Source: a virus | Strand: one strand, 5' to 3' | Length of the DNA: 45,142 nucleotides | IMG/VR virus record: IMGVR_UViG_3300045988_051781 | Span: 1-45,142 of that record | Shown: positions 1 through 45,142 of the stretch, in pieces | Position numbering within the stretch: position 1 is the stretch's first letter | Layout: every line of letters starts with the position of its first letter | Program-made: the position numbers and the translations under genes | Notes under the pieces: model-generated | Databases searched by the model: none | Seen by the model: only the letters and a program-made list of their open reading frames with translations | What the model was told of the DNA's origin: nothing

Positions 1-99
1 AATCAAGAATCCGTAGTTACCAATATTAGCAAATTTATAGGCTACAGACTGTGAACAGTACAAGAGCGGGTGCACGCCTGTTTTCTGGTATACATAGTC
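1..99. repeat. 99-bp terminal direct repeat (circular-closure overlap), identical to 45044..45142
   Basis: Base-by-base reading shows aatcaagaatccgtagttacc...ggtatacatagtc at both window ends, in the same orientation. Confidence 0.95.
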
Positions 100-426
100 G
101 AGCCACGATTTACACCATGCAAAATCGGAGTTGCCAAACGCCGGGTTATTCTGCCCCTCCCAGTCAAGGCAAAGGATTGCTTCGCCTACACGTTTTCCAA
201 TTCTATCAAGGAAGTAATCTGCTTCTTTCTGGTAATCTCCACCAGTCGCATAATGGTAGATACCGAGACACTTTCCGGCGTTCTTAGCCTGTGCGTAAGC
301 TCTTGTGAAATCCGGGTTCACGTAGCCTGTTCCCTCTGTGGCTTTTACAATCACAAAATCGCATGGTACTACACTGAGGTCAATTCCTGTCTGATAACTT
401 GCAATATCAATTCCGTTTAATGACAT
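1..426 (-). CDS. Endolysin, N-terminal GH25 muramidase part; the gene wraps the window junction and continues at 45142..44279
   Basis: ATG at 426. Translation MSLNGIDIASYQTGIDLSVVPCDFVIVKATEGTGYVNPDF...GIYHYATGG is GH25-like. The frame at base 99 matches the frame at 45142. Not in the ORF track because the window edge cuts it. Confidence 0.85.
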   Translation of the reverse strand, partial: MSLNGIDIASYQTGIDLSVVPCDFVIVKATEGTGYVNPDFTRAYAQAKNAGKCLGIYHYATGGDYQKEADYFLDRIGKRVGEAILCLDWEGQNNPAFGNSDFAWCKSWLDYVYQKTGVHPLLYCSQSVAYKFANIGNYGFLI

Positions 427-430
427 AACA

Positions 431-461
431 TTTCCTTTCTACCGCTAACTTTTGACGGTCA
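431..461 (-). promoter_or_regulatory. Conserved leader stem-loop + SD element, copy a (upstream of endolysin)
   Basis: Plus strand TTTCCTTTCTACCGCTAACTTTTGACGGTCA. Near-identical copies at 10357, 12031 and 15414, each directly 5' of a late-gene start. Confidence 0.55.
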
Positions 462-480
462 AACAAATAGCTTCGTCTGT

Positions 481-774
481 CTATTCGTCCTTATTCATCT
501 GCTTGATTAACTGGTTGGCATAATTGCTTAGTCCGGCGACTAAAATCCCTTGTACAATTGCCGTAAAAATAGCCATTGCAATATTTTGTGTACCTTTAAG
601 GTCGCAAGTAGCCACCACGTAGATACCGCAGATCACGATACCGATCACTCCAAGGATTGCCGGGATGTATTTGTTCGCTACGGTCTGCGCTTCTTTTAAG
701 CAGACTCCGATAAAATACAGTGCGATCGCTACAACAACAAGCTCTGGTTTTACATAATTCATAATCTGTTCCAT
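481..774 (-). CDS. Holin (Hol44 / LL-H-like)
   Basis: 97 aa with three hydrophobic segments and a charged C-terminus. MEQIMNYVKPELVVVAIALYFIGVCLK resembles the phage_holin_5 N-terminus. Lies directly upstream of the endolysin, with an AAAGGAA RBS. Confidence 0.8.
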   Translation of the reverse strand: MEQIMNYVKPELVVVAIALYFIGVCLKEAQTVANKYIPAILGVIGIVICGIYVVATCDLKGTQNIAMAIFTAIVQGILVAGLSNYANQLIKQMNKDE

Positions 775-853
775 AGAAAAATTCCTTTCTATAATGTGTG
801 TTTACATGTTACATACTAATAGAGTATTATCGAGTAAAAAGGTGGTAAAAACA

Positions 854-1051
854 ATGGGTGGAAATTTTGCAATAAAGGGCGTTGAATACTTAACGGACTC
901 GTTCCAGATAGTGGACGAGCGGAGAAAGACGATAATGATTTTTGCTACGGATCCGCACTTAAAAGAGGTTGTGCTTATTTACAAGCTCTTAGGTAATCCT
1001 GAAGATTTGCTATATGACGAGGAAAACCCGATTGAAATATTGGAAGTGTAG
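854..1051 (+). CDS. Hypothetical 65-aa protein (plus-strand moron)
   Basis: ATG at 854 follows a GGTGG RBS. Candidate promoter TTTACA(801)-18-TATTAT(825). A hairpin lies downstream. No recognisable family. Confidence 0.5.
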   Translation: MGGNFAIKGVEYLTDSFQIVDERRKTIMIFATDPHLKEVVLIYKLLGNPEDLLYDEENPIEILEV

Positions 1052-1057
1052 AATCTA

Positions 1058-1086
1058 CTCCCCATTGTCCGGGGAGCTTTCTTATT
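1058..1086 (+). terminator. GC-rich hairpin CTCCCC-N7-GGGGAG followed by a T-rich tail
   Basis: Stem 1058..1063 pairs with 1071..1076, then CTTTCTTATT. Sits between convergent ORFs 854..1051 (+) and 1082..1411 (-). Confidence 0.4.
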
Positions 1087-1411
1087 CCACGAATTTTTGA
1101 TAGAAAATAAGTGCATCGAGAAATTCTGAATTACTCGGACATTTCGTTGTACTATAACCTAGAATCTCTTGCACATATTCCCGGTTGCTTTTCCAACATT
1201 TTTCAACGGCGCTTCGGATAGCTGCTTCGATGTTCGCCGGTGACGTTCCGTATTTTTCAGCAATAACTGGATATACGTCTTTCATCATGCGAACATTTTC
1301 ACTTTCTTCATTTTTGGCAGCCACGATTTCTACCGCATCTTGGATATAATGGTATCCTTTATACCTAGAATTTACATGGCATTTTCTCAAAATCATTACC
1401 GTTTCGTTCAT
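1082..1411 (-). CDS. Stand-alone Spo0A C-terminal (DNA-binding) domain protein with no receiver domain
   Basis: 109 aa from ATG 1411 (AGGAGG RBS). RYKGYHYIQDAV, VYPVIAEKYGTSPANIEAAIRSAVEKCW and PSNSEFLDAL parallel the remembered B. subtilis Spo0A C-domain motifs ([50 protein letters not shown]). Confidence 0.75.
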   Translation of the reverse strand: MNETVMILRKCHVNSRYKGYHYIQDAVEIVAAKNEESENVRMMKDVYPVIAEKYGTSPANIEAAIRSAVEKCWKSNREYVQEILGYSTTKCPSNSEFLDALIFYQKFVE

Positions 1412-1461
1412 AATACCCCTCCTAAGTGTGATTCTAAGATGTTTAATGATTTGTTGCACCT

Positions 1462-1470
1462 ATTATACCA
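1462..1470 (-). promoter_or_regulatory. Extended -10 (TGGTATAAT) candidate promoter for the Spo0A_C-like gene
   Basis: The reverse complement of attatacca is TGGTATAAT, about 50 nt upstream of ATG 1411. The -35 element is weak. Confidence 0.35.
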
Positions 1471-1494
1471 CACCCAGAAACGAGCAATATAACG

Positions 1495-1551
1495 TTTTTT
1501 AATGATTTTACTTAATTTTTTTTCGATTTTTTAGCAAGAATCATTAAAAAA
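1495..1551. repeat. Perfect 13-bp AT-rich inverted repeat (TTTTTTAATGATT ... AATCATTAAAAAA)
   Basis: Arms at 1495..1507 and 1539..1551 with a 31-bp spacer, just upstream of the candidate Spo0A_C promoter. Confidence 0.6.
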
Positions 1552-1626
1552 CACATTTCTTTCCCTTGCTATTGTAAAAATTATTCGTTTTCCGCAATAT
1601 TTTCATCCTCTCCTACTTCCTCATAA

Positions 1627-1653
1627 GGAATATTCATAAGCTCTGAATATTCC
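1627..1653 (-). terminator. 9-bp hairpin GGAATATTC-N9-GAATATTCC downstream of the tail fibre gene
   Basis: Perfect inverted repeat. The T-run lies only on the plus-strand side, so terminator function on the minus strand is uncertain. Confidence 0.3.
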
Positions 1654-1701
1654 TTTTCCGTCAGTCTGTTTTCTTATTTTTAAAGATTAGCTTTCTTTAG
1701 C

Positions 1702-3705
1702 TTAGTTAGATACATTATTTGCAGTTCCGATTTTATAAACATAGTCACTCATATTACCATAACTCGCAAAGTCACAGTCTTTTCCATAAACTATCCATAC
1801 CATTTCGTCATCTGAATTAAGCGATGAAATATAACTATAAAGGTTGTTTATTTGTGTGCAACTTATCAAGTTACAAACGTTATTTGTTTTTGCGTTAATT
1901 TCGCCAGACTTCGGATAAATGCTCTGAAATTGTAACCTTCCAGTTCCCAAATCACATTTTATAAAATTCAGTTCTGCGCCTAATATAACAGCACTATTTC
2001 CGTCCTTGTTTTTTCCGTCATGTACAAGCATTGTTTCGACGGTAGTCGTAACGATTTTGCAAAATTTAATCGTACCTTTTTCGCAAGGACTCATACCAAT
2101 TCCTATTGCAGGAAATCTCCCTGTATCATCACTTATATCAGGACATCCGCCCCAATCGAATATACAATTCTCAATAAGCCACTCACCTTGTATTCCCCTA
2201 CTACTACTCTCACAATGCATAGCATATCTTGTGTTTTTACTTTTTATTGTAAATCCTTTAATGGCTGTAAATGTCCTTGGTAATGAAACGATATGAAAAG
2301 CACATTTTTCAACAATGTCACTTCTGATAGGATTTTCTAATCCTGTTGAGCCATTCCATTCGATAATGGTATCTTCTGGATTTCCACTCTTTGATTCGTA
2401 AGTAACCCAAGGTTTTGTAATAACACCTTGATATTTGCTTGTCTGTGCTATACCTGCGTATTTGTCTTGTAAATCTGTGTATGTTCCCGGTAATACGATA
2501 ATTCTGTATCTTTTTGCGTAGGAATTATCGGTAATCGTTTCGTTCGCATGGTAAATAGTAGCAAATGGTTTTTCTTCCGAACCATCACCACTCGTATCTG
2601 AGCCTGTGGTTGAGACATATATGCAATATTCTTTTATTACAGAACCATCTATACTTTTTATATCATTTACAGAATCACTTAAACTTTCCAAAGTGTTATT
2701 GATATTGTCAATGTCATATTTTGGATTTTTGAACCAGTTAGATTCTTTCTGTGTAATGTCACCAGAATATAATTTTGCACCAACAAATACACCAGATTTC
2801 TGCATTTCAGTGATATACATCGTAGTATCATTAGTGATTACTACATCGCCGTTACCTGACGCTGAATATTTACCAATCGGTATCCACTTTCCGTCAGTAT
2901 CTTCGTAAAAAGTAAAAGAGCCACTCATATTTTCATAATGATATGTTCCAGCCTTTAGTGAAATTGGATTGAACGATTGATATGTTTCGGATTCAAGCTG
3001 TTTTTTAGCAGTTTTGTTCCAATATGTTCCAACGCTTGGAGTTCCAATATCATATTCTTTATATCCGCCAACGTGTTCTATTTTGTTATCTAAATCTTCC
3101 TTTAGTGAACCAATATCCTTTTCATTGGTCGCAATCTGTTCCTGATTGGCTGCTATGGCTTCTTTATCCTTTTCGAGAGCATCACCTACAGCTTTTGCAT
3201 CTGCCGGTGAACCAGATACCGAAAGTGTACTGTCCACATCTGTCTTTTTAAGAAAGGTAGATAGTTCGTTTTCTACCGCTTCAAGTCTTTCATCCTGTTC
3301 AGTATTTTTCGTGTCTGATTCGTTTGCTCTGGATTCTAATGTGGAAATCTTTGCATCCTGTTCGGTATTTTTCGTACTGGCTTCACTGATGTCAGACTCT
3401 AAGGTGGAAATCTTTTCGTCCTGTGCGGTGTTTTTGGTTCCGGCTTCTTTGATGTCAGACTCTAAGGCGGAAATCTTTTCATCCTGTTCGGTGTTTTTGG
3501 CATCCACTTCGTTAATCGCACCAACAAGCGTTTTATCAGCCGTATTCAGTCCACTAAATTTATGGGAAGCAATCTTTTCTACTACTACGTTTACGATATT
3601 GGATACAATTGATCTCTTATTTGTGTTTGTTTCTTTATCAAGGATAATGATTTCGTCATTATCAGCGATTCCTTCTTTTTCCGCGTAATCAGTCCACTTT
3701 GCCAT
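1702..3705 (-). CDS. Tail fibre / receptor-binding protein with a coiled-coil repeat region and a possible beta-helix C-terminal domain
   Basis: 667 aa from ATG 3705 (GAAGAAGGTG RBS). Last large ORF of the tail module. Contains 21-aa tandem repeats. A later segment, GSEEKPFATIYHANETI...RIIVLPGTYTD, looks like a pectate-lyase-type fold. Confidence 0.7.
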   Translation of the reverse strand: MAKWTDYAEKEGIADNDEIIILDKETNTNKRSIVSNIVNVVVEKIASHKFSGLNTADKTLVGAINEVDAKNTEQDEKISALESDIKEAGTKNTAQDEKISTLESDISEASTKNTEQDAKISTLESRANESDTKNTEQDERLEAVENELSTFLKKTDVDSTLSVSGSPADAKAVGDALEKDKEAIAANQEQIATNEKDIGSLKEDLDNKIEHVGGYKEYDIGTPSVGTYWNKTAKKQLESETYQSFNPISLKAGTYHYENMSGSFTFYEDTDGKWIPIGKYSASGNGDVVITNDTTMYITEMQKSGVFVGAKLYSGDITQKESNWFKNPKYDIDNINNTLESLSDSVNDIKSIDGSVIKEYCIYVSTTGSDTSGDGSEEKPFATIYHANETITDNSYAKRYRIIVLPGTYTDLQDKYAGIAQTSKYQGVITKPWVTYESKSGNPEDTIIEWNGSTGLENPIRSDIVEKCAFHIVSLPRTFTAIKGFTIKSKNTRYAMHCESSSRGIQGEWLIENCIFDWGGCPDISDDTGRFPAIGIGMSPCEKGTIKFCKIVTTTVETMLVHDGKNKDGNSAVILGAELNFIKCDLGTGRLQFQSIYPKSGEINAKTNNVCNLISCTQINNLYSYISSLNSDDEMVWIVYGKDCDFASYGNMSDYVYKIGTANNVSN
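3253..3498 (-). repeat. About 3.9 tandem copies of a 63-bp (21-aa) repeat inside the tail fibre gene
   Basis: KNTEQDEKISALESDIKEAGT / KNTAQDEKISTLESDISEAST / KNTEQDAKISTLESRANESDT / KNTEQDERLEAVENELSTF. The DNA units are visibly near-identical. Confidence 0.9.
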
Positions 3706-3949
3706 CTGCCACACCTTCTTCCATTAACATTGCTTGCATCGCCTTTGCATACGGGTTTTCTATTGTTCCTTTTTTTTCGAGTTCCGGTCTTTCTCCAATA
3801 AATCCATCTTCTGGCGTAGCAATCACAGTTTCCGTGCCATCATCCTCTACGCGCTCAATAGTGCACCCTCTTTCGAGTGCAGAATCCATCTGCGCATCCT
3901 TAGATAAAAACTTCGCTGTTCCGTCTTTTTTTGCTATATAACCTTTCAT
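3689..3949 (-). CDS. Hypothetical tail-module protein (86 aa)
   Basis: Long ORF co-oriented and tightly packed between the tail tip and fibre genes. No family recognised. Confidence 0.5.
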   Translation of the reverse strand: MKGYIAKKDGTAKFLSKDAQMDSALERGCTIERVEDDGTETVIATPEDGFIGERPELEKKGTIENPYAKAMQAMLMEEGVADGKVD

Positions 3950-4200
3950 TTTTCCTTTACTCCCGTCTTTTTAAGTGCATCCTTTAATTCCTCAACAGTT
4001 CCTGTATGTCCCTCGTTTTCTGGCAGCTTTAAAGTTTTACGAAATAAGCTCTCTTGATATGCTTCGTTCTTAAATTCCGCCGCAACTGAATCCACGATTA
4101 TTGTTTGCAACGAAAGCGGGGTTTCAGATTTTACCAATTCTTTTTTTGCATATTGGTATATAAGTCTTTTAAGTGTTTGCATCGTCTCACCGAGATCCAT
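3946..4200 (-). CDS. Hypothetical tail-module protein (84 aa)
   Basis: Co-oriented ORF with a 4-nt overlap onto the next gene and a GGAGG-type RBS. Confidence 0.5.
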   Translation of the reverse strand: MDLGETMQTLKRLIYQYAKKELVKSETPLSLQTIIVDSVAAEFKNEAYQESLFRKTLKLPENEGHTGTVEELKDALKKTGVKEK

Positions 4201-4221
4201 ACATTTTCACCTCCTTTGCAA

Positions 4222-7173
4222 TTAGTTTAATTCTGAAACAATAAGTCCGTTTTCCACCTGTATCGTTGTTTCTGTCCATCCAATACTACCGCCTCCCGCG
4301 TCATGTACTTCTGAAACATATTTAAGATTTCCAGTCGCTCCTATATAAGTTGTTAAATGCACATCTGTTGTGCTTCGGGTGGAAATGTCGCTCGCTGTTA
4401 TTCGTAAGCATCCACCTTTTATTTGGATTCCGCGGTCAGTGTTTCCGGTTACCATGTTGTATGTAGAAGCGGAGTAATCTATATATCCGTATTCCGCAGA
4501 ACCTCTACCACCAATCATTTTCCCTTCGTTAGACATCTTCATCCAATATCCCGTGCTTGTTCCACATTTTAGAGTCCCTTCCAATTCTGCCGATGTGCAT
4601 TTTAGATTTCCAGCTTCACTCATGCTAGAATATTTGGATTCCCATGCAATTTTATCAGCTTTCAGTCTGATCAAATCAGCTTTCGCTTCAATCAAACTTT
4701 CCGCTTGATCTGATGTGATTCTTAGCTGTAATCCATCTTCTGTAATTTTTAAAACTGTTGCTGCATTCACAGTACCGGAAGTGGCAACATCTTTTTGTGC
4801 CTGCTTTAAAGCTGAATTTAAGTCCGCATATGTAACATTGTATCTGTCAATTTTTGATTCGATATCTTTTCTTTCTGCATCTGTAATCTTTTTATCGGAA
4901 ATGGCTGTTCGTATGGCATTGGTAAGTGCTGTATACGCATTGGTATACGCTGTCATTTTGTTTGTCAACGAATCCTTTGTCAATGTCCTCGCCTGATAAT
5001 GCCATATTCTCTGCATATTTTCATACGGATGTGATGTGGTAATCAATGCCGGATCGCCAACTTCAACAATTTCAAATGCTGGAAGTTTTTCCGAAGAAGT
5101 TGTCGAATGCGTTGCGGGATTATTTGTTGTTTCTATAGAATCAATCGAGAATCCATATAACTTTCCATCCGCTTTTGTTGCATTAAAGCTAACGAATAAG
5201 TCTGTTGACGGAATAATATATTCTTCATCTGTATCCAATAAATCTCCAGCCGTAAGACCGGACGCAAACTTATATATCTTATTATCTTTTTTATAATATA
5301 AGCCGAGCGTATCAAGATAAGTGCTGTTAGACTTTGAATTGATTTTTATTTTTAGGTTACTTCCTGTGCTTTTTTTATTGCTCACGGAATCAATAATCGA
5401 ATTGAACCAGATCGTCAACATTTCATTGTCTTTATCAAACTCGTTCATAGACTGCTCAATTGCTTTCGTTTCTGATTCACTTATAACTCCGTCTTTAAAT
5501 GAACCATTTACTGTGTCTTTAAAGTTATTCAGATCATCTTGTATGCTTCCAACTTCTTCTTTTGCAATATCTTCCAATGATTTCCCCTCCACACTGAAAG
5601 ATGTTGCTTTAATGTTTACAACTCCTGTAGCCGTATCGGCTTGGAAGGTAATATTGCCGTTTTTATCTTTGATGGTAAGTGATCCCGAATTGATGTAATC
5701 CGCATTAAGTCCAATTGTATACAAAATTCTGGCTATCAGATCACCAGTCAAGGTCATCCCATAAGGATATGTCTTTCCTCCATCGTTCGATATTCCAATA
5801 GCTTCAGATGTTACCTTTATGACATTTTTGGAATCTTTAAGGTTTGCTTTATCATGAATATATGATATATAGCTGCCGTCCGATTGCTTAACCTGTGTCT
5901 CGTACATTCCGGAAGCATTTTTTAAAGCTTCATTCAAATTTTCAACAGCATTTTCCCACTCTGTTTTGTTCTTCACAAATTCTTTTTGTGTCTGATATAT
6001 CTCGGACGCATTACTGTAATACTCACCCGCCTGTCTCTCTGGCGAATTGATATCACAGCTTATTGTAGAACCACCAAGATATTCAAATTCATGGGTTGTA
6101 ACAAATGTTCTGTATACCTTGTCTTTTCGATCAACCACACAAGCAAGATCCATAAATTCTACAGTTGGGTTCGGAATAAATTCACCGCTGATCTTCCTGA
6201 TTGTGACATTTACAAGCTTTTTGCCGATAAAGTCAACCGCAGCTTTTTCATTACCTTTGATAAGCGGATTGGTTATCTTTATGCAGTAAGTATCATTTCC
6301 GTATATTACGGTCTTTTCATCGTCGCCCGATCCTGTAGTAGTCGACACTCCGGTAATAACTACATTGTCTGTATCAATGTCTGGATCCGATGCGAAGTCT
6401 TTGAAGATGTGGTATCCGGCATCTTCGGAAAGATTTGACGGTTTGGTTGAATCTGTAATTCCGTTCAAAGCAGAAAAGTCGTAGCTTTTTATCACCAGTG
6501 TTCCATTACGGATCACTGCGTTTCCACATGCTATCTGTGCGATATATCCGATCACCTGTCTGCCGGTTACATTTTCAGGTGCATTTTTGATAATGTAATC
6601 TTCGTTTTCAAACGTAGCACTTCCAAGTGAAATTTCGCAAGCGGAGCACACTTCTACAAGTAGCTGTCTTGCTGTTACCGGGTATGTAAGTTTAGAAGCA
6701 AAGCTTCTGTCTGTTTTCCACATATCATCGTAGGCGTTCAGCTCAATCGTATCACTTAATTTAACCGGATTTAATACAGTAAATACTCCCTCTTGTATTC
6801 TCTCTATAGTCGGATCATTTGCAAGAATAACGTCTCCTGTCGTATAGGAAATGTCATCTCCGGAATAGTCTTTCAATGGCGAAAAATCAATATCTGCTTC
6901 TGTATAAAGAGAGATTCTTGCAAAGTAAAAATCATATCCAGAATACCGTTCATCCAGATTATCTATGGTAAGCGTAATCGTTTTCGATACAGCGGAACCA
7001 AGAGGAAATCCATCGTTTCCTCCCTGTTCTGTATACTTATTGCCACTTACCATAAAGTCTTTTTCGGATGTAAGGGTAAGACGTTTACCATTGGCAAGAG
7101 TAACAACCGCATAAGCATAAAAAGCAGTTCCATCCTTTATGCAATTTTTGAACAATGTACTGACATTTTTCAT
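4222..7173 (-). CDS. Tail tip / Tal-like minor structural protein (983 aa)
   Basis: Lies after the tape measure and a small Dit-like ORF. The N-terminus MKNVSTLFKNCIKDGTAFYAYAVVTLANGKRLTL resembles the prophage-tail / minor-structural N-terminal region. Central coiled-coil segments. Confidence 0.7.
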   Translation of the reverse strand: MKNVSTLFKNCIKDGTAFYAYAVVTLANGKRLTLTSEKDFMVSGNKYTEQGGNDGFPLGSAVSKTITLTIDNLDERYSGYDFYFARISLYTEADIDFSPLKDYSGDDISYTTGDVILANDPTIERIQEGVFTVLNPVKLSDTIELNAYDDMWKTDRSFASKLTYPVTARQLLVEVCSACEISLGSATFENEDYIIKNAPENVTGRQVIGYIAQIACGNAVIRNGTLVIKSYDFSALNGITDSTKPSNLSEDAGYHIFKDFASDPDIDTDNVVITGVSTTTGSGDDEKTVIYGNDTYCIKITNPLIKGNEKAAVDFIGKKLVNVTIRKISGEFIPNPTVEFMDLACVVDRKDKVYRTFVTTHEFEYLGGSTISCDINSPERQAGEYYSNASEIYQTQKEFVKNKTEWENAVENLNEALKNASGMYETQVKQSDGSYISYIHDKANLKDSKNVIKVTSEAIGISNDGGKTYPYGMTLTGDLIARILYTIGLNADYINSGSLTIKDKNGNITFQADTATGVVNIKATSFSVEGKSLEDIAKEEVGSIQDDLNNFKDTVNGSFKDGVISESETKAIEQSMNEFDKDNEMLTIWFNSIIDSVSNKKSTGSNLKIKINSKSNSTYLDTLGLYYKKDNKIYKFASGLTAGDLLDTDEEYIIPSTDLFVSFNATKADGKLYGFSIDSIETTNNPATHSTTSSEKLPAFEIVEVGDPALITTSHPYENMQRIWHYQARTLTKDSLTNKMTAYTNAYTALTNAIRTAISDKKITDAERKDIESKIDRYNVTYADLNSALKQAQKDVATSGTVNAATVLKITEDGLQLRITSDQAESLIEAKADLIRLKADKIAWESKYSSMSEAGNLKCTSAELEGTLKCGTSTGYWMKMSNEGKMIGGRGSAEYGYIDYSASTYNMVTGNTDRGIQIKGGCLRITASDISTRSTTDVHLTTYIGATGNLKYVSEVHDAGGGSIGWTETTIQVENGLIVSELN

Positions 7174-7183
7174 GTTGCTCTCC

Positions 7184-7567
7184 TTATACTACCGGATTCA
7201 TGCTTGTTACTTGAAAGCTTAATTCGTCCAATTTTTCCTCGCCATCTTCAATGCTCATCATTGGAGCGTTAAAATTTGCAGCATAGAATTTTGTTGTTTC
7301 CCACCGTGCTTTGTATATGTTAAAATGGTAAAAATCAAATTCATCTCTGTTCATAACCTCTTTTAGGATACGGCTTGCGTCTTCTGCTTTTATATCTGTC
7401 CATTTAAGGTTGTACGCTTCAATAGTGAATAGCACCGCATTTTTCATATTGCCACGCATGGTTCTTCCAGACTTATCAGAAGAGGTTGTTGCAAGTGAAA
7501 CCTGATATCCGTCCTGATCAGGGTCCGGCGGTGTGTACGTTCCAAGTTTTAAATGTTTTTGTGCCAT
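7184..7567 (-). CDS. Small distal-tail-like protein (127 aa)
   Basis: Immediately downstream of the tape measure gene. The call rests on position only. Confidence 0.45.
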   Translation of the reverse strand: MAQKHLKLGTYTPPDPDQDGYQVSLATTSSDKSGRTMRGNMKNAVLFTIEAYNLKWTDIKAEDASRILKEVMNRDEFDFYHFNIYKARWETTKFYAANFNAPMMSIEDGEEKLDELSFQVTSMNPVV

Positions 7568-7577
7568 TTCACACCTC

Positions 7578-10352
7578 CTAAACCGTCTCGAACGGATTTC
7601 TTCCGGTCACTATTTTTTGCACTTTAGCTTCTTCTATAACTTCTTTGAACAATGTTCTACGATTGATCTGTGCCGTAAAATTATAGGTTCCACCGTTGCC
7701 GTTTCCACTTTCTTCTCTTACAATCCGGCGAATAAGGCTTTCTGGTGCTTCGATATTATTACCGTTCTTCTGATCTCCGAGGACTGCCATAAACTCTTTA
7801 TTTGGTGGAATAACGGCTCCCTGTGCGAGATATGGGATTCTTGGAGCCGACCAATAACCTACATTAAATCCGATTGAAGAATAACCGGTCAGTTTTTGCA
7901 ACCATCCAGGAATATCTATATTCAAACTGTTAAGCGCGGACGCGATACCATTCTGCATGGTCTGCGCTGCATAAAGCAAAGAGTTTATAAATCCGATAAT
8001 GGCGTTAATTGGTGCTTTTACAATGGCTGCAAAAGTCCCCCAAACACCGGCAAATATTTGCTTTACGCCATCCCATGCCTGTCTCCAATTTCCGGTAAAT
8101 ACGCCTTTTACAAAAGTAATGATTCCGTCAAATACTTTTTTAACATTGTCCACTATGTTTTTTATGTTCTTAAACCAAGCATTTACATACTCTCCAAGAT
8201 ATCCAAACTCTTCCGTCCAATCGTGGTGAAATGCACTTTTCAGCCATGCGCCGAATTTTTCCATAACAGCCTTGACTTCATCCCAATGGGTTACAAGTAA
8301 TACAAGAATTGCTATAGTTGCAGCTATCGCTACTGCAAGCGGTCCACCAAGTGCGGATACAATAGTACCAATCACTCCGATTAAACCGTTAGATCCAATA
8401 ATTGCAATCAACGAACCAACGACACTAATAATCGTTCCAATAGCACCAACAATTGATACAATGAGCGGAACGATTACAGATGCTGCAAATGCGCCAATCA
8501 GTGCCGCACCAATTACATCAATAATCCATTGGTGTTCAGAAATAAAATTAAAGAACGCAGCTACGACAGAAATTAAAGTCGGAATAGCTGATTCTATTAA
8601 CCACGTAAGGAACGGAAGGACTATATTTTTGTATATCCTTAAAACAAAATTTCCGATAGCTTCTATTAGAGGACTGATAGATTCTAATAACTTCCTTATT
8701 GCATCAAGAAGTGGGTAAAAATCTATACTTGCCGCCCATTCAGCAGTCGCCCAAGCTATTTTATTTATAAAATCGAGAACAGACTGAAAAATATCGGCAA
8801 TTGCCTGTATAATCGCCGTTCCGACAGCGTTCTTATTCCATGCTTCGTCCAGCCTTTCTGCTATTCTTCCGACAGTAATCAGAATAGCCTGAACAATCTG
8901 AAGTGAAGTAGTAAGAAGCTGTGTTCCGGTTCCATTCGTCCAGACTTCTAACATGCTCTTGCCGACATCCTTTGCCAGTTTTCCGAGCTCTGTGAAAGCG
9001 TATTTTGCAGCATCAACTGTTTTCTTTCCCTCTTTTTCCCATGCCTGTTTGAATGGCTTGAAAATCTGTGAAAGAATGTCTTTTAGCTTTTCAAGAACCG
9101 GAATGTCAGTGATCTCAACTTCTTCAAACATCGGGCCAGTGCCACCACCACCACCGAATCCGCCACTTCCACCAGACGGCGATTTAGAAGAAGTATCTTC
9201 TGCGGTAAACTTGTTGATATCATCCAACGGCGAAAGATAGTCCTCTGCTGCTTTTGCTGCATCTTCTGTAGCGTCAGCTGCGTCTTTCGCTGCCGATGCC
9301 GTATCTCCTAGACTTGCAGCATAATTTTTTTGCACTGCTATCGCCCTTGTGTATGTACTCTTTCCAGATAGGAAAGAAAAGAACATACTTACATAGCTTG
9401 CCGCGGTAGACAGCATATCTATAAATTTCGTTAAGATAGGTGCTACGACCGTGAGAATAGGGGCGAACGCAGTAGCCAACGCGTTCTGAAGCCTGACAAG
9501 GCTTGACCACAGCATTGAGATACTCTGGTTTGTCGTGCCGGAATACTGCGCAAGGTTGTCAAATCCACTCTTGATTCCGCCGAAGATTGCAGAAAGCGCC
9601 CGGAATGCAACGCTCATCATAAGAGACATAGCAAGCATTCGCCCGAGTCCCATTCTGGCTCTGCCGGATGACCTGGAAACTTTGTCTAATTCTCCCGATG
9701 CTTTCTTTGCAGAAACTTTCGCCCTATTGTTTGCTTTTTCTGCTTTTTTTCCGTACTCTTCTGCTTTACTGGTTATTCCGTCATAAGACGTTTTTAACCG
9801 ATTATTCATATCGGCAAGCTTTTGCTCTGCCTGTGCGAGCTTTTCTATGTCTTTTTTTGCTTCTTTTGTTCCGGTTCCGGTCGCGAAAGCTTTTCCTGTT
9901 TCTTCCAGGTCCTTTAATTCACCTTCTGCGTATTTTATGGTGTTGGCAAGTTCTTCGAGGTCGTAGGTCTGTTTTTTGTAAGTGTTAGAGCTTGTTTTCC
10001 CACCATTTGCAAGGTATCGGTCCCTTGCTTCTGTTAATCGATTTTGCTTCGCTGTGGCTTCTGCAATCTGCGCCTGTATTTCCCTATATTCGTCTGTTGG
10101 AATCTTCTGGCTGCCATATTCTGCAACCTTTTTCCGCAAACTCTCAACTTTCTGTTCCTGTGCGGCATATTCGTTGTTCAGTTTTGCAAAAGCGTCTATC
10201 TGTTTATTCAGTGCTGCTTTTGCGGTTGCTCCGATATTATTTACTTCTCTTGCAAGATTTCTAAGTCTTGCTTCTACTTCCTTACTTCCGGCTTGTATAC
10301 CGTCAGTATCTATTTCTGTGTCGATAACGACAGTACCATCGGCATAAGCCAT
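7578..10352 (-). CDS. Tail tape measure protein (924 aa)
   Basis: Longest tail ORF. Coiled-coil N-terminus, Gly-rich SPSGGSGGFGGGGGTGP, and a long hydrophobic Ile/Ala/Gly-rich stretch. Canonical position after the chaperone genes. Confidence 0.85.
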   Translation of the reverse strand: MAYADGTVVIDTEIDTDGIQAGSKEVEARLRNLAREVNNIGATAKAALNKQIDAFAKLNNEYAAQEQKVESLRKKVAEYGSQKIPTDEYREIQAQIAEATAKQNRLTEARDRYLANGGKTSSNTYKKQTYDLEELANTIKYAEGELKDLEETGKAFATGTGTKEAKKDIEKLAQAEQKLADMNNRLKTSYDGITSKAEEYGKKAEKANNRAKVSAKKASGELDKVSRSSGRARMGLGRMLAMSLMMSVAFRALSAIFGGIKSGFDNLAQYSGTTNQSISMLWSSLVRLQNALATAFAPILTVVAPILTKFIDMLSTAASYVSMFFSFLSGKSTYTRAIAVQKNYAASLGDTASAAKDAADATEDAAKAAEDYLSPLDDINKFTAEDTSSKSPSGGSGGFGGGGGTGPMFEEVEITDIPVLEKLKDILSQIFKPFKQAWEKEGKKTVDAAKYAFTELGKLAKDVGKSMLEVWTNGTGTQLLTTSLQIVQAILITVGRIAERLDEAWNKNAVGTAIIQAIADIFQSVLDFINKIAWATAEWAASIDFYPLLDAIRKLLESISPLIEAIGNFVLRIYKNIVLPFLTWLIESAIPTLISVVAAFFNFISEHQWIIDVIGAALIGAFAASVIVPLIVSIVGAIGTIISVVGSLIAIIGSNGLIGVIGTIVSALGGPLAVAIAATIAILVLLVTHWDEVKAVMEKFGAWLKSAFHHDWTEEFGYLGEYVNAWFKNIKNIVDNVKKVFDGIITFVKGVFTGNWRQAWDGVKQIFAGVWGTFAAIVKAPINAIIGFINSLLYAAQTMQNGIASALNSLNIDIPGWLQKLTGYSSIGFNVGYWSAPRIPYLAQGAVIPPNKEFMAVLGDQKNGNNIEAPESLIRRIVREESGNGNGGTYNFTAQINRRTLFKEVIEEAKVQKIVTGRNPFETV

Positions 10353-10356
10353 AACT

Positions 10357-10410
10357 TTTCCTTTCTACCGCTATTTTTCTGCGGTCAGCGACTATCTCCA
10401 AGTGATAGCC
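10357..10410 (-). promoter_or_regulatory. Conserved two-hairpin leader + SD element, copy b (upstream of tape measure)
   Basis: TTTTCCTTTCTACCGCTATTTTTCTGCGGTCAGCGACTATCTCCAAGTGATAGCC. Shares both hairpins with copy c. Confidence 0.6.
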
Positions 10411-10412
10411 GG

Positions 10413-11006
10413 TTACTTTTTTAACCCGAACAGTTCCCGAAGCTCTTCTTTTTCCTCTTCGCTCCGTTCGATCTGTTTTACCTTTAAATCCACAAGGGAT
10501 TTATTGTTTTTGTAAAATTCCTGTTCCCACTTCTCCAACTTTTTCCCACGCTTCTTTTTATCACGTAAGCCAACCACAGTCGCAAAAGTGCTTTCTCCGA
10601 TTTCCATGAACAACCCGAGAAACGTCCACCAGTGCATATATTTTTCAGCACGGATGTCTTTACCGGCCACTTTATTCACTGCCGGAATTAAGATTGGAGC
10701 ATCCTGATTCCAGTCCATCAATCTCGGCTTTGGTTTGTTGTCGCTAGAAAAACCACAGTCGATAAACTCTATAGCCTGTTCTGCCGCTTCTTTCCAGTGC
10801 TGCGGAGGGATGCTGTCAAAATCCAAGTACAAAATCTGCAACATAGTCATAGACTGTTCAGCGTTCTTTTCCTGTTCGTTCATTCCGGCGTAAATGTCGG
10901 GATCGTTCATTGCGATCAGAATATCCAGAACGGCTCTGTAGTCTGTACGGATTTCGTAGTCTTTCCCTCCGACTCTAAGGGTTGTGGGTAATTTCCAGGT
11001 GTCCAC
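10413..11006 (-). CDS. Gp15-like tail assembly protein
   Basis: 197 aa with a GTG start overlapping the upstream stop (TAGTG). MDTWKLPTTLRVGGKDYEIRTDYRAVLDI resembles the Phage_Gp15 family. Lies just before the tape measure. Confidence 0.6.
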   Translation of the reverse strand: MDTWKLPTTLRVGGKDYEIRTDYRAVLDILIAMNDPDIYAGMNEQEKNAEQSMTMLQILYLDFDSIPPQHWKEAAEQAIEFIDCGFSSDNKPKPRLMDWNQDAPILIPAVNKVAGKDIRAEKYMHWWTFLGLFMEIGESTFATVVGLRDKKKRGKKLEKWEQEFYKNNKSLVDLKVKQIERSEEEKEELRELFGLKK

Positions 11007-11461
11007 TAGTTGTGGTATTTAGCGACATATTTGTTCATTCTCTTTTTTACTTTCTGTGTGCGGACGTTCATTTCACGTTCTATCACAGTAGCGATAGAGG
11101 AAAGAACGTTTTCTACAAAAAGCTCTCCTGATTCCAGAACAGTGAAAGCTCCGAGGATTCCGAAGAACGATTCTTTTGCATCTGCATCAACAAGATAGCT
11201 GATCTTCTCCACAATATCATTTTCAGCTTTGCGGATATTTTCGACATCCTTTTCCGAATCTCCTGTTTTTTCCGGCATTTGGTAACTTTCGTAGAACTTT
11301 GCTACCTCTTCGTATCGGTCGATAATATTGGTGTCAGATGGTCGGAAAGTGAATTTCCCGAGCATCTGACCGCGCTTGTTCTTGATGTTGTATGTCTTTG
11401 CACCATCATCAATGATGATATTGTTTCCCTGTACATTGCTTTTTACCAATTTGTTGCTCAT
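11006..11461 (-). CDS. Tail assembly chaperone-like protein
   Basis: 151 aa between the major tail protein and the Gp15-like gene. Assigned by position. Confidence 0.5.
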   Translation of the reverse strand: MSNKLVKSNVQGNNIIIDDGAKTYNIKNKRGQMLGKFTFRPSDTNIIDRYEEVAKFYESYQMPEKTGDSEKDVENIRKAENDIVEKISYLVDADAKESFFGILGAFTVLESGELFVENVLSSIATVIEREMNVRTQKVKKRMNKYVAKYHN

Positions 11462-11486
11462 TTAGACCTCCTTGTTTTCTTGCTGA

Positions 11487-12026
11487 TTACGAAAGTGCGC
11501 GCTCGCCTTCTAATGACTGCGTAGCGATTTCACCGGCAGTAAATACCGGATTTCCAGATTTGAGAGATTCTGCCGTAACGCTTCCCTCTGTTCTTGTTCC
11601 ATTTTCTGTGACATCAAACGGGAAATTTACACCAGATGTATCACCACCGTAAGACTGCGGTTTTACAAGCACTTCCTGAACAAATGCTCTGTGCTTTGTA
11701 GCTGACGTATCTTCCACGATAACTTCAAGCATGAGTGTTTTACATTCATCACCTTTCAAACGTTTCAGTGCGATATCTCTAATTTTTGGATATAATTTAG
11801 AGGATGTATCTGCATAGAACGGATCAGCAGACATAGACGGTTCATAGCCGTTGTCTGTAACTTTTGTTTTTCCGAGAATTGTTTTCTTCGTTTCAGTGTC
11901 TGGATTCAGTTCTACAGACATATCCTCGATATCTTCACCAAGAATTTCCCATGTTGCTGTTTCAGCAGCCAGTTTGAAACTGTAATCTAAGAAGTGAGCC
12001 ATAGCTTCACGATTTAATTTAGCCAT
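11487..12026 (-). CDS. Major tail protein
   Basis: 179 aa, first gene of the tail block after the connector genes, preceded by the conserved leader element. Confidence 0.65.
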   Translation of the reverse strand: MAKLNREAMAHFLDYSFKLAAETATWEILGEDIEDMSVELNPDTETKKTILGKTKVTDNGYEPSMSADPFYADTSSKLYPKIRDIALKRLKGDECKTLMLEVIVEDTSATKHRAFVQEVLVKPQSYGGDTSGVNFPFDVTENGTRTEGSVTAESLKSGNPVFTAGEIATQSLEGERALS

Positions 12027-12030
12027 GTTT

Positions 12031-12084
12031 ATTCCTTTCTACCGCTAACTTTTCGCGGTCAGTGACTATCTCCAAACGATAGCC
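12031..12084 (-). promoter_or_regulatory. Conserved two-hairpin leader + SD element, copy c (upstream of major tail protein)
   Basis: ATTCCTTTCTACCGCTAACTTTTCGCGGTCAGTGACTATCTCCAAACGATAGCC. Stems ACCGC/GCGGT and GGCTATC/GATAGTC. Confidence 0.6.
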
Positions 12085-12086
12085 AG

Positions 12087-12599
12087 TTAATTGGTTCTTT
12101 TAAACTTATTTCTGTACTTTAGTGACAGGCTTATAACCCAGTCTTGTACATTGTTTTCGCTTACATTATCCAGATATGACGGCGTAAGACGTTTGATTTC
12201 TTCAATCTTTCTGCCCTCTGTAAGCTCTGGATATTCTTCGAGGGTGTAAGTCTTTCCGTCAATCGTAACAGGCTGTTTTTCTAGCCATTTTCCAAGTCCG
12301 TCAAGGAACTCTTTAATGTCTGCTTTTACATTTCCGGCATCTATCGCCGTGCGATACAGAATGTAAAAAGGATAGTTGCAGAGCTGGTCTACTGTGCCAG
12401 TTACATATTTCTTTTCCAGTACGATCACTGCCCCACTCACCGGATAGCATGTGATACCGGAATCCTTTTCTACTGTGGAGAATTTTATTTTTTCATCCGG
12501 CAAGAGTCCGGGATAGCTATTGAGAAGATCCATAATTGCAGAAGTTACAACCTTATAGCCATCAACATCGTATTTAACTTTACTTTTTTCCTCCGGCAA
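12087..12599 (-). CDS. Head-tail joining / minor capsid family protein
   Basis: 170 aa, third of three connector ORFs between the capsid and tail genes (Sfi11-like minor-capsid arrangement). Confidence 0.5.
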   Translation of the reverse strand: MPEEKSKVKYDVDGYKVVTSAIMDLLNSYPGLLPDEKIKFSTVEKDSGITCYPVSGAVIVLEKKYVTGTVDQLCNYPFYILYRTAIDAGNVKADIKEFLDGLGKWLEKQPVTIDGKTYTLEEYPELTEGRKIEEIKRLTPSYLDNVSENNVQDWVISLSLKYRNKFKRTN

Positions 12600-13041
12600 T
12601 GCGTTTCACTCCTTTCACCCATGCTTTCCCGTCTTTCTCCTTTGCCGCATCGAACCAGTGATCCGTTGCATCTGGATTCGTGATCTTAGAGAATTGCAGC
12701 GGTCTGTCTGTTACAACTTTCTTTGCGTCCTTTCTCGCGAACGGCGACATTGTTTCTGGATCTACCATCACAAGTCCCTCATATAGGAACCGTCCATAAG
12801 GAGGACCGGCAGCAATCACTTTTCCAGATCCTTGTAAGGATGCGCTTTGAATCTGCGCTACATGTGCCATATTTCCATCTCGGTATGGCATAAACGGAAT
12901 CATGCTCTGAAAGACCTGTCCATCAAGCCAGTACTGTGCGTCCTGAAACTGTTTTTCAAAACGTTCAAGACTGATATCAGCTTTTATGTCACCTTGCACG
13001 ATCTGATAATGCGGAAAATGAAATGTCTTCGACTTTGCCAT
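12580..13041 (-). CDS. Head-tail joining / minor capsid family protein
   Basis: 153 aa from ATG 13041 (GGAGG RBS). Assigned by synteny. Confidence 0.5.
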   Translation of the reverse strand: MAKSKTFHFPHYQIVQGDIKADISLERFEKQFQDAQYWLDGQVFQSMIPFMPYRDGNMAHVAQIQSASLQGSGKVIAAGPPYGRFLYEGLVMVDPETMSPFARKDAKKVVTDRPLQFSKITNPDATDHWFDAAKEKDGKAWVKGVKRIAGGKK

Positions 13042-13042
13042 T

Positions 13043-13600
13043 TTATTTTCCTCCGATCTCAAAATGTGGAATCAGTGTGTATGTTCCAACGCTGGTTATC
13101 AGAAAAACATTGTCTCTCTTCTTGTTGAGATAGTCATAAAATCCGCCACCTACACGTGTTGCGTAATCAGAATCTTTTACAATCTCTTCTGAGTATTCGC
13201 CCTTGATGAAGAAATCACCGTCAGAAAATGTAACAGTCTCAGCCAACTTATCATTGGTCTGTGCTTTCCATTCTTTCGGCGGTACATAAACTTTTCCGCT
13301 AACGGTTTTTTTGTAGACCGTCTTTCCGATATCCGCAATCAATTCAATCGCTTTTCCGTCTATATCAAAAATGTTATGACCGTTAGTATCATTCCAGTAT
13401 GTTTCTGCTACAGTACCGGCTTTTTTATTGGTGTACCTGATGTGCAAATTTGCTTCATCAGCGTTTTCCAGTCCTGTTTTCGCTACGTTCGCCGCTTTGT
13501 CGTCTACGAATTGGCATCCAGATATAACAGTGGGATACCAATAAATTTCGTCTTTTTGGTTTACGTATTTGTTAAATACTGTAACCGTCTTGTCGAACAT
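13043..13600 (-). CDS. Head-tail joining / minor capsid family protein
   Basis: 185 aa with an AGGAGG RBS. Assigned by synteny. Confidence 0.5.
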   Translation of the reverse strand: MFDKTVTVFNKYVNQKDEIYWYPTVISGCQFVDDKAANVAKTGLENADEANLHIRYTNKKAGTVAETYWNDTNGHNIFDIDGKAIELIADIGKTVYKKTVSGKVYVPPKEWKAQTNDKLAETVTFSDGDFFIKGEYSEEIVKDSDYATRVGGGFYDYLNKKRDNVFLITSVGTYTLIPHFEIGGK

Positions 13601-13612
13601 TGGTATCCCTCC

Positions 13613-13735
13613 TTAATATATTTCTTTCCCGCATTTCTCGCACTTCCACACATGGTGTGTCTTATATTCACCCGGAGAAATTTTTTCAAGGAAAGTTCTG
13701 CAATATGTTGTTTTTTCATGTTTGCACATCAGCAT
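13613..13735 (-). CDS. Possible 40-aa C4 zinc-ribbon peptide
   Basis: MLMCKHEKTTYCRTFLEKISPGEYKTHHVWKCEKCGKEIY. Fills a 145-nt gap in the connector block, but the RBS is weak. Confidence 0.3.
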   Translation of the reverse strand: MLMCKHEKTTYCRTFLEKISPGEYKTHHVWKCEKCGKEIY

Positions 13736-13745
13736 TTTAAGCCAT

Positions 13746-14222
13746 TTAAATACCAGCATATAATAAGTACTCTCCTTTATCGTCTTTAACTCCGTATAAA
13801 TACTGTCCAGCACTCTGCCGTATCAGAATATTCTCCACTTTTTTATCCATTGCTGCCTGTGCATAGACTGTTTTAGAAGCATCACTCATTCCAGTGGAAT
13901 AGGTAATGCTTTCACTTCCGGCAGTAACCGAAGATACCGTTTTACCGGTTACTTTTCCATCTTCGGTCTCTACTGTTCCAAGATTGTTCAAAAGTGCGTT
14001 TTTGACGCTGTCTATCTGGTAGAGTGCTTCAGCCACAGAACAGACTGCTTTCTGCACTTTTTTGTTCGCCCTGGAATCGCTCGAAAGTCCATCCGCAAGG
14101 CGGTCAAATGTGATTTCATCCACTCTGTCACTCGCCCGATCTGCATACTTTGGAAAGTCGGTTTCCGGCACAACATCTCCGTAATATTCATTTGTGTAAA
14201 ATGCATAATCTGTATATGCCAT
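13746..14222 (-). CDS. Head-tail adaptor / connector protein
   Basis: 158 aa immediately after the major capsid gene. MAYTDYAFYTNEYYGDVVPE resembles gp6-type adaptors. Confidence 0.55.
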   Translation of the reverse strand: MAYTDYAFYTNEYYGDVVPETDFPKYADRASDRVDEITFDRLADGLSSDSRANKKVQKAVCSVAEALYQIDSVKNALLNNLGTVETEDGKVTGKTVSSVTAGSESITYSTGMSDASKTVYAQAAMDKKVENILIRQSAGQYLYGVKDDKGEYLLYAGI

Positions 14223-14233
14223 GCCGGTTCCTC

Positions 14234-15409
14234 CTAACCTCTGGTCTTAATTCTGGCAATCGGAATTGCCTTGATTGGGAAATACTTTTCTGCGCCGGAT
14301 TTGTTGTTCTGTGCAAGCTGCCAGTTTGATCCTTTTTCAAGTTCTTCGTCTGTCGGGGAAATGATACTTCCGTCTTTAAACGAAATTCCCACCGGAGACC
14401 AGCACTTTCTCTGGCGAGAGTACAGTGTTGTTTCTCCACCGTTCTTTTCCGGGTTTCTGTCCATTTCATAAGGTACTTTAGCACCGCAATCTGTATATTC
14501 GATAGCACCAGCACCGAATACGTAAGTTGTATAGACATCACCAGCCGGAAGAAGAACAACGTAGTCTCCAGCTTTTGCTCCGGCAACATCTGTAGAAACA
14601 TCTGCTTTGTTAACCTGTCCTTTTGTAGCTCCTGTGTCAACGACTTCCAGTGCGTCTTTATCAGTCTGTTTAGCCTTTACGTACTTCGCTTTCGCTGTCT
14701 CTGTAGGCATATTGTCGTCCACAAGGACAGTTCTACCATTCAGAGTGCCGAGCGTAAGATCTCTTTCAATTCCCTGTGCATCTGTATACTTCATGTATGC
14801 GATGAGTTTCAGATTTTCGAGGTCTGTAGCGATCTTGGAATGCATAATCGCAAGACTGAATTTTGCTTTATTATCGCCAAGTGCTTTCTGAATTGCGTTG
14901 TTCAGAGTGGTTTCCTTGAATCCGTATTCTGTGGCGTTGTCCGATACATCGTAAGTATGTTTTGTGACAAAATCCACGTTTCCGGCTCCTGTCATGGAGA
15001 AAATACCTTTCAGAATTGCGAGGATCGTCTTCTGGTCTACATCATCCCAATACTCTGCGATTTCCTGTGCTGCCGGTAAGAAGTCTTCGCCTGTAATGTC
15101 GGAAGAAAAGTCTTTTTCTGTCCATCCGTTCGCACGTCCGACTACGATTCTGCTCTGTGTATAAGTTTCTCTTGATTCTGCGGTAATGTTTGTGTTACCG
15201 TCATAGTTGTTTGCTGTTCCGCCGATTCTAGCCTTAATCGGGATGGTCAGATAGTTTCCACCTGTCTGATCCGGCAGAAGCGAAGCATACTGCGGTTTTT
15301 CCACAATAGCACCTGACTTTAACAGTTCATTTCTGTTAAGGTTCTCGGTCTGATCTACATACGCACCAAAAACCTCGCCATTAAAATTTTTCTGGTCAAA
15401 TAATGCCAT
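14234..15409 (-). CDS. Major capsid protein
   Basis: 391 aa following the scaffold gene. The N-terminus MALFDQKNFNGEVFGAYVDQ is typical of this capsid family. Conserved leader upstream. Confidence 0.8.
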   Translation of the reverse strand: MALFDQKNFNGEVFGAYVDQTENLNRNELLKSGAIVEKPQYASLLPDQTGGNYLTIPIKARIGGTANNYDGNTNITAESRETYTQSRIVVGRANGWTEKDFSSDITGEDFLPAAQEIAEYWDDVDQKTILAILKGIFSMTGAGNVDFVTKHTYDVSDNATEYGFKETTLNNAIQKALGDNKAKFSLAIMHSKIATDLENLKLIAYMKYTDAQGIERDLTLGTLNGRTVLVDDNMPTETAKAKYVKAKQTDKDALEVVDTGATKGQVNKADVSTDVAGAKAGDYVVLLPAGDVYTTYVFGAGAIEYTDCGAKVPYEMDRNPEKNGGETTLYSRQRKCWSPVGISFKDGSIISPTDEELEKGSNWQLAQNNKSGAEKYFPIKAIPIARIKTRG

Positions 15410-15413
15410 GTTG

Positions 15414-15444
15414 TTTCCTTTCTACCCGTAACTTTTCCGGGTTA
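15414..15444 (-). promoter_or_regulatory. Conserved leader stem-loop + SD element, copy d (upstream of major capsid protein)
   Basis: TTTCCTTTCTACCCGTAACTTTTCCGGGTTA. The stem ACCCG/CGGGT differs from ACCGC/GCGGT by a compensatory double change. Confidence 0.6.
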
Positions 15445-15452
15445 AAAAATAT

Positions 15453-16070
15453 CTACTCATTTTTGCCCTGAATGTAAGAAGAAATATCAAGGTTTGGATT
15501 TTCGTTTTTCATTCGCATAAGCTCTGTCATAGATACATGACCGCCTGTTCCTGCTCCAGCTCCGGTTTTTGGAGTTGTGAATCTGGCAGCCCCAGCTTTC
15601 GCTTTATCTGCATTTTCATCAACGAACGCTGATGCGTCTGATTCTTTCATCTGTGCGATCAGATCATTCAGTCCGAGAATCTTTCCATCATGCAATTTAA
15701 GACCGGCTGCTTTTACATCGTTCATGATCTGCTTCTTTGCAGCTTCACTAGAGAATTTAATAGTTTCAAATTCCTTGCCAAGAGCATCCGCAAAATCACG
15801 TTCGTAAAGCTTTTCCTTGTAATCTTTTTCAGCGTCTTCAGCTTTCTTCTGCCATTCTTTCAGGTCTTTCTGAATCTGTTCTGGATCGATTCCGTCAAAG
15901 CCTTTCAACGTTTCTTCCGCTGTCTCTGCTTTGGATTTCCAATTGTCCCGGTCGGCCGTTAATGTTTCGTTGTCTTTCTGCAACTTCTTAACGTCTTTCC
16001 CGTACTCTTTCATGACGTACTGGATCTGTTCATCAGTCAAACCCTGTTCTTTTAAGTCTTCTGTTTTCAT
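15453..16070 (-). CDS. Scaffolding protein (GP20-like)
   Basis: 205 aa, highly charged and helical (KEQGLTDEQIQYVMKEYGKDVKKLQ), directly upstream of the capsid gene. Confidence 0.75.
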   Translation of the reverse strand: MKTEDLKEQGLTDEQIQYVMKEYGKDVKKLQKDNETLTADRDNWKSKAETAEETLKGFDGIDPEQIQKDLKEWQKKAEDAEKDYKEKLYERDFADALGKEFETIKFSSEAAKKQIMNDVKAAGLKLHDGKILGLNDLIAQMKESDASAFVDENADKAKAGAARFTTPKTGAGAGTGGHVSMTELMRMKNENPNLDISSYIQGKNE

Positions 16071-16160
16071 TCAAAAGCTCCTTCCATTATTAGGTTATTT
16101 ATAGGTGCGTAACCAGTCACCAATGGTTTTCCGTTTTGTAGGACTCGGCTGTCCAAAAAA

Positions 16161-16228
16161 AAGAATAGGCGGAGTCGAACCGCCATTCTCCCGGATGTCC
16201 GGGTGCTTTACCGTTAAGCTATATTCTT
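16161..16228 (-). tRNA. tRNA-like element with canonical acceptor, D and T arms but only a 4-nt anticodon loop (possible pseudo-tRNA or decoy)
   Basis: Minus strand AAGAATA-TA-GCTT-AACGGTA-AAGC-A-CCCGG-ACAT-CCGGG-AGAAT-GGCGG-TTCGACT-CCGCC-TATTCTT, then a T-run. Folded by hand only. Confidence 0.5.
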
Positions 16229-16470
16229 CGCCATTTTCTTTTCTCGTAGGGGGAGGTTCAAAAAGAAAAATAGCAATCATACCAATATCACATTGAGAGG
16301 AAATGGCGTTATCAAATAACGCCAAAACTCGCCGGAACGTGCGACCGTTCCTTGATACAGTTTTCCACTAGCGAGTCTCTTAAAGAAATGAGGTGCAATG
16401 AAGAAAAAATCTTTTCCCGATTCCCTATTTTATTTTATTGCATTTTTGTACTTAAAGTAGTACTCACATT

Positions 16471-16893
16471 TTACATATCTGCGAGTTTTCTGATCTGTTT
16501 TTGAATCTCTTTTCTCTCGTCCGCGAAATCAGAATCCATGACCATAGAGGAAAGCATATCATAAACCTCTACCATCAATCTTCCAACACATTCCATCACC
16601 TTGTCACGGTGTGCCTGATCTCCGTTCTCCTTGTATGCTTCTTTTGCAAGAATGTATCTGTTGTATAATTCATCAATATTCTTGTCGTATTTTCCGTTGC
16701 TGTACTTCTTAATCAGATTTTCTGAAGCTTCAGAAAGTACTGTCGGCATTTCTGCACATTCAAGTTCATGGATATTGCAGAGCGTTCCCGTGATCTTATA
16801 GATTGCATCCAGGTTGGAGAGCGTAAGCTCACGCTTTATTGATTCTTTCTCCCTATCCAACTGGTTTTTGAGAATCTTTTTTACTTCTTCCAT
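16471..16893 (-). CDS. Hypothetical helical protein (140 aa), cargo island
   Basis: ATG at 16893 after a GAGGTGG RBS. No family recognised. Confidence 0.55.
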   Translation of the reverse strand: MEEVKKILKNQLDREKESIKRELTLSNLDAIYKITGTLCNIHELECAEMPTVLSEASENLIKKYSNGKYDKNIDELYNRYILAKEAYKENGDQAHRDKVMECVGRLMVEVYDMLSSMVMDSDFADERKEIQKQIRKLADM

Positions 16894-16894
16894 C

Positions 16895-17488
16895 TCATTC
16901 CACCTCAATTCCTTTTAACTTCTTATTGTATTTTTCTTGTATTTCCGGCTGAATTTCAGTAATGTACACCATATCGTATCCAACGGAGATCAGATCAGAA
17001 ATCATCCGTTCTACCGTTTTTAGCTCTGCACTTACATCTTCCACCAATTTTTCTACAAAAATAGCGTCTGCTACAGATCCGGTTTCTCTGAGCTTTTGTG
17101 CGTACTTCTCATACACGAATTTTGTATCGGATTCCCAGTTGTGATATTCGAGAAATCCATCTTCTACCGCTTTCTGTTTGGTGCTTTTGCCTACAGACAA
17201 CCTTTTTGCCGTGTACCATGCATCCGGTATGATATTCACTTCGCCGGAAAAATCCTCTTTTATGAGTGCATTGTGGTGGTTAATGTAATATCTGCATACC
17301 TTTCGCCGTTCTATGCTTTCTGCTAAATGCTGGTACTCATGCAGATGTTTGTATCCTCTTAGACCTAAGAAATCAAAGTAATCTGCAAATTGTCCATGCA
17401 TCATAATTGCTCCGATAAACCGGTTATTGATCTCCGAAAAAATCTCTTCTGGCGTGCTTACGTCCATTTTGCTTTTAAATTCGATCAT
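16895..17488 (-). CDS. Ferritin-like four-helix-bundle protein, metal ligands apparently degenerate
   Basis: HGQFADYFDFLGLRGYKHLHEYQHLAESIERRK and DAIFVEKLVEDVSAELKTVERMISDL follow remembered ferritin helix patterns (YFD..L.GFA.FF..Q..EE..HA.K; FLQWFV.EQ.EE). ExxH appears as ExxR. Confidence 0.55.
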   Translation of the reverse strand: MIEFKSKMDVSTPEEIFSEINNRFIGAIMMHGQFADYFDFLGLRGYKHLHEYQHLAESIERRKVCRYYINHHNALIKEDFSGEVNIIPDAWYTAKRLSVGKSTKQKAVEDGFLEYHNWESDTKFVYEKYAQKLRETGSVADAIFVEKLVEDVSAELKTVERMISDLISVGYDMVYITEIQPEIQEKYNKKLKGIEVE

Positions 17489-17502
17489 AAGCTCACCCCT
17501 TT

Positions 17503-17931
17503 CTAGGCAAGCTTTTTGATGATGATATTTGCATCTTTCACAAGAACTGAAGTCGCACTGATGTTTCCGACAGATACGGTAAAGCTACTTCCAGACGGTA
17601 CCGCAATCAGTGTTGATGCTTTCACGTTCTGGTATACTTCTGCGGTTGCAACTGTATAATCCATTTCGGTTCCTCCGATTGCTTCGCCGTTCAACTCTAT
17701 CGTAAGTGCTGTCGCTCCGGCGGCTGCCGCTGAAACATTGGCGTTAAATTCTACTTCTACCGCCATTGGAAGATTTCCGCGGTTGGTTACTTCAAAAAGT
17801 CCACTACCGTCATCATGATTGAGCCATCCACTAGTGCAAGCGCAGCGGCGGCTTTTTACTCTTGTGTTCGTAAATATAACATTCTGATTTACCGCGACTG
17901 TCTGTGCGGCTTTTGCAATTACATTTAACAT
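17503..17931 (-). CDS. BclA C-terminal / C1q-TNF-like jelly-roll domain protein
   Basis: 142 aa, beta-rich. TIELNGEAIGGT and the C-terminus VLVKDANIIIKKLA resemble the remembered BclA C-terminal domain (TIQVNGVPVPGT ... SASIIIEKVA). AGGAG RBS. Confidence 0.55.
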   Translation of the reverse strand: MLNVIAKAAQTVAVNQNVIFTNTRVKSRRCACTSGWLNHDDGSGLFEVTNRGNLPMAVEVEFNANVSAAAAGATALTIELNGEAIGGTEMDYTVATAEVYQNVKASTLIAVPSGSSFTVSVGNISATSVLVKDANIIIKKLA

Positions 17932-17945
17932 ATATATTCTCCTTT

Positions 17946-17975
17946 CAAAAAAGGGATAGACTACTGCCTACCCCT
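17946..17975 (-). terminator. Intrinsic terminator-like hairpin inside the cargo island
   Basis: Minus strand GGGGTAG-N8-CTATCCC followed by TTTTTT, just after the stop at 17989 and before the RBS of 17503..17931. Confidence 0.5.
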
Positions 17976-17988
17976 TTGATTTGCAAGA

Positions 17989-18195
17989 CTACTTTTTTGT
18001 AGACATGGATTCTTCCAACATGCTTATGATTTTGTTTTGGTTTTCAATTATTTTTAAAAAATACTTACTGTCTTGCTCATGTAAGTGTTTTTCAATGTCA
18101 GAATTACTCGCCTGTGATAGATCGCTGTTAAAATTCGCTATCTGCAAAGCAACTCCGTACACTGTCAGAAAGTCAAGCAGTGATATATCGTTCAC
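17989..18195 (-). CDS. Hypothetical 68-aa protein, cargo island
   Basis: GTG start abutting the upstream stop (TAAGTG). No family recognised. Confidence 0.45.
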   Translation of the reverse strand: MNDISLLDFLTVYGVALQIANFNSDLSQASNSDIEKHLHEQDSKYFLKIIENQNKIISMLEESMSTKK

Positions 18196-18864
18196 TTACA
18201 TCACATTCCCACTTGCACAGCAACCATTACCAAATGCGTTATACGCAAAGTACGGACTGCAAGAAATATAAGCCGGTTTTGGTGTCGGTCTCACTGCATC
18301 AATAATGTTATTGGTCTGTGATACCTGTGAGATCTGCCAATATGCTGTCTGCAAATCTCTGTCACGATCAGCGAGTTTGTCTCTCAAGTTCTGAATCGTG
18401 TTATCCTGGATTAACTGGCGTGTAGCCTGTCCATCTGCTAAGATGCTTTCTTTTATATCACAGCAGCATTGTGCCAGCTGTGCCTGCATACTCTGCGCCT
18501 GTAATGACGCATCATATCTACTCTGTAAGATCTCTTTCTGTGTGTTACAGCAACACTGCGCCTGCTGAGCCTGTAAGTTCTGCAATCCGAGCTGTGTGGT
18601 ATAGCGGTTCTCTAACACGTCTCTCTGTGTCTCGCAAGCTGTGTTAGACACGTTCTGGTTTGTGTTAAAGATATCTCTTTTCACGAATTCGTCAGAGACA
18701 AAAGCGTTCTGTGCTCCGTTGTTGTTTCCCCATCCGTTACCGCAAAACAGGAAAGCAAGAATGATGATCCAGAACCATCCTCCATCGCCCCACATTCCAT
18801 TGTCGTTGTTCCTTGTTACTGCTGCTACATCGGCAGCACTTAACGTACTCATACCATCGTTCAT
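18196..18864 (-). CDS. Membrane-anchored protein with three coiled-coil repeats, two of them headed by CCC triplets
   Basis: AGGAG RBS. N-terminal GDGGWFWIIILAFLFCGNGWG hydrophobic segment. Repeats ACETQRDVLENRY.., CCCNTQKEILQSRYD.., CCCDIKESILADGQ... C-terminal GNGCCASGNVM. Confidence 0.6.
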   Translation of the reverse strand: MNDGMSTLSAADVAAVTRNNDNGMWGDGGWFWIIILAFLFCGNGWGNNNGAQNAFVSDEFVKRDIFNTNQNVSNTACETQRDVLENRYTTQLGLQNLQAQQAQCCCNTQKEILQSRYDASLQAQSMQAQLAQCCCDIKESILADGQATRQLIQDNTIQNLRDKLADRDRDLQTAYWQISQVSQTNNIIDAVRPTPKPAYISCSPYFAYNAFGNGCCASGNVM

Positions 18865-18916
18865 GTTGGTTCTCCTTTACATTTATTTATCAAGGCGTGT
18901 GCACTCCGCCAGGATA

Positions 18917-19168
18917 TCATTTTAATTTGTTTACAATATCATTCGGGTTCATTCCGTTCTTCTGGCACATCTCCATAAATACATCTTTCGGGTTTCTTCC
19001 TTGGCACATATCAATAGCCTTTTTGATGTTCGGGTTATTCTGCGCCATGTTCTGCAACATTTCCCCAGGATTCTGTGCGCCCCTCATGAATCCCATCATT
19101 TTTTGCATCATTCCGAACGGGTTATTCCCACTTGTTCCTCCGATCATTCCCATTAACGGATTACTCAT
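18917..19168 (-). CDS. Small Met/Asn/Pro/Gly-rich protein (83 aa), cargo island
   Basis: MSNPLMGMIGGTSGNNPFGMMQKMMGFMRGAQNPGEM... ATG overlaps the upstream stop. AAGGGG RBS. Confidence 0.5.
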   Translation of the reverse strand: MSNPLMGMIGGTSGNNPFGMMQKMMGFMRGAQNPGEMLQNMAQNNPNIKKAIDMCQGRNPKDVFMEMCQKNGMNPNDIVNKLK

Positions 19169-19595
19169 GCTTCATTTCCCCTTTCTCTTCCGTCTGTGCT
19201 TTTATGTTCGACAGAAAACGCTCAAACTCTTCTCGTGTCACATACCGGTTATCCATGTCGGTAGTTACCGGCTGTGGTGCTTCATTCGGCTGGATTTCCT
19301 TAAATTCAAACGCCTTAAAGTTCACTCCGCCCATGTTGTCGACAGACTTAACATAGAATCTAGGTGCATTGTTATCCATCATCCACGATGTTCCACCCGG
19401 CTGTACAATCTGGTTTCTAGCACCGTCCACACCGTTCACCTGTATCCAATTTACGTTTGGCTGTTGTGTCTGCATCGGCTGCTTGTACTGGTTCTGTATC
19501 TGTGACAGCTGGTCTATTCTCTGTTGCAATACCTGTTGGTCTTGCATATATGGACTTTGCATTTGTGGCATATAATATGGACTGTATCCGTTCAT
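19161..19595 (-). CDS. Protein with a Q-rich N-terminus and a globular C-terminal domain (144 aa), cargo island
   Basis: ATG 19595 after AGGAGG. MNGYSPYYMPQMQSPYMQDQQVLQQRIDQLSQIQNQYKQPMQTQQ, then WIQVNGVDGARNQIVQPGGTSWMMDNNAPRFYVKSVD. Confidence 0.55.
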   Translation of the reverse strand: MNGYSPYYMPQMQSPYMQDQQVLQQRIDQLSQIQNQYKQPMQTQQPNVNWIQVNGVDGARNQIVQPGGTSWMMDNNAPRFYVKSVDNMGGVNFKAFEFKEIQPNEAPQPVTTDMDNRYVTREEFERFLSNIKAQTEEKGEMKHE

Positions 19596-19690
19596 CAAAA
19601 AACACCTCCTTGTTTTCTATACCTTAATTTTACGCATAAAAAAAGAACTCTAACAGTTCGTTAAAGTCCTTAGAAAGAATCACAAAAGTA

Positions 19691-19906
19691 TCAGCACACT
19701 TTTATGATCTTTGTATTTATTCGTCTGCTTATTCTCTTTACAGTGGATAAGCTCACGTTCATCTTTTCTGCGCACAATTCCAGAGGTACGTCCATGCTCC
19801 GCAGATCAAAGAGTTCCATTTCTGTGGGCGTGAAATTACATTCTTTTCTTAGGTATTCGATTTCTTTACGTGTAAAAGAACATATTTTCATGATACCATA
19901 AATCAC
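19691..19906 (-). CDS. Small sigma-70 region-4 / GerE-LuxR-like HTH protein (about 66-71 aa)
   Basis: TPTEMELFDLRSMDVPLELCAEKMNVSLSTVKRISRRINTKI fits the region-4/LuxR HTH pattern. Start ambiguous (GTG 19906 or ATG 19891). Confidence 0.55.
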   Translation of the reverse strand: MIYGIMKICSFTRKEIEYLRKECNFTPTEMELFDLRSMDVPLELCAEKMNVSLSTVKRISRRINTKIIKVC

Positions 19907-20253
19907 GCTTTCTTGTCTGTCATTGCATTTACCAATTCTTCCCGTGTTTTTTTTAAACCCTCAATGTTATTCCCGGTTATCTTGTTTTCGATAAGATTGA
20001 ACATACTTCGCATAAGCAAATTCATATCTTCCTTAGTGTTCCTGATAGATTTATAGTCACTATCGAGCTTTTTGTTTATGTCCGATATGCTTTCCTCGAT
20101 ATTCCCAATCCTGCCCTCGATATTTTCTATCTTCTTATCTTGCTGTTTTCTTGGACTGTCCATGTGCTTTTTCCACGTGGAAATCACTGCCACAGCTCCA
20201 CCAATAACCGTGATCGCATTGCAGATCACCAAAAATTGTGTTAACTGTTCCAT
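19903..20253 (-). CDS. N-terminal TM + coiled-coil protein (116 aa)
   Basis: TAAATG coupling to the MuF-like gene and an AGGAG RBS. FLVICNAITVIGGAVAVISTW hydrophobic helix followed by heptad-like repeats. Confidence 0.55.
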   Translation of the reverse strand: MEQLTQFLVICNAITVIGGAVAVISTWKKHMDSPRKQQDKKIENIEGRIGNIEESISDINKKLDSDYKSIRNTKEDMNLLMRSMFNLIENKITGNNIEGLKKTREELVNAMTDKKA

Positions 20254-21480
20254 TTATTCTCCTTTAGCTACCTGATACCGCTTTGCTCCTTGCATTGCCT
20301 TTACTGACTCCGATCTATGCCAATTTGCCACCTTTAAGCGTTCTGCATACTCTTTCAGATCATTCGCTTTGCAAAATTTACTGTATTCTTTCTTCTGCCT
20401 TGCCAGTGTATCCGCTTTTCTGTCGTATTTGTTCTGCAACTCAAATTTGAGCTTTTCGTCTCGGCAACTGTCTATAGCTGTCTGTATGTTTTGCAGATCT
20501 CCCTTGCTATTCCTGATCCGGCGTTCCAGTATCCTCTGTCTTTTCTGCAAGGATTCCGCTTTGTAGTTGTCGGCTTTCTTTATGCTGTCTATATCGAATG
20601 GATTGTTGATTCCGTCACCAGATCCGAAAGAGTGTCGGCAATTCCATCCACACAATCCATCGCCCGTTCCGTATCCTGTCGTTTCCCGGAAGTCCGGGTA
20701 TCTTTTGTCTTTCCCTGTTCTGGAATAGAAACGGCCTTGCCACCACAAATGGTTGGTTGGATTCATTCCGCCATCTCCGGTTCTGGCTCCCAAATGAGCA
20801 GATACAAGGATTGTATCCCATTCCATTTCTTCCATTCTCTTGATAGAAATGTCTGCCGCCGCCTGTCCAATTCCTGTGCGGACGATCATCATTGTGGCTG
20901 CTTCTATGCTCAGTTTTCTTTGTGTCGGATACGTTACCTTAACGCCATTCTCTGTAATCTTGTTAAGCACATCTCTTACCGCTTCGGTATACGATACTGC
21001 ACCGGATACAACATTTCTATATGCGTTATCCATTTCGTTAATAAAAATGCGCTGTGATTCTTCGGCTGTCGTTCTTGTAAAGTTACGCCACATTTTTTCC
21101 GTTGCTGCATAATCTCTTTCAAGAATTCGGATCAGTGCTGGTGACTGCATAAGTGGCGGTGGATTAAGTCCGACTGCTTCATATACCGCATGATCCCACT
21201 TTAGAGCTTCGATGCCGGCATCTTGGAAAGCTGCTTTTATTTCCGGCAACTGCTTTTTTGTCTTGTCTGCAATCTCTTTCTGAATGTCCCCTAACAACTC
21301 TCCGGCATCTTGTAAAACCATAATCTGCCACTTATCCGTAGCGGTGAGAAGATAATCTTCTCCTCTTCCAATACGTGACATCATTCTGGCTATAATCTTA
21401 TCCATAATGTTCCGGTGCATCTGTGACGCGATTTTCTCCGCTCCGTCCGTAGCATCTTGCAAATACTCAGGTGTTAGCAT
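20254..21480 (-). CDS. Head morphogenesis / minor capsid protein (MuF / SPP1 gp7-like)
   Basis: 408 aa directly after the portal gene. Contains the GWNCRHS motif typical of MuF-like domains. Confidence 0.75.
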   Translation of the reverse strand: MLTPEYLQDATDGAEKIASQMHRNIMDKIIARMMSRIGRGEDYLLTATDKWQIMVLQDAGELLGDIQKEIADKTKKQLPEIKAAFQDAGIEALKWDHAVYEAVGLNPPPLMQSPALIRILERDYAATEKMWRNFTRTTAEESQRIFINEMDNAYRNVVSGAVSYTEAVRDVLNKITENGVKVTYPTQRKLSIEAATMMIVRTGIGQAAADISIKRMEEMEWDTILVSAHLGARTGDGGMNPTNHLWWQGRFYSRTGKDKRYPDFRETTGYGTGDGLCGWNCRHSFGSGDGINNPFDIDSIKKADNYKAESLQKRQRILERRIRNSKGDLQNIQTAIDSCRDEKLKFELQNKYDRKADTLARQKKEYSKFCKANDLKEYAERLKVANWHRSESVKAMQGAKRYQVAKGE

Positions 21481-21569
21481 ATTACTTCCTCCGGCTCATA
21501 AGGCACAGGATAATAATCGTTGCGCAAACAACGAAAATGTTCATTGTCGATACTGCCATAAGATCACCC

Positions 21570-23003
21570 CTATTCGTTTTTGAACAGATCCGGTTCTTCC
21601 GGCTCGTTCTCTTTTTTCGCTTCTTCGATCATCTGTCTCGCTTTATCCTCGCTCATGCCCTCAAATTTAGCATAATACATCCATGCCGGAACATCTCCTT
21701 GGATTCTGTATTTCCACCAGTTAGCCGCATCCTCTTGGTAGTTATATGTAATGTCGCCAAAGTTAAACACCATTGATTCTTCCAGATTTTCCCACAGCTC
21801 CGGCGGCGTATCACTGTACAGATCTGCCATGACATTGCAGCCATATAACAGCTGCTTGATACATTCTTCCAGAGTGTCGCGGATGTTCTTAATTGTTCGG
21901 ATTGTTTCCTGATCGTCCGCTTCTACCTGTGTGGCGGTCATCATGCCGGTTTTTTCATCCAACTGGAAAAATCCCTGAGAGAATCCACATTTTGTTGAAA
22001 TCATGGCAAGAATCGAATTGATATCTTTGATTCTCTGTTCTGTTAATAAGGTGGCAACGTGTTCATGAATCATGTTTTCATCGTTCACACCTACGCCCAT
22101 CTCCACGCCTTTTAGTGTTCGCGGGAGCTTAACCTTGTTGTCTTTTGCATACCGTATAGCACTGTAAGGTAGATAAGTAACGTGCTTGCTGTCCTCTGTC
22201 TCTGTCCCTTTTCTACTCCATGCAATATCCAGATCTTTCAGCTCCTTGATGCAGTTGCACCAGATTGGAACGCCTAATGCACTATCACGGTCGATCCTGT
22301 TCGGTGACGGATTCTTAAAGAGCGCAAACAGCGGTTTTTCTACATTGGCAATATATACATCCGGCTCAATCTCTTCCCATTCCGCCACTTCTGTAAGGCC
22401 GCATGGTCTGCCGATTCCAGTTGCTACGCCAGTGCTTCCAATTCTTTTTTTGTATGCTACGTTCGTGATCCGGTACAATTCGCCCTCGTACCTCTGCCAC
22501 TCATAGCGCGTGTATCTATATCCGTTTCGGTCTAAGATTGTACGGAACACACAACCTTTTATGTCGCCGTTGCTGTCTGTTGCTGTCGGCGCAAAGTTGC
22601 CAGCTTCTACATAATCAATATTCTCACCGTTTGGCTTGAACATGATACCGGCATTTCCTAATCCGTCGGATACCTTGTCACTGATTACTTTCAGTACGTA
22701 GTCAGCTTGTTTTTTTAGTAATTCCGCTCTACCCTGTCCGTCAATCTGAATATCCAAATCAAGCGTCACAAGTCCGGCGGTCACATCATCTATGTATCCG
22801 GCAAAGTTGATCGTGTCCACTTCGTCTTCCTGGTCTTTCCACGGAGGATTTCCGCTTGTAATGTTGTAAAACGTCGCTATTGCTTTTTCCATTGCGGACG
22901 ACAGCGACACGTCCGTTTTAAAAATGTCTTTTGCATCTTTTCTAAGCAATCTGTCAATCACCGTCCTCGCCCATGCTATAAATCCCATGCTTAATATCTC
23001 CAC
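21570..23003 (-). CDS. Portal protein (SPP1 gp6-like)
   Basis: 477 aa, overlaps the terL stop. Assigned from position and size, with a conserved-looking portal core. Confidence 0.85.
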   Translation of the reverse strand: MEILSMGFIAWARTVIDRLLRKDAKDIFKTDVSLSSAMEKAIATFYNITSGNPPWKDQEDEVDTINFAGYIDDVTAGLVTLDLDIQIDGQGRAELLKKQADYVLKVISDKVSDGLGNAGIMFKPNGENIDYVEAGNFAPTATDSNGDIKGCVFRTILDRNGYRYTRYEWQRYEGELYRITNVAYKKRIGSTGVATGIGRPCGLTEVAEWEEIEPDVYIANVEKPLFALFKNPSPNRIDRDSALGVPIWCNCIKELKDLDIAWSRKGTETEDSKHVTYLPYSAIRYAKDNKVKLPRTLKGVEMGVGVNDENMIHEHVATLLTEQRIKDINSILAMISTKCGFSQGFFQLDEKTGMMTATQVEADDQETIRTIKNIRDTLEECIKQLLYGCNVMADLYSDTPPELWENLEESMVFNFGDITYNYQEDAANWWKYRIQGDVPAWMYYAKFEGMSEDKARQMIEEAKKENEPEEPDLFKNE

Positions 23004-24316
23004 CTTAATCTACGTCTTAAAAATGTGTAGCAGTAATATCTTGTATCATCCATACTGTGGTCATTTTCTTTGATAACGACATCATCGCCCTTTTCTTCAT
23101 CCCACACGTACAGACCATACTCTTTTATGTTGTCCTCGCAGTCCTCGTGTACGCTTATCATGTCCTTGTTCAGCATCGTAGTTACCACCCTGATACCGTC
23201 TAGGACATCATTATTCGCGCCCATTACACTGTATTCATTATATTTCTTTATGACCTCGATAAATGAAGCGGCAGACGGATCGACAATAATACATTCGACA
23301 CGTCTGTTCCCGATTAACTTTTTCAGCATCTTGTAATATTCTTCATCATCCACACGCTTTTTTTTCTTTCGGCTATCATAATAGATCTCCGCTTCTCTCT
23401 GTGAATGCCATCCATCGAACGCCCACAGTCCGGCAGAAAAAGGATTCACTGTTCCGTAGTCAACAGATACGACATAGGTCAGCGCGCCGGTCATGTGCTC
23501 TTTTTTCACATGTCTCTCTTCGGAAAACATAGAATACACAAGTCCTTCAGCAACGCACCACAATCCTAGTACGTATCTTTTAAAGAAAACGCCATCATAC
23601 ATGGTGTAATATCTTTTCTTGTTCTCTTCCGCTAAAGACAAGTTATCATCCATAATAAAATGCAGATATATGATATTTTTTTCTTTGCACTTGTCAATCC
23701 AATTGATTTTGAACCAATGTCTCGGACTGTCCGGGTTGCAGTTGAACCAGAATTTGGATCCTGTCACAGAACAACGTCCAGTCGCCTGATTCACAAATGA
23801 TTCCGGCATCAGTGCCACTTCGTCAAAAAACATTCCGGCGAGCGTGATTCCCTGTATGAGATCCTGTGATCGTTCGTCTTTTCCTCCGAATATGTAAAAA
23901 TAATTTACAATTGCCCCTTTGCTGACAATGAGCAGATTGTCTGATCTATGATCCGCTATTGAATATCCACGGCTTAAAAGCATTAACTTTAGCCAGAATA
24001 ATACATTTCTTCTGAATGCTCCGATTGTTTTCCCGGCCATACCAAAATTTTGACGATTGAATGTATTCATCGCCCACAGCACGTAAGAAAGAGACATGCA
24101 CAACGTTTTGCCACTTCGGATTGATCCATCTGCTATAATGCCGTCCTTGTCCTTAACTGGACTATTCGGACACCACCAGGTCAGGACTTGCTTCTGCTTA
24201 ACAGAGAACGGTTTGAAAGCGAACCCTTGCTTCTTAACCTTTTCTTTCATGGCAGACGCACGTTTCATAATGCCCTTGCGTACATTCTCTATACGCTGAT
24301 CTATGCTATTCGTCAT
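22991..24316 (-). CDS. terL: Terminase large subunit (PBSX-type)
   Basis: 441 aa. Walker A-like GSIRSGKT, FFDEV Walker B-like motif, C-terminal nuclease-like region VDYGTVNPF...DTRY. Overlaps terS. Confidence 0.9.
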   Translation of the reverse strand: MTNSIDQRIENVRKGIMKRASAMKEKVKKQGFAFKPFSVKQKQVLTWWCPNSPVKDKDGIIADGSIRSGKTLCMSLSYVLWAMNTFNRQNFGMAGKTIGAFRRNVLFWLKLMLLSRGYSIADHRSDNLLIVSKGAIVNYFYIFGGKDERSQDLIQGITLAGMFFDEVALMPESFVNQATGRCSVTGSKFWFNCNPDSPRHWFKINWIDKCKEKNIIYLHFIMDDNLSLAEENKKRYYTMYDGVFFKRYVLGLWCVAEGLVYSMFSEERHVKKEHMTGALTYVVSVDYGTVNPFSAGLWAFDGWHSQREAEIYYDSRKKKKRVDDEEYYKMLKKLIGNRRVECIIVDPSAASFIEVIKKYNEYSVMGANNDVLDGIRVVTTMLNKDMISVHEDCEDNIKEYGLYVWDEEKGDDVVIKENDHSMDDTRYYCYTFLRRRLRWRY

Positions 24317-24767
24317 CCGTCCACACCTCGCAAGCTGTAGCGTTCAGGGCATCCATGAAGTTATCATGCACCTCTTCCGCCGTGTTATCCTTGTATGCTG
24401 CTTCTAGCTTTGTAATCTCAATATCCATCCGGCGGTTTTCCATGTTGCGCTTCAGGATCTCTTTCGCTGCATTGGTACGTTCAGATAGTGGTGCATCAAG
24501 ATCGAACTGGTCTTTTACCTCTCCACGCATTACAGATGTCAGGAAACGCATAACTTCGGCTACGTCTGCGATTCTTGCATCCTCGATTTGTTTCTGCCGT
24601 TTTTGTATATACTCCAAAATTTGAGGTTTCTTGAGGTTATCAGCTCCTGTCCTATATGCCGTTCTTTCACTGTATCCTGCTTCTTTTGCCGCTTGTGTTG
24701 CATTTCCGCATACCAAATACTTATCACAGAACGTTTTCTGCTTCGGTGTAAGCTTATCATTTTCCAC
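24306..24767 (-). CDS. terS: Terminase small subunit (Terminase_2-like)
   Basis: LTPKQKTFCDKYLVCGNATQAAKEAGYSERTAYRTGADNLKKPQI matches the remembered terS HTH N-terminus. GTG start. Confidence 0.8.
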   Translation of the reverse strand: MENDKLTPKQKTFCDKYLVCGNATQAAKEAGYSERTAYRTGADNLKKPQILEYIQKRQKQIEDARIADVAEVMRFLTSVMRGEVKDQFDLDAPLSERTNAAKEILKRNMENRRMDIEITKLEAAYKDNTAEEVHDNFMDALNATACEVWTDDE

Positions 24768-24837
24768 TTATCCACCGTCCTATTTTATTCCTCGTAAATA
24801 ATTTTCTCTTTTCTGCTTTCATGGCTTTTCTCCTCTC

Positions 24838-25146
24838 TTACGCCGTATAATCTTCAATTACTGGAATCCCATATTCAACAGCGCAAACATTCTCAATCTT
24901 ACACCCTCTGTATTTCTCCCAATCTTTTGCGAAATACGCCACATCTGCATCAGCTAACAGTTCAATAGATTTTCCAATAAACCATAGAGGTTTTGCTCCT
25001 ACTGGTGCAGATCGAAAGAATGAATCAATAACTTCTACTGGTTCTCCGAGATGTTTTTCTGCACTTTTGATTGCTTTTTCTCTAACCGCAAGAATTTCCT
25101 CTTCTGTTTTGTCTCTCATCGGCTGACTAATAAATAATTTCTTCAT
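24838..25146 (-). CDS. Nucleoside 2-deoxyribosyltransferase-like (DUF4406-type) protein
   Basis: 102 aa from ATG 25146. MKKLFISQPMRDKTEEEI...ADVAYFAKDWEKYRGCKIE resembles that superfamily from memory. Confidence 0.45.
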   Translation of the reverse strand: MKKLFISQPMRDKTEEEILAVREKAIKSAEKHLGEPVEVIDSFFRSAPVGAKPLWFIGKSIELLADADVAYFAKDWEKYRGCKIENVCAVEYGIPVIEDYTA

Positions 25147-25409
25147 ATTTTTCTTCCTTTCATTTCTTTCCATATATCGTTCAAACAATTTACAATCTCT
25201 AATAACGATGCTGTCCGTAAGATTTCCAGATCCATGTCTTTCCATTCCCCATTCTTCTTCCTCTCCATTATCCTTGTGGACAATATGTATACGGTAATGA
25301 GTCTTTTCTGTTCTACGGAATAGAACTGGCTTGTTCCCATGCGGATAACCAGACCTTTTTGTAATATTGCTTTCTGTAGCTTTCTTGCTATGCCGTTTAA
25401 TTTAGCCAT
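25143..25409 (-). CDS. Hypothetical protein (88 aa)
   Basis: Co-oriented ORF with a 4-nt overlap onto the downstream gene. Confidence 0.45.
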   Translation of the reverse strand: MAKLNGIARKLQKAILQKGLVIRMGTSQFYSVEQKRLITVYILSTRIMERKKNGEWKDMDLEILRTASLLEIVNCLNDIWKEMKGRKI

Positions 25410-25430
25410 ACATTATCTATCACCCTCTTC

Positions 25431-25922
25431 TTACAACTTCACACCTCGCCATGCGAGATAGTTTTTCAACCTTCGATTATACGATCTTTTATATGTTTCT
25501 GTTACTCTGTTTAGATCATGCAATGCGCTTGTATCGCCCTTTTCCGGTCTTTCGGAAAAATCATGCATCTTGTCTTGGATAGCAACATGCGCATCTCTTA
25601 TGTTCCTGTATTCTTTTGCAAGTCTCTGATTATTATATAAAGCTTCTGCGCTTCCGAGCTTTGCTATTTTTCTCTGTAACTCACCCACTCTATCTATGTA
25701 ATAATTCCTAACTCGCAAAGCTTCTTTTTTGTCTTTTATGGACTTTATAAAATCAAGATTGCCGTTCTGTGCGGCTTTTTCTAATTTAGCATCTTTTTTT
25801 ACTGTTCCGTCACCTCGTAGCGCATCACTTTTCTTCGCGGCATTATACATAAATTTAGCAGCCATCTTGGATACATCAGAACCGCCTATTTGTATCGAGC
25901 TTGTTCCACCTCTACCGCCCAA
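25431..25922 (-). CDS. Hypothetical helical protein (163 aa) with an MGGRGGTSS N-terminus
   Basis: TTG start 8 nt after AAGAGGT. No family recognised. Confidence 0.5.
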   Translation of the reverse strand: MGGRGGTSSIQIGGSDVSKMAAKFMYNAAKKSDALRGDGTVKKDAKLEKAAQNGNLDFIKSIKDKKEALRVRNYYIDRVGELQRKIAKLGSAEALYNNQRLAKEYRNIRDAHVAIQDKMHDFSERPEKGDTSALHDLNRVTETYKRSYNRRLKNYLAWRGVKL

Positions 25923-25928
25923 TTTTAT

Positions 25929-26564
25929 TTACCTCTTTTTCCTTTCTGTCAGTTCTTCTCCGAACGACTTAATCTTTACAATGTTCCCTGCACATTCTTC
26001 AGGAACCTGTCCGTAAAACAGCACTGTCTCAGGTTCCAATCTTTTCATCATCTCATTATATCCGTCCATGAACAGTGCTTTCCGCTCCTTGCTGTTCATT
26101 ACTCCAACACTGGATACCGCTACTACACTTCCTACCGGCTCACCGTCAAAACACCAATCAAACGATTCTCTGTCGCTCCAACTGATTGTAGGTATCACAT
26201 CTATACCGTACATCTGCATATAAGCACCTAACCAATGCTTGCGAAAATGGTTGTAAATCTGCAAAGCTTTCGGGAAATCCGTGTAAGTGCTAAAATCTGG
26301 CGACATGACACAATCAAATTTGCTCAACACTGGAATGTATTTATCTGGATGCGTCCACAGTCTTAGAAATTGGTAATCATCCAGAAAGAAGTGTATCCCT
26401 TTGCCCTCCGGCTTCTTGCAAGTATTTGCATAGTTAAAACCTATAAATTTACACTTTTCGTATGATGTAGGTTCTATCTTTGGTATGTCATACTGACCAA
26501 CGCCATCAAAAATATACTTCTGTTGGTTTTCGTAGTTCTTCATTTCGCGGTACAAAAAATACAC
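25929..26564 (-). CDS. DUF4417-like protein
   Basis: GIHFFLDDYQF..LW..P..Y...L..F..V.SPDFS and GIDVIPTISWSD resemble DUF4417 from memory. Start uncertain (GTG 26564, TTG 26555 or ATG 26543). Confidence 0.55.
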   Translation of the reverse strand: MYFLYREMKNYENQQKYIFDGVGQYDIPKIEPTSYEKCKFIGFNYANTCKKPEGKGIHFFLDDYQFLRLWTHPDKYIPVLSKFDCVMSPDFSTYTDFPKALQIYNHFRKHWLGAYMQMYGIDVIPTISWSDRESFDWCFDGEPVGSVVAVSSVGVMNSKERKALFMDGYNEMMKRLEPETVLFYGQVPEECAGNIVKIKSFGEELTERKKR

Positions 26565-26737
26565 CTCCCACGGTCTTTTTATATATTTTACCGTGAAACA
26601 TGTATAAAAGTAGGACTCACAATTGTTTTTTTCATAACGGAAAAGTCCATGCTGGAAGTTGAAAATGGTGTATATATATTTAATGGTTCCAGAATGTATC
26701 CAGAGCGGAACAAAAATGGAGGCGTATAGGAACCGCA

Positions 26738-26790
26738 GAATAGAATAGAATAGATAAGAATAGAGTAGAAAAGAGTAGAGTAAATAATAA
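26738..26790. repeat. Degenerate pentanucleotide tandem repeat (GAATA)n, about 10 units
   Basis: gaata gaata gaata gataa gaata gagta gaaaa gagta gagta aataa, in the 420-bp non-coding region 3' of the integrase gene. Confidence 0.85.
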
Positions 26791-26915
26791 TGTGGAACTT
26801 TCTCCCCACAGTATTATATTTATCTCTTTCTATATCTTTTTCTTTATCTAGGCAGCTAACATTATCCTTACAGTTAGTTTTACATTGCGATCTCGCATTT
26901 TCCGCTGTTTTTTTC

Positions 26916-26936
26916 GATAGATTCTCGGTCAATTCT
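26916..26936. repeat. 21-bp repeat, inverted copy of 28358..28379 (20/21 identical), downstream of the integrase gene
   Basis: GATAGATTCTCGGTCAATTCT versus the reverse complement of 28358..28379, GATAGAATCTCGGTCAATTCT. Confidence 0.9.
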
Positions 26937-26948
26937 GGTTATTTCTAC

Positions 26949-26978
26949 TTCCTATAATCATCGGGACGATTATAGGAA
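26949..26978. other. Dyad-symmetric element TTCCTATAATC-N8-GATTATAGGAA abutting the integrase stop codon (terminator or att-like site)
   Basis: Perfect 11-bp arms at 26949..26959 and 26968..26978. No U-run on either strand. Confidence 0.5.
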
Positions 26979-26985
26979 AGGGAAA

Positions 26986-28332
26986 TTAGAGCAAATTAAA
27001 ATAGATGTCTATATTTCCGTCAGTAATCACAATCTTGTCTATGCATTCTTTCAGAATTTTGTTTTGTTCTTTTACATCTAATTTATCCCATACATCCGAA
27101 ATCTTTTTTATTTTTTCAATTCTCTCCGGAGTGTTCAAAGATTTTTTCCGCGTTTCCCTGTCTAGCTCTCTTCTAAGTTCTTTTACACGTTTTTCCGACT
27201 TTCCGATCACTTCCAATAGCGTTTCACTTTCACTTGTGGCATATAATTCATAGAGCTTTTTAAGCTTGTCTACCGTGCTTTTCATTTCTTTTTCAATAAG
27301 CTCTTTTTTACTAAGTTGCTTTTCACGTCTTCCTGTTATATTCACAGCAAATCGCTTAAAACAATCCGACACTTCTTTTTCCACGTCCTTTGCGTCCGGT
27401 CTTTTGTTGTCGCAATTTGGGTTTTTTACCATGTATTCTTTGTACCCATCCCTAGAATAACACTCTAATACATGTCTATTCGCCCATTTTTTATATCGCA
27501 TTCGTGCGCCACATTTTCCACAAAAGCACAATCCAGAAAGCAGAAATTTGTTGCAGATATAAGAATTATTCGCTCTTTTTTCCATAAATTTCTGTGTTTT
27601 GTAAAATGTTTCTTCGTCTATGATTGCTTCATGTTTCCCCTTGTAAATGTTTCCTTTGTATTCTATGTATCCTATATTCGACTTTCTTTTTAATATCTGA
27701 ATAACAATTCTTTCTCCTTTCATTCCGAGCATTTCCGATATTTTCTGGCATGAATATCCATCGTTATACAGCCGATACATAGTCCGAACCTTTTCTGCTT
27801 CTTCTTCTTTTGGATGTAATATCCCGTCATTTCTGTCATAGTAATAGCCGAACGGGACACGCCCTCCGCCCATCCACAAGCCACTTTTAACACGCTCAAG
27901 CATCCCGGCTTTTGTTCGCATGGATATAATCTCGCGCTCGTACTGTCCCATAAGCGCATCAATGCCGATTTTCATTTTGTCCATTGGCGTATCCAGACTT
28001 AATTCTTCGGTAGCTGATACAATCTTAACATTGTATTCTGGCAATGTTCGATACAGAATAACAAGCGTATCAATGGTATCACGGCTCACTCTGTCGAGTT
28101 TATAGATATATACCTTTTCGATATATCCATTCTTAGAATCCTCTAATAACCGTTGTATATCCGGTCGGTCGAGCGTGCTGCCAGAATAACCGCCATCTAT
28201 ATACCACTTGTCTATCTTGTCTCCCTCTTTTTCTGCCCTTTCTATGATCTTGTTTTTTTGCAGATCCAGTCCATATTTTTCCGTCTGGTTCTCGGTCGAT
28301 ACCCTAAGATAACCTACATTCATTTTCTTCAT
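26986..28332 (-). CDS. int: Large serine recombinase (integrase type)
   Basis: 448 aa from ATG 28332 (AGGAAG RBS). N-terminal resolvase domain VGYLRVSTENQ...LDRVSRD, recombinase domain, zinc ribbon CFCGKCGARM, C-terminal coiled coil. Confidence 0.9.
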   Translation of the reverse strand: MKKMNVGYLRVSTENQTEKYGLDLQKNKIIERAEKEGDKIDKWYIDGGYSGSTLDRPDIQRLLEDSKNGYIEKVYIYKLDRVSRDTIDTLVILYRTLPEYNVKIVSATEELSLDTPMDKMKIGIDALMGQYEREIISMRTKAGMLERVKSGLWMGGGRVPFGYYYDRNDGILHPKEEEAEKVRTMYRLYNDGYSCQKISEMLGMKGERIVIQILKRKSNIGYIEYKGNIYKGKHEAIIDEETFYKTQKFMEKRANNSYICNKFLLSGLCFCGKCGARMRYKKWANRHVLECYSRDGYKEYMVKNPNCDNKRPDAKDVEKEVSDCFKRFAVNITGRREKQLSKKELIEKEMKSTVDKLKKLYELYATSESETLLEVIGKSEKRVKELRRELDRETRKKSLNTPERIEKIKKISDVWDKLDVKEQNKILKECIDKIVITDGNIDIYFNLL

Positions 28333-28357
28333 GTCAACTCTTCCTTTCCATTTAAAA

Positions 28358-28390
28358 AGAATTGACCGAGATTCTATCAAGGTCAATTCT
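28358..28390. promoter_or_regulatory. Perfect 10-bp palindrome AGAATTGACC-N13-GGTCAATTCT upstream of int (operator or attP candidate)
   Basis: Arms at 28358..28367 and 28381..28390. The left arm plus spacer recurs inverted at 26916..26936. Confidence 0.6.
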
Positions 28391-28396
28391 ATATCA

Positions 28397-28513
28397 TCAC
28401 TTCTTTTCCGTCAATTTACTGGCAAGAATCTTTTTTATATTTTCATTTTTTATTTCAATTTTTTCCAAATCTTCTCTTTTTGTAAGGATCCCATTTACGT
28501 ATATCCTAACCAC
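28397..28513 (-). CDS. Possible 38-aa ORF upstream of int
   Basis: GTG at 28513, 6 nt after AGGAGG. VVRIYVNGILTKREDLEKIEIKNENIKKILASKLTEKK. Below the ORF-track size cut-off. Confidence 0.3.
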   Translation of the reverse strand: MVRIYVNGILTKREDLEKIEIKNENIKKILASKLTEKK

Positions 28514-28811
28514 TTTCTTCCTCCTTTTTTAATCTAAGATCACGTAACTTTTTCATTGCCAATCTTCTATAACCCTGGAAATCTACCTTTTGAACTGGGA
28601 TAAAGTATATTCGGCTCATTCTGTCATAGCCTACACCCGTTATCAGATTCAAAAAGATATAATGTGCTATATATTGGTTGGCTTCTACACAAGCAGCTAG
28701 AACGTCCTCTTGTTCTTCTCCTTTTGCCGTTCTGCAAAAATCAAGGATCTTTTTTTCTGTATCGCTATCTATCTTATAATCTCGCATGTATTTATATCTC
28801 GTCCTTGTCAT
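28506..28811 (-). CDS. Hypothetical protein (101 aa; possibly 139 aa from 28925)
   Basis: ATG 28811 follows an AAGAGGTG RBS. MTRTRYKYMRDYKIDSDTEKKILDF... No confident family. Confidence 0.5.
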   Translation of the reverse strand: MTRTRYKYMRDYKIDSDTEKKILDFCRTAKGEEQEDVLAACVEANQYIAHYIFLNLITGVGYDRMSRIYFIPVQKVDFQGYRRLAMKKLRDLRLKKEEESG

Positions 28812-28885
28812 TTCTACACCTCTTTTATTATCCCCTTTCTCGTTAAATACGTTTCTATTGATATCGCATTCTTTGGCGTTCGCAT

Positions 28886-29116
28886 TCACGCCTTTTCTCT
28901 GTATCTTTTTGGCAACTTCATCCACGCAACGACATTATACGGATCTCCGTTACAGTCAAACCACACTCCCGTCTGGGAATAATACAACGTTGTTGCTTTC
29001 TCCGCTCCCTCGATCGTAACAAGGAACTCAGCTGCATACTCACTACGCACGTAGGACTCAATGAATTCCATCTGATTAGGAAGACGCTCCGCTGTTGGTA
29101 TCCATTTTTCTTCCAT
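28886..29116 (-). CDS. DUF551-like protein
   Basis: MEEKWIPTAERLPNQ...VVAWMKLP fits the DUF551 pattern (WI..ERLP ... AWMPLP). Confidence 0.6.
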   Translation of the reverse strand: MEEKWIPTAERLPNQMEFIESYVRSEYAAEFLVTIEGAEKATTLYYSQTGVWFDCNGDPYNVVAWMKLPKRYREKA

Positions 29117-29333
29117 GCTCTTTCTTCTCCTCCTCAATTTGTTTATAATACCGGCATTTGCTTTTACAGTAATTCTTATCCTGTCCCATTTTGCATCCGC
29201 TACACTCATTTATGTAGCCGAATTCATCTCTGGACGGTAGCGCAAAAAAACAAATCAAACTGATTAAAAGTAACACCGGCGAAAAGATCAGAAGCAAAAT
29301 ATTAAACAGAATATCCGTTATCTTCTCGATCAT
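29076..29333 (-). CDS. Small membrane protein with a Cys-rich tail (85 aa)
   Basis: ATGA coupling to the upstream ORF. ITDILFNILLLIFSPVLLLISLICFFAL TM segment, then CSGCKMGQDKNYCKSKC. Confidence 0.45.
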   Translation of the reverse strand: MIEKITDILFNILLLIFSPVLLLISLICFFALPSRDEFGYINECSGCKMGQDKNYCKSKCRYYKQIEEEKKEHGRKMDTNSGASS

Positions 29334-29533
29334 TTTCTCTTCTTCCTCTCTTTCAGCCGCCTGTTCCATTCCGCAAGATACCGTTCCTGTTCTGTATCTT
29401 CCAATTCTTGTCTGAAGCCGTATACCGGTCTGGAAAAGCTTTCTTTTGCCGTGTCGCTGTCGCAATGTGCGATCATGCCACCGTAGTGCTGGTACTGGTC
29501 ATGCTTCATTTCTTTTCTGGTGCGTTTATTCAT
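29330..29533 (-). CDS. Hypothetical basic protein (67 aa)
   Basis: ATG 29533 after GGAGAAAAG. Co-oriented. Confidence 0.45.
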   Translation of the reverse strand: MNKRTRKEMKHDQYQHYGGMIAHCDSDTAKESFSRPVYGFRQELEDTEQERYLAEWNRRLKERKKRK

Positions 29534-29876
29534 ATCTTTTCTCCACAAGCTCTCCTAATTCGTGCCCTATTGGTTTCCACAGATGCAAGCAGTTTTCCGA
29601 CATATTCACATATTCGGACTTCTTTGGATGTATCTGGTATACCTCTTCTTCATCATCGAAGAATATATCCTTCAACACACACATATCATTCCATGTAGGT
29701 ATCTTGTATTTGTGCTTCGGTGATACGCTCACGTGTTCCCATCCGTCCTCATTTTCTCCGAACATCACGGAACACGTACCGCAATCGGGCAGTTTTATTA
29801 AACCGCCCACTAATTTTCCAAACATTACCGTGTCCCAAACTTTACTGCTTTCCATGATTTCTTTATATGGTTTCAT
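29526..29876 (-). CDS. Hypothetical protein (116 aa)
   Basis: Long ORF with an AAAGGAA RBS, in the early-gene block. Confidence 0.55.
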   Translation of the reverse strand: MKPYKEIMESSKVWDTVMFGKLVGGLIKLPDCGTCSVMFGENEDGWEHVSVSPKHKYKIPTWNDMCVLKDIFFDDEEEVYQIHPKKSEYVNMSENCLHLWKPIGHELGELVEKRYE

Positions 29877-29913
29877 CTACATCGTTCCTTTCTTCGCTCT
29901 AAAAAGAATCTCT

Positions 29914-30366
29914 CTATTCATAATCTTCAACTACCTCCAACTTCTTCAAGTCCTCGATAAGCCACGGTTGGGAATCTGACCATTTGATCATTGGGAAATC
30001 CAACTTAAAGAATTTTAAGCTTTTGTCTGATTCGCACCCACTACTTTCCCAACAATCAATAAGTTTATGTGGTTTGCTGATATAAATGAACAAACCACCA
30101 TCCATATCCCTAGTTATATAATTTATTCTTATGCCAACATACTCCAAAAAAGCTCTATCCATCTTGCTTATCACTGGCTTTTCAATGTACTCTGATTCTG
30201 CCCATTTCCTTCTTCCCTTAGCACATCCATTTTTACAAAACAAACAATTACTGCACGGAACATGGGTACACGAACTAACTTTTCCTGTACGCTTATCGAT
30301 AGCAATATCATCACCATCGCAAGCAATTTCAACAATCTCTTTTGCAAACTTTTCTTTATTCTTCAT
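29914..30366 (-). CDS. Hypothetical Cys-containing protein (150 aa)
   Basis: Co-oriented ORF overlapping the upstream stop. Contains CTHVPCSNCLFCKNGC. Confidence 0.55.
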   Translation of the reverse strand: MKNKEKFAKEIVEIACDGDDIAIDKRTGKVSSCTHVPCSNCLFCKNGCAKGRRKWAESEYIEKPVISKMDRAFLEYVGIRINYITRDMDGGLFIYISKPHKLIDCWESSGCESDKSLKFFKLDFPMIKWSDSQPWLIEDLKKLEVVEDYE

Positions 30367-30640
30367 CTCTTCTGCCTCGTTTTACAATCTCTATAGCTTT
30401 ATCACGGTTGATATTTTCACTATTATGATTCCATGTAGAACCTCTCGGTAATGCTTTCAATTGCTCAATAACCTCTTCCACGTCAAACGCTGTCGGCTGT
30501 TCTTCTACCGCTTTCATGCATTCTTTTATTGTCTCGTAGATTTCTTTCTGATTTTTACTGTCATTGCGTCCGAACGGAGCTTCTTGCAAAGCATAATCAT
30601 TCAAGTGGAGTATCAGCTTATCCGCATCAATTAGTCTCAT
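30356..30640 (-). CDS. Hypothetical protein (94 aa)
   Basis: ATG 30640 (MRLIDADKLILHL) after a GGGAGTGAG RBS. Confidence 0.5.
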   Translation of the reverse strand: MRLIDADKLILHLNDYALQEAPFGRNDSKNQKEIYETIKECMKAVEEQPTAFDVEEVIEQLKALPRGSTWNHNSENINRDKAIEIVKRGRRDEE

Positions 30641-30644
30641 CTTC

Positions 30645-30920
30645 TCACTCCCATTCACTTTTCAACATATCTGCCTTAATCAGTTCATAGATTATATCCA
30701 ATGCTGTTCTATGGTCCCTGTATCGGCAGTTCGCTTTTTTATGTATTCTTGGATCGTTTTTATCCCAATCATTTACGGCAAAACATACATCACTGACAAA
30801 CAGCATCTTGCATCCTCTTGCAACACAGAGATAATAGCACTCTGACTCCTTTGGAATACCTTTACATCTTTTGAATCCGTACTTTTTGAACTCACTGGCT
30901 TTTACTGTTGGTTTTAGCAT
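30645..30920 (-). CDS. Hypothetical Cys-rich protein (91 aa)
   Basis: ATG 30920 after a GGAGTGAG RBS. Confidence 0.5.
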   Translation of the reverse strand: MLKPTVKASEFKKYGFKRCKGIPKESECYYLCVARGCKMLFVSDVCFAVNDWDKNDPRIHKKANCRYRDHRTALDIIYELIKADMLKSEWE

Positions 30921-31194
30921 CAATCTCACTCCAATCAAATTTACGACCACATTCGCCACAATAGTTGTTTCTGCTTTCCACATCCGACATTACCTGTTTG
31001 CCACACATAGGGCATTCGTAGTCGATATCTCCGTTCAGTTGGTCTAAGATAATCGGCTTTACTGGAATCTGCTTTTCCAACGCAACGAGAGCCATTCGCA
31101 CAGCTGCATCATGCTTTCTTGCACTGATAGCTGCTTTCGGAACTTCTGTATGTATGTCTTTCTCCAATATCTCCATAGCTTCTTTAATTTCCAT
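30892..31194 (-). CDS. Zinc-ribbon protein (100 aa)
   Basis: ATG 31194 after AGGAG. CPMCGKQ...YCGECGRKF. Confidence 0.5.
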   Translation of the reverse strand: MEIKEAMEILEKDIHTEVPKAAISARKHDAAVRMALVALEKQIPVKPIILDQLNGDIDYECPMCGKQVMSDVESRNNYCGECGRKFDWSEIDAKTNSKSQ

Positions 31195-31205
31195 CTTTTT
31201 CTCCT

Positions 31206-31502
31206 TTATCTCAACTGATTCTTTTGCATTTCTTCGAAGATTTTCTTGCAACCTTTCTGTTGATCGAGTTCTTTCAGATGCTCAACACGGTTATTCCATA
31301 TCTCAATAGCTTCCTCTTTGGAATTCGCTCCGTGTACCGCATAGCAATCTTCCTCGGACGTATCTATTGTTGTTTCATGTATTCCATCGTAGTGGCAGTA
31401 TCTCGGACAGCCAGCCGACCATCCGAAATAAAATCCGTCTACTACATCTCTTGAAAGATATGCTTTCGTTCCACATCTAGGACATGGTTTTAATTCGCTC
31501 AT
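31206..31502 (-). CDS. Lar-family restriction-alleviation-like protein
   Basis: 98 aa. The MSELKPCPRCGTKAY N-terminus is typical of the Lar_restr_allev family as remembered. Confidence 0.6.
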   Translation of the reverse strand: MSELKPCPRCGTKAYLSRDVVDGFYFGWSAGCPRYCHYDGIHETTIDTSEEDCYAVHGANSKEEAIEIWNNRVEHLKELDQQKGCKKIFEEMQKNQLR

Positions 31503-31503
31503 A

Positions 31504-31794
31504 TCATTCTCCTTTATAAGGTTCCGGCAACGGCATCCAGGCAACAATTGTTTTTGCCGTGTGTTCATAGATTCCTTGAAAGATTCCATTTCCCCAATAT
31601 CTCATCTCTGTTACTGTTCCGCTGTAAAAGCATACAATTACATCCGTGTTATCCTCCGGCATCTTCTCACTGCATGGAATCCACTTATTTTCTTCCAGTG
31701 CATGTATCCCCATTTTAATGGCTTCTACTGTTTCCGTAGACCATCCCCATTCAAGATGTTTCACTAATCTATCTATTGCTTGCTTGTTATTCAT
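31504..31794 (-). CDS. DUF551-like protein
   Basis: KWIPCSEKMPEDNTDVIV...IVAWMPLPEPY. AGGAGG RBS. Confidence 0.6.
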   Translation of the reverse strand: MNNKQAIDRLVKHLEWGWSTETVEAIKMGIHALEENKWIPCSEKMPEDNTDVIVCFYSGTVTEMRYWGNGIFQGIYEHTAKTIVAWMPLPEPYKGE

Positions 31795-32098
31795 TTTCGA
31801 CCTCCTCTTCTTTTGGAAACTGAAATACTTTCGGATATGTAAATATTCCTGGTTGTGTCACAGCACCAGTAATTGGACTAATTCCGCCCTGAATGCCGAA
31901 ATACTTACCGTATTCCTGTCTGCACATTTCCATAGCCTTAATCGCTTTCTCTTCGGTTGAATATTCCGCCATTATAATAAAAGCATTACTTTCCAAATCG
32001 GTTAACGAAAATGCAGCTACTGTTCCATTGTTGAAAGCTCGAATCGTTGTTTCCTCGTAAGGTAAATCAAACTCTTTGTCCTGACTAATGATTCTCAT
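31787..32098 (-). CDS. Hypothetical protein (103 aa)
   Basis: AAGAGGT RBS. Co-oriented. Confidence 0.5.
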   Translation of the reverse strand: MRIISQDKEFDLPYEETTIRAFNNGTVAAFSLTDLESNAFIIMAEYSTEEKAIKAMEMCRQEYGKYFGIQGGISPITGAVTQPGIFTYPKVFQFPKEEEVENE

Positions 32099-32381
32099 CT
32101 TTTACCTCTTTTCTCATCAATCCATGCTTACGTTTCTTTTGGAACCCCTCAATAAATGCCTGGATTATAGCTGATTGTCCGCTGTTTCTTGGAAAGCAAA
32201 TTGTAGTAATAACATCTACTTTCTTCCATGTTCTTGTAGGTGCGTGATAATGCCTGCCATCCGCTGTTTCTACCATTGTCTGCTCTTCACAAGCTGTAGG
32301 ATAATAAAACTTTTCGCAGATTCCAGACACTCCCGATTCTGTACAGATAATACGATCACCAATATCAAATCTTCTACTCAT
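32085..32381 (-). CDS. Hypothetical protein (98 aa)
   Basis: AGGAGG RBS. Co-oriented. Confidence 0.5.
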   Translation of the reverse strand: MSRRFDIGDRIICTESGVSGICEKFYYPTACEEQTMVETADGRHYHAPTRTWKKVDVITTICFPRNSGQSAIIQAFIEGFQKKRKHGLMRKEVKDENH

Positions 32382-32532
32382 CCTCTTCCTCCTTTACATA
32401 ATCCGGGCAATCCTCTGCAAATTCATACTCGTCCAAAGCATCACACTGCATCGGGCAATCCACGTGATCCGGGCATTCCAAACAACACATATGATTGTTT
32501 TCATTTATCGCACAATTTCCAATGCATCCCAT
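32374..32532 (-). CDS. Cys-rich acidic peptide (52 aa, 9 Cys)
   Basis: TAAATG coupling to the upstream ORF. MGCIGNCAINENNHMCCLECPDHVDCPMQCDALDEYEFAEDCPDYVKEEEDE. Below the ORF-track cut-off. Confidence 0.45.
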   Translation of the reverse strand: MGCIGNCAINENNHMCCLECPDHVDCPMQCDALDEYEFAEDCPDYVKEEEDE

Positions 32533-32883
32533 TTACTGTTCCTCCTTCCATTTCTTCTCACTGAATTCATCCGGTTCCATATATGTGTTTCCGTCACATT
32601 CGACAACTCCACGTCTGTATCTATAAGCACATTGTCTACAGAGCGCTCGGAATGCAAAAAGTCCTTTATTTTTCCCTTTAGATATTCGGAATGTTGCTGT
32701 ATATGGCATAATCTTGTTTTCCGGAACATGCGATTTCATATCTCTACCACAACACCAGCATTTATATTCACAGCCAGTTATCTCATGAATTTCTTTGCTG
32801 TAATCTTTCAAAATTCCACCATATCGAAAAGGCTTATCTTCCAATGTGTTCTTTCCTTTCATGTGATTTCTCCTTTTCTTCAT
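32533..32883 (-). CDS. Cys-rich protein (about 108-116 aa)
   Basis: ATG 32883, or ATG 32862 which has the better AGGAG RBS. GCEYKCWCCGRD...CRQCAYRY..ECDG. Confidence 0.5.
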   Translation of the reverse strand: MKKRRNHMKGKNTLEDKPFRYGGILKDYSKEIHEITGCEYKCWCCGRDMKSHVPENKIMPYTATFRISKGKNKGLFAFRALCRQCAYRYRRGVVECDGNTYMEPDEFSEKKWKEEQ

Positions 32884-32917
32884 CAATCCTCGTAATTCAT
32901 TACAATTGTAATTACTT

Positions 32918-33520
32918 TTACAAGCACTTTCTGAATCTGATCGTAAATGTGGTGGTCATCACTGCCGAAGCGAGAATACAGCCTTGTGAGAAGTCTATCC
33001 AAGCCTTACTATCAATAAGCTGTTGGCTTAAATCTCGCCATTCCCGGCATGCAAACATATTCGGGTCGAGCAAGATGATATTTTTCTGTCCATTCCAAAA
33101 TTCAGACAAATCAGCTATCTTGTGGCTTTTCTGTCCCTCTTTTTCTTTCACAATGCAGAAATCACAACCTCTCGGACATCCCCTTGTCAAGAATCCGTAG
33201 GCGGTATCTCTACATAGTTCTGGATACAGGCTGTAATCTGGATAGATATGTTCGATTTCTTCCGACAATGGCTTGCCACCAGATGGATATTCATACCCCG
33301 TACCGCCTTTGATTATTTCTCCAGCACACACTGGATGAGGATAATCCGGTGTAAAGGTAAATACCTTGCTCATATATACCATGTCTGGTGGATTCAGCCA
33401 TGCAGTCAGCGGATCATACCACTCGACTTGATCTCCGTTCTGCTTATGCCATGCCGACAGCTTCATCAGTGGAAGATTAGGAAAATTGTGTCCGTCTACG
33501 TCAATTAGTGCTATTCTCAT
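32918..33520 (-). CDS. Radical SAM protein, apparently C-terminally truncated or frameshifted
   Basis: MRIALIDVDGHNFPNLPLMKLSAWHK N-domain, then CPRGCDFC (CxxxCxxC). Only about 80 aa follow the cluster. After DFSQG the more protein-like continuation is in another frame. Confidence 0.6.
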   Translation of the reverse strand: MRIALIDVDGHNFPNLPLMKLSAWHKQNGDQVEWYDPLTAWLNPPDMVYMSKVFTFTPDYPHPVCAGEIIKGGTGYEYPSGGKPLSEEIEHIYPDYSLYPELCRDTAYGFLTRGCPRGCDFCIVKEKEGQKSHKIADLSEFWNGQKNIILLDPNMFACREWRDLSQQLIDSKAWIDFSQGCILASAVMTTTFTIRFRKCL

Positions 33521-33528
33521 TTCTTCAC

Positions 33529-34847
33529 CTACGCAAATCTTAATTGTTCCGCAATTGCCTGAATTACATTTACGGTTACGCCATTCCCTGCCTGTTTGTA
33601 TAACTGGCTATCCGAATTTACGAACTGTGCTTTTTCAAAATAATCGTCCGTCCAACCTTGTAGTCGGAAGCATTCTTTTGGTGTTAGTTTTCGGATTGCT
33701 ATATAACAATGATATTTTTCATACCAGACCGCATATACAGTCAGTTCTTCGGATACCTGTACAAAAATTCCTTGATTACAACTTGTGTCGAGCGTGTTGG
33801 AGATTTCTTTTCCGTAATCGCTCCGAACATTCCGTAGCACCCCGAGCGGCTCTATTCCTACTCCATGTCTATCCTGTCCAGTAAGTGTAAACATCGGTTC
33901 GCCATCTTCTTTGAATCTCCGTCCATTCTGTCTTTTTTCCGTTCGATCAGGCGTAAGGATCGGAATTGCAATGCCACTATTTTCATGGATGTTTGAGCAT
34001 CCTTTATAGTATCTTGCGAGAATCGTTCTGCTCACATCCGTTGTCACCGGCTTTCCCTGATACGCTAAATCTATAAAGCACGGTAATGCTACATGATGTC
34101 CTCTTCCGCCTCCTTGTGCCGTATCCAGCGTTTCTGTAATGCCGTTCTGGTCAAATACCTGTGTGTTTCTTCTATATCCATCTTTATGGCCAATTATTTG
34201 AACACGATTTTCTCCGTCTGCTCTTTCGACAGGAAATACTTTTGCTGTACTTCTCCCTCTAAGATGTCCGATAATGAAGCACCTTTCTCTGTTTTGTGGC
34301 ACTCCGAAATCTTTGGAGTTGAGCACTTGCCATTCTGCATCATACCCCCCTGCTCCATTTCAATGAGCAGTCTGGCGAAATCCCATCCTCCATTAACACT
34401 AAGCAAATTCTTAACGTTCTCAATGAAAAGGTAAGCGGGTTTATTTTCTTCTTCGAGCTGTCCGATAAGGTACATAACTCGGAAAAACAGGCTTGAACGG
34501 TTTCCTTGAAATCCAAGCTGTTTTCCTGCAACTGAGATGTCTTGGCATGGGAATCCGAAACACCAACAGTCTGCTTTCGGAATATCATCGGCACACACTC
34601 TTCTAACGTCATTTGCGTACCATTCTCCGTTTCTGTATTCATCTTTTAAAATCTCCTTCTGCCTTTTTTTCTGTGGTAATTCATTCAGTTTCTTTCTTTG
34701 TTCGTCCGTCAGAAGATGCATGGAAATGTAGCTTGCTGCAGCGAACTTATCAAACTCGCAAAAACCAACGCATTCATGTCCGGCAAGTTCCATTCCCCTT
34801 CGGAAACCACCTATTCCGGCGAACCAGTCTATAAATTTCACTCTCAC
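33529..34847 (-). pseudogene. DNA (cytosine-5) methyltransferase split into two ORFs at a G6 (plus-strand C6) homopolymer
   Basis: ORF 34194..34847 carries FAGIGG, FPCQDIS and ENVKNL. ORF 33529..34326 carries QNRER and GNGVTV. One extra G at 34345..34350, or a -1 slip, restores EQGGYDAEWQVLNSKDFGVPQNRER. Confidence 0.8.
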
Positions 34848-34963
34848 ATCCCCCCAATCTTGCCTACTTCCAGAGTTACATTTAAGTTTTTTCTTTGTTT
34901 CATCTTCTCGAAAGGAGCCGATATATCTTTGCCCGGCCGGAGCTCCGTACTCCTTTCTGTAAT

Positions 34964-35128
34964 TTACTTGACTCTAATTTCATCTCCGCAAATCGGGCAT
35001 AACGCAAAATCTTCAAATTCATTAACGCCCGTCTGCATCTTAATCAAATCCTCTTTTCCACAGCTGATCTCGATTCCGCATTTTTCGCAAATACCTCTGT
35101 ACTTGAATTTTCTGATAATCTTAATCAT
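34964..35128 (-). CDS. Zinc-ribbon peptide (54 aa)
   Basis: TGATG coupling. MIKIIRKFKYRGICEKCGIEISCG...ALCPICGDEIRVK. Below the ORF-track cut-off. Confidence 0.45.
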   Translation of the reverse strand: MIKIIRKFKYRGICEKCGIEISCGKEDLIKMQTGVNEFEDFALCPICGDEIRVK

Positions 35129-35349
35129 CACTTCACCTCATTTGCCACCATAAATCCCATCCTAGCAACATTCCTAAGATTATCCCTAATCAGTGCCTTG
35201 TTCGGCTGTCTATGCCTTTCCAGATACTCCCAAATTGATTCATCGTCTCTTTCCGGTTCATTCGCCAGATAGTCCACGGAATATTCATACTCAGCTTTTG
35301 CGACTTGCAAGCACTGAATCATGTAATCTATCTTTTCTCCTGTGTTCAT
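35128..35349 (-). CDS. Hypothetical protein (73 aa)
   Basis: AAAGGAG RBS. Co-oriented. Confidence 0.5.
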   Translation of the reverse strand: MNTGEKIDYMIQCLQVAKAEYEYSVDYLANEPERDDESIWEYLERHRQPNKALIRDNLRNVARMGFMVANEVK

Positions 35350-35351
35350 GA

Positions 35352-35939
35352 CTACTCCTTTACCCGGCAGATTTCTTCGTACACTGTAAAGAATTTTCCC
35401 TCATGCTCTTTGCAGTATTCTTCCAAAATCCTTTTCATTACAATCCCAATTTTTTCACCTTTTTCTTCCGTGACATCTTCCTCGTATACACATCTTTTCA
35501 CTTTGCCTGTATCTTCAATCACTCGAACAACGCAAGCAAGTTCCGTCTCAATCGGTTTTTTCTCATGGTCTGCTTTCCACTGTTCAAGAACCTTAACCAC
35601 ATCTGTTGGATTTTCTTTTCTAATGCTAACGCATATTTTTTGTCTATCTATACACTGAATCGGGCATTTAGAGCATGTATATTGCTTCATGCATATCTCC
35701 GCAAGAATCTCAAGTGCTTCTATCGCACTCATTTCTTCTACCGGTTCAAACATTTCGTCTGTCCAACAGTAGCCGTCTGGATCTTCTTCGATGTAATAAC
35801 CTAAGTTACCAACTCTTTCGATCGTTACAACGTTTCCGCCCATATCTACCATATCGTCTACAGCAACGGATCCGCCGTAATTCCCGCCCGTCACTAAATC
35901 TTCCCTGATTCTTACTTTATCGCCAACCTTATATTTCAT
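35352..35939 (-). CDS. Hypothetical protein with an SH3-like N-terminus (195 aa)
   Basis: AGGAGG RBS. MKYKVGDKVRIREDLVTGG... Confidence 0.55.
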   Translation of the reverse strand: MKYKVGDKVRIREDLVTGGNYGGSVAVDDMVDMGGNVVTIERVGNLGYYIEEDPDGYCWTDEMFEPVEEMSAIEALEILAEICMKQYTCSKCPIQCIDRQKICVSIRKENPTDVVKVLEQWKADHEKKPIETELACVVRVIEDTGKVKRCVYEEDVTEEKGEKIGIVMKRILEEYCKEHEGKFFTVYEEICRVKE

Positions 35940-35941
35940 GG

Positions 35942-36430
35942 TTATCCCTCCTTAATTTTCCTCTTTTTGGTTTTTTTCAAAACGTATTTATCGCAGATGC
36001 AAGCGTCACATTTACGGCTTTCTCCGGTTATGCCAATGTAATTGCAATTCGCTCCGTGTCCTTTCATCAGGTTATCTTGCATGCGGTATTTGCACGTCTT
36101 GCACAGATGCCTATCTGCATTAAATCCTTGTAGCCGTTGCTGTTTCCACTCTGTCGGTGTCGGGATCCCGTCTCTTCTGCACCAGTTAGACACCGTGCAT
36201 TTTGATACACCGTAGATCTTTGCAATCTGGCTTGTCTGCATTCCTCGTTTTACGAAATTTTCCAGTTCTTTTGGATTATGCCGTTGCACTGTAAAGCTCG
36301 ACTCTTTTTCGTTTCGGCAAATGCTTATGTACCTGTATGTTGTCGATTCACTCTGCTTCAATTCTCTGGATATTTCTGCCACGCTATATCCATCATTTAG
36401 CAGCTTGATCGTTCTTTCGTACCTGTTCAT
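35942..36430 (-). CDS. HTH-containing protein with a Cys-rich C-terminus (162 aa)
   Basis: Two HTH-like segments (GYSVAEISRELKQSESTTYRY; QTSQIAKIYGVSKCTVSNW), then CKTCKY...C..CICD. Confidence 0.55.
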   Translation of the reverse strand: MNRYERTIKLLNDGYSVAEISRELKQSESTTYRYISICRNEKESSFTVQRHNPKELENFVKRGMQTSQIAKIYGVSKCTVSNWCRRDGIPTPTEWKQQRLQGFNADRHLCKTCKYRMQDNLMKGHGANCNYIGITGESRKCDACICDKYVLKKTKKRKIKEG

Positions 36431-36435
36431 GCTTT

Positions 36436-37122
36436 TTATCCTCCAAGTAGCTCTCTGGTAAGCTTGTCCATGTCGTAGCTGCGTTCTTGGAAATTACGGA
36501 ATTTCGAGACTTTCGTAGGATACTCGGCACATCCAGATGAATCCTTTCTCGCCCAGTTTCGCACACAGGCACGCCAGTCTTTCATTCTGTTTTTCCCAAC
36601 CATCCACCCGTTTGAGGTGTAATAGTCAATAAAACGATCATAGTCAAGCTTGTATCCCTTTTCCTCACAGTATGCTTTTATATCTTCAATGGTGGGTGGG
36701 ATAAAGCGGGACGCTTTTTCTTTAGACACGCTAGTGTCTTTCTTTTTTTTAGCATTTACATTATCATTTACATTTACATATACATTAGGTTCGTGGGTGG
36801 TTACGGTTTGGTTATTGTTTGGTTTTGGTTTGGTTATTGTTTGGTTATCACTTGGTTTAACCTTGGTTACGGTTTGGTTAGCTTTGGTTTTTGGTTGTTC
36901 CTGTGGTCTACCACCTTTTTTTCCGTTCTCATACCGCTTATTATTCGCGTCGATCTGAGGTTTTACCAGGCAAAACACCGTGTATTCAATACCGGAATGT
37001 TCCGGCTCCTTACCGTCCAACGCATAATCTAATATGGATTGCATTACCTTTTTGTATTCTTCAGGAGGGAGATTCTTCACCGATTCTGCAAAAGATCGGT
37101 AAAATACGAAACTATCTCTCAT
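36436..37122 (-). CDS. Replisome-organiser-like / replication initiation protein
   Basis: The N-terminus DSFVFYRSFAESVKNLP and the C-terminus PPTIEDIKAYCEEKGYKLDYDRFIDYYTSNGWMVGKNRMKDWRACVRNW are typical of phage replication organiser proteins as remembered. Internal DNA iterons. Confidence 0.6.
   Translation of the reverse strand: MRDSFVFYRSFAESVKNLPPEEYKKVMQSILDYALDGKEPEHSGIEYTVFCLVKPQIDANNKRYENGKKGGRPQEQPKTKANQTVTKVKPSDNQTITKPKPNNNQTVTTHEPNVYVNVNDNVNAKKKKDTSVSKEKASRFIPPTIEDIKAYCEEKGYKLDYDRFIDYYTSNGWMVGKNRMKDWRACVRNWARKDSSGCAEYPTKVSKFRNFQERSYDMDKLTRELLGG
36799..36880. repeat. Iteron-like direct repeats inside the organiser gene (candidate ori)
   Basis: GGTTACGGTTTGGTTA at 36799 and 36865. 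GGTTTGGTTATTGTTTGGTT at 36805 and 36827 (22-bp register). Confidence 0.7.
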
Positions 37123-37496
37123 TTCTCTATCTCCTTTATAGTTACCTCTATTCGTGGGTTTTGGGTGTCAATATAGAAATTGTCCTGAAATCCTATGATG
37201 TCACGCCAGCTGTCATTTGCAAGCACTTTCGTTTCTACTAGCGCATCTTGTATCACCTTGCGTCCGAAAGAGCTTATATTGTCCAAATCCCTCCTTTTAT
37301 TAGGTTCGTACCAGTCATACACCATGTACACTGGTTTCTTGATTCTAAGGCGTTTCAGCTGTTCCAGAATGGCTGCTATAACCTTAGATTCATTCTTTCT
37401 TTTCATCTGTGCACCTTTATACGGGTTTGTCCGGCAAGCGGATGTATAATCGTTCAAATTGTCAAGCTTGCCGCTGATCCTTAAAAAATATTCCAT
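37119..37496 (-). CDS. rusA: RusA-like Holliday junction resolvase
   Basis: 125 aa. RRDLDNISSFGRKVIQDALVETKVLANDSWRDI matches the RusA D.DN...K...D.L pattern. Confidence 0.7.
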   Translation of the reverse strand: MEYFLRISGKLDNLNDYTSACRTNPYKGAQMKRKNESKVIAAILEQLKRLRIKKPVYMVYDWYEPNKRRDLDNISSFGRKVIQDALVETKVLANDSWRDIIGFQDNFYIDTQNPRIEVTIKEIEK

Positions 37497-37779
37497 TCTT
37501 CCAACCTTTAAACGCTTCTTTCATTTTCATCCGTTTGTACAGTATCGCTCTCGATCTTGCAAGCTCTTTTCTGAGATACTGCGCAAATTGTCTTTCGTCT
37601 TCTGGATCGCCCGGAACCGGACGGAAAATACCATTCCCAACATTGATAATGCAGTCGCCGTTCTTATTTGCATTAGCGATCATCTCTCTTAATCTGCGGT
37701 CGGTCGTTTGGTTGCAAGGACGTGCCATAGCTTTTTCATGTCCGTCCGGTATTTTCTCGAAATACTCTTCTGCGTTCAT
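37462..37779 (-). CDS. Hypothetical protein (105 aa)
   Basis: ATG 37779 after AGGAG. Confidence 0.5.
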   Translation of the reverse strand: MNAEEYFEKIPDGHEKAMARPCNQTTDRRLREMIANANKNGDCIINVGNGIFRPVPGDPEDERQFAQYLRKELARSRAILYKRMKMKEAFKGWKNGIFFKDQRQA

Positions 37780-37869
37780 CGTTCTCCTTTCCCCTCCGGT
37801 TTCCCGGAGGATGAATCCATTCATGCAAGTTGCGTGTGATATATTATTTTCGCATGAGCGGTTAATAAG

Positions 37870-38151
37870 TTACGATGTATAGAAAAACTCCTTTCGGAAG
37901 TCCTCTATCGTTCCATAGTGCTCCAGATAGTACTCTCTGCATCTCTTCCGCAGATCCTTGTCTATCTTGGATGCTTCTTTTCCGGCGTGTACTCCGTTCG
38001 GATGCAAGTCTGGTCTTAACGGTGCTATAAATCCGTATTTCTCGCAAAGCATCCGTTCTGTATGGGTGTGGGAGAAGATATGGTGTCTTTCCACACCGTA
38101 GAATCCTGTGTACATGCAGTGATCCATGTCGTCCGTGAATATGCTCCACAA
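37870..38151 (-). CDS. Hypothetical His/Cys-containing protein (about 85-93 aa)
   Basis: CMYTGFYGVERHHIFSHTHTERMLCEKYGF. Start uncertain. Preferred over the overlapping frame 37862..38149. Confidence 0.5.
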   Translation of the reverse strand: MWSIFTDDMDHCMYTGFYGVERHHIFSHTHTERMLCEKYGFIAPLRPDLHPNGVHAGKEASKIDKDLRKRCREYYLEHYGTIEDFRKEFFYTS

Positions 38152-38155
38152 CTTC

Positions 38156-38728
38156 TTAGATATCTACCCCGTACCTCTCTTTCAGTATTCTTCTCTCTTC
38201 CGTGGATGCTATCTCTCTGTCCGGTATTCCGGCTTCTTTGCAGCTCTCCACAAGTCCGTTAATCAGTCTGGACATTTCTTCCGTGTTGTACGTGTGACTT
38301 CCTCGAATCATTCTGTATGTCCGGTACATCACACCGTCATTTCCCTGTCGCACTTGTGTAGTAGGTGCTAAGTGGTAGTCCATAGATGCATTTACTTTCT
38401 TCTCTGCTTCTTCCGTGTCTGGAATCGTGGTATATACCTGTATTCCATCGAATAACTCCGGCTCTCCATACATTCTTAGCAGATGGTTGTGAATCTCTGG
38501 ATTCGAGCTGTCAAGCACTTTTGCGAGCTTTGAAACCAATACCCAGTAATAAGCGTTGGCGTCAAGACTTCTCTTTTTCCGGTGCTTCTTAATCACGATG
38601 TCGATCAGATCACAACTTCTAAGTTCTTCAAATGCCTGTTTCGCATCCTCGTTTACAGTTAGGACGATCTTTTGCTTTTTACTGAACAAGTCAATCATCA
38701 GATCTGAAAACCTACCAGTGAACTCCAT
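38156..38728 (-). CDS. NinB/Orf-like recombination mediator
   Basis: KKRSLDANAYYWVLVSKLA parallels lambda NinB RNRSLDQNRKLWACLGDV as remembered. Confidence 0.55.
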   Translation of the reverse strand: MEFTGRFSDLMIDLFSKKQKIVLTVNEDAKQAFEELRSCDLIDIVIKKHRKKRSLDANAYYWVLVSKLAKVLDSSNPEIHNHLLRMYGEPELFDGIQVYTTIPDTEEAEKKVNASMDYHLAPTTQVRQGNDGVMYRTYRMIRGSHTYNTEEMSRLINGLVESCKEAGIPDREIASTEERRILKERYGVDI

Positions 38729-39342
38729 CAATCATCACCAAATTTTCCTTTCAGAGCGGTAAGCATCTTAGCAGCTTCGCCCTCCGTAAGCGTTTCCCAC
38801 GTCTTACCGTTGCTTGTAACCCATGCATCACCATCGATTCCGTGACTTGTGCACATGTTTTTAATAGTCTTGATCTTTGCCGGTGAAGCTGTCTTTTCCA
38901 GTGATTCTGGAATGCTCAGTTCCTGTTTGTTTTCCTCCTGCACCCACAAGTCAAACCCAAGTCCTGTATGAATTGCAATGCACTTCACGAACGCTCTACA
39001 CATGCTATTCCAGACGCGCTGTTGAGACATGGAGTTGTCTTTTACCGGATTGCTGCCATTCATGACCGGAGTCTGCATATAGTAAGTATTGTTATCGACG
39101 ACAACTTTTATCTTCGTTTCGTAGCAACGATTTGTGGCTCCATTCTTATCCGTAAATGTATGCTCGGATGCAATCAGGCTACTTCCATTTGCTCCGGTGC
39201 ATGGCTCAAAATATACCGTTTCCGCACCGTTCTCCCGGAGAAGATCAATACATTTCGCCCAGTTAAGATAATCGATGCCGTCACGCTTTTTGCAATGCTT
39301 TCGCACATCGACTTTTCGCATTTCTTCATAGCTTTTCAACAT
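38728..39342 (-). CDS. Rad52/Sak-like single-strand annealing protein (DUF1071-type)
   Basis: DGIDYLNWAKCIDLLRENGAETVYFEP resembles the Sak/DUF1071 N-terminal signature. Adjacent to the NinB-like and RusA genes. Confidence 0.55.
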   Translation of the reverse strand: MLKSYEEMRKVDVRKHCKKRDGIDYLNWAKCIDLLRENGAETVYFEPCTGANGSSLIASEHTFTDKNGATNRCYETKIKVVVDNNTYYMQTPVMNGSNPVKDNSMSQQRVWNSMCRAFVKCIAIHTGLGFDLWVQEENKQELSIPESLEKTASPAKIKTIKNMCTSHGIDGDAWVTSNGKTWETLTEGEAAKMLTALKGKFGDD

Positions 39343-39513
39343 TTATAACATCCTCCTTAAGTCTCCATTCAAACACTCGTCACACCAGTTTTCTCCGCAA
39401 ATATCTGTAATGTAATCGCCCTCGTATAATGGCTCACCGCAGATATCGCAATATGCTACCGGCTTCGGTTCGTCTGGAAGTGCGGTTTTCCATTCATCGT
39501 ATCCCTCGATCAC
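39343..39513 (-). CDS. Possible zinc-ribbon peptide (56 aa, GTG start)
   Basis: VIEGYDEWKTALPDEPKPVAYCDICGEPLYEGDYITDICGENWCDECLNGDLRRML. Fills the gap between two ORFs. Confidence 0.4.
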   Translation of the reverse strand: MIEGYDEWKTALPDEPKPVAYCDICGEPLYEGDYITDICGENWCDECLNGDLRRML

Positions 39514-39698
39514 TCGGAATCACCCTTTTCCTCTCTTCCAACTTCCAAGATCCCAAGAACCGTTGCTACATCAAGGTAGGCTGTCTGTTCTCTCTTTGCC
39601 AATCTTTCAAATATCTGAAGCTTAGTCTGACTTTCGATCAATCTTTCATACTTAGCAATAGATATCGTTACCGTCATGCAGTCATTGTTGATTGTCAT
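39510..39698 (-). CDS. Hypothetical protein (62 aa)
   Basis: AAAGGGGAG RBS. Co-oriented. Confidence 0.45.
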   Translation of the reverse strand: MTINNDCMTVTISIAKYERLIESQTKLQIFERLAKREQTAYLDVATVLGILEVGREEKGDSE

Positions 39699-39719
39699 TG
39701 TCTTTCTCCCCTTTCCGTG

Positions 39720-39944
39720 TTATAATTTAGTTGTGTTATTTTCTGTGTCCTTGACCGGATTCGTCCGGCAAGGGCATTTTTTTATGCTCTTGATTCCAAG
39801 ATCATCCAGTCTATCTGCCAGTAATTCGATATACTTTACTGCACAATCTCTGAAATATCTGGCTTTCTCGTCTTTCAGATCAAAGCTGTTAAATTCAGCT
39901 ATCACGCCGTCAAGCTTGCTGGTTCTCACCCTCTTAGTATCCAA
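39720..39944 (-). CDS. Hypothetical protein (about 70 aa, non-ATG start)
   Basis: ORF open from TTG 39944 or GTG 39929, with no ATG. Confidence 0.35.
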   Translation of the reverse strand: MDTKRVRTSKLDGVIAEFNSFDLKDEKARYFRDCAVKYIELLADRLDDLGIKSIKKCPCRTNPVKDTENNTTKL

Positions 39945-40065
39945 AAGCTACCCACCACCCAACTAAAAAGATGGTGAATAGGATCGGGAATAATGCGGAT
40001 ACTACAGCTCCGAGGGTTTCGTCAAGCTCCCTATTAAGCTGCTTTTTTATCCTCTTTTTCTTCAC
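39934..40065 (-). CDS. Small TM peptide (43 aa)
   Basis: GTG 7 nt after AAGGAGG. VKKKRIKKQLNRELDETLGAVVSALFPILFTIFLVGWWVAFGY. Confidence 0.4.
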   Translation of the reverse strand: MKKKRIKKQLNRELDETLGAVVSALFPILFTIFLVGWWVAFGY

Positions 40066-40077
40066 CTCTCTACCTCC

Positions 40078-40170
40078 TTACTTTAAGATCAGTAATACCA
40101 GCAACAGAATATTGGTTGCCGTCAGCATACTGTTCTTTACTTTTAGGTCTTTAATAATTTCCAGTGCCAT
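40078..40170 (-). CDS. Small TM peptide (30 aa)
   Basis: AAGGAG RBS. MALEIIKDLKVKNSMLTATNILLLVLLILK. Confidence 0.3.
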   Translation of the reverse strand: MALEIIKDLKVKNSMLTATNILLLVLLILK

Positions 40171-40258
40171 CTTTTCTCCTTTGTAATTTTTTTGTTGTTG
40201 CCAAACCACTTCCTTTCTGTGGTATACTCCTTGTATCAATATCAAGGAGGTGTGTTCT

Positions 40259-40459
40259 ATGACCGAGATCGATTCAAAGAAATTGGCTCAACTGATTTCT
40301 GATTCCGCAATCGGAAAATATAAGTCCTCTTACCCTGATTGCTATGAAAAATATCTGGATAAATACGGTGCTGATATTGCAATGTCAAGAGCAATAAACG
40401 AATCAATCCCGATTCTTGTTGAGTATTTAGTAAAAGAAATTATTGAACTTAATAAGTAA
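40259..40459 (+). CDS. Hypothetical 66-aa protein on the opposite strand inside the early operon
   Basis: ATG 9 nt after AAGGAGG. Extended -10-like TGGTATACT at 40220..40228. Confidence 0.55.
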   Translation: MTEIDSKKLAQLISDSAIGKYKSSYPDCYEKYLDKYGADIAMSRAINESIPILVEYLVKEIIELNK

Positions 40460-40586
40460 GCTTTTTCCCAGTAATGTTGTAACTTTCTTTAATCTGCATA
40501 AGCTTTTTATCTATATCGTCAAATTTCCTTGAAATAACGATAATGAATACCGCCATTACTGATAATTCAATAATTTTATTTTTCAT
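40448..40586 (-). CDS. Small TM peptide (45 aa)
   Basis: AGGAGG RBS right after the T5orf172 stop. MKNKIIELSVMAVFIIVISRKF... The 3' end overlaps the plus-strand ORF by 12 nt, convergently. Confidence 0.4.
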
Positions 40587-40594
40587 TTTTGCTA

Positions 40595-41041
40595 TCACCT
40601 CCTTGTTGATTCTACTTTTGCAAGGAAATATCCTTTATCAAAGTCTGACAAGGAGGAAAAACCTTTTATCACCCGTTCCACTATGTAAGCATCCAAACCA
40701 ATTCTTTTAATCTCTGGATGCTGTTCAATCAGAACATCATCAAATCCTTTGAATGTGCATGGCCGGCTTTCTTTTTGCTCAACGCTTAGAAGTTCATTCA
40801 ACTTTTTACAGGCTTCATCAAATGGAATTTCAAAGTATTCTCTTCCATTTGGAGTGTGTTTTCTGTGATTGCAGTAATGTCTGTGCATTTCTCTTTCTAT
40901 GTCAAATGGATTGCTCAAAAATTCACTTGCATAGATTCTTCTAACCTTGTACGGTATCTGTTTTGCTCTACGTTCCACATTTCCAGAAACGCCTATCTTT
41001 ACAAAGCCGTCACACTCCATCACATAAACTCTTTGATTCAC
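40595..41041 (-). CDS. T5orf172 / GIY-YIG-superfamily domain protein
   Basis: GTG 6 nt after AGGAGG. VYVMECDGFVKIGVSGNVERRAKQI fits the T5orf172 N-terminal pattern. Confidence 0.6.
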   Translation of the reverse strand: MNQRVYVMECDGFVKIGVSGNVERRAKQIPYKVRRIYASEFLSNPFDIEREMHRHYCNHRKHTPNGREYFEIPFDEACKKLNELLSVEQKESRPCTFKGFDDVLIEQHPEIKRIGLDAYIVERVIKGFSSLSDFDKGYFLAKVESTRR

Positions 41042-41063
41042 TTTTTACCTCCTAACGTTTTTA

Positions 41064-41082
41064 AATCCTATATTTTAGGATT
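41064..41082. promoter_or_regulatory. Palindromic operator-like site AATCCTA-N5-TAGGATT
   Basis: Spans the cro-like stop codon. Shares TTTTAGGATTCT with the two repeats at 41366..41402. Confidence 0.45.
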
Positions 41083-41293
41083 CTCTATCCACAAAAATAA
41101 AGTCCATAGGAATACCAGAAAGTTCACTGATGATTCTTAACTGACTTAAATCTGGCTCTGTTTTACCTAACTCCCAATTAGTTACAGTTGCCGGAGAAAC
41201 GCCCACTTTCTCAGCAAATTCTCTTTGTTTCAGCTTCGCATTAACTCTACATGCTGCTATGGAAATCCTCGGAACTTTGTAAGTCTCTACCAT
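41075..41293 (-). CDS. Cro-like XRE-family HTH regulator
   Basis: 72 aa. LKQREFAEKVGVSPATVTNWELGKTEP is a classic XRE HTH. First gene of the minus-strand early operon. Confidence 0.75.
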   Translation of the reverse strand: MVETYKVPRISIAACRVNAKLKQREFAEKVGVSPATVTNWELGKTEPDLSQLRIISELSGIPMDFIFVDRES

Positions 41294-41325
41294 TTAGGTT
41301 CCTCCTTTCTTTATCTTATGCCTGT

Positions 41326-41354
41326 ATTATAATCCTATTTTTTCGTATTGTCAA
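41326..41354 (-). promoter_or_regulatory. Consensus sigma-A promoter for the early (cro-side) operon
   Basis: Minus strand TTGACA (41354..41349), 17 nt, TATAAT (41331..41326). An AATCCTA half-site lies in the spacer. Confidence 0.65.
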
Positions 41355-41365
41355 TATAATAATTT

Positions 41366-41402
41366 AATTTTTTAGGATTCTTGTTGAATTTTTTAGGATT
41401 CT
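41366..41402. promoter_or_regulatory. Two perfect 16-bp direct repeats AATTTTTTAGGATTCT (operators), 21 bp apart
   Basis: 41366..41381 and 41387..41402, in the divergent cro / XRE-repressor intergenic region. Confidence 0.65.
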
Positions 41403-41438
41403 GTGATACTATAATAAACGTAGAGAGGAGGTGTTAAC

Positions 41439-41813
41439 ATGACCGAGGAGGAACAGAGAAAAATCTTCGCAAAGAACCTAAACTACTACATTTCCAATAG
41501 TGGAAAGCAACAAAAGGAAGTTGCTGAAGCGTTAGGATTCCCCCAAACAACTTTTAATACTTGGTGCACTGGCAAGATAATGCCGAAGATGGGAAAGGTA
41601 CAGGCAATAGCTGATTACTTTAAGATTTTAAAATCCGACTTGATTGACGATAAATCATTCAAGGAACCATCAGAAGAATTTCTTGAGATTGTAGCAAAAT
41701 TAGGCGCAGACGATGAACAGTTTCAGAAAATTATAATTGATTATTATCACATGAGCACAGACAGAAAAAAAGTTTTTTGCGAGTTTTTCAACACTTTCGT
41801 TTCTGGCAACTAA
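41439..41813 (+). CDS. XRE-family HTH repressor-like protein with no peptidase domain
   Basis: 124 aa. KQQKEVAEALGFPQTTFNTWCTGKIMP HTH. GAGGAGG RBS. Divergent from the cro-like gene. Confidence 0.75.
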   Translation: MTEEEQRKIFAKNLNYYISNSGKQQKEVAEALGFPQTTFNTWCTGKIMPKMGKVQAIADYFKILKSDLIDDKSFKEPSEEFLEIVAKLGADDEQFQKIIIDYYHMSTDRKKVFCEFFNTFVSGN

Positions 41814-41814
41814 A

Positions 41815-41853
41815 AAGGAAAAGGGGACATTAAGTCTCCTTTTCCTTTTCTTC
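41815..41853 (+). terminator. Strong hairpin terminator (14-bp stem)
   Basis: AAGGAAAAGGGGAC-attaa-GTCTCCTTTTCCTT followed by TTCTTC. The 3' arm overlaps the end of the convergent ORF. Confidence 0.65.
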
Positions 41854-42066
41854 TCTATAGCACGCTTTGACAAAATAAAATACCAGTTTTAAATATTTTT
41901 CGCTTGTCATTGCGGTTACTGCTTCAAGAATCCGAGTTTTGTAATATTCTTGCTGTTTCTTTTCATCCACATAAATCCCTCCAATATCCGACACGTCATT
42001 CCAGTAGCGATTACCCACATTATAGAACATATGTTTGTTATCTGTCAATGCTTTCACTGATAGCAT
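41830..42066 (-). CDS. Hypothetical protein (78 aa)
   Basis: Minus-strand ORF between the two plus-strand repressor genes. Confidence 0.45.
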   Translation of the reverse strand: MLSVKALTDNKHMFYNVGNRYWNDVSDIGGIYVDEKKQQEYYKTRILEAVTAMTSEKYLKLVFYFVKACYREEKEKET

Positions 42067-42196
42067 CTTTTACCACAAGATAGATGTAACGCATTAAGCG
42101 TGGGTCACGGATTCCTTTTATCATCCGTTTGATTTCGCTTTCGTAGGTATCAGTCCATGTTTTGTTGCTCTTGCTGTTCATTTCGTCCTTTCCCAT
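42038..42196 (-). CDS. Hypothetical protein (52 aa)
   Basis: ATG 42196, 8 nt after AGGAGG. Divergent from the CI-like gene. Confidence 0.45.
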   Translation of the reverse strand: MGKDEMNSKSNKTWTDTYESEIKRMIKGIRDPRLMRYIYLVVKDAISESIDR

Positions 42197-42296
42197 TAGA
42201 TTACCTCCTATCAATGGCTTGACAAGTGCCATTTTTGTTTTATAATGATACATTGTAATACTTAAATAAATTATAACTCAAAACCATAGTCAAGAT

Positions 42297-42356
42297 GTTG
42301 GCTAAAATATCGTATTTTTATTACAAAAAAAGTGAAAAATAGCCAAGATATTAGCC
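42297..42356. promoter_or_regulatory. Nested inverted repeats (TTGGCTAAAATATC ... AGCCAAGATATTAGCC) in the second divergent switch region
   Basis: GGCTAAAATATC at 42299..42310 versus GATATTAGCC at 42347..42356. TTGGCT at 42297 versus AGCCAA at 42340. Confidence 0.5.
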
Positions 42357-42377
42357 TTTTCGACAGGATGTGACATA

Positions 42378-43112
42378 ATGCTAACGAAAAATGAAATGCT
42401 GGATAACTTTGCACATAACATCGAAGAAGAGCGGAAAAGCCTTGATTTTACGCAAGTTCTCTTTTCTAAGATGCTGGGTGTGTCTGTGTCCACATACAAA
42501 AATATCGTTTCACGGAAGACTAATAATCTTGACGTTTTCTTAGCACTAAGGTTGTCGGAACTAACTCATAAATCTATCCCTGATCTCTTAGGGTATTCTT
42601 CTAAGGAATACGAGGTATTGGGAAAGTACAGACAATTGACCGACAGACAACGTGCGTATATTCTTGGCAAGATGGACTATGAAATCTCTATGAAAGTATT
42701 GGAAACGGATCCCGAAAACATGTTGGATGTTCTATGTCTTACTGGCGAGATGGCTGACGGTATGATATTGGATTCTTCACACGAAGAACGGATATACTGC
42801 CCGGAATACATAAAAAAGTACGGTGAGACATTACATTGTGGCATAAAGATAACGAGCAACCACTTGCTCCCTGTATATGTAAAGGGTGATATCATCTGCA
42901 TATCCAAAAGAGTGCCAAGAAACGGTGATACCGTGATTATTATACATAAAGAAACAGGACGTGCGTATATAAGGCGGTATGTGCAGAGAGGTAAGATAAA
43001 GTTAGTCCCGATCAACGGCTTCGGTGATGTCATAGAAGTTGATCCAAATAGTTTTGAAGACATGGAACAATGGGTAAGGTTTGGAGTTGTGATTGCGGTA
43101 TTAAGAAGATAG
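42378..43112 (+). CDS. CI/LexA-like repressor (HTH + S24 peptidase-like C-domain)
   Basis: 244 aa. The N-terminus FTQVLFSKMLGVSVSTYKNIVS is the HTH. The C-terminus ITSNHLLPVYVKGDIICISK...NGDTVIIIHKETGRAYIRRY...FGVVIAVLR has S24-like topology. Confidence 0.75.
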   Translation: MLTKNEMLDNFAHNIEEERKSLDFTQVLFSKMLGVSVSTYKNIVSRKTNNLDVFLALRLSELTHKSIPDLLGYSSKEYEVLGKYRQLTDRQRAYILGKMDYEISMKVLETDPENMLDVLCLTGEMADGMILDSSHEERIYCPEYIKKYGETLHCGIKITSNHLLPVYVKGDIICISKRVPRNGDTVIIIHKETGRAYIRRYVQRGKIKLVPINGFGDVIEVDPNSFEDMEQWVRFGVVIAVLRR

Positions 43113-43138
43113 CATACTATGTATGCGGAGGTACTTAT

Positions 43139-43624
43139 ATGCAGAATAAAAAGGTCTTGGAATTAGATAGCTTTTTCGGGAAACTTGTTGCTTGTGATGA
43201 ATATGTAGAAATTATTCCTATGTATGTAACAGATTCTCGAAAACAAGGGAGAAAATTCTATTATCAAAACATTAGCGGTATAACATGCAAGGAACCAAGT
43301 GTTTGGTGGGGGCCTGGATATATACAATTTATAATTCCGGGAGAACAGGCCAAGCAAATAAAATGGATGGACAAAGGATGGAAGAAGACGGTTAAAAATG
43401 ATCCAAATTCTTTACTTCTTTCGGTTATAGGAAAAGATTACAAAAAAAGATATAAAGAATTTATGGATTTTCTAAACAAAAAGATAAGTGAAAAACCAGA
43501 ATCTACCGCAGAAATTGTAAATGATCTAAATCAGTTAAAAACATTGAAAGAACTTCTTGACTGTGGAGCAATCAATAAGCAAGAATTCGAAGAAAAGAAA
43601 AGAAAACTACTTAATAGAATATAA
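43139..43624 (+). CDS. PH-like (DUF4429-type) + SHOCT domain protein
   Basis: 161 aa from ATG 43139 (GGAGG RBS). The C-terminus LKTLKELLDCGAINKQEFEEKKRKLL is a SHOCT motif. Confidence 0.55.
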   Translation: MQNKKVLELDSFFGKLVACDEYVEIIPMYVTDSRKQGRKFYYQNISGITCKEPSVWWGPGYIQFIIPGEQAKQIKWMDKGWKKTVKNDPNSLLLSVIGKDYKKRYKEFMDFLNKKISEKPESTAEIVNDLNQLKTLKELLDCGAINKQEFEEKKRKLLNRI

Positions 43625-43658
43625 TCATAGCATACTATATAATGAGGGAGGAATTAAA

Positions 43659-44234
43659 GTGAAAAAGAAAAAAGGTGGATGTCTCAAAACTATACTTATA
43701 GTGTTCGGAGTATTCGTAGTAATTGGAGCTATAGGATCGTTGGCAGGAGGAGGCAAAAGTGAACCTAAAAAAGTAAGCACTTCTTCTGGCCAAAACGATA
43801 AAAGTTCTCAATCGGGAACAGCGGATGAGAAAAAAGAATTTCAGGTCGGTGAAACAGTATCTCTTAAAGACGTTAATGTAACATTGGTAAGCTCCACAGA
43901 ATCAGCCGGAAGTGAATATGTGAAACCAGATGATGGAAAAGAGTTTTTGATACTTGAATTTAACATCGAGAACAATTCTTCAAAAGATATCAATATTAGT
44001 TCTGTAGCGAACTTTGAAGCTTATTGCGATGATTATTCAGTGAATCAAGACATTCTCGGACAGCAAGCACCAGAAGCCAAAGATCAGGGTCAGCTTGACG
44101 GAAGTGTAGCAGCTGGAAAGAAAATGAATGGTGTTATTGTTTATCAAGTACCTACAGATTATAAAAAATTTGAAATCAAAGTTTCTCCGGGATTCTGGAG
44201 CTTGAAAGACATCGAATTTGCGATAAATAAATAG
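43659..44234 (+). CDS. Membrane-anchored DUF4352-like protein
   Basis: GTG 43659 after GGGAGG. N-terminal TM segment, then VGETVSLKDVNVTLVS...GKEFLILEFNIENNSSKDI...GVIVYQVP, a DUF4352 pattern. Confidence 0.6.
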   Translation: MKKKKGGCLKTILIVFGVFVVIGAIGSLAGGGKSEPKKVSTSSGQNDKSSQSGTADEKKEFQVGETVSLKDVNVTLVSSTESAGSEYVKPDDGKEFLILEFNIENNSSKDINISSVANFEAYCDDYSVNQDILGQQAPEAKDQGQLDGSVAAGKKMNGVIVYQVPTDYKKFEIKVSPGFWSLKDIEFAINK

Positions 44235-44240
44235 AATTTA

Positions 44241-44276
44241 AAAGACGGGTAGATCATTCCACCCGTCTTTCTTTAT
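44241..44276. terminator. Bidirectional terminator between the lysogeny block and the endolysin
   Basis: Perfect 10-bp stem AAAGACGGGT-N10-ACCCGTCTTT with T-runs on both strands. Confidence 0.7.
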
Positions 44277-44278
44277 GC

Positions 44279-45142
44279 CTATTTTACCCTTAATCTCTGT
44301 CCGGCATAGATCAGATTTGGATTGCCGATTCCGTTAAGCTGCGCAATCTTCTGATAGGACGTGCCGTACCTGGATGCAATGCCGGAGAGCGTATCACCGG
44401 ACTGCACCGTGTAATACTGTGCGGATGAAGCACCTGACTTACCGTTCACGATATTCTGAATCGTATTGTAGTCATATCCGGCAGCTGAAAGACGATTCTT
44501 TCTGTCGTTTCCGTTACCCCATTTACCGGCAAGCACTTCCTGTGCGATCTGCTCATTTGATTTTCTGGCAGACGCAGCATTGATCTTATTCTGCACATCA
44601 TTGTAACGACTACCGAGAACAACTTTTCTTGTGTCGCCATTGCCGTATTTACCGGCTTTTACTTCGTTCACCAGTGTATCTACCGGTGCAGAATAGATAT
44701 GGTCGATGAAGCTCTGTACTTCCGTATACCGTGTTCCGAGAGCGTTCTTGCGGTTGTCACCATCACCGTACTTGCCCTGCATGACTCCAACAACCAGATC
44801 GAGCGTGGAACCGGTCGGAGTATTCACTGTCGGTTTCGGTGTTTCTGCCGGTTTGGTTGTGTTTCCTTTTCCGGCGTATTTGTTCCATGCGTCCTTGTCG
44901 CCGTAGAATTTATCCAGATCGAGATTACCGCCCCATCCATTCAATCTACCACAAGAGCTATACTGCCGGATAACGCAAGTATAAGCTCCCTCATTCCACG
45001 GCTTATCCTGATAGCCTGTGGCGTTCATGTCTGCGTACTGTGCAATCAAGAATCCGTAGTTACCAATATTAGCAAATTTATAGGCTACAGACTGTGAACA
45101 GTACAAGAGCGGGTGCACGCCTGTTTTCTGGTATACATAGTC
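44279..45142 (-). CDS. Endolysin, C-terminal part: end of GH25 domain + 3 CW_7 repeats + LysM (continues from 426..100 across the junction)
   Basis: [34 protein letters not shown] and [20 protein letters not shown] are CW_7-like repeats. [29 protein letters not shown] is LysM. Open to the window edge and in frame with 1..426. Confidence 0.85.
45044..45142. repeat. Second copy of the 99-bp terminal overlap
   Basis: Identical to 1..99. Confidence 0.95.

Follow-up and report, generated by a model that had tools for sequence, protein, structure and literature searches.

The window, i.e., the whole stretch of 45,142 nucleotides that was analysed, is a siphovirus-like temperate phage genome with a G+C content of 40.6%. 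The identities of its genes were taken from PHROGs matches. On the minus strand, they follow the order terS, terL, portal and minor head, then scaffold and capsid, then tail tube, chaperones and tape measure, and finally holin and endolysin; the tail-tube candidate of 179 aa lies between a tail-completion gene and the chaperone genes. GP20-b, a candidate cis-regulatory phage RNA, is also present in the window, 5' of the scaffold gene. Near-identical DNA was not found among deposited or isolated phages. The closest isolate is Roseburia phage Jekyll, whose capsid protein is 58.6% identical to that encoded in the window.

Four copies of a short element, here designated a to d, can be read in the sequence of the minus strand, each directly 5' of a start codon (Table 1). 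A sequence-only reading of this DNA had reported copies at these four minus-strand starts, and all of them were found within 1–2 nt of where it had placed them.

Table 1. Positions of the element copies, their parts and the associated genes in the window.
Feature	Position	Strand	Remarks
Copy a gene, GH25-type endolysin	1..426	(-)	phrog_291, E = 1.1e-39; runs off the window end
Copy a	424..480	(-)	5' of the GH25 endolysin gene
Copy a, linker UUG	462-460	(-)
Copy a, hairpin 2	459-441	(-)	ACCGU/GCGGU, one U·G pair
Copy a, AGAAAGGAA	440-432	(-)	AUG 426-424
Copy b gene, tape measure protein, 924 aa	7578..10352	(-)	phrog_1535, E = 9.9e-122
Copy b, complete element	10350..10415	(-)	5' of the tape measure gene
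Copy b, upstream stop UAA	10415-10413	(-)
Copy b, hairpin 1	10411-10389	(-)	followed by CUG 10388-10386
Copy b, hairpin 2	10385-10367	(-)	loop AGAAAAAUA
Copy b, AGAAAGGAA	10366-10358	(-)	AUG 10352-10350
Copy c gene, putative major tail (tube) protein, 179 aa	11487..12026	(-)	phrog_3099, E = 1.5e-41
Copy c, complete element	12024..12089	(-)	5' of the major tail (tail tube) gene
Copy c, upstream stop UAA	12089-12087	(-)
Copy c, hairpin 1	12085-12063	(-)	8 bp, 7-nt loop
Copy c, C-U-(G) between hairpins	12062-12060	(-)
Copy c, hairpin 2	12059-12041	(-)	ACCGC/GCGGU, loop GAAAAGUUA
Copy c, AGAAAGGAA	12040-12032	(-)	spacer UAAAC, then AUG 12026-12024
Copy d gene, major capsid protein, 391 aa	14234..15409	(-)	phrog_247, E = 8.7e-79
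Copy d	15407..15445	(-)	5' of the major capsid gene; hairpin 2 only
Copy d, UUA	15445-15443	(-)	precedes ACCCG 15442-15438
Copy d, hairpin 2	15442-15424	(-)	ACCCG, loop GAAAAGUUA, CGGGU 15428-15424
Copy d, AGAAAGGAA	15423-15415	(-)	AUG 15409-15407
Scaffold stop codon	15455-15453	(-)
71-aa sigma-70-region-4-like HTH protein	19691-19906

Each copy ends with AGAAAGGAA-N5-AUG, and the core of the window copies is ACCNN-loop9-NNGGU. Copies b and c are complete, with covariance model (CM) scores of 75.9 and 75.0 bits and z-scores of their minimum free energy folds of -2.5 and -1.9, respectively; the fold of copy c contains both hairpins. The double compensatory swap that had been noticed in the capsid copy, i.e., ACCCG/CGGGU instead of ACCGC/GCGGU, is real. 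Copies b and c indeed share an upstream hairpin, which is actually 8 bp long (C/U-GGCUAUC ... GAUAGUC-G/A), and its closing pair, C-G in copy b and U-A in copy c, represents a further compensatory change. Copy a, which in RNA sense reads ACCGU-CAAAAGUUA-GCGGU-AGAAAGGAA-AUGUU-AUG, has a degenerate hairpin 1 of which only a 4-bp AUAG/CUAU remnant is left, and it scores 37.9 bits; at the same gene, three relatives (L052, L022 and L043) retain CGCUG and hairpin 2. Copy d lies 8 nt past the scaffold stop codon and scores 27.7 bits, the hairpin-1 portion of its alignment being spurious.

The sequence GGTAGAAAGGAA occurs exactly four times in the window, where 0.29 occurrences are expected; four occurrences were reached in none of 100 shuffles, and the expected number of matches to the 28-mer core is 0.00. 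Chance is no explanation for the four copies. A CM search of the window with the filters off yielded no fifth copy; after the four copies, of which the lowest scored 27.7 bits, the next-best match reached only 14.6 bits. Thus, the other late genes do not carry the element, as had been claimed.

A conserved RNA structure at a fixed position before start codons

Further loci were obtained from pattern scans of IMG/VR, from relatives of the tail-tube protein, and from one genome scan and one metagenome scan. A seed alignment of 33 sequences (A1) gave rise to the covariance model R1, which was used to filter out the many high-GC chance matches from the loose pattern scans of viral and genome collections.

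Columns 1–6 of the motif are nearly all A/U. Hairpin 1 consists of 8 bp of free sequence, save the three junction-proximal pairs (C-G, G-C and G·U), and its loop varies in length from 4 to 12 nt. In ViennaRNA folds, hairpin 2 is lengthened across a bulged G by a C-G and a U-A pair, and the pair counts in this extension fit pairing (C54-G97: CG 86, UG 18; U56-A96: UA 98, UG 4). Because of this extension, the two hairpins abut without a linker, and both flanks, A/U-rich and then AC on the 5' side and AAAGGA on the 3' side, exit at their junction. Including the extension, hairpin 2 is 7 bp long, C-U-(bulged G)-ACCNN / NNGGU-A-G, with the loop consensus N-A-A-W-A-R-U-U-A. Its 3' strand runs directly into the Shine-Dalgarno sequence (SD) AGAAAGGA, and the AUG follows 5–8 nt later. 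On its own, hairpin 2 is thermodynamically weak.

Among 110 distinct model matches, 97.1% of the cells pair vs. 26–45% in slid controls, figures to be read with the fitting of alignment A2 to the model and the relatedness of many of its rows in mind; the observed pairing or covariation score was not attained in any of 500 shuffles. Double changes were found in seven of the eight pairs of hairpin 1 and in two of the five pairs of hairpin 2, and the variable pairs each show 4–6 pair types. In hairpin 2, the three outermost of these pairs (A-U, C-G and C-G) are invariant, whereas the inner two covary (GC, UA, CG, UG, AU); at these two, pairing was demanded by the regular expression for the seed. 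The number of pair types and the result for hairpin 1 are independent of this expression and of the fitting of A2. Already in the seed, which was not chosen for pairing in hairpin 1, 96.9% of this hairpin is paired, with double changes in seven of its eight pairs. Furthermore, G·U or U·G occupies 122 cells and A·C or C·A only 16, and 72 of the 110 sequences have G·U as the third pair of hairpin 1. Since G·U exceeds A·C to this extent, the fold belongs to the gene-sense RNA and not to duplex DNA or the antisense strand. Covariation across numerous phages, both related and unrelated, together with the G·U bias of the sense strand, thus bears out the earlier proposal of a functional RNA structure.

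This result bears on the possibility that the motif is a signal in DNA, either a late promoter recognised by a special sigma factor or a module-boundary sequence used in phage recombination. The order of terminator and then motif, described below, would mimic a terminator-promoter junction, and the same 60-nt sequence stands before non-homologous genes, as module boundaries do. However, such a role is difficult to reconcile with compensatory covariation and its strong G·U asymmetry. A hairpin-1 loop of 4–12 nt misfits the fixed spacing of a promoter, no sigma-70-like site overlaps any of the copies, and the TTGACC-to-TAGAAA spacing is only 14–16 nt, where a sigma-70 promoter requires a spacer of 16–18 nt. 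A transcript started downstream of GGTAGA would lose a perfectly placed SD, and recombination, which may be a side effect, leaves selection on pairing unexplained. A signal in DNA is therefore considered highly improbable, and the earlier doubt about a simple promoter was justified.

Conservation peaks at the hairpin junction, the bulged purine and the AGAAAGGA SD, as well as in loop 2, where it is concentrated in the 3' half (A-R-U-U-A). Approximately 20 near-invariant nucleotides are grouped at the helix junction, the distal part of hairpin 1 is free, and nucleotides A67, U70 and A71 of the loop are near-invariant. Pseudoknots and other tertiary pairings (the GUUA of loop 2 with an upstream UAAC, loop-loop kissing, and C8-G57) were considered and discarded, as none covaries. 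The UGA in the CUGACC linker was also dismissed as a conserved stop codon, since its frame shifts with the length of the hairpin-1 loop. The cluster of conserved nucleotides at the junction would suit a small ribozyme of a new type by which the polycistronic late transcript cleaves itself, as would the intergenic position within phage operons and the existence of tandem copies; Firmicute prophages commonly carry other small ribozymes. Yet, the fold comprises neither a multi-helix junction nor a pseudoknot backed by covariation, the examined loop-to-flank pairings do not covary, and even at E ≤ 10 the motif matches none of the ribozyme families in Rfam. As the tight linkage to SD and AUG would also be untypical of a ribozyme, self-cleavage has hardly any probability.

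In the entire window, Rfam 15 at the gathering threshold recognised only a tRNA and GP20-b, both elsewhere. With E values up to 10, the region 10300-12200 gave four chance matches to eukaryotic lncRNAs or snoRNAs, none of them at the motif on its strand. The families tested include preQ1-I, guanidine-II/mini-ykkC, hammerhead, twister, pistol, hatchet and GP20-a/b.

An ORF follows 106 of the 111 distinct motif matches, and every match faces its gene. The start codon, which is AUG in 100 of these 106, lies 5–8 nt past the motif in 79, and the second residue is Ala in 62 (58%), as compared to 2 of 61 (3%) for the other genes of the window. The SD of the motif genes is AGAAAGGA(A), whereas most other window genes have AAGGAGG-type SDs. 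In ~12 of 110 variants, however, the sole SD (GAGG or AAGG) is located inside hairpin 2 and none is found downstream.

Such an arrangement could mean that the element enhances translation by acting directly on the ribosome. Hairpin 2 would present the SD and stack coaxially on the SD:anti-SD helix; as the pairing partner of AGAAAGGA is the very 3' end of 16S rRNA, the rRNA terminus would abut the hairpin. In a variant of this idea, the double hairpin serves as a standby platform. In both cases, more 30S subunits would be recruited without any other factor. That Firmicute 16S rRNA offers 3'-UCUUUCCU for this pairing is established for Bacillus subtilis and inferred for Lachnospiraceae. The register between the SD and the 3' end of hairpin 2 is constant (GGU|AGAAAGGA), this SD differs from the SDs of most other window genes, the spacing to AUG is optimal, AUG followed by a GCN second codon predominates, and an element of this kind would work in any mobile element of the same host family. 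Nevertheless, the extended helix probably takes up the first two nucleotides of the SD, the variants mentioned above have no SD downstream of hairpin 2, and the upstream members of tandem arrays (see below) are not followed by an ORF. Moreover, the conserved loop sequence and hairpin 1 are left unexplained. On balance, direct enhancement is unlikely.

In 63 of 113 cases, the motif starts at most 15 nt after an upstream stop codon, and a terminator-like hairpin with a U tract ends at most 20 nt upstream in 19 of 113 (17%), compared to 1.4% at random positions, i.e., a 12-fold enrichment. Possibly, the nascent RNA or a GGUAG-containing non-template strand loads a factor for processive antitermination onto RNA polymerase, in a put/nut-like or NusG-paralogue-like manner, and thereby carries the polymerase through a late operon punctuated by terminators. 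Besides this enrichment, the alternation of tandem copies with terminator-like hairpins at two loci (L367 and L378) could be taken in its favor, and the two-hairpin layout presumably recalls HK022 put and GGUAG the ops core. However, an element located downstream of the adjacent terminator cannot rescue it, the motif is locked to the start codon and present in several copies per genome, and no NusG/KOW or N/Q-like protein was seen among the ~45 window ORFs that were scanned. The lambda nut and HK022 put sites are promoter-proximal, lie upstream of the terminators that are overridden, and occur in one or two copies per genome. Membership of this class was rejected, as there are four copies, each 5–8 nt from a start, and the adjacent terminators are upstream of the motif. 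A function in transcription is very unlikely.

Genes, hosts and mobile elements associated with the motif

The sequence-only reading had recommended an Infernal search of related phages, and this search found the element widely, with extensive compensatory covariation. R1 gave >200 matches in IMG/VR contigs, gut metagenomes and genomes of Lachnospiraceae. All matches in genomes were in Clostridia, nearly all of them in Lachnospiraceae; the genera include Acetatifactor, Bilifractor, Blautia, Butyrivibrio, Dorea and Lachnoclostridium, and Clostridium sp. CAG:510 has a match as well. A blastn search with the motif retrieved only records of uncultured "Bacteriophage sp." from the human gut.

The motif precedes capsid genes of at least three PHROG families (phrog_247, 544 and 29) and of two unassigned types, as well as two families of tail-tube genes (phrog_3099 and 158). 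The capsid families, and likewise the tail-tube families, are non-homologous. Other genes behind the motif encode tape measures, a large tail protein encoded after the tape measure, GH25 endolysins, and the membrane/coiled-coil family phrog_16490. The element is not phage-specific. In Butyrivibrio, it is located 5' of a gene for Maff2 (PF12750), a protein with weak similarity to type IV secretion system pilin; since this gene comes after a gene for a type IV coupling protein, its context is a conjugative element. Candidate cultured carriers are Bilifractor porci Oil+RF-744-WCA-WT-13 (L316), which has the motif 5' of its capsid and tail genes, and, for the Maff2 copy, Butyrivibrio sp. AE3009 and INlla14. 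The matches are confined to phage or conjugative-element contexts, and none of ~240 pattern matches in genomes and metagenomes lies in front of a host housekeeping gene. Tandem arrays also exist, a triplet in L378 and a pair in each of L216 and L367. Their upstream members are not followed by an ORF, which is neutral evidence with respect to stabilisation or processing of the mRNA.

The motif is absent from the isolates Roseburia phage Jekyll and Blautia phage Montmirail. The matching gene junctions measure only 0–19 nt in these two phages, and among motif-less relatives (Jekyll and L123-L164) the gaps there are just 0–16 nt. Tail-tube relatives of 63–80% identity have no element 5' of the tail-tube gene, and ~30 of them (L124-L127 and L132-L157) bear it before capsid, tape-measure and post-tape-measure genes. 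Because motif-less relatives have short gaps and carry the motif at other junctions, the element looks like an add-on cassette that is gained or lost junction by junction.

Possible modes of action

Literature searches turned up nothing specific on a motif before tail, capsid or Maff2 genes. The element resembles GP20-a and GP20-b (RF02991/RF03003) in being a short structured motif directly upstream of a phage morphogenesis gene, but the consensus and fold of GP20-b are different. In Cluster K mycobacteriophages, a subset of genes is marked by Start-Associated Sequences (SAS), repeated and oriented sequences that contain an SD a few nt from the ATG and are suspected to play a role in translation (PMC3203893). 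SAS mark non-structural genes, have the 13-bp consensus GGGATAGGAGCCC at 3–7 bp from the start codon, and are sometimes accompanied by an upstream inverted repeat (extended SAS, ESAS); these repeats do not support RNA pairing and were regarded as DNA sites (PMC3203893). In contrast, the pairs of the motif covary strongly, and its genes are structural or lysis genes. The window contains two matches to GGGATAGGAGCCC with three mismatches, where 4.35 are expected, neither of them at a motif copy. Of potential relevance is a catalogue of 10,006 candidate structured RNAs (csRNAs) from IMG/VR, which lists a 64-nt, highly expressed csRNA of Blautia/Ruminococcus phages (Fremin et al., 2023; PMC10690425). 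The motif may be identical to this csRNA and would then have been catalogued, unnamed, in 2023. Thus, the element appears to belong to the structured cis-acting leaders of phage morphogenesis genes, as a member that is new or, at most, has gone unnamed.

Several known classes of elements were considered and rejected. A CsrA-type leader has GGA in the SD, as the motif does, but only 33 of 110 sequences (30%) have GGA in the loop of hairpin 1, and none has it in that of hairpin 2. Intrinsic terminators, in which a GC-rich hairpin runs into a U tract, do not fit either: the sequences after hairpins 1 and 2 are CUGACC and AGAAAGG, respectively, and a terminator scan lists none of the copies. MITE or REP repeats have terminal inverted repeats or target duplications, occur in either orientation without a fixed relation to genes, and are present in many chromosomal copies, whereas all matches of the motif face a downstream gene at a fixed distance and occur in phage or conjugative contexts only. 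Likenesses of GGUAG to the ops core, of CGCUGAC to P22 boxB, of loop 2 to the complement of the T7 epsilon enhancer, and of the linker with the 5' arm to the anti-SD region of 16S rRNA are too short to test and were taken as coincidence.

The motif might also be a translational operator, to which a sequence-specific RNA-binding protein, encoded by the host or by the element, binds at the junction, the bulged purine and loop 2. By turning translation on or off, this protein would control the timing or dosage of the structural gene that follows. It would then resemble coat-protein or RegA-type operators or the activation by Com of phage Mu. A bulged-purine hairpin overlapping the ribosome-binding site is the classical operator architecture, as in MS2 and PP7. 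The motif shares such a hairpin and a conserved loop at the ribosome-binding site with the MS2/PP7 coat operators, the T4 RegA sites, the Mu Com site and CsrA leaders, but differs from these systems in having no known partner protein. As would be expected of an operator, the most conserved nucleotides lie at the junction, in the bulge and in the 3' half of loop 2, distal hairpin 1 being free, and the SD is next to hairpin 2, partly paired with it, or inside it (~11%). A 71-aa protein with a helix-turn-helix (HTH) like that of sigma-70 region 4 is common to several motif-bearing lineages and is missing from the motif-less phages Jekyll and Montmirail. However, a homologue was not detected in motif-bearing L251 and L233, of which 8–10 kb upstream was covered, nor at the Maff2 loci, and the HTH-positive lineage L558-L560 lacks the motif. 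As a phage-encoded partner, this protein, present in the window and in L516 and absent from Jekyll and Montmirail, was therefore set aside as most likely a lineage marker and a weak lead. More generally, the motif serves unrelated phages and conjugative elements, among which no shared candidate protein was found, and a host regulon is not evident, since none of the ~240 pattern matches precedes a housekeeping gene. An operator is thus conceivable, but rather doubtful.

We tentatively prefer, at somewhat less than even confidence, a cis-acting leader that depends on the host and would stabilise or process the mRNA and cause the cistron behind it to be translated strongly. A 5' stabiliser, an RNase processing site and a translational enhancer or regulator-binding site had all been put forward before, and from the sequences all three appear possible. 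The leader would act in cis on the RNA, via host machinery rather than a phage protein, and would uncouple the downstream cistron from its neighbors and raise its output. Host machinery is favored because the motif is used in phages and conjugative elements alike. The double-hairpin block might guide an RNase Y-type endonuclease of the host to cut in the A/U-rich flank; alternatively, a transcript might start there. The hairpins, together with a ribosome bound at the strong SD next to them, would cap the new 5' end, thereby blocking 5'-to-3' decay by RNase J and yielding a message that is long-lived and heavily translated. Where present, an upstream hairpin or preceding terminator would shield the 3' end of the upstream fragment. 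The sequences themselves show the RNA fold, its conservation, its fixed place at the SD and start codon and the genes that it accompanies, whereas cleavage, stabilisation and the participation of host factors are what we infer here; an A/U-rich flank, a downstream duplex and an intercistronic location, the structural prerequisites of an RNase Y site, are all present. RNase III sites of the T7 type have a stem of ~20 bp or longer, often with an internal loop; the stems of the motif are 8 and 7 bp, and coaxial stacking of the two adjoining hairpins would give ~15 bp.

Comparable leaders are the 5' stabilisers of Firmicutes, i.e., the aprE leader stem-loop with its ribosome-binding site, ermC, the SP82 polypurine stabiliser and the STAB-SD of cryIIIA, as well as the leader of T7 gene 10, which all precede very highly expressed genes and combine a hairpin near the 5' end with a strong, SD-like tract of purines. 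Unlike these single-gene leaders, which have no consensus in common across genes, the motif reuses one consensus before many unrelated genes and mobile elements. Processing is exemplified by the sae operon of Staphylococcus aureus, where RNase Y cuts the intergenic region, guided by a downstream double-stranded element, and the downstream fragment is stabilised (PMC5449607). For Clostridium perfringens, RNase Y processing between pilC2 and pilA2 has been proposed to stabilise pilin mRNA (as cited in PMC6958937). The motif is similar in that it is intergenic in an operon, with a structured element 3' of an A/U-rich single strand, that the downstream cistron, a pilin-type polymer subunit included, needs more output than its neighbors, and that a leaky terminator may precede the site (PMC5449607; PMC6958937). 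In contrast, the sae guide is a 24-bp duplex of unimportant sequence (PMC5449607), whereas in the motif a pair of short, directly adjoining hairpins, strongly conserved in the sequence of junction and loop, is fused to the SD, and cleavage of the motif is putative.

Several observations count against the leader. Hairpin 2 alone is weak, the SD is inside hairpin 2 in the ~12 of 110 variants, and the sae guide is longer than either hairpin. The link to abundant proteins that had been suggested held only in part: capsid and tail-tube genes carry the element, but so do tape-measure and endolysin genes, the products of which are not especially abundant. The main weakness is that a generic stabiliser explains the motif poorly, because an invariant loop and bulge would be needless. 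The near-invariant A67, U70 and A71, the bulged purine and the ACC/GGU pairs rather point to sequence-specific recognition. Perhaps, junction, bulge and loop form a docking site for a dedicated factor, an idea that is itself somewhat unlikely to be correct; this factor could be an RNA-binding protein, a nuclease specificity factor or a ribosome feature peculiar to Lachnospiraceae. A version in which the RNA cleaves itself is less likely.

Implications for mobile elements of Lachnospiraceae

To our knowledge, the control of gene expression in phages of Lachnospiraceae, a dominant family in the gut, is almost unstudied. For the annotation of metagenomic contigs, the motif flags major structural genes without recognisable homology and predicts a host among the Lachnospiraceae. 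It could also provide a ready-made expression leader for poorly tractable commensals, and its conserved junction and loop constitute a defined bait for an interacting nuclease, protein or ribosomal feature. The use of one portable RNA cassette before non-homologous capsid, tail-tube, tape-measure, lysin and conjugative-pilin genes indicates a common route to high or uncoupled expression for the mobile elements of this host family. If a dedicated factor does dock on the motif, this would amount to a post-transcriptional "structural-subunit regulon" common to unrelated phages and conjugative elements, which would cover capsid, tail tube, tape measure and conjugative pilin.

Variation in the leader and its surroundings

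Between two sets of phages, i.e., loci L119, L121 and L122 on the one hand and the window, L120 and L155 on the other (L-numbers denote the loci from IMG/VR, metagenomes and genomes compared with the window), the tail-tube proteins are 95-97% identical, yet hairpin 1 of the two-hairpin RNA leader (the motif) before their gene differs. The two versions, GGCUAUC/GAUAGUC and GGAUACC/GGUAUUC, are distributed by phage set and differ by two compensatory pair changes, whilst a G·U pair is kept.

In three loci, two or three copies of the motif stand in tandem before the tail-tube gene, and the SD and the AUG adjoin the last copy only. A terminator-like hairpin separates the two copies in L367. Such GC-rich hairpins followed by a U tract also end 2-12 nt upstream of many copies before tail-tube and tape-measure genes (examples of loci with a terminator-like hairpin upstream of the motif are L214, L250, L227, L345, L368, L196, L326, L367, and L233). 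Overall, they were found upstream of 19 of the 113 copies, vs. 1.4% at random positions.

The covariance model of the motif gave a weak fifth match in the window, i.e., a hairpin (CUCCUUG-N9-CAAGGAG) followed by AGAAAGGAA. It lacks hairpin 2, looks like anti-SD/SD pairing, and probably has nothing to do with the motif.

Features of the window and of compared loci
Feature	Locus	Coordinates	Strand	Remark
Scaffold (GP20-like) gene	window	15453-16070
GP20-b RNA motif (RF03003)	window	16091-16154	-	40.2 bits (gathering score 36.2)
tRNA-like gene	window	16159-16229	-	57 bits against Rfam tRNA model
Terminator-like hairpin	window	16304-16324
phrog_20016 gene	window	17503-17931
phrog_16490 gene	window	18196-18864	-
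71-aa HTH-like protein	window	19691-19906	-	weak sigma-70 region 4/HTH match
DUF4417 nuclease-like gene	window	25929-26564	-
Large serine recombinase	window	26986-28386	-	Resolvase, Recombinase, Zn-ribbon domains
Fifth model match	window	40210-40257	-	14.6 bits
Plus-strand gene block	window	41.4-44.2 kb	+
Tandem motif copies	L378	1186-1382
Tandem motif copies	L216	5640-5769
Tandem motif copies	L367	2327-2478
Motif before Maff2	L394	7377-7438		Butyrivibrio sp. AE3009
Motif before Maff2	L321	3964-4027		Butyrivibrio sp. INlla14

Other genes behind the motif

Proteins of family phrog_16490 are among the most frequent gene products behind the motif (L001, L018, L032, L040, L073, L085, L097, L173, L385, and many metagenome loci). 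Their N-terminus reads MALTDE; behind it come a stretch rich in Gly, a single TM helix, a long coiled coil, and a C-terminus rich in Cys. A phrog_20016 homologue is located nearby in several such loci. The motif is absent before the window's own phrog_16490 gene.

In two Butyrivibrio strains, and also in L423 and L435, the motif precedes a Maff2 gene, which encodes a product of 70-75 aa (PF12750) with weak similarity to T4SS pilins. Since a gene for a VirD4/TraG-type coupling protein immediately precedes Maff2 in L394, the surroundings are those of a conjugative element, not of a phage.

Further elements of the late region and lifestyle

Directly 5' of the scaffold gene lies a GP20-b motif; thus, the late region contains a second, distinct candidate cis-regulatory RNA. 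Just upstream of both, within the morphogenesis region, is a tRNA-like gene, whose anticodon arm (CCCGG-ACAU-CCGGG) has a loop of 4 nt and to which ARAGORN could assign no anticodon. It may be a processing signal for RNase P/Z and not a decoding tRNA. A terminator-like hairpin is found further upstream of GP20-b.

The gene of a 71-aa HTH-like protein, which may be a late regulator, sits inside the head-gene cluster. Homologues with 48-99% identity are present in several motif-bearing lineages; none was found in the Roseburia phage Jekyll or the Blautia phage Montmirail, two isolates without the motif, nor in certain other motif-bearing loci.

The stretch that separates the terminase genes of the window from its early region holds genes for a large serine recombinase and a DUF4417 nuclease-like protein. 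Together with the plus-strand gene block, they suggest a temperate lifestyle of this phage.

What the first reader, a model, noticed from the sequence alone, without database searches (positions are those of the whole stretch)
16471..20253. A 3.8-kb non-structural cargo island splits the head-morphogenesis module between the MuF-like gene and the scaffold gene
In the terS-terL-portal-MuF-scaffold-capsid arrangement, MuF and scaffold are normally adjacent. Here nine co-oriented ORFs intervene, and none resembles a known morphogenesis family:
- TM + coiled-coil protein (19903..20253)
- 71-aa sigma-r4/GerE-like HTH (19691..19906)
- Q-rich protein (19161..19595)
- Met/Asn/Pro-rich 83-aa protein (18917..19168)
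- CCC-repeat membrane protein (18196..18864)
- 68-aa ORF (17989..18195)
- BclA-C/C1q-like protein (17503..17931)
- ferritin-like protein (16895..17488)
- 140-aa helical protein (16471..16893)
A tRNA-like element follows.

The island has its own punctuation: a weak hairpin plus T7 at 19638..19659 after the HTH gene, and a hairpin plus T6 at 17946..17975.

The mix of a GerE-sized regulator, an exosporium-type jelly roll, and Cys-rich and Q-rich proteins suggests a sporulation- or spore-surface-directed module. So does the hydrophobic GG-W N-terminus, which recalls tiny sporulation TM proteins, and the Spo0A_C gene at 1082..1411. This is an inference. Alternatives are capsid decoration proteins or internal/ejected proteins.
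Basis: partly seen in the sequence, partly recalled or inferred. Interest (0 to 1): 0.8.

Follow-up and report, generated by a model that had tools for sequence, protein, structure and literature searches.

The report
Mobile accessory gene cassette splitting head module
A 3.7-kb block of eight co-oriented genes sits between the head-assembly genes of a Coprococcus comes phage; it is a widespread, self-contained accessory cassette of gut Clostridia phages that the capsid does not need, and its function is still unknown.

Summary
Nine real, co-oriented genes under purifying selection lie between the MuF-like gene and the scaffold gene. None matches a head-assembly family, and both hairpins exist.

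What it is:
- **Dispensable for the capsid.** Relatives with the same portal, MuF, scaffold and capsid type lack ORFs 2-9 and keep only the first ORF.
- **Conserved as a block.** About 90 other phage contigs carry the nine-ORF block in the same order, beside at least three different capsid types.
- **Found in other places.** Its core also occurs after lysis genes, after tail-fibre genes, in early regions, and as a small islet on the opposite strand.
- **Own control elements.** It carries a small HTH regulator, a terminator followed by a conserved promoter-like motif before the Q-rich gene, and a conserved terminator-like hairpin after the 68-aa gene.
- **Variable slot.** In relatives, the gap after the HTH gene holds anti-defence genes (Tad2-like, Acb2/Tad1-like).

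Folds: the 197-aa protein is a true ferritin homologue with a remodelled metal site. The 142-aa protein is a BclA_C/ExsF-type jelly roll, from a low-confidence model.

The cargo reading is supported. The sporulation reading remains a weak inference. The block is not unique, and its first ORF belongs to the backbone.

The parts
20254..21480 (-). MuF-like minor head protein (upstream flank, not part of the island)
   Evidence: Pfam Phage_min_cap2 E 4e-72; PHROG 581 minor head protein E 2e-80
19903..20253 (-). i1: 116-aa protein with an N-terminal hydrophobic segment and a coiled coil. It is a backbone gene, separable from the indel.
   Evidence: Present at 67-69% identity in the island-less relatives L016/L017. 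Only sub-threshold XhlA (E 2e-3) and PHROG 1009 of unknown function.
19691..19906 (-). i2: small stand-alone HTH of LuxR/sigma-70 region-4 type, the candidate regulator of the cassette. The likely true start is the ATG at about 19891.
   Evidence: Pfam Sigma70_r4 E 3.6e-3. PHROG 1190 sigma factor E 8e-6. Profile against PDB: NarL C-terminal domain E 5e-3, SigW and SigH weak. It travels with the cassette in non-head contexts: L106 E 3e-9, L002 E 5e-9.
19636..19671 (-). T1: terminator-like hairpin (19671..19643) with a U7 tract
   Evidence: It lies directly upstream of i3 in nearly all relatives, downstream of any inserted cargo, and its stem sequence differs in distant groups.
19614..19636 (-). 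Conserved non-coding motif TGCGTAAAATTAAGGTATAGAAA (-10-like TAAAAT), the candidate promoter or operator of i3-i6
   Evidence: Found within 90 nt upstream of i3 in 55 of 89 loci, which is 57 of 79 motif hits in 2.9 Mb. Also upstream of the i3 homologue in C. perfringens phage HMD-PC1 and Dulem virus 35. Only one exact copy in the window.
19161..19595 (-). i3: 144-aa protein with a Gln/Met/Pro-rich N-terminus and a conserved central domain. Member of the core triad.
   Evidence: PHROG 21718, unknown function, E 5e-20. Alignment. No PDB relative.
18917..19168 (-). i4: 83-aa Met/Asn/Pro-rich protein with repeated NPxxxM motifs. It is immediately upstream of i5 in every locus where it was identified.
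   Evidence: Alignment. HMM hits next to i5 in L001, L002, L104, L105, L107 and L108. No family hit.
18196..18864 (-). i5: 222-aa signature protein with a Gly/Trp-flanked hydrophobic membrane segment, a Gln-rich coiled coil with two CCC motifs, and a C-terminal RPxPxPAY..CSPY..GCC tail
   Evidence: 1729 homologues; 1366 clusters at 50% identity, the 150 listed being 62-299 aa; no gathering-level Pfam hit in 40 diverse members. PHROG 16490 E 2e-12.
17989..18195 (-). i6: 68-aa protein. In CS266P4, Dulem 36 and HMD-PC1 it lies just upstream of the ferritin-like gene.
   Evidence: In phage CS266P4 only the i6 and i8 homologues are present, and they are adjacent. HMM hits in L001, L002, L104, L106 and L108.
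17946..17975 (-). T2: 12-bp hairpin plus U6, abutting the ribosome-binding site of i7. It acts as an intra-cassette terminator or attenuator.
   Evidence: -20.4 kcal/mol, z -4.4. The structure is kept with different stem sequences in many relatives, including Dulem virus 39.
17503..17931 (-). i7: 142-aa stand-alone BclA_C/ExsF-type (TNF/C1q-like) jelly roll with a conserved N-terminal RRCxC
   Evidence: Pfam BclA_C E 1.4e-4, below the cut-off. Some homologues carry PF18573 and the name 'BclA C-terminal domain-containing protein'. AF2 pLDDT 62.7. Foldseek: F-BclA, BclA and ExsFA/BxpB at TM 0.60-0.71. BFVD: stand-alone phage 'BclA protein' at TM about 0.8.
16895..17488 (-). i8: 197-aa ferritin homologue with a remodelled di-metal site
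   Evidence: Profile against PDB ferritins E 2.9e-5. AF2 pLDDT 92.4: four long helices with shorter C-terminal helices. Foldseek to prokaryotic ferritins TMt 0.80-0.87. Invariant E57, E60, E119, E155, D151 and H31 map onto ferroxidase-centre positions, while the first glutamate is lost (F24).
16471..16893 (-). i9: 140-aa helical protein, seen only in the MuF-scaffold version of the cassette
   Evidence: PHROG 28802, unknown function, E 5e-6. No PDB relative. Homologue in Dulem 35 E 1.5e-10.
16304..16324 (-). Hairpin after i9, weakly terminator-like
16160..16228 (-). Degenerate tRNA-like element with a 4-nt anticodon loop, in the seam upstream of the scaffold gene
   Evidence: Rfam tRNA 57 bits; ARAGORN 'tRNA-???'. 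Many relatives carry true or degenerate tRNAs at the same place.
16091..16154 (-). GP20-b RNA motif immediately upstream of the scaffold gene
   Evidence: Rfam RF03003, 40.2 bits against a gathering score of 36.2. Also in the island-less L017.
15453..16070 (-). Scaffold protein (downstream flank)
   Evidence: Pfam Phage_scaffold E 7.5e-26

Best explanation
The block i2-i9 (window 19906..16471) is a self-contained accessory operon of the 'moron' type. It moves horizontally among phages of gut Clostridia. Here it is parked at a natural seam of the head module, between the terS-terL-portal-MuF-i1 genes and the scaffold-capsid genes that are led by structured RNA. It takes no part in head assembly.

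**Shown**
- It is present or absent between relatives that otherwise share the same head genes.
- It is independent of capsid type.
- Its core (i3-i4-i5, often with i2, i6, i7 and a ferritin- or rubrerythrin-like gene) recurs in four other genome contexts.
- The hairpins T1 and T2 and the upstream motif are conserved.
- i8 has a ferritin fold, and i7 has a BclA_C-type jelly roll.
- In relatives the slot between i2 and T1 holds anti-defence genes.

**Inferred mechanism**
1. The small HTH i2 controls the conserved promoter-like motif downstream of T1. This motif has a -10-like box but no clear -35.
2. i3-i6 therefore form their own transcription unit, ending at T2. i7-i9 are made only by read-through.
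3. The triad places a Cys-rich coiled-coil protein (i5) in the host membrane. The Met/Asn/Pro-rich i4 may act as its chaperone.
4. The ferritin homologue i8, with i6, binds or oxidises metal.
5. The net effect is a change in the envelope and the metal or redox state of the infected or lysogenic anaerobe. That is host conversion or takeover, not capsid building.
For: **Dispensable for the head**
- L016/L017 (portal 69%, MuF 69%, scaffold 65.5%, capsid 81-82% identity) have only i1 between MuF and scaffold. L011-L015 and L018 have nothing there.
- The indel boundaries are 19919 and 16183.

**Independent of the capsid**
- The same nine-gene order sits beside capsids with 76-99%, 27-29% or no detectable identity.
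- Against L019, island dN is 0.17-0.33, MuF 0.47, portal 0.60 and capsid 0.70.
- i5-i6 were exchanged recently: dS is about 0.3 where neighbouring genes are saturated.

**Other genome contexts**
- Early region of C. perfringens phage HMD-PC1, and next to an integrase in Dulem 39.
- After RBP or tail genes in Dulem 36 and CS266P4.
- After holin and endolysin in L106, together with i2.
- An oppositely oriented islet in L107.

**Own cis-elements**
- T2 is conserved with varied stem sequences.
- T1 and the motif always lie directly before i3.

**Accessory neighbourhood**
- Relatives carry Tad2-like, Acb2/Tad1-hairpin, DUF1653, DUF6275, DUF4406 and DUF7336 genes in the i2-i3 slot.

**Folds**
- i8; i7; i2.

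**Host range**
- INPHARED (50,697 phage records) gave hits only in Clostridium-host and gut or faecal metagenome phages.
Against: - There are no expression data. The promoter has only a -10-like box and no convincing -35, and the sigma-70 scan did not flag it.
- Composition matches the rest of the phage (GC 0.39-0.43), unlike classical morons.
- The MuF-scaffold position is by far the most common. It persists to deep divergence (Dulem 35, where i7 is 34% identical). That would also fit a late-expressed or virion-linked role.
- i7 and most other island proteins show no obvious N-terminal secretion signal by eye (no predictor was run), and the i7 fold usually works outside cells. Without export, it could reach the outside only on a virion, on a spore, or after lysis.
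- The roles proposed for i3, i4, i5, i6 and i9 rest on sequence features alone.
Confidence: 0.55

Rival explanations
1. Virion-associated accessory proteins. The block would encode non-essential head-linked proteins made with the late genes. Examples would be a jelly-roll decoration or fibre-tip protein (i7), or internal or ejected proteins packaged with MuF. This resembles the multi-gene Dar system of phage P1 or the T4 internal proteins.
For: - The block lies inside the late structural operon, directly after MuF, in about 90 loci and in the deeply diverged Dulem 35.
- In Dulem 36 and CS266P4 it follows tail-fibre genes.
- The i7 fold is the distal domain of many phage tail-fibre and collagen-repeat proteins.
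- i7 shows no obvious secretion signal by eye (no predictor run).
- i7-i9 have no room for a promoter of their own after T2.
Against: - The cassette is independent of capsid type and evolves two to four times more slowly than portal and capsid.
- It also sits in early or replication regions and as an opposite-strand islet.
- It carries its own HTH regulator and internal terminators.
- i5 has a membrane-anchor-like segment.
- No PHROG structural category was hit.
Confidence: 0.2
2. Sporulation- or spore-surface-directed module. The proteins would be made in the mother cell of a sporulating lysogen or infected cell. They would join or alter the coat or exosporium: an ExsF/BclA-like jelly roll, Cys-rich and Gln-rich cross-linkable proteins, a ferritin-like coat enzyme, and a GerE-like regulator.
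For: - The best solved-structure matches of i7 are exosporium proteins: F-BclA, BclA and ExsFA/BxpB, at TM 0.60-0.71.
- i2 is a GerE-sized LuxR-type HTH.
- Conserved Cys clusters occur in i5 and i7, and the N-terminus of i3 is Gln-rich.
- Coat proteins also lack signal peptides (established knowledge).
- Hosts are endospore-forming Clostridia, and C. comes forms spores (PMC4890681, PMC7801112).
- The phage also carries a stand-alone Spo0A_C gene.
Against: - Pfam (E up to 1) and NCBIfam (E up to 0.1) list no coat, exosporium or small sporulation-membrane family (CotJ, Coat_F, GerQ, YjcZ-type), apart from BclA_C below its cut-off.
- The jelly-roll fold is equally common in phage fibres, and i7 is an optional member of the cassette.
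- i8 is closest to true ferritins, not Mn-catalase-type coat proteins.
- By eye, the conserved upstream motif does not fit the sigma-E, -K, -F or -G consensus as I recall them. This was not tested formally.
- No homologue was found in the many Bacillus phages of INPHARED.
Confidence: 0.13
3. Counter-defence or defence system. The conserved cassette would itself be a multi-protein device against host immunity or against superinfecting phages, in line with the anti-defence genes next to it.
For: - The slot between i2 and i3 in relatives holds Tad2-like and Acb2/Tad1-like genes.
- The cassette moves between accessory loci at module junctions.
- It is highly conserved relative to the structural genes, as expected for proteins that face conserved host targets.
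Against: - No PADLOC hit for i2-i9.
- No enzymatic or nucleotide-binding domain typical of such systems was found.
- A ferritin fold and a jelly roll are not known parts of any described anti-defence system, to my knowledge.
- Adjacency to a hot spot is only guilt by association.
Confidence: 0.1

Closest known systems
Morons (autonomous accessory transcription units between structural genes of lambdoid phages such as HK97/HK022; named from my own knowledge of the literature)
   Same: It is present or absent between otherwise homologous neighbours. It is inserted at a gene-module seam of the late region. It is bracketed by terminator-like hairpins and preceded by a promoter-like motif. It is not needed for virion assembly.
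   Different: It has eight genes rather than one or two, and it carries its own HTH regulator. Its base composition does not differ from the host phage. It is conserved as a block across very many phages and found in several different positions. The promoter is not demonstrated.
Prokaryotic ferritin (Ftn; e.g. Thermotoga maritima 1z4a/1vlg, Archaeoglobus fulgidus 1s3q)
   Same: i8 shares the four-helix bundle, with shorter C-terminal helices beyond it (TMt 0.80-0.87; profile E 2.9e-5). It has acidic residues at four ferroxidase-centre positions: E57, E60, E119 and E155.
   Different: The first glutamate ligand is lost (F24). The His ligand is replaced by Glu (it is His in the HMD-PC1 homologue), the Gln by Val, and the Tyr by an invariant His. 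The B-C loop is longer. i6, a 68-aa gene, lies just upstream in several phages. Cage assembly and iron binding were not tested.
BclA C-terminal domain and ExsFA/BxpB (Bacillus exosporium TNF/C1q-like jelly rolls; Pfam PF18573)
   Same: i7 has the same fold class and size. These are its best structural matches. Like ExsFA/BxpB, it stands alone without collagen repeats.
   Different: The Pfam score is below the cut-off, identity is 11-20%, and the model has low confidence (pLDDT 63). i7 has a conserved N-terminal RRCxC. It is encoded by phages of Clostridia, and nothing shows that it goes to spores.
P1 Dar antirestriction system and T4 internal proteins (non-essential multi-gene sets linked to head genes; from my own knowledge)
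   Same: A non-essential multi-gene set embedded among head-morphogenesis genes, next to a protein (MuF family) that is itself packaged.
   Different: No homology was found. The cassette includes a membrane-anchored protein and a transcription regulator, it occurs outside head modules in other phages, and no packaging evidence exists.
GP20-b and other structured RNAs upstream of phage scaffold (GP20) genes (Rfam RF03003; PMC10690425)
   Same: The seam where the island sits contains the GP20-b motif directly upstream of the scaffold gene, as the family is described.
   Different: Here a degenerate tRNA-like element precedes it. In relatives, true tRNAs or the RAGATH-21 motif precede it. The one source read for GP20-b (PMC10690425) does not describe that arrangement.

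Membership tests
Head-morphogenesis proteins (scaffold, protease, decoration, head completion) | Sequence or profile membership in a known head-assembly family | tested here: not met
   Pfam, PHROGs and NCBIfam gave no such hit for any of the nine ORFs. PHROG hits were to 'unknown function' families. PDB profile searches of i2, i3, i4, i5, i7, i8 and i9 gave no structural-protein hit with E below 0.5.
Head-morphogenesis proteins (scaffold, protease, decoration, head completion) | Kept wherever the same capsid system is kept (co-inheritance with portal, scaffold and capsid) | tested here: not met
   L016/L017 have the same capsid type (capsid 81-82% identical) without i2-i9. The island occurs beside at least three capsid types.
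Moron / autonomous accessory unit | Present or absent between otherwise homologous flanking genes | tested here: met
   Clean indel against L017: 3.7 kb against 290 bp
Moron / autonomous accessory unit | Own terminator | tested here: met
   T1 and T2 are hairpins with U tracts. Their structure is conserved with varied stem sequences. Termination activity itself was not measured.
Moron / autonomous accessory unit | Own promoter | tested here: inconclusive
   A conserved motif with a -10-like TAAAAT lies upstream of i3. It has no convincing -35, and the consensus scan did not call it.
Moron / autonomous accessory unit | Base composition different from the surrounding phage genes | tested here: not met
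   GC is 0.39-0.43 across the island against 0.43-0.45 in the flanks
Ferritin (i8) | Ferritin fold (four-helix bundle; a short fifth helix in true ferritins) | tested here: met
   AF2 pLDDT 92.4. Foldseek TMt 0.80-0.87 to ferritins. Profile E 2.9e-5. The model has two short helices (173-178, 180-196) after the bundle; whether one equals the ferritin E helix was not checked.
Ferritin (i8) | Complete ferroxidase centre (Glu, Glu-x-x-His, Glu, Gln/Glu, Tyr) | tested here: not met
   Mapping gives Glu to F24, Glu to E57, His to E60, Glu to E119, Gln to V152, Glu to E155 and Tyr to H31. Four acidic positions are invariant, but the canonical set is incomplete.
Ferritin (i8) | 24-mer cage and iron mineralisation | not testable with these tools
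   Needs biochemistry or multimer modelling
BclA_C / TNF-C1q-like jelly roll (i7) | Pfam PF18573 at or above the gathering score | tested here: not met
   The window protein scores 22.2 bits against a cut-off of 38. Several 73-79% identical homologues carry precomputed PF18573.
BclA_C / TNF-C1q-like jelly roll (i7) | Jelly-roll fold matching BclA/ExsF | tested here: met
   Foldseek E 8e-7 to 2.5e-5, TM 0.60-0.71, but the model pLDDT is only 62.7
BclA_C / TNF-C1q-like jelly roll (i7) | Collagen-like stalk N-terminal of the domain (BclA proper) | tested here: not met
   The protein is 142 aa with no Gly-X-Y repeats
Spore coat / exosporium module | Homology of members to known coat or exosporium families (CotJ, Coat_F, GerQ, ExsY/CotY, CdeC, YjcZ-type tiny TM) | tested here: not met
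   Apart from sub-threshold BclA_C, Pfam lists none of these at E up to 1 and NCBIfam none at E up to 0.1. HMMER's filters drop most matches above about 0.1.
Spore coat / exosporium module | Expression from sporulation sigma-factor promoters and localisation to spores | not testable with these tools
   Needs transcriptomics or proteomics of a sporulating lysogen. The motif did not fit the sporulation consensus as I recall it, by eye only.
LuxR/GerE-type or sigma-70 region-4 HTH (i2) | Significant profile match to the HTH family | tested here: inconclusive
   Pfam Sigma70_r4 E 3.6e-3, below the cut-off. PHROG 1190 E 8e-6. PDB NarL C-terminal domain E 5e-3.
Known defence systems (PADLOC) | Match to a PADLOC model | tested here: not met
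   No hit for i2-i9. Only coiled-coil noise for i1.
tRNA (element at 16160-16228) | Cloverleaf with a 7-nt anticodon loop | tested here: not met
   Rfam scores 57 bits, but the loop has 4 nt and ARAGORN cannot assign an anticodon

The most novel reading that the evidence does not exclude
The cassette could be a new, self-regulated phage system specific to anaerobic spore-forming Clostridia. It would build a disulfide-cross-linkable protein assembly with metal bound. The parts would be a membrane-anchored CCC coiled coil, a BclA/ExsF-like jelly roll, and a ferritin homologue with its small partner. The target would be the forespore or spore surface, or the envelope of the infected cell. In other words, phage-encoded structural remodelling of the spore or cell surface, under a GerE-like regulator carried by the cassette.
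Probability: 0.12. Interest if true: 0.85.

Novelty: new variant of a known kind. Interest (0 to 1): 0.5.

Why it matters
Eight conserved, co-inherited genes of unknown function recur in a very large number of human and animal gut phages. The jelly-roll protein has more than 7400 homologues, and the CCC protein has 1366 clusters at 50% identity. This is a sizeable, well-delimited piece of gut viral 'dark matter'.

It is now tractable. The boundaries, core genes, satellite genes, candidate regulator and cis-elements are defined. Natural island-less relatives exist. The host, Coprococcus comes, can be cultured and forms spores.

A phage-borne ferritin homologue, coupled to a Cys-rich membrane protein in strict anaerobes, points to phage manipulation of metal or redox physiology or of the cell or spore surface. 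Neither is documented for gut Lachnospiraceae phages, to my knowledge.

The adjacent variable slot with Tad2-like and Acb2/Tad1-like genes marks a new place to mine for counter-defence genes. The seam itself, with tRNA-like elements, GP20-b and RAGATH-21 before the scaffold gene, bears on how scaffold and capsid expression is separated from upstream genes.

Tried and rejected
- **Close annotated phages.** megablast of the head region against INPHARED found nothing.
- **PADLOC and NCBIfam** on all nine ORFs gave nothing for i2-i9.
- **PDB profile searches** for i3, i4, i5, i7 and i9 gave no meaningful hit.
- **Domain fusions for i5.** The 150 best of 1366 representative clusters are all 62-299 aa, and 40 diverse members gave no gathering-level Pfam hit.
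- **Repeated phage promoter.** The motif before i3 has only one exact copy in the window; near-matches are at chance level.
- **Essential head genes.** Rejected, because island-less relatives share the same head genes.
- **Chance ORFs.** Rejected, because all nine ORFs are conserved as ORFs and dN/dS is 0.01-0.14 wherever it could be estimated.
- **T1 as the terminator of the HTH gene.** Rejected, because in relatives it follows the inserted cargo and always precedes i3.
- **A promoter between T2 and i7.** Rejected for lack of space.
- **Resemblances recalled from memory, not tested.** These include i3 with GerQ, i4 with STI1/SGTA-type NNP repeats or Cu-binding Met motifs, i5 with ExsY/CotY or spanins, and Ena-type N-terminal Cys connectors for i7. 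No reference sequences were on hand, and Pfam gave no support.
- **Literature searches** for phage BclA-like decoration proteins and phage ferritins found nothing on point.

Full report
**1. The observation**

The window is a complete temperate phage genome of about 45 kb, with almost all genes on the minus strand. Close relatives are prophages of Coprococcus comes.

The late region reads, in order:
- terS 24306-24767
- terL 22991-24316
- portal 21570-23003
- MuF-like gene 20254-21480 (Pfam Phage_min_cap2, E 4e-72)
- nine co-oriented ORFs, 20253..16471
- a 400-bp non-coding stretch
- scaffold 15453-16070 (Phage_scaffold, E 7.5e-26)
- major capsid protein 14234-15409

Each is kept as an ORF in relatives at 48-100% amino-acid identity. 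Against L010, dN/dS is 0.01-0.14 for the seven ORFs with unsaturated dS. For i8 and i9 dS is saturated, so they rest on ORF conservation. They are real genes.

None matches a head-assembly family in Pfam, PHROGs, NCBIfam or PADLOC.

Both hairpins are real. One is a 12-bp stem plus U6 at 17975..17946 (-20.4 kcal/mol, z -4.4). The other is a stem plus U7 at 19671..19643.

I number the ORFs i1 (19903-20253) to i9 (16471-16893).

**2. A true insertion that head assembly does not need**

A scan of IMG/VR with the MuF protein returned 14 loci.
- Six carry all nine ORFs.
- Two (L016/L017) share the window's head genes: portal 69%, MuF 69%, scaffold 65.5%, capsid 81-82% identity. Between MuF and scaffold they have only i1 and about 0.4 kb of non-coding DNA.
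- Six (L011-L015, L018; MuF 70%) have nothing but about 0.37 kb there.

DNA homology with L017 runs to window 19919 and resumes at 16183. That is 3.7 kb here against 290 bp there.

So i2-i9 are the indel, and i1 separates from it. A phage with the same capsid system assembles without the block.

**3. The block is not a one-off**

The CCC protein i5 has 1729 homologues in the 5.8-billion-protein set, and 1366 clusters at 50% identity in the representative library. The 150 listed representatives are 62-299 aa, and 40 diverse members gave no gathering-level Pfam hit. The jelly-roll protein i7 has more than 7400 homologues.

In about 90 contigs fetched through i5, the order MuF-i1-i2-[gap]-i3-i4-i5-i6-i7-i8-i9-scaffold is constant. 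The scaffold and capsid beside it fall into at least three unrelated types: 76-99%, 27-29%, or no detectable identity.

The island proteins are more conserved than the structural genes around them. In L019, island dN is 0.17-0.33, against MuF 0.47, portal 0.60 and capsid 0.70. The i5-i6 segment was exchanged recently between lineages, with dS about 0.3 where neighbours are saturated.

Proteins that co-evolve with a capsid would not behave this way.

**4. The same genes occur in other genome contexts**

Family HMMs built from the loci find the cassette in these places:

| Context | Phage or locus | Members found |
|---|---|---|
| Early or recombination region | C. perfringens phage HMD-PC1 (L001) | i3, i4, i5, i6, i8 |
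| Next to an integrase | Dulem virus 39 (L002) | i2, i4, i5, i6, i7 |
| After receptor-binding or tail genes | Dulem virus 36 (L104) | i3, i4, i5, i6, i8 |
| After tail genes | Clostridium phage CS266P4 (L103) | i6 + i8 only |
| Directly after holin and endolysin | L106 | i2, i3, i5, i6, i7 |
| Plus-strand islet among minus-strand genes | L107 | i4, i5 and two flanking unassigned ORFs |
| Short contig | L108 | i4, i5, i7, i6, then a rubrerythrin-like gene |
| MuF-scaffold position | lemur-gut Dulem virus 35 (L105) | i2, i3, i4, i5, i7, i9 |

From this the parts sort as follows:
- The core is the triad i3-i4-i5.
- i6 lies just upstream of the ferritin-like gene in CS266P4, Dulem 36 and HMD-PC1.
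- i7 is optional.
- i2 travels with the cassette.
- i9 is seen only in the head context.

All INPHARED hits are to Clostridium-host phages or gut and faecal metagenome phages.

**5. The cassette has its own punctuation, conserved across contexts**

*T2.* The hairpin after i6 is present in many relatives with different stem sequences, including Dulem 39. It abuts the ribosome-binding site of i7. That leaves no room for a promoter, so i7-i9 depend on read-through.

In relatives that carry extra genes between i2 and i3, it follows those genes.

*The motif.* Immediately downstream of T1 is a conserved motif, TGCGTAAAAT-N5-GTATAGA, with a -10-like TAAAAT. It also lies upstream of the i3 homologue in HMD-PC1 (ATGTAAAATTAAAGTATAAAGAACAGGAGG) and Dulem 35, although the HMD-PC1 i3 protein is only 23% identical. 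A loose pattern finds it within 90 nt of i3 in 55 of 89 loci. Those are 57 of 79 hits in 2.9 Mb, though many of the loci are close relatives. It occurs once in the window.

I read the motif as the promoter or operator of an i3-i6 unit. The evidence is limited: there is no clear -35, and the sigma-70 scan did not call it.

**6. The gap between i2 and T1 is a cargo slot**

The distance from the i2 stop to the i3 start is 93 bp in the window, and ranges from overlap to 3.8 kb in relatives. Relatives carry Tad2-like (PF11195), Acb2/Tad1-hairpin (PF24729), DUF1653, DUF6275, DUF4406 and DUF7336 genes there. The neighbourhood is therefore an accessory and counter-defence hot spot.

**7. What the proteins are**

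- **i8** is a ferritin homologue.
  - Its profile matches PDB ferritins at E 2.9e-5.
  - The AF2 model has pLDDT 92.4, with four long helices and shorter C-terminal ones.
  - Foldseek gives TMt 0.80-0.87 to prokaryotic ferritins.
  - Mapping the Thermotoga ferritin alignment gives: first Glu to F24 (lost), Glu to E57, His to E60 (His in the HMD-PC1 homologue), Glu to E119, Gln to V152, Glu to E155, Tyr to H31.
  - E57, E60, E119, E155, D151 and H31 are invariant in the family. The metal site is remodelled but probably still works.
- **i7** is a BclA_C-type jelly roll.
  - It scores below the Pfam BclA_C cut-off (E 1.4e-4), but some homologues carry that domain.
  - Its model has low confidence (pLDDT 62.7).
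  - The best PDB matches are F-BclA, BclA and ExsFA/BxpB (E 8e-7 to 2.5e-5, TM 0.60-0.71).
  - In the viral structure library the best matches are stand-alone 130-142-aa gut-phage proteins (TM about 0.8). The tips of collagen-repeat and tail-fibre proteins follow.
- **i2** is a 66-71-aa HTH of LuxR/sigma-r4 type. All its matches are weak but consistent.
- **i5** has a Gly/Trp-flanked hydrophobic segment, a Gln-rich coiled coil with CCC motifs, and a conserved RPxPxPAY..CSPY tail.
- **i4** is a run of NPxxxM repeats.
- **i3** has a Gln/Met/Pro-rich N-terminus and a conserved central domain.
- **i6 and i9** have no informative match.

**8. Why the island sits here**

The region between i9 and the scaffold gene is a seam that island-less relatives share. 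In the window it holds a degenerate tRNA-like element (16160-16228; 4-nt anticodon loop) followed by the GP20-b motif (16091-16154). Relatives have real tRNAs (Ile, Lys, Tyr, Met, Ser, Thr, Ala), other degenerate tRNAs, RAGATH-21, and GP20-b at the same place. Structured RNAs upstream of scaffold (GP20) genes are a described phenomenon (PMC10690425).

The head module is thus already divided at this point, so an insertion is tolerated.

**9. Interpretation**

*Best reading, about 0.55.* This is a mobile, self-regulated accessory operon of the moron type, and it is not structural. I infer, but have not shown, the following chain. i2 controls the motif. i3-i6 form one unit, with i7-i9 made by read-through. 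i5 is placed in the membrane with the help of i4. i8 with i6 handles metal. The result is a change in the envelope, metal or redox state of the infected or lysogenic anaerobe.

*Rivals.*
- **Virion-associated accessory proteins, 0.2.** The very frequent late-operon position, the fibre-tip fold of i7 and the lack of an obvious secretion signal favour this. Independence from capsid type, the early-region copies, the regulator and the membrane segment count against it.
The i7 fold, the Cys- and Gln-rich proteins, the GerE-like regulator, spore-forming hosts (PMC4890681, PMC7801112) and the Spo0A_C gene at 1082-1459 favour it. Against it:
  - no other homology to coat families;
  - the optional status of i7;
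  - the absence of the cassette from Bacillus phages.
- **A counter-defence or defence system, 0.1.** This rests on guilt by association only, and there was no PADLOC hit.

**10. Verdict**

The 'cargo island' reading is supported and sharpened. The sporulation reading is neither excluded nor shown.

The kind, an accessory island at a module seam, is known. This multi-gene cassette, with its own regulator, its ferritin homologue and its undescribed core families, is a new variant. It is common enough in gut phages to deserve experiments.

Noticed in passing
window 16091-16228 (-); L017 9521-9645; L003 5745-6084; L075 9530-9875; L074 9699-10105: The non-coding seam before the scaffold gene is a hot spot for tRNAs and structured RNAs. 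The window has a degenerate tRNA-like element (4-nt anticodon loop) followed by GP20-b. Relatives have true tRNAs (Ile, Lys, Tyr, Met, Ser, Thr, Ala), a 59-nt tRNA-like stub, RAGATH-21 and GP20-b at the same position. The tRNA-like element may be an RNase P/Z processing site that releases the scaffold-capsid mRNA.
   Followed up: partly
between i2 and i3: window 19596-19690; e.g. L039 4681-5325, L042 5182-5868, L025 1424-1822, L031 4313-5110: In relatives this gap, from overlap up to 3.8 kb, carries Tad2-like, Acb2/Tad1-hairpin, DUF1653, DUF6275, DUF4406 and DUF7336 genes. It is a previously unlisted place to look for counter-defence genes in gut siphophages.
   Followed up: partly
window 1082-1459 (-): A stand-alone Spo0A C-terminal (DNA-binding) domain gene without a receiver domain (Pfam E 4.6e-25). 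It lies between the tail genes and the holin, a typical moron position. It could interfere with the host's Spo0A regulon.
   Followed up: partly
window 481-774 (-), 44279-45118 (-), 42378-43112 (+), 26986-28386 (-): The window looks like a circularly permuted whole temperate phage. The holin is at the low end and the CW_7+LysM endolysin part at the high end of the same strand. There is also a CI-like S24 repressor and a large serine recombinase.
   Followed up: partly
window 17989-18864 against L027 7001-7873: There is recent recombination inside the island. i5 and i6 are 95-97% identical to the L027-type phages (dS about 0.3), while the adjacent i3, i4, i7, i8 and i9 are saturated at synonymous sites.
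   Followed up: partly
L017 2099-2168 (-): A type II hammerhead ribozyme (Rfam 59 bits) lies in the island-less relative, upstream of its packaging genes.
   Followed up: no
window 25929-26564 (-) and L002 9334-9990: A DUF4417 gene lies a few genes from a recombinase or integrase gene, both in this phage (serine recombinase) and in Dulem virus 39. In Dulem 39 the cassette sits between the two.
   Followed up: no
L010 9225-9505: L010 has about 280 bp of extra sequence between MuF and i1 that the window lacks. It also combines a 91% identical MuF with a different scaffold (43%) and an undetectable capsid. This marks a mosaic joint at the seam.
   Followed up: no
L108 3174-3446: In one distant version of the cassette, a gene with a weak Rubrerythrin Pfam hit lies downstream of the i4-i5-i7-i6 genes, after a DUF7841 gene. 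This hints that a ferritin-superfamily partner is a recurrent feature.
   Followed up: no

Follow-up and report, generated by a model that had tools for sequence, protein, structure and literature searches.

The phage represented by the window, that is, the whole stretch of 45,142 nucleotides from IMG/VR record IMGVR_UViG_3300045988_051781 that was analysed here, uses a 46-bp attP (26941..26986) to integrate into sigG, a gene for a sporulation sigma factor. The inverted repeats around its integrase gene int, which we call O (the palindrome upstream of int) and D (the copy downstream), are best explained as pieces of a conserved regulatory module around int and attP and not as recombination sites. 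Furthermore, we propose that this module is an RNA switch, in which a segment of the int leader (arm B) hides the ribosome site, and D, transcribed with int only when attP is intact, displaces the masking pairing of B. The transcript ends and the pairings in this proposal are predicted, and we give it about an even chance of being correct. The positions of the features are listed in Table 1.

Table 1 Features of the int region in the window.
Feature	Position	Strand	Description
Small conserved ORF	28397..28513	-	38 aa, end ...KKILASKLTEKK*; gene call also in L145, an identical contig
P_int	28386..28414	-	Predicted sigma-A-type promoter: TTGACG (28414..28409), 17-nt spacer, TAGAAT (28391..28386)
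O	28358..28390		33-bp palindrome, AGAATTGACC-N13-GGTCAATTCT
Arm A	28381..28390	-	AGAATTGACC on the int strand; overlaps the -10
Leader segment	28358..28380	-	Spacer 28368..28380 and arm B GGTCAATTCT 28358..28367
Shine-Dalgarno (SD) region and C	28333..28349	-	SD GGAAAGGAAG 28340..28349; C AGAGTTGAC 28333..28341
int	26986..28332	-	Large serine recombinase, 448 aa; Pfam and PHROG 95 integrase
attP	26941..26986	-	46-bp imperfect palindrome that includes the int stop codon; two arms of 22 nt with 82% symmetry
D	26914..26936	-	AGAATTGACCGAGAATCTATC(GA); complements ~23 nt at the predicted 5' end of the int mRNA; 5 nt past attP
Terminator-like hairpin and T-rich tail	26781..26810	-	About 105 nt past D

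Integration of the phage into sigG

The predicted int product carries the Resolvase (PF00239, 2.6e-33), Recombinase (PF07508) and Zn_ribbon_recom (PF13408) domains in one protein, the domain set expected of a large serine recombinase, for which a size of about 450-700 aa was taken as the criterion. Its putative catalytic serine lies within YLRVSTENQ, which contains the YLRVS motif. In agreement with the placement given in the earlier note, int sits between the early genes and the DUF4417, TerS and TerL genes, far from the CI-like repressor gene at 42378..43112. The closest GenBank phages are remote, with 68% across the int gene.

All four attachment sites, attP, attB, attR and attL, were recovered. 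attR was seen in a Coprococcus comes prophage (L065), the int of which is 97% identical to that of the window. The homology between this prophage and the window stops inside a palindrome (I3) that is the attP, and the 3' part of sigG then follows in frame. attB lies within sigG at the codons for ..YAVP|MIIG.., and the empty site was found in L225. attL was located by predicting the fusion protein between sigG' and the phage and then looking it up exactly; four fusion proteins predicted by the model exist in the public collection exactly, in 17, 9, 4 and 2 contigs. The attL DNA in L228-L230 reads sigG'-CC-P' arm-D, and the attL of group 2 (L226) has the same geometry. A metagenome scan for the pattern of P' arm plus D gave no match.

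attP, attB, attR and the predicted attL align on the common core CCGATGAT. attP lies between the int stop codon and D, and its centre is CC (26963..26964). When compared with the description of serine integrase att sites in PMC3783163, the site has the size (about 50 bp) and the dyad of an attP, imperfect and arranged around a non-palindromic central dinucleotide, and shares a short core identity with attB. The attR and attL found in the host genomes, together with the empty attB, are those of a conservative attP x attB reaction.

The insertion interrupts sigG near the codon for residue 96, SigG being 260 aa long. The split fragments scored best against the NCBIfam SigG equivalog models, under the full-length cut-offs as expected for fragments, and the fragment in L070 scored best against the SigF model. 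After integration, int is found at attR together with the promoter and with A, B and C, and D has moved to attL at the far end of the prophage, directly 3' of the truncated sigG', the stop codon of which then falls within D. Since the real attP is directly 3' of int, the prophage is permuted: packaging genes stand at one end and early genes with int at the other (L228, L226). Such a permutation had been anticipated before, from a different site. In L144, a sugar-kinase gene is joined to the phage at 34547, and this junction was judged to be a chimera or rearrangement.

The repeats and their conservation around int

O has the sequence that was described earlier, and so has the downstream copy (GATAGATTCTCGGTCAATTCT, 26916..26936), the reverse complement of which matches 28358..28378 at 20 of 21 positions. 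A repeat search extended this inverted repeat to 26 nt with 88% identity (26916-26941/28353-28378). D consists of one arm and the spacer; it has no second half-site, and the adjoining sequence is unrelated. A similarity of 76% between the flank of D and the codons around the catalytic serine was dismissed as chance. The exact 10-mer occurs three times, every time around int, as the earlier note had counted, and a fourth, degenerate copy, AGAGTTGAC at 28333..28341, stands immediately 5' of the ATG and is element C. When one mismatch was allowed, 6 copies were found in the whole window against 4.2 expected, that is, there was no enrichment. Hence, the significance of the repeats cannot rest on enrichment alone and is established by conservation. 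The palindrome was found in 59 IMG/VR contigs, in each of which it lies 25-60 nt upstream of the int start, and every non-integrated relative has a copy of D.

The top promoter-like site in 26400..28700, with 10 of 12 matches, is P_int, and its predicted start is near 28378-28380, inside the palindrome. The pattern TTGACN-17-TANNNT has the same placement in 16 of the 17 lineage leaders examined, the exception being L082, which has no -35. Because arm A overlaps the -10, it is carried only by transcripts starting upstream. A U-run (28354..28357) directly follows arm B, which is the common partner of A, C and D, and the SD/C region is predicted to pair with B and the U-run. At the other end, the hairpin past D is likely to be the 3' end of the int transcript; in relatives, D is followed after about 50 nt by a clear terminator, GACGGTTTGACCGTC-T7. 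No Rfam family was found in 26500..28700 at E <= 1.

The C-terminal motif of the 38-aa ORF is kept across lineages, and its final codons hold the -35 of the int promoter. The product, a possible candidate for the recombination directionality factor (RDF), had no match in Pfam, NCBIfam or PHROG. The same search of the ORFs directly upstream of int gave no match and named no DNA-binding domain, RDF or regulator.

Fourteen integrase lineages, 52-63% identical, share one layout despite their differing sequences. The conserved order is a promoter overlapping arm A, then B, SD with C, int, attP and D, with a terminator in most lineages; D complements the spacer and B, and C is predicted to pair with B. 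The mean score of a leader against its own 3' UTR was 35.8, against 20.5 with the 3' UTRs of other lineages. The corresponding values for the leader and the SD/C region were 17.9 and 13.6. In both tests, none of 20,000 permutations reached the observed match, and D and C thus co-vary with B. These tests match sequences without an alignment; RNAalifold gave no consensus structure for 17 leaders, as the MAFFT alignment on which it relied had shifted the two superfamilies of sequences against each other by one column. The transition mismatches between D and the leader comprised 11 G·U and 3 A·C on the int strand, a modest excess in which some events share ancestry. The core of D in group 2 has only two polymorphisms, both A-to-G and each keeping a G·U pair. 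For the A:B hairpin, strict identity-based scoring gave zero G·U or A·C cases, and A:B is therefore uninformative as to whether DNA or RNA is recognised.

A possible RNA switch and its alternatives

The predicted minimum-energy fold of the window leader is a hairpin of B with SD/C (-15.5 kcal/mol, z -3.3), and this hairpin was predicted in every lineage examined. The A:B hairpin has a dG of -14.5 kcal/mol (z -4.6). As duplexes, leader:D reaches -31.8 kcal/mol, compared with -15.2 for B:C and -14.5 for A:B, and D is by far the strongest predicted partner of B. The leader:D duplex appeared in the dimer minimum-energy structure of 14 of the 14 lineages. D by itself forms no hairpin, and the predicted partner of D is found 1.4 kb away, in the 5' leader. 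RNA duplex folding of long segments adds spurious outer pairs, and ungapped or identity-based alignments were used for counts.

The proposed switch would work as follows. Transcripts from P_int would begin inside the palindrome and so lack arm A, and in them B with the U-run would fold onto SD/C and mask the ribosome site. D, 1.4 kb downstream past attP, would complement the free 5' spacer and B. When attP is intact, as in infecting or excised DNA, the int mRNA would include D, which would gain a toehold on the spacer, drive C off B and turn on Int translation; its pairing may additionally shield the 5' end of the mRNA. After integration, the transcript would be without D and Int synthesis from P_int would stop. 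Read-through transcripts of the early operon would carry A, and the pairing of A with B, giving a terminator-like hairpin with the U-run, would free the ribosome site and allow Int to be made on induction.

With D added, the modelled accessibility of SD..AUG went up in most lineages (from 0.23 to 0.60 in the window). The ribosome site was not opened by the thermodynamic model in group 2 (0.14 to 0.17) and L216 (0.31 to 0.30), and the direction of the effect of D is therefore uncertain. RNase III could just as well cut the 21-23 bp leader:D duplex, and the effect of D would then be the reverse.

In phage lambda, sib is a hairpin (the extended tI terminator) past attP that is cut by RNase III and acts negatively on int. 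By analogy, a leader:D duplex formed only from unintegrated DNA might be cut by RNase III or might otherwise destabilise the int mRNA, so that Int would be low in lytic growth and the message stable in the lysogen. We consider such retroregulation unlikely, even though D lies past attP and, exactly like sib, loses its connection to int on integration, a duplex of 21-28 bp suffices for RNase III, and the ribosome site is not freed in the group 2 model. It leaves unexplained that B is an anti-Shine-Dalgarno strand in every lineage and that A, C and D compete for B. If it is combined with the B:C hairpin, there is no state with translated P_int transcripts, and an infecting temperate phage requires Int before integration. 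The two systems are alike in that a cis element across attP from int enters the int transcript only in unintegrated DNA, and in that int expression depends on integration at the RNA level, which here is proposed. They differ in that sib is a local hairpin and negative, whereas D has no such hairpin, complements the 5' leader over a long range in connection with an anti-Shine-Dalgarno hairpin and probably acts positively. Furthermore, the lambda integrase is a tyrosine recombinase, and the present one is a serine recombinase, the regulation of which is predicted from sequence.

One suggestion of the earlier note was that the repeats are autoregulatory operators. In this view, P_int would be repressed by a DNA-binding protein of the phage or the host that occupies O, either Int or a Cox/TorI-like factor for excision or regulation, and the same protein would bind D beside attP, possibly looping the DNA. 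For KplE1, control of the int promoter near the att sites by the RDF and the integrase provides a precedent (PMC2951348). The palindrome covers the predicted -10 and start site, a classical operator position, and in all lineages D is separated from the P' arm of attP by 5-15 nt. The co-variation of O and D would also fit a single DNA-binding protein that recognises both and whose specificity has co-evolved with them. Nevertheless, we think it quite improbable that protein operators are the explanation. D matches the spacer and one arm, and in group 2 mostly the spacer (GACCAAGATTCTAT), not the arm that a dimer reads. A DNA site does not explain the co-variation of C, which stands between the Shine-Dalgarno and the ATG. 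On the int strand, the changes favour G·U. The immunity region has no copy of O: the repressor genes have no related site nearby, and the candidate repressor operators there are different repeats. In addition, the arms of O are unlike the attP arms that Int reads, and the neighbouring ORFs have no detected DNA-binding domain. The suggested regulatory role is upheld by the overlap of O with the predicted int promoter, and RNA pairing is favoured over protein operators because of the third copy, beside O and D, at the ribosome site, the composition of D from the spacer and one arm, and the G·U-tolerant changes.

It is very improbable that O and D are Hin-type recombination sites through which the int segment is inverted with respect to its promoter. 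A serine recombinase gene is indeed flanked by inverted repeats (21-26 nt), with the promoter outside the segment, but int has one orientation in 59 of the 59 palindrome contigs and in all other lineages, and no inverted isoform was seen that would support the suggested cassette inversion. D is single-armed, so two full dimer-binding sites are absent; several lineages carry 3-4 O/D mismatches, which is poor for a crossover site; and the recombinase demonstrably uses its own unrelated attP/attB pair. As for the suggestion of a mobile int cassette, modularity is borne out by L065, where the cassette is located after the lysis genes, while the repeats, being conserved and co-varying parts, are not relics. 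Finally, the idea that the palindrome, with its dyad symmetry beside the integrase gene, is the attP core and the downstream copy a pseudo-site is refuted, as the junctions in L065 and L228-L230 and the empty site in L225 place the crossover at 26941..26986, outside O and D, O is intact in the L065, L067 and L204 prophages, exact matches exist to the attL chimeras that 26941..26986 predicts, and the odd-length centre of O is unsuited to a 2-bp crossover.

Relation to other systems and implications

sigG and sigF encode the forespore sigma factors in Bacillus and Clostridia sporulation. In the integration-dependent immunity of mycobacteriophages BPs, Brujita and Charlie, attP is part of the repressor gene, and the repressor loses a degradation tag on integration. 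The present arrangement is similar in that attP is inside a transcription unit, the product would change and the phage would sense integration; it differs in that attP separates int from a 3' RNA element, and in that integration is proposed to affect how the int mRNA is translated or how stable it is, not a protein tag. The RNA switch proposed here also resembles anti-Shine-Dalgarno switches and toehold riboregulators, in which a masked ribosome site is freed by a better partner via a single-stranded toehold. In contrast to these, the releasing strand would belong to the same mRNA, about 1.4 kb further downstream, and DNA recombination would determine whether it is there.

Intervening elements are found in other sporulation genes, namely skin in sigK, SPbeta in spsM, gin in gerE and yin in yabG (PMC4191935, PMC5025042, PMC5595907, PMC10747680). 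As in the skin and SPbeta type, a large-serine-recombinase prophage here interrupts a sporulation coding sequence, and precise excision alone restores the gene. The targets of that type are mother-cell genes, whereas those here are sigG and, in some relatives, sigF, of the forespore (germ line). Our literature search found no paper describing sigG or sigF as the target of such an element.

In a lysogen, the truncated sigG' RNA, with D as its 3' end and made from the sporulation-controlled sigG promoter of the host, might also act in trans on the masked int leader, although we regard this as doubtful. Int would then be switched on exactly when the cell attempts sigma-G production, and excision from a forespore gene would be coupled to sporulation by RNA and not by a sigma-dependent promoter. 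After excision, attP would be restored with D in cis, Int would be made without further input and re-integration would be possible. If this is true, the phage would have a reversible RNA-gated prophage switch in gut spore-formers.

Serine integrases are in wide use as one-way genome-engineering tools, and to our knowledge little is known about how phages control their expression. If the model of the cis-acting switch holds, it would provide a compact, portable RNA device that reports whether DNA recombination has occurred, with the design rule of an anti-SD strand, an SD decoy and a distal complement across attP. For annotation, the exact attP and attB are gained for this integrase family. Abundant Lachnospiraceae phages of the human gut integrate in sigG or sigF, genes of the spore-forming cell. 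This raises the question of whether sporulation is blocked by such prophages, or whether they leave the chromosome in the germ line or cycle, which bears on the transmission of gut commensals.

Genome layout and attachment sites

The window ends in an exact direct repeat and thus represents a circularly assembled genome of approximately 45.04 kb; an identical contig was found in a human-gut metagenome. The gene order placed int, which encodes a large serine recombinase with Resolvase, Recombinase and Zn-ribbon domains, between the early genes and the packaging genes, in agreement with the earlier note. The repeats around int were likewise present exactly as described there: a 33-bp palindrome (O; left arm A, spacer, right arm B) and an inverted copy of one arm plus spacer (D; 20/21 match, extending to 26 nt at 88%).

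Features of the window and of related contigs
Feature	Position	Strand	Remarks
Terminal direct repeat	1..99 and 45044..45142		99 bp
Endolysin (CW_7 + LysM)	spans join of contig ends	minus (order)	lysis genes
Holin	481..774		lysis genes
Spo0A-domain gene	1082..1459	minus	adjoins lysis genes
D-DUF4417 segment	26620..26915		~290 bp
Periodic repeats	26737..26786		five of 10 bp, AGAATAGAAT-like
Terminator-like hairpin	26791..26810
D	26916..26936
Inverted repeat with attP	26941..26986		22-nt arms, 82% symmetric, 2-nt centre
DUF4417, TerS, TerL, portal, head, tail genes	after int	minus (order)
int	28332..26986	minus	448 aa; after early genes
Palindrome O	28358..28390		AGAATTGACC-N13-GGTCAATTCT
Predicted int promoter (P_int)	28414..28386		TTGACG-17-TAGAAT
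Early genes	~41 kb down to 28.5 kb	minus
L144 join point	34547		DNA methylase region
Immunity-region repeats	41057..41402		TTTTTTAGGATTCT motifs, palindrome AATCCTATATTTTAGGATT
CI-like repressor	42378..43112	plus	divergent immunity block
int cassette, L065	8454..11382
3' sigG fragment, L065	11372..11866		P0024, P0008
Contig L144	1..1992
att region, L226	6395..6465

The repeats between the divergent immunity-region genes probably serve as operators for a repressor; they bear no relation to O. The segment between D and DUF4417, absent from the close relatives L004 and L005, contains the periodic repeats and the hairpin and may serve in packaging or as a binding site. Separately, the metagenome contig L144, otherwise 99.97% identical to the window, was joined to an FGGY sugar-kinase gene; the contig is either a chimera produced by assembly or a copy that is rearranged or defective.

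A prophage with an integrase 97% identical to that of the window was found in the Coprococcus comes isolate MSK.16.63 (L065). Homology to the window ended approximately 30 nt past the int stop codon, inside an inverted repeat other than O, and gave way there to a sigma-factor gene, whose 3' two-thirds follow in frame and in the same orientation and for which SigG gave the best NCBIfam score. The same type of junction was observed in three further genomes with integrases 54-62% identical (two in sigG and one in a sigF-like gene). With attB taken from an uninterrupted sigG of the same kind of host (P0023, L225), attP and attB had CCGATGAT in common, at the codons for ..YAV-P|M-I-I-G.., and attR in L065 consisted of attP-left and attB-right. 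For attL, we predicted a fusion protein in which residues 1-96 of SigG run into MIIGSRNNQN before a stop, plus three variants expected from the relatives of the window. All four sequences were found exact in a public protein collection, on 17, 9, 4 and 2 contigs. In the attL contigs L228-L230, murD, ftsW/spoVE, ftsZ, sigE, spoIIGA, a beta-CASP nuclease gene and sigG' were followed by CC, the P' arm, D, small phage genes, TerS, TerL and portal. With attP, attB, attR and attL all recovered, the assignment of the sites is virtually certain. The suggestion that O is the attP core was consequently abandoned, as the junctions fall in the other inverted repeat and O is unbroken in lysogens. The prophage is indeed permuted, as the earlier note had guessed from O; the reason is the position of attP immediately 3' of int.

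The 3' sigG fragment at attR starts with ATG (Met97) right at the crossover, and many assemblies annotate it as an ORF of 164 aa; an N-terminally truncated sigma-G could be expressed by read-through from int. In other truncated SigG N-terminal fragments (P0122, P0127, P0188), ..YAVPM.. or ..GEI.. is followed by foreign tails of other sequence, and therefore further, unrelated elements may insert in the same sigG stretch.

A conserved leader-trailer module

Exact palindrome arms were detected in 59 IMG/VR contigs, in each case 25-60 nt ahead of the start of int, and most of these contigs encode integrases only 54-55% identical to that of the window (group 2). Further scans added about a dozen lineages (52-63% identical). 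Fourteen distinct lineages have one layout in common despite differing sequences. TTGACN lies within the end of a small ORF (...KKILxxKLTxK*) and is separated by 17 nt from a -10 hexamer, TANNNT, that overlaps A. The O spacer, B and a U-run follow, and then a Shine-Dalgarno (SD) sequence, after which a third, short copy of A (C) immediately precedes the ATG. Beyond int and attP, the reverse complement of the spacer and B (D) lies 5-15 nt past attP, with a clear intrinsic terminator approximately 50 nt after D in most lineages. The arm is AGAATTGACC, ATTGACCTGAA, AATGGCTAG, AAGGCTAG or AATGGGATTGA depending on the lineage, and D and C change with it each time. In alignment-free tests, leaders scored a mean of 35.8 against their own 3' region versus 20.5 against those of other lineages, and 17.9 versus 13.6 for the SD/C region; none of 20,000 permutations reached the observed mean in either test. 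In integrated L065, L067 and L204, the promoter, A, B and C were kept, and host DNA occupied the place of D. It is very likely that the module is functional.

In L065, the cassette (approximately 1.3 kb of upstream genes, promoter, palindrome and int) lies after the holin/lysis genes, not after the early genes; therefore, it moves as a module between phage backbones. In group-2 phages (L226), a terminator comes after D, and beyond it a strong promoter, TTGACT-17-TATAAT, is directed towards the packaging genes; the att region therefore also keeps read-through from the host apart from late transcription.

Predicted pairing of the int transcript

P_int was the best candidate in a promoter scan of the region, and the start, approximately 7 nt downstream, would be the first base of the D-complementary stretch; accordingly, P_int transcripts should lack A and begin with free spacer and then B. 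In this leader, B and the U-run were predicted to pair with the SD/C region (-15.5 kcal/mol, z = -3.3), whereas inclusion of A gave an A:B hairpin instead (z = -4.6). The same alternative folds were predicted in all 10 lineages folded. The leader:D duplex (-31.8 kcal/mol, versus -15.2 for B:C and -14.5 for A:B) was within the predicted dimer minimum-energy structure in 14/14 lineages. No Rfam family matched in 26500..28700 at E <= 1.

We propose that B is an anti-SD strand and that P_int transcripts would be translationally masked unless D base-pairs with the spacer at the 5' end and dislodges C. D would be made only when attP is intact, so that integration would remove it from the transcript and turn Int synthesis off; early-operon read-through would bring A as an alternative partner of B and supply Int on induction. 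When the 3' region was added, the modelled mean unpaired probability of SD..AUG rose in the window (0.23 to 0.60), L077 (0.41 to 0.81), L084 (0.18 to 0.64) and L203 (0.26 to 0.64), but not in group 2 (0.14 to 0.17) or L216; the sign of the D effect is therefore unsettled. The main rival is a negative, sib-like role, in which RNase III would cut the leader:D duplex. Counting both signs, an integration-sensing RNA switch appears fairly probable, and its activation version has about an even chance.

The second rival is a DNA operator read by a Cox/TorI-like factor. The regulatory reading of the earlier note is kept, but at the RNA level, since the predicted folds and duplex, the C/D layout and a G·U bias favour RNA. 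If these were DNA sites, an arm copy that is wedged between SD and ATG and co-varies with B would make no obvious sense. The match of D covers the spacer and one arm (in group 2 mainly the spacer, GACCAAGATTCTAT), as a strand-displacing RNA partner requires; a dimeric DNA-binding protein does not read such a sequence. In identity-based alignments, transition mismatches between D and leader were 11 G·U versus 3 A·C on the int strand, and the only two polymorphisms in the group-2 D core were both A-to-G, keeping a G·U pair, while the flanks varied freely. This bias is modest but indicates the sense transcript. Inversion of the int cassette is very unlikely, as all contigs have one orientation, D is single-armed and the integrase demonstrably recombines at another pair of sites.

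Known systems and host sporulation

In phage lambda, sib is a regulatory element beyond attP that integration splits from int. Here too, an element past attP is parted from int, but it adjoins a serine integrase and differs from sib in being a long-range 5'-3' complement linked to a predicted anti-SD hairpin. A literature search of incomplete coverage found no description of leader-trailer pairing across attP and no report of sigG/spoIIIG-integrated prophages; novelty is unproven.

Both sigG and sigF act in the forespore. In L070 and L204, the sequence downstream of int shows that related integrases (53-54% identical) have inserted in a sigF-like gene, at its equivalent codons, PMI(Q/S)GEI; therefore, both forespore sigma factors are targeted by the integrase family, in their conserved region 2. 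The elements skin, SPbeta, gin and yin are insertions in sporulation genes (PMC4191935, PMC5025042, PMC5595907, PMC10747680). The window phage family likewise inserts in a sporulation gene. Whereas those four interrupt mother-cell genes, the targets here act in the forespore. Furthermore, the window carries a phage gene for a 125-aa protein that consists of the Spo0A C-terminal DNA-binding domain (PF08769, 4.6e-25; TIGR02875). Together with the integration into sigG, this gene suggests phage interference with host sporulation control.
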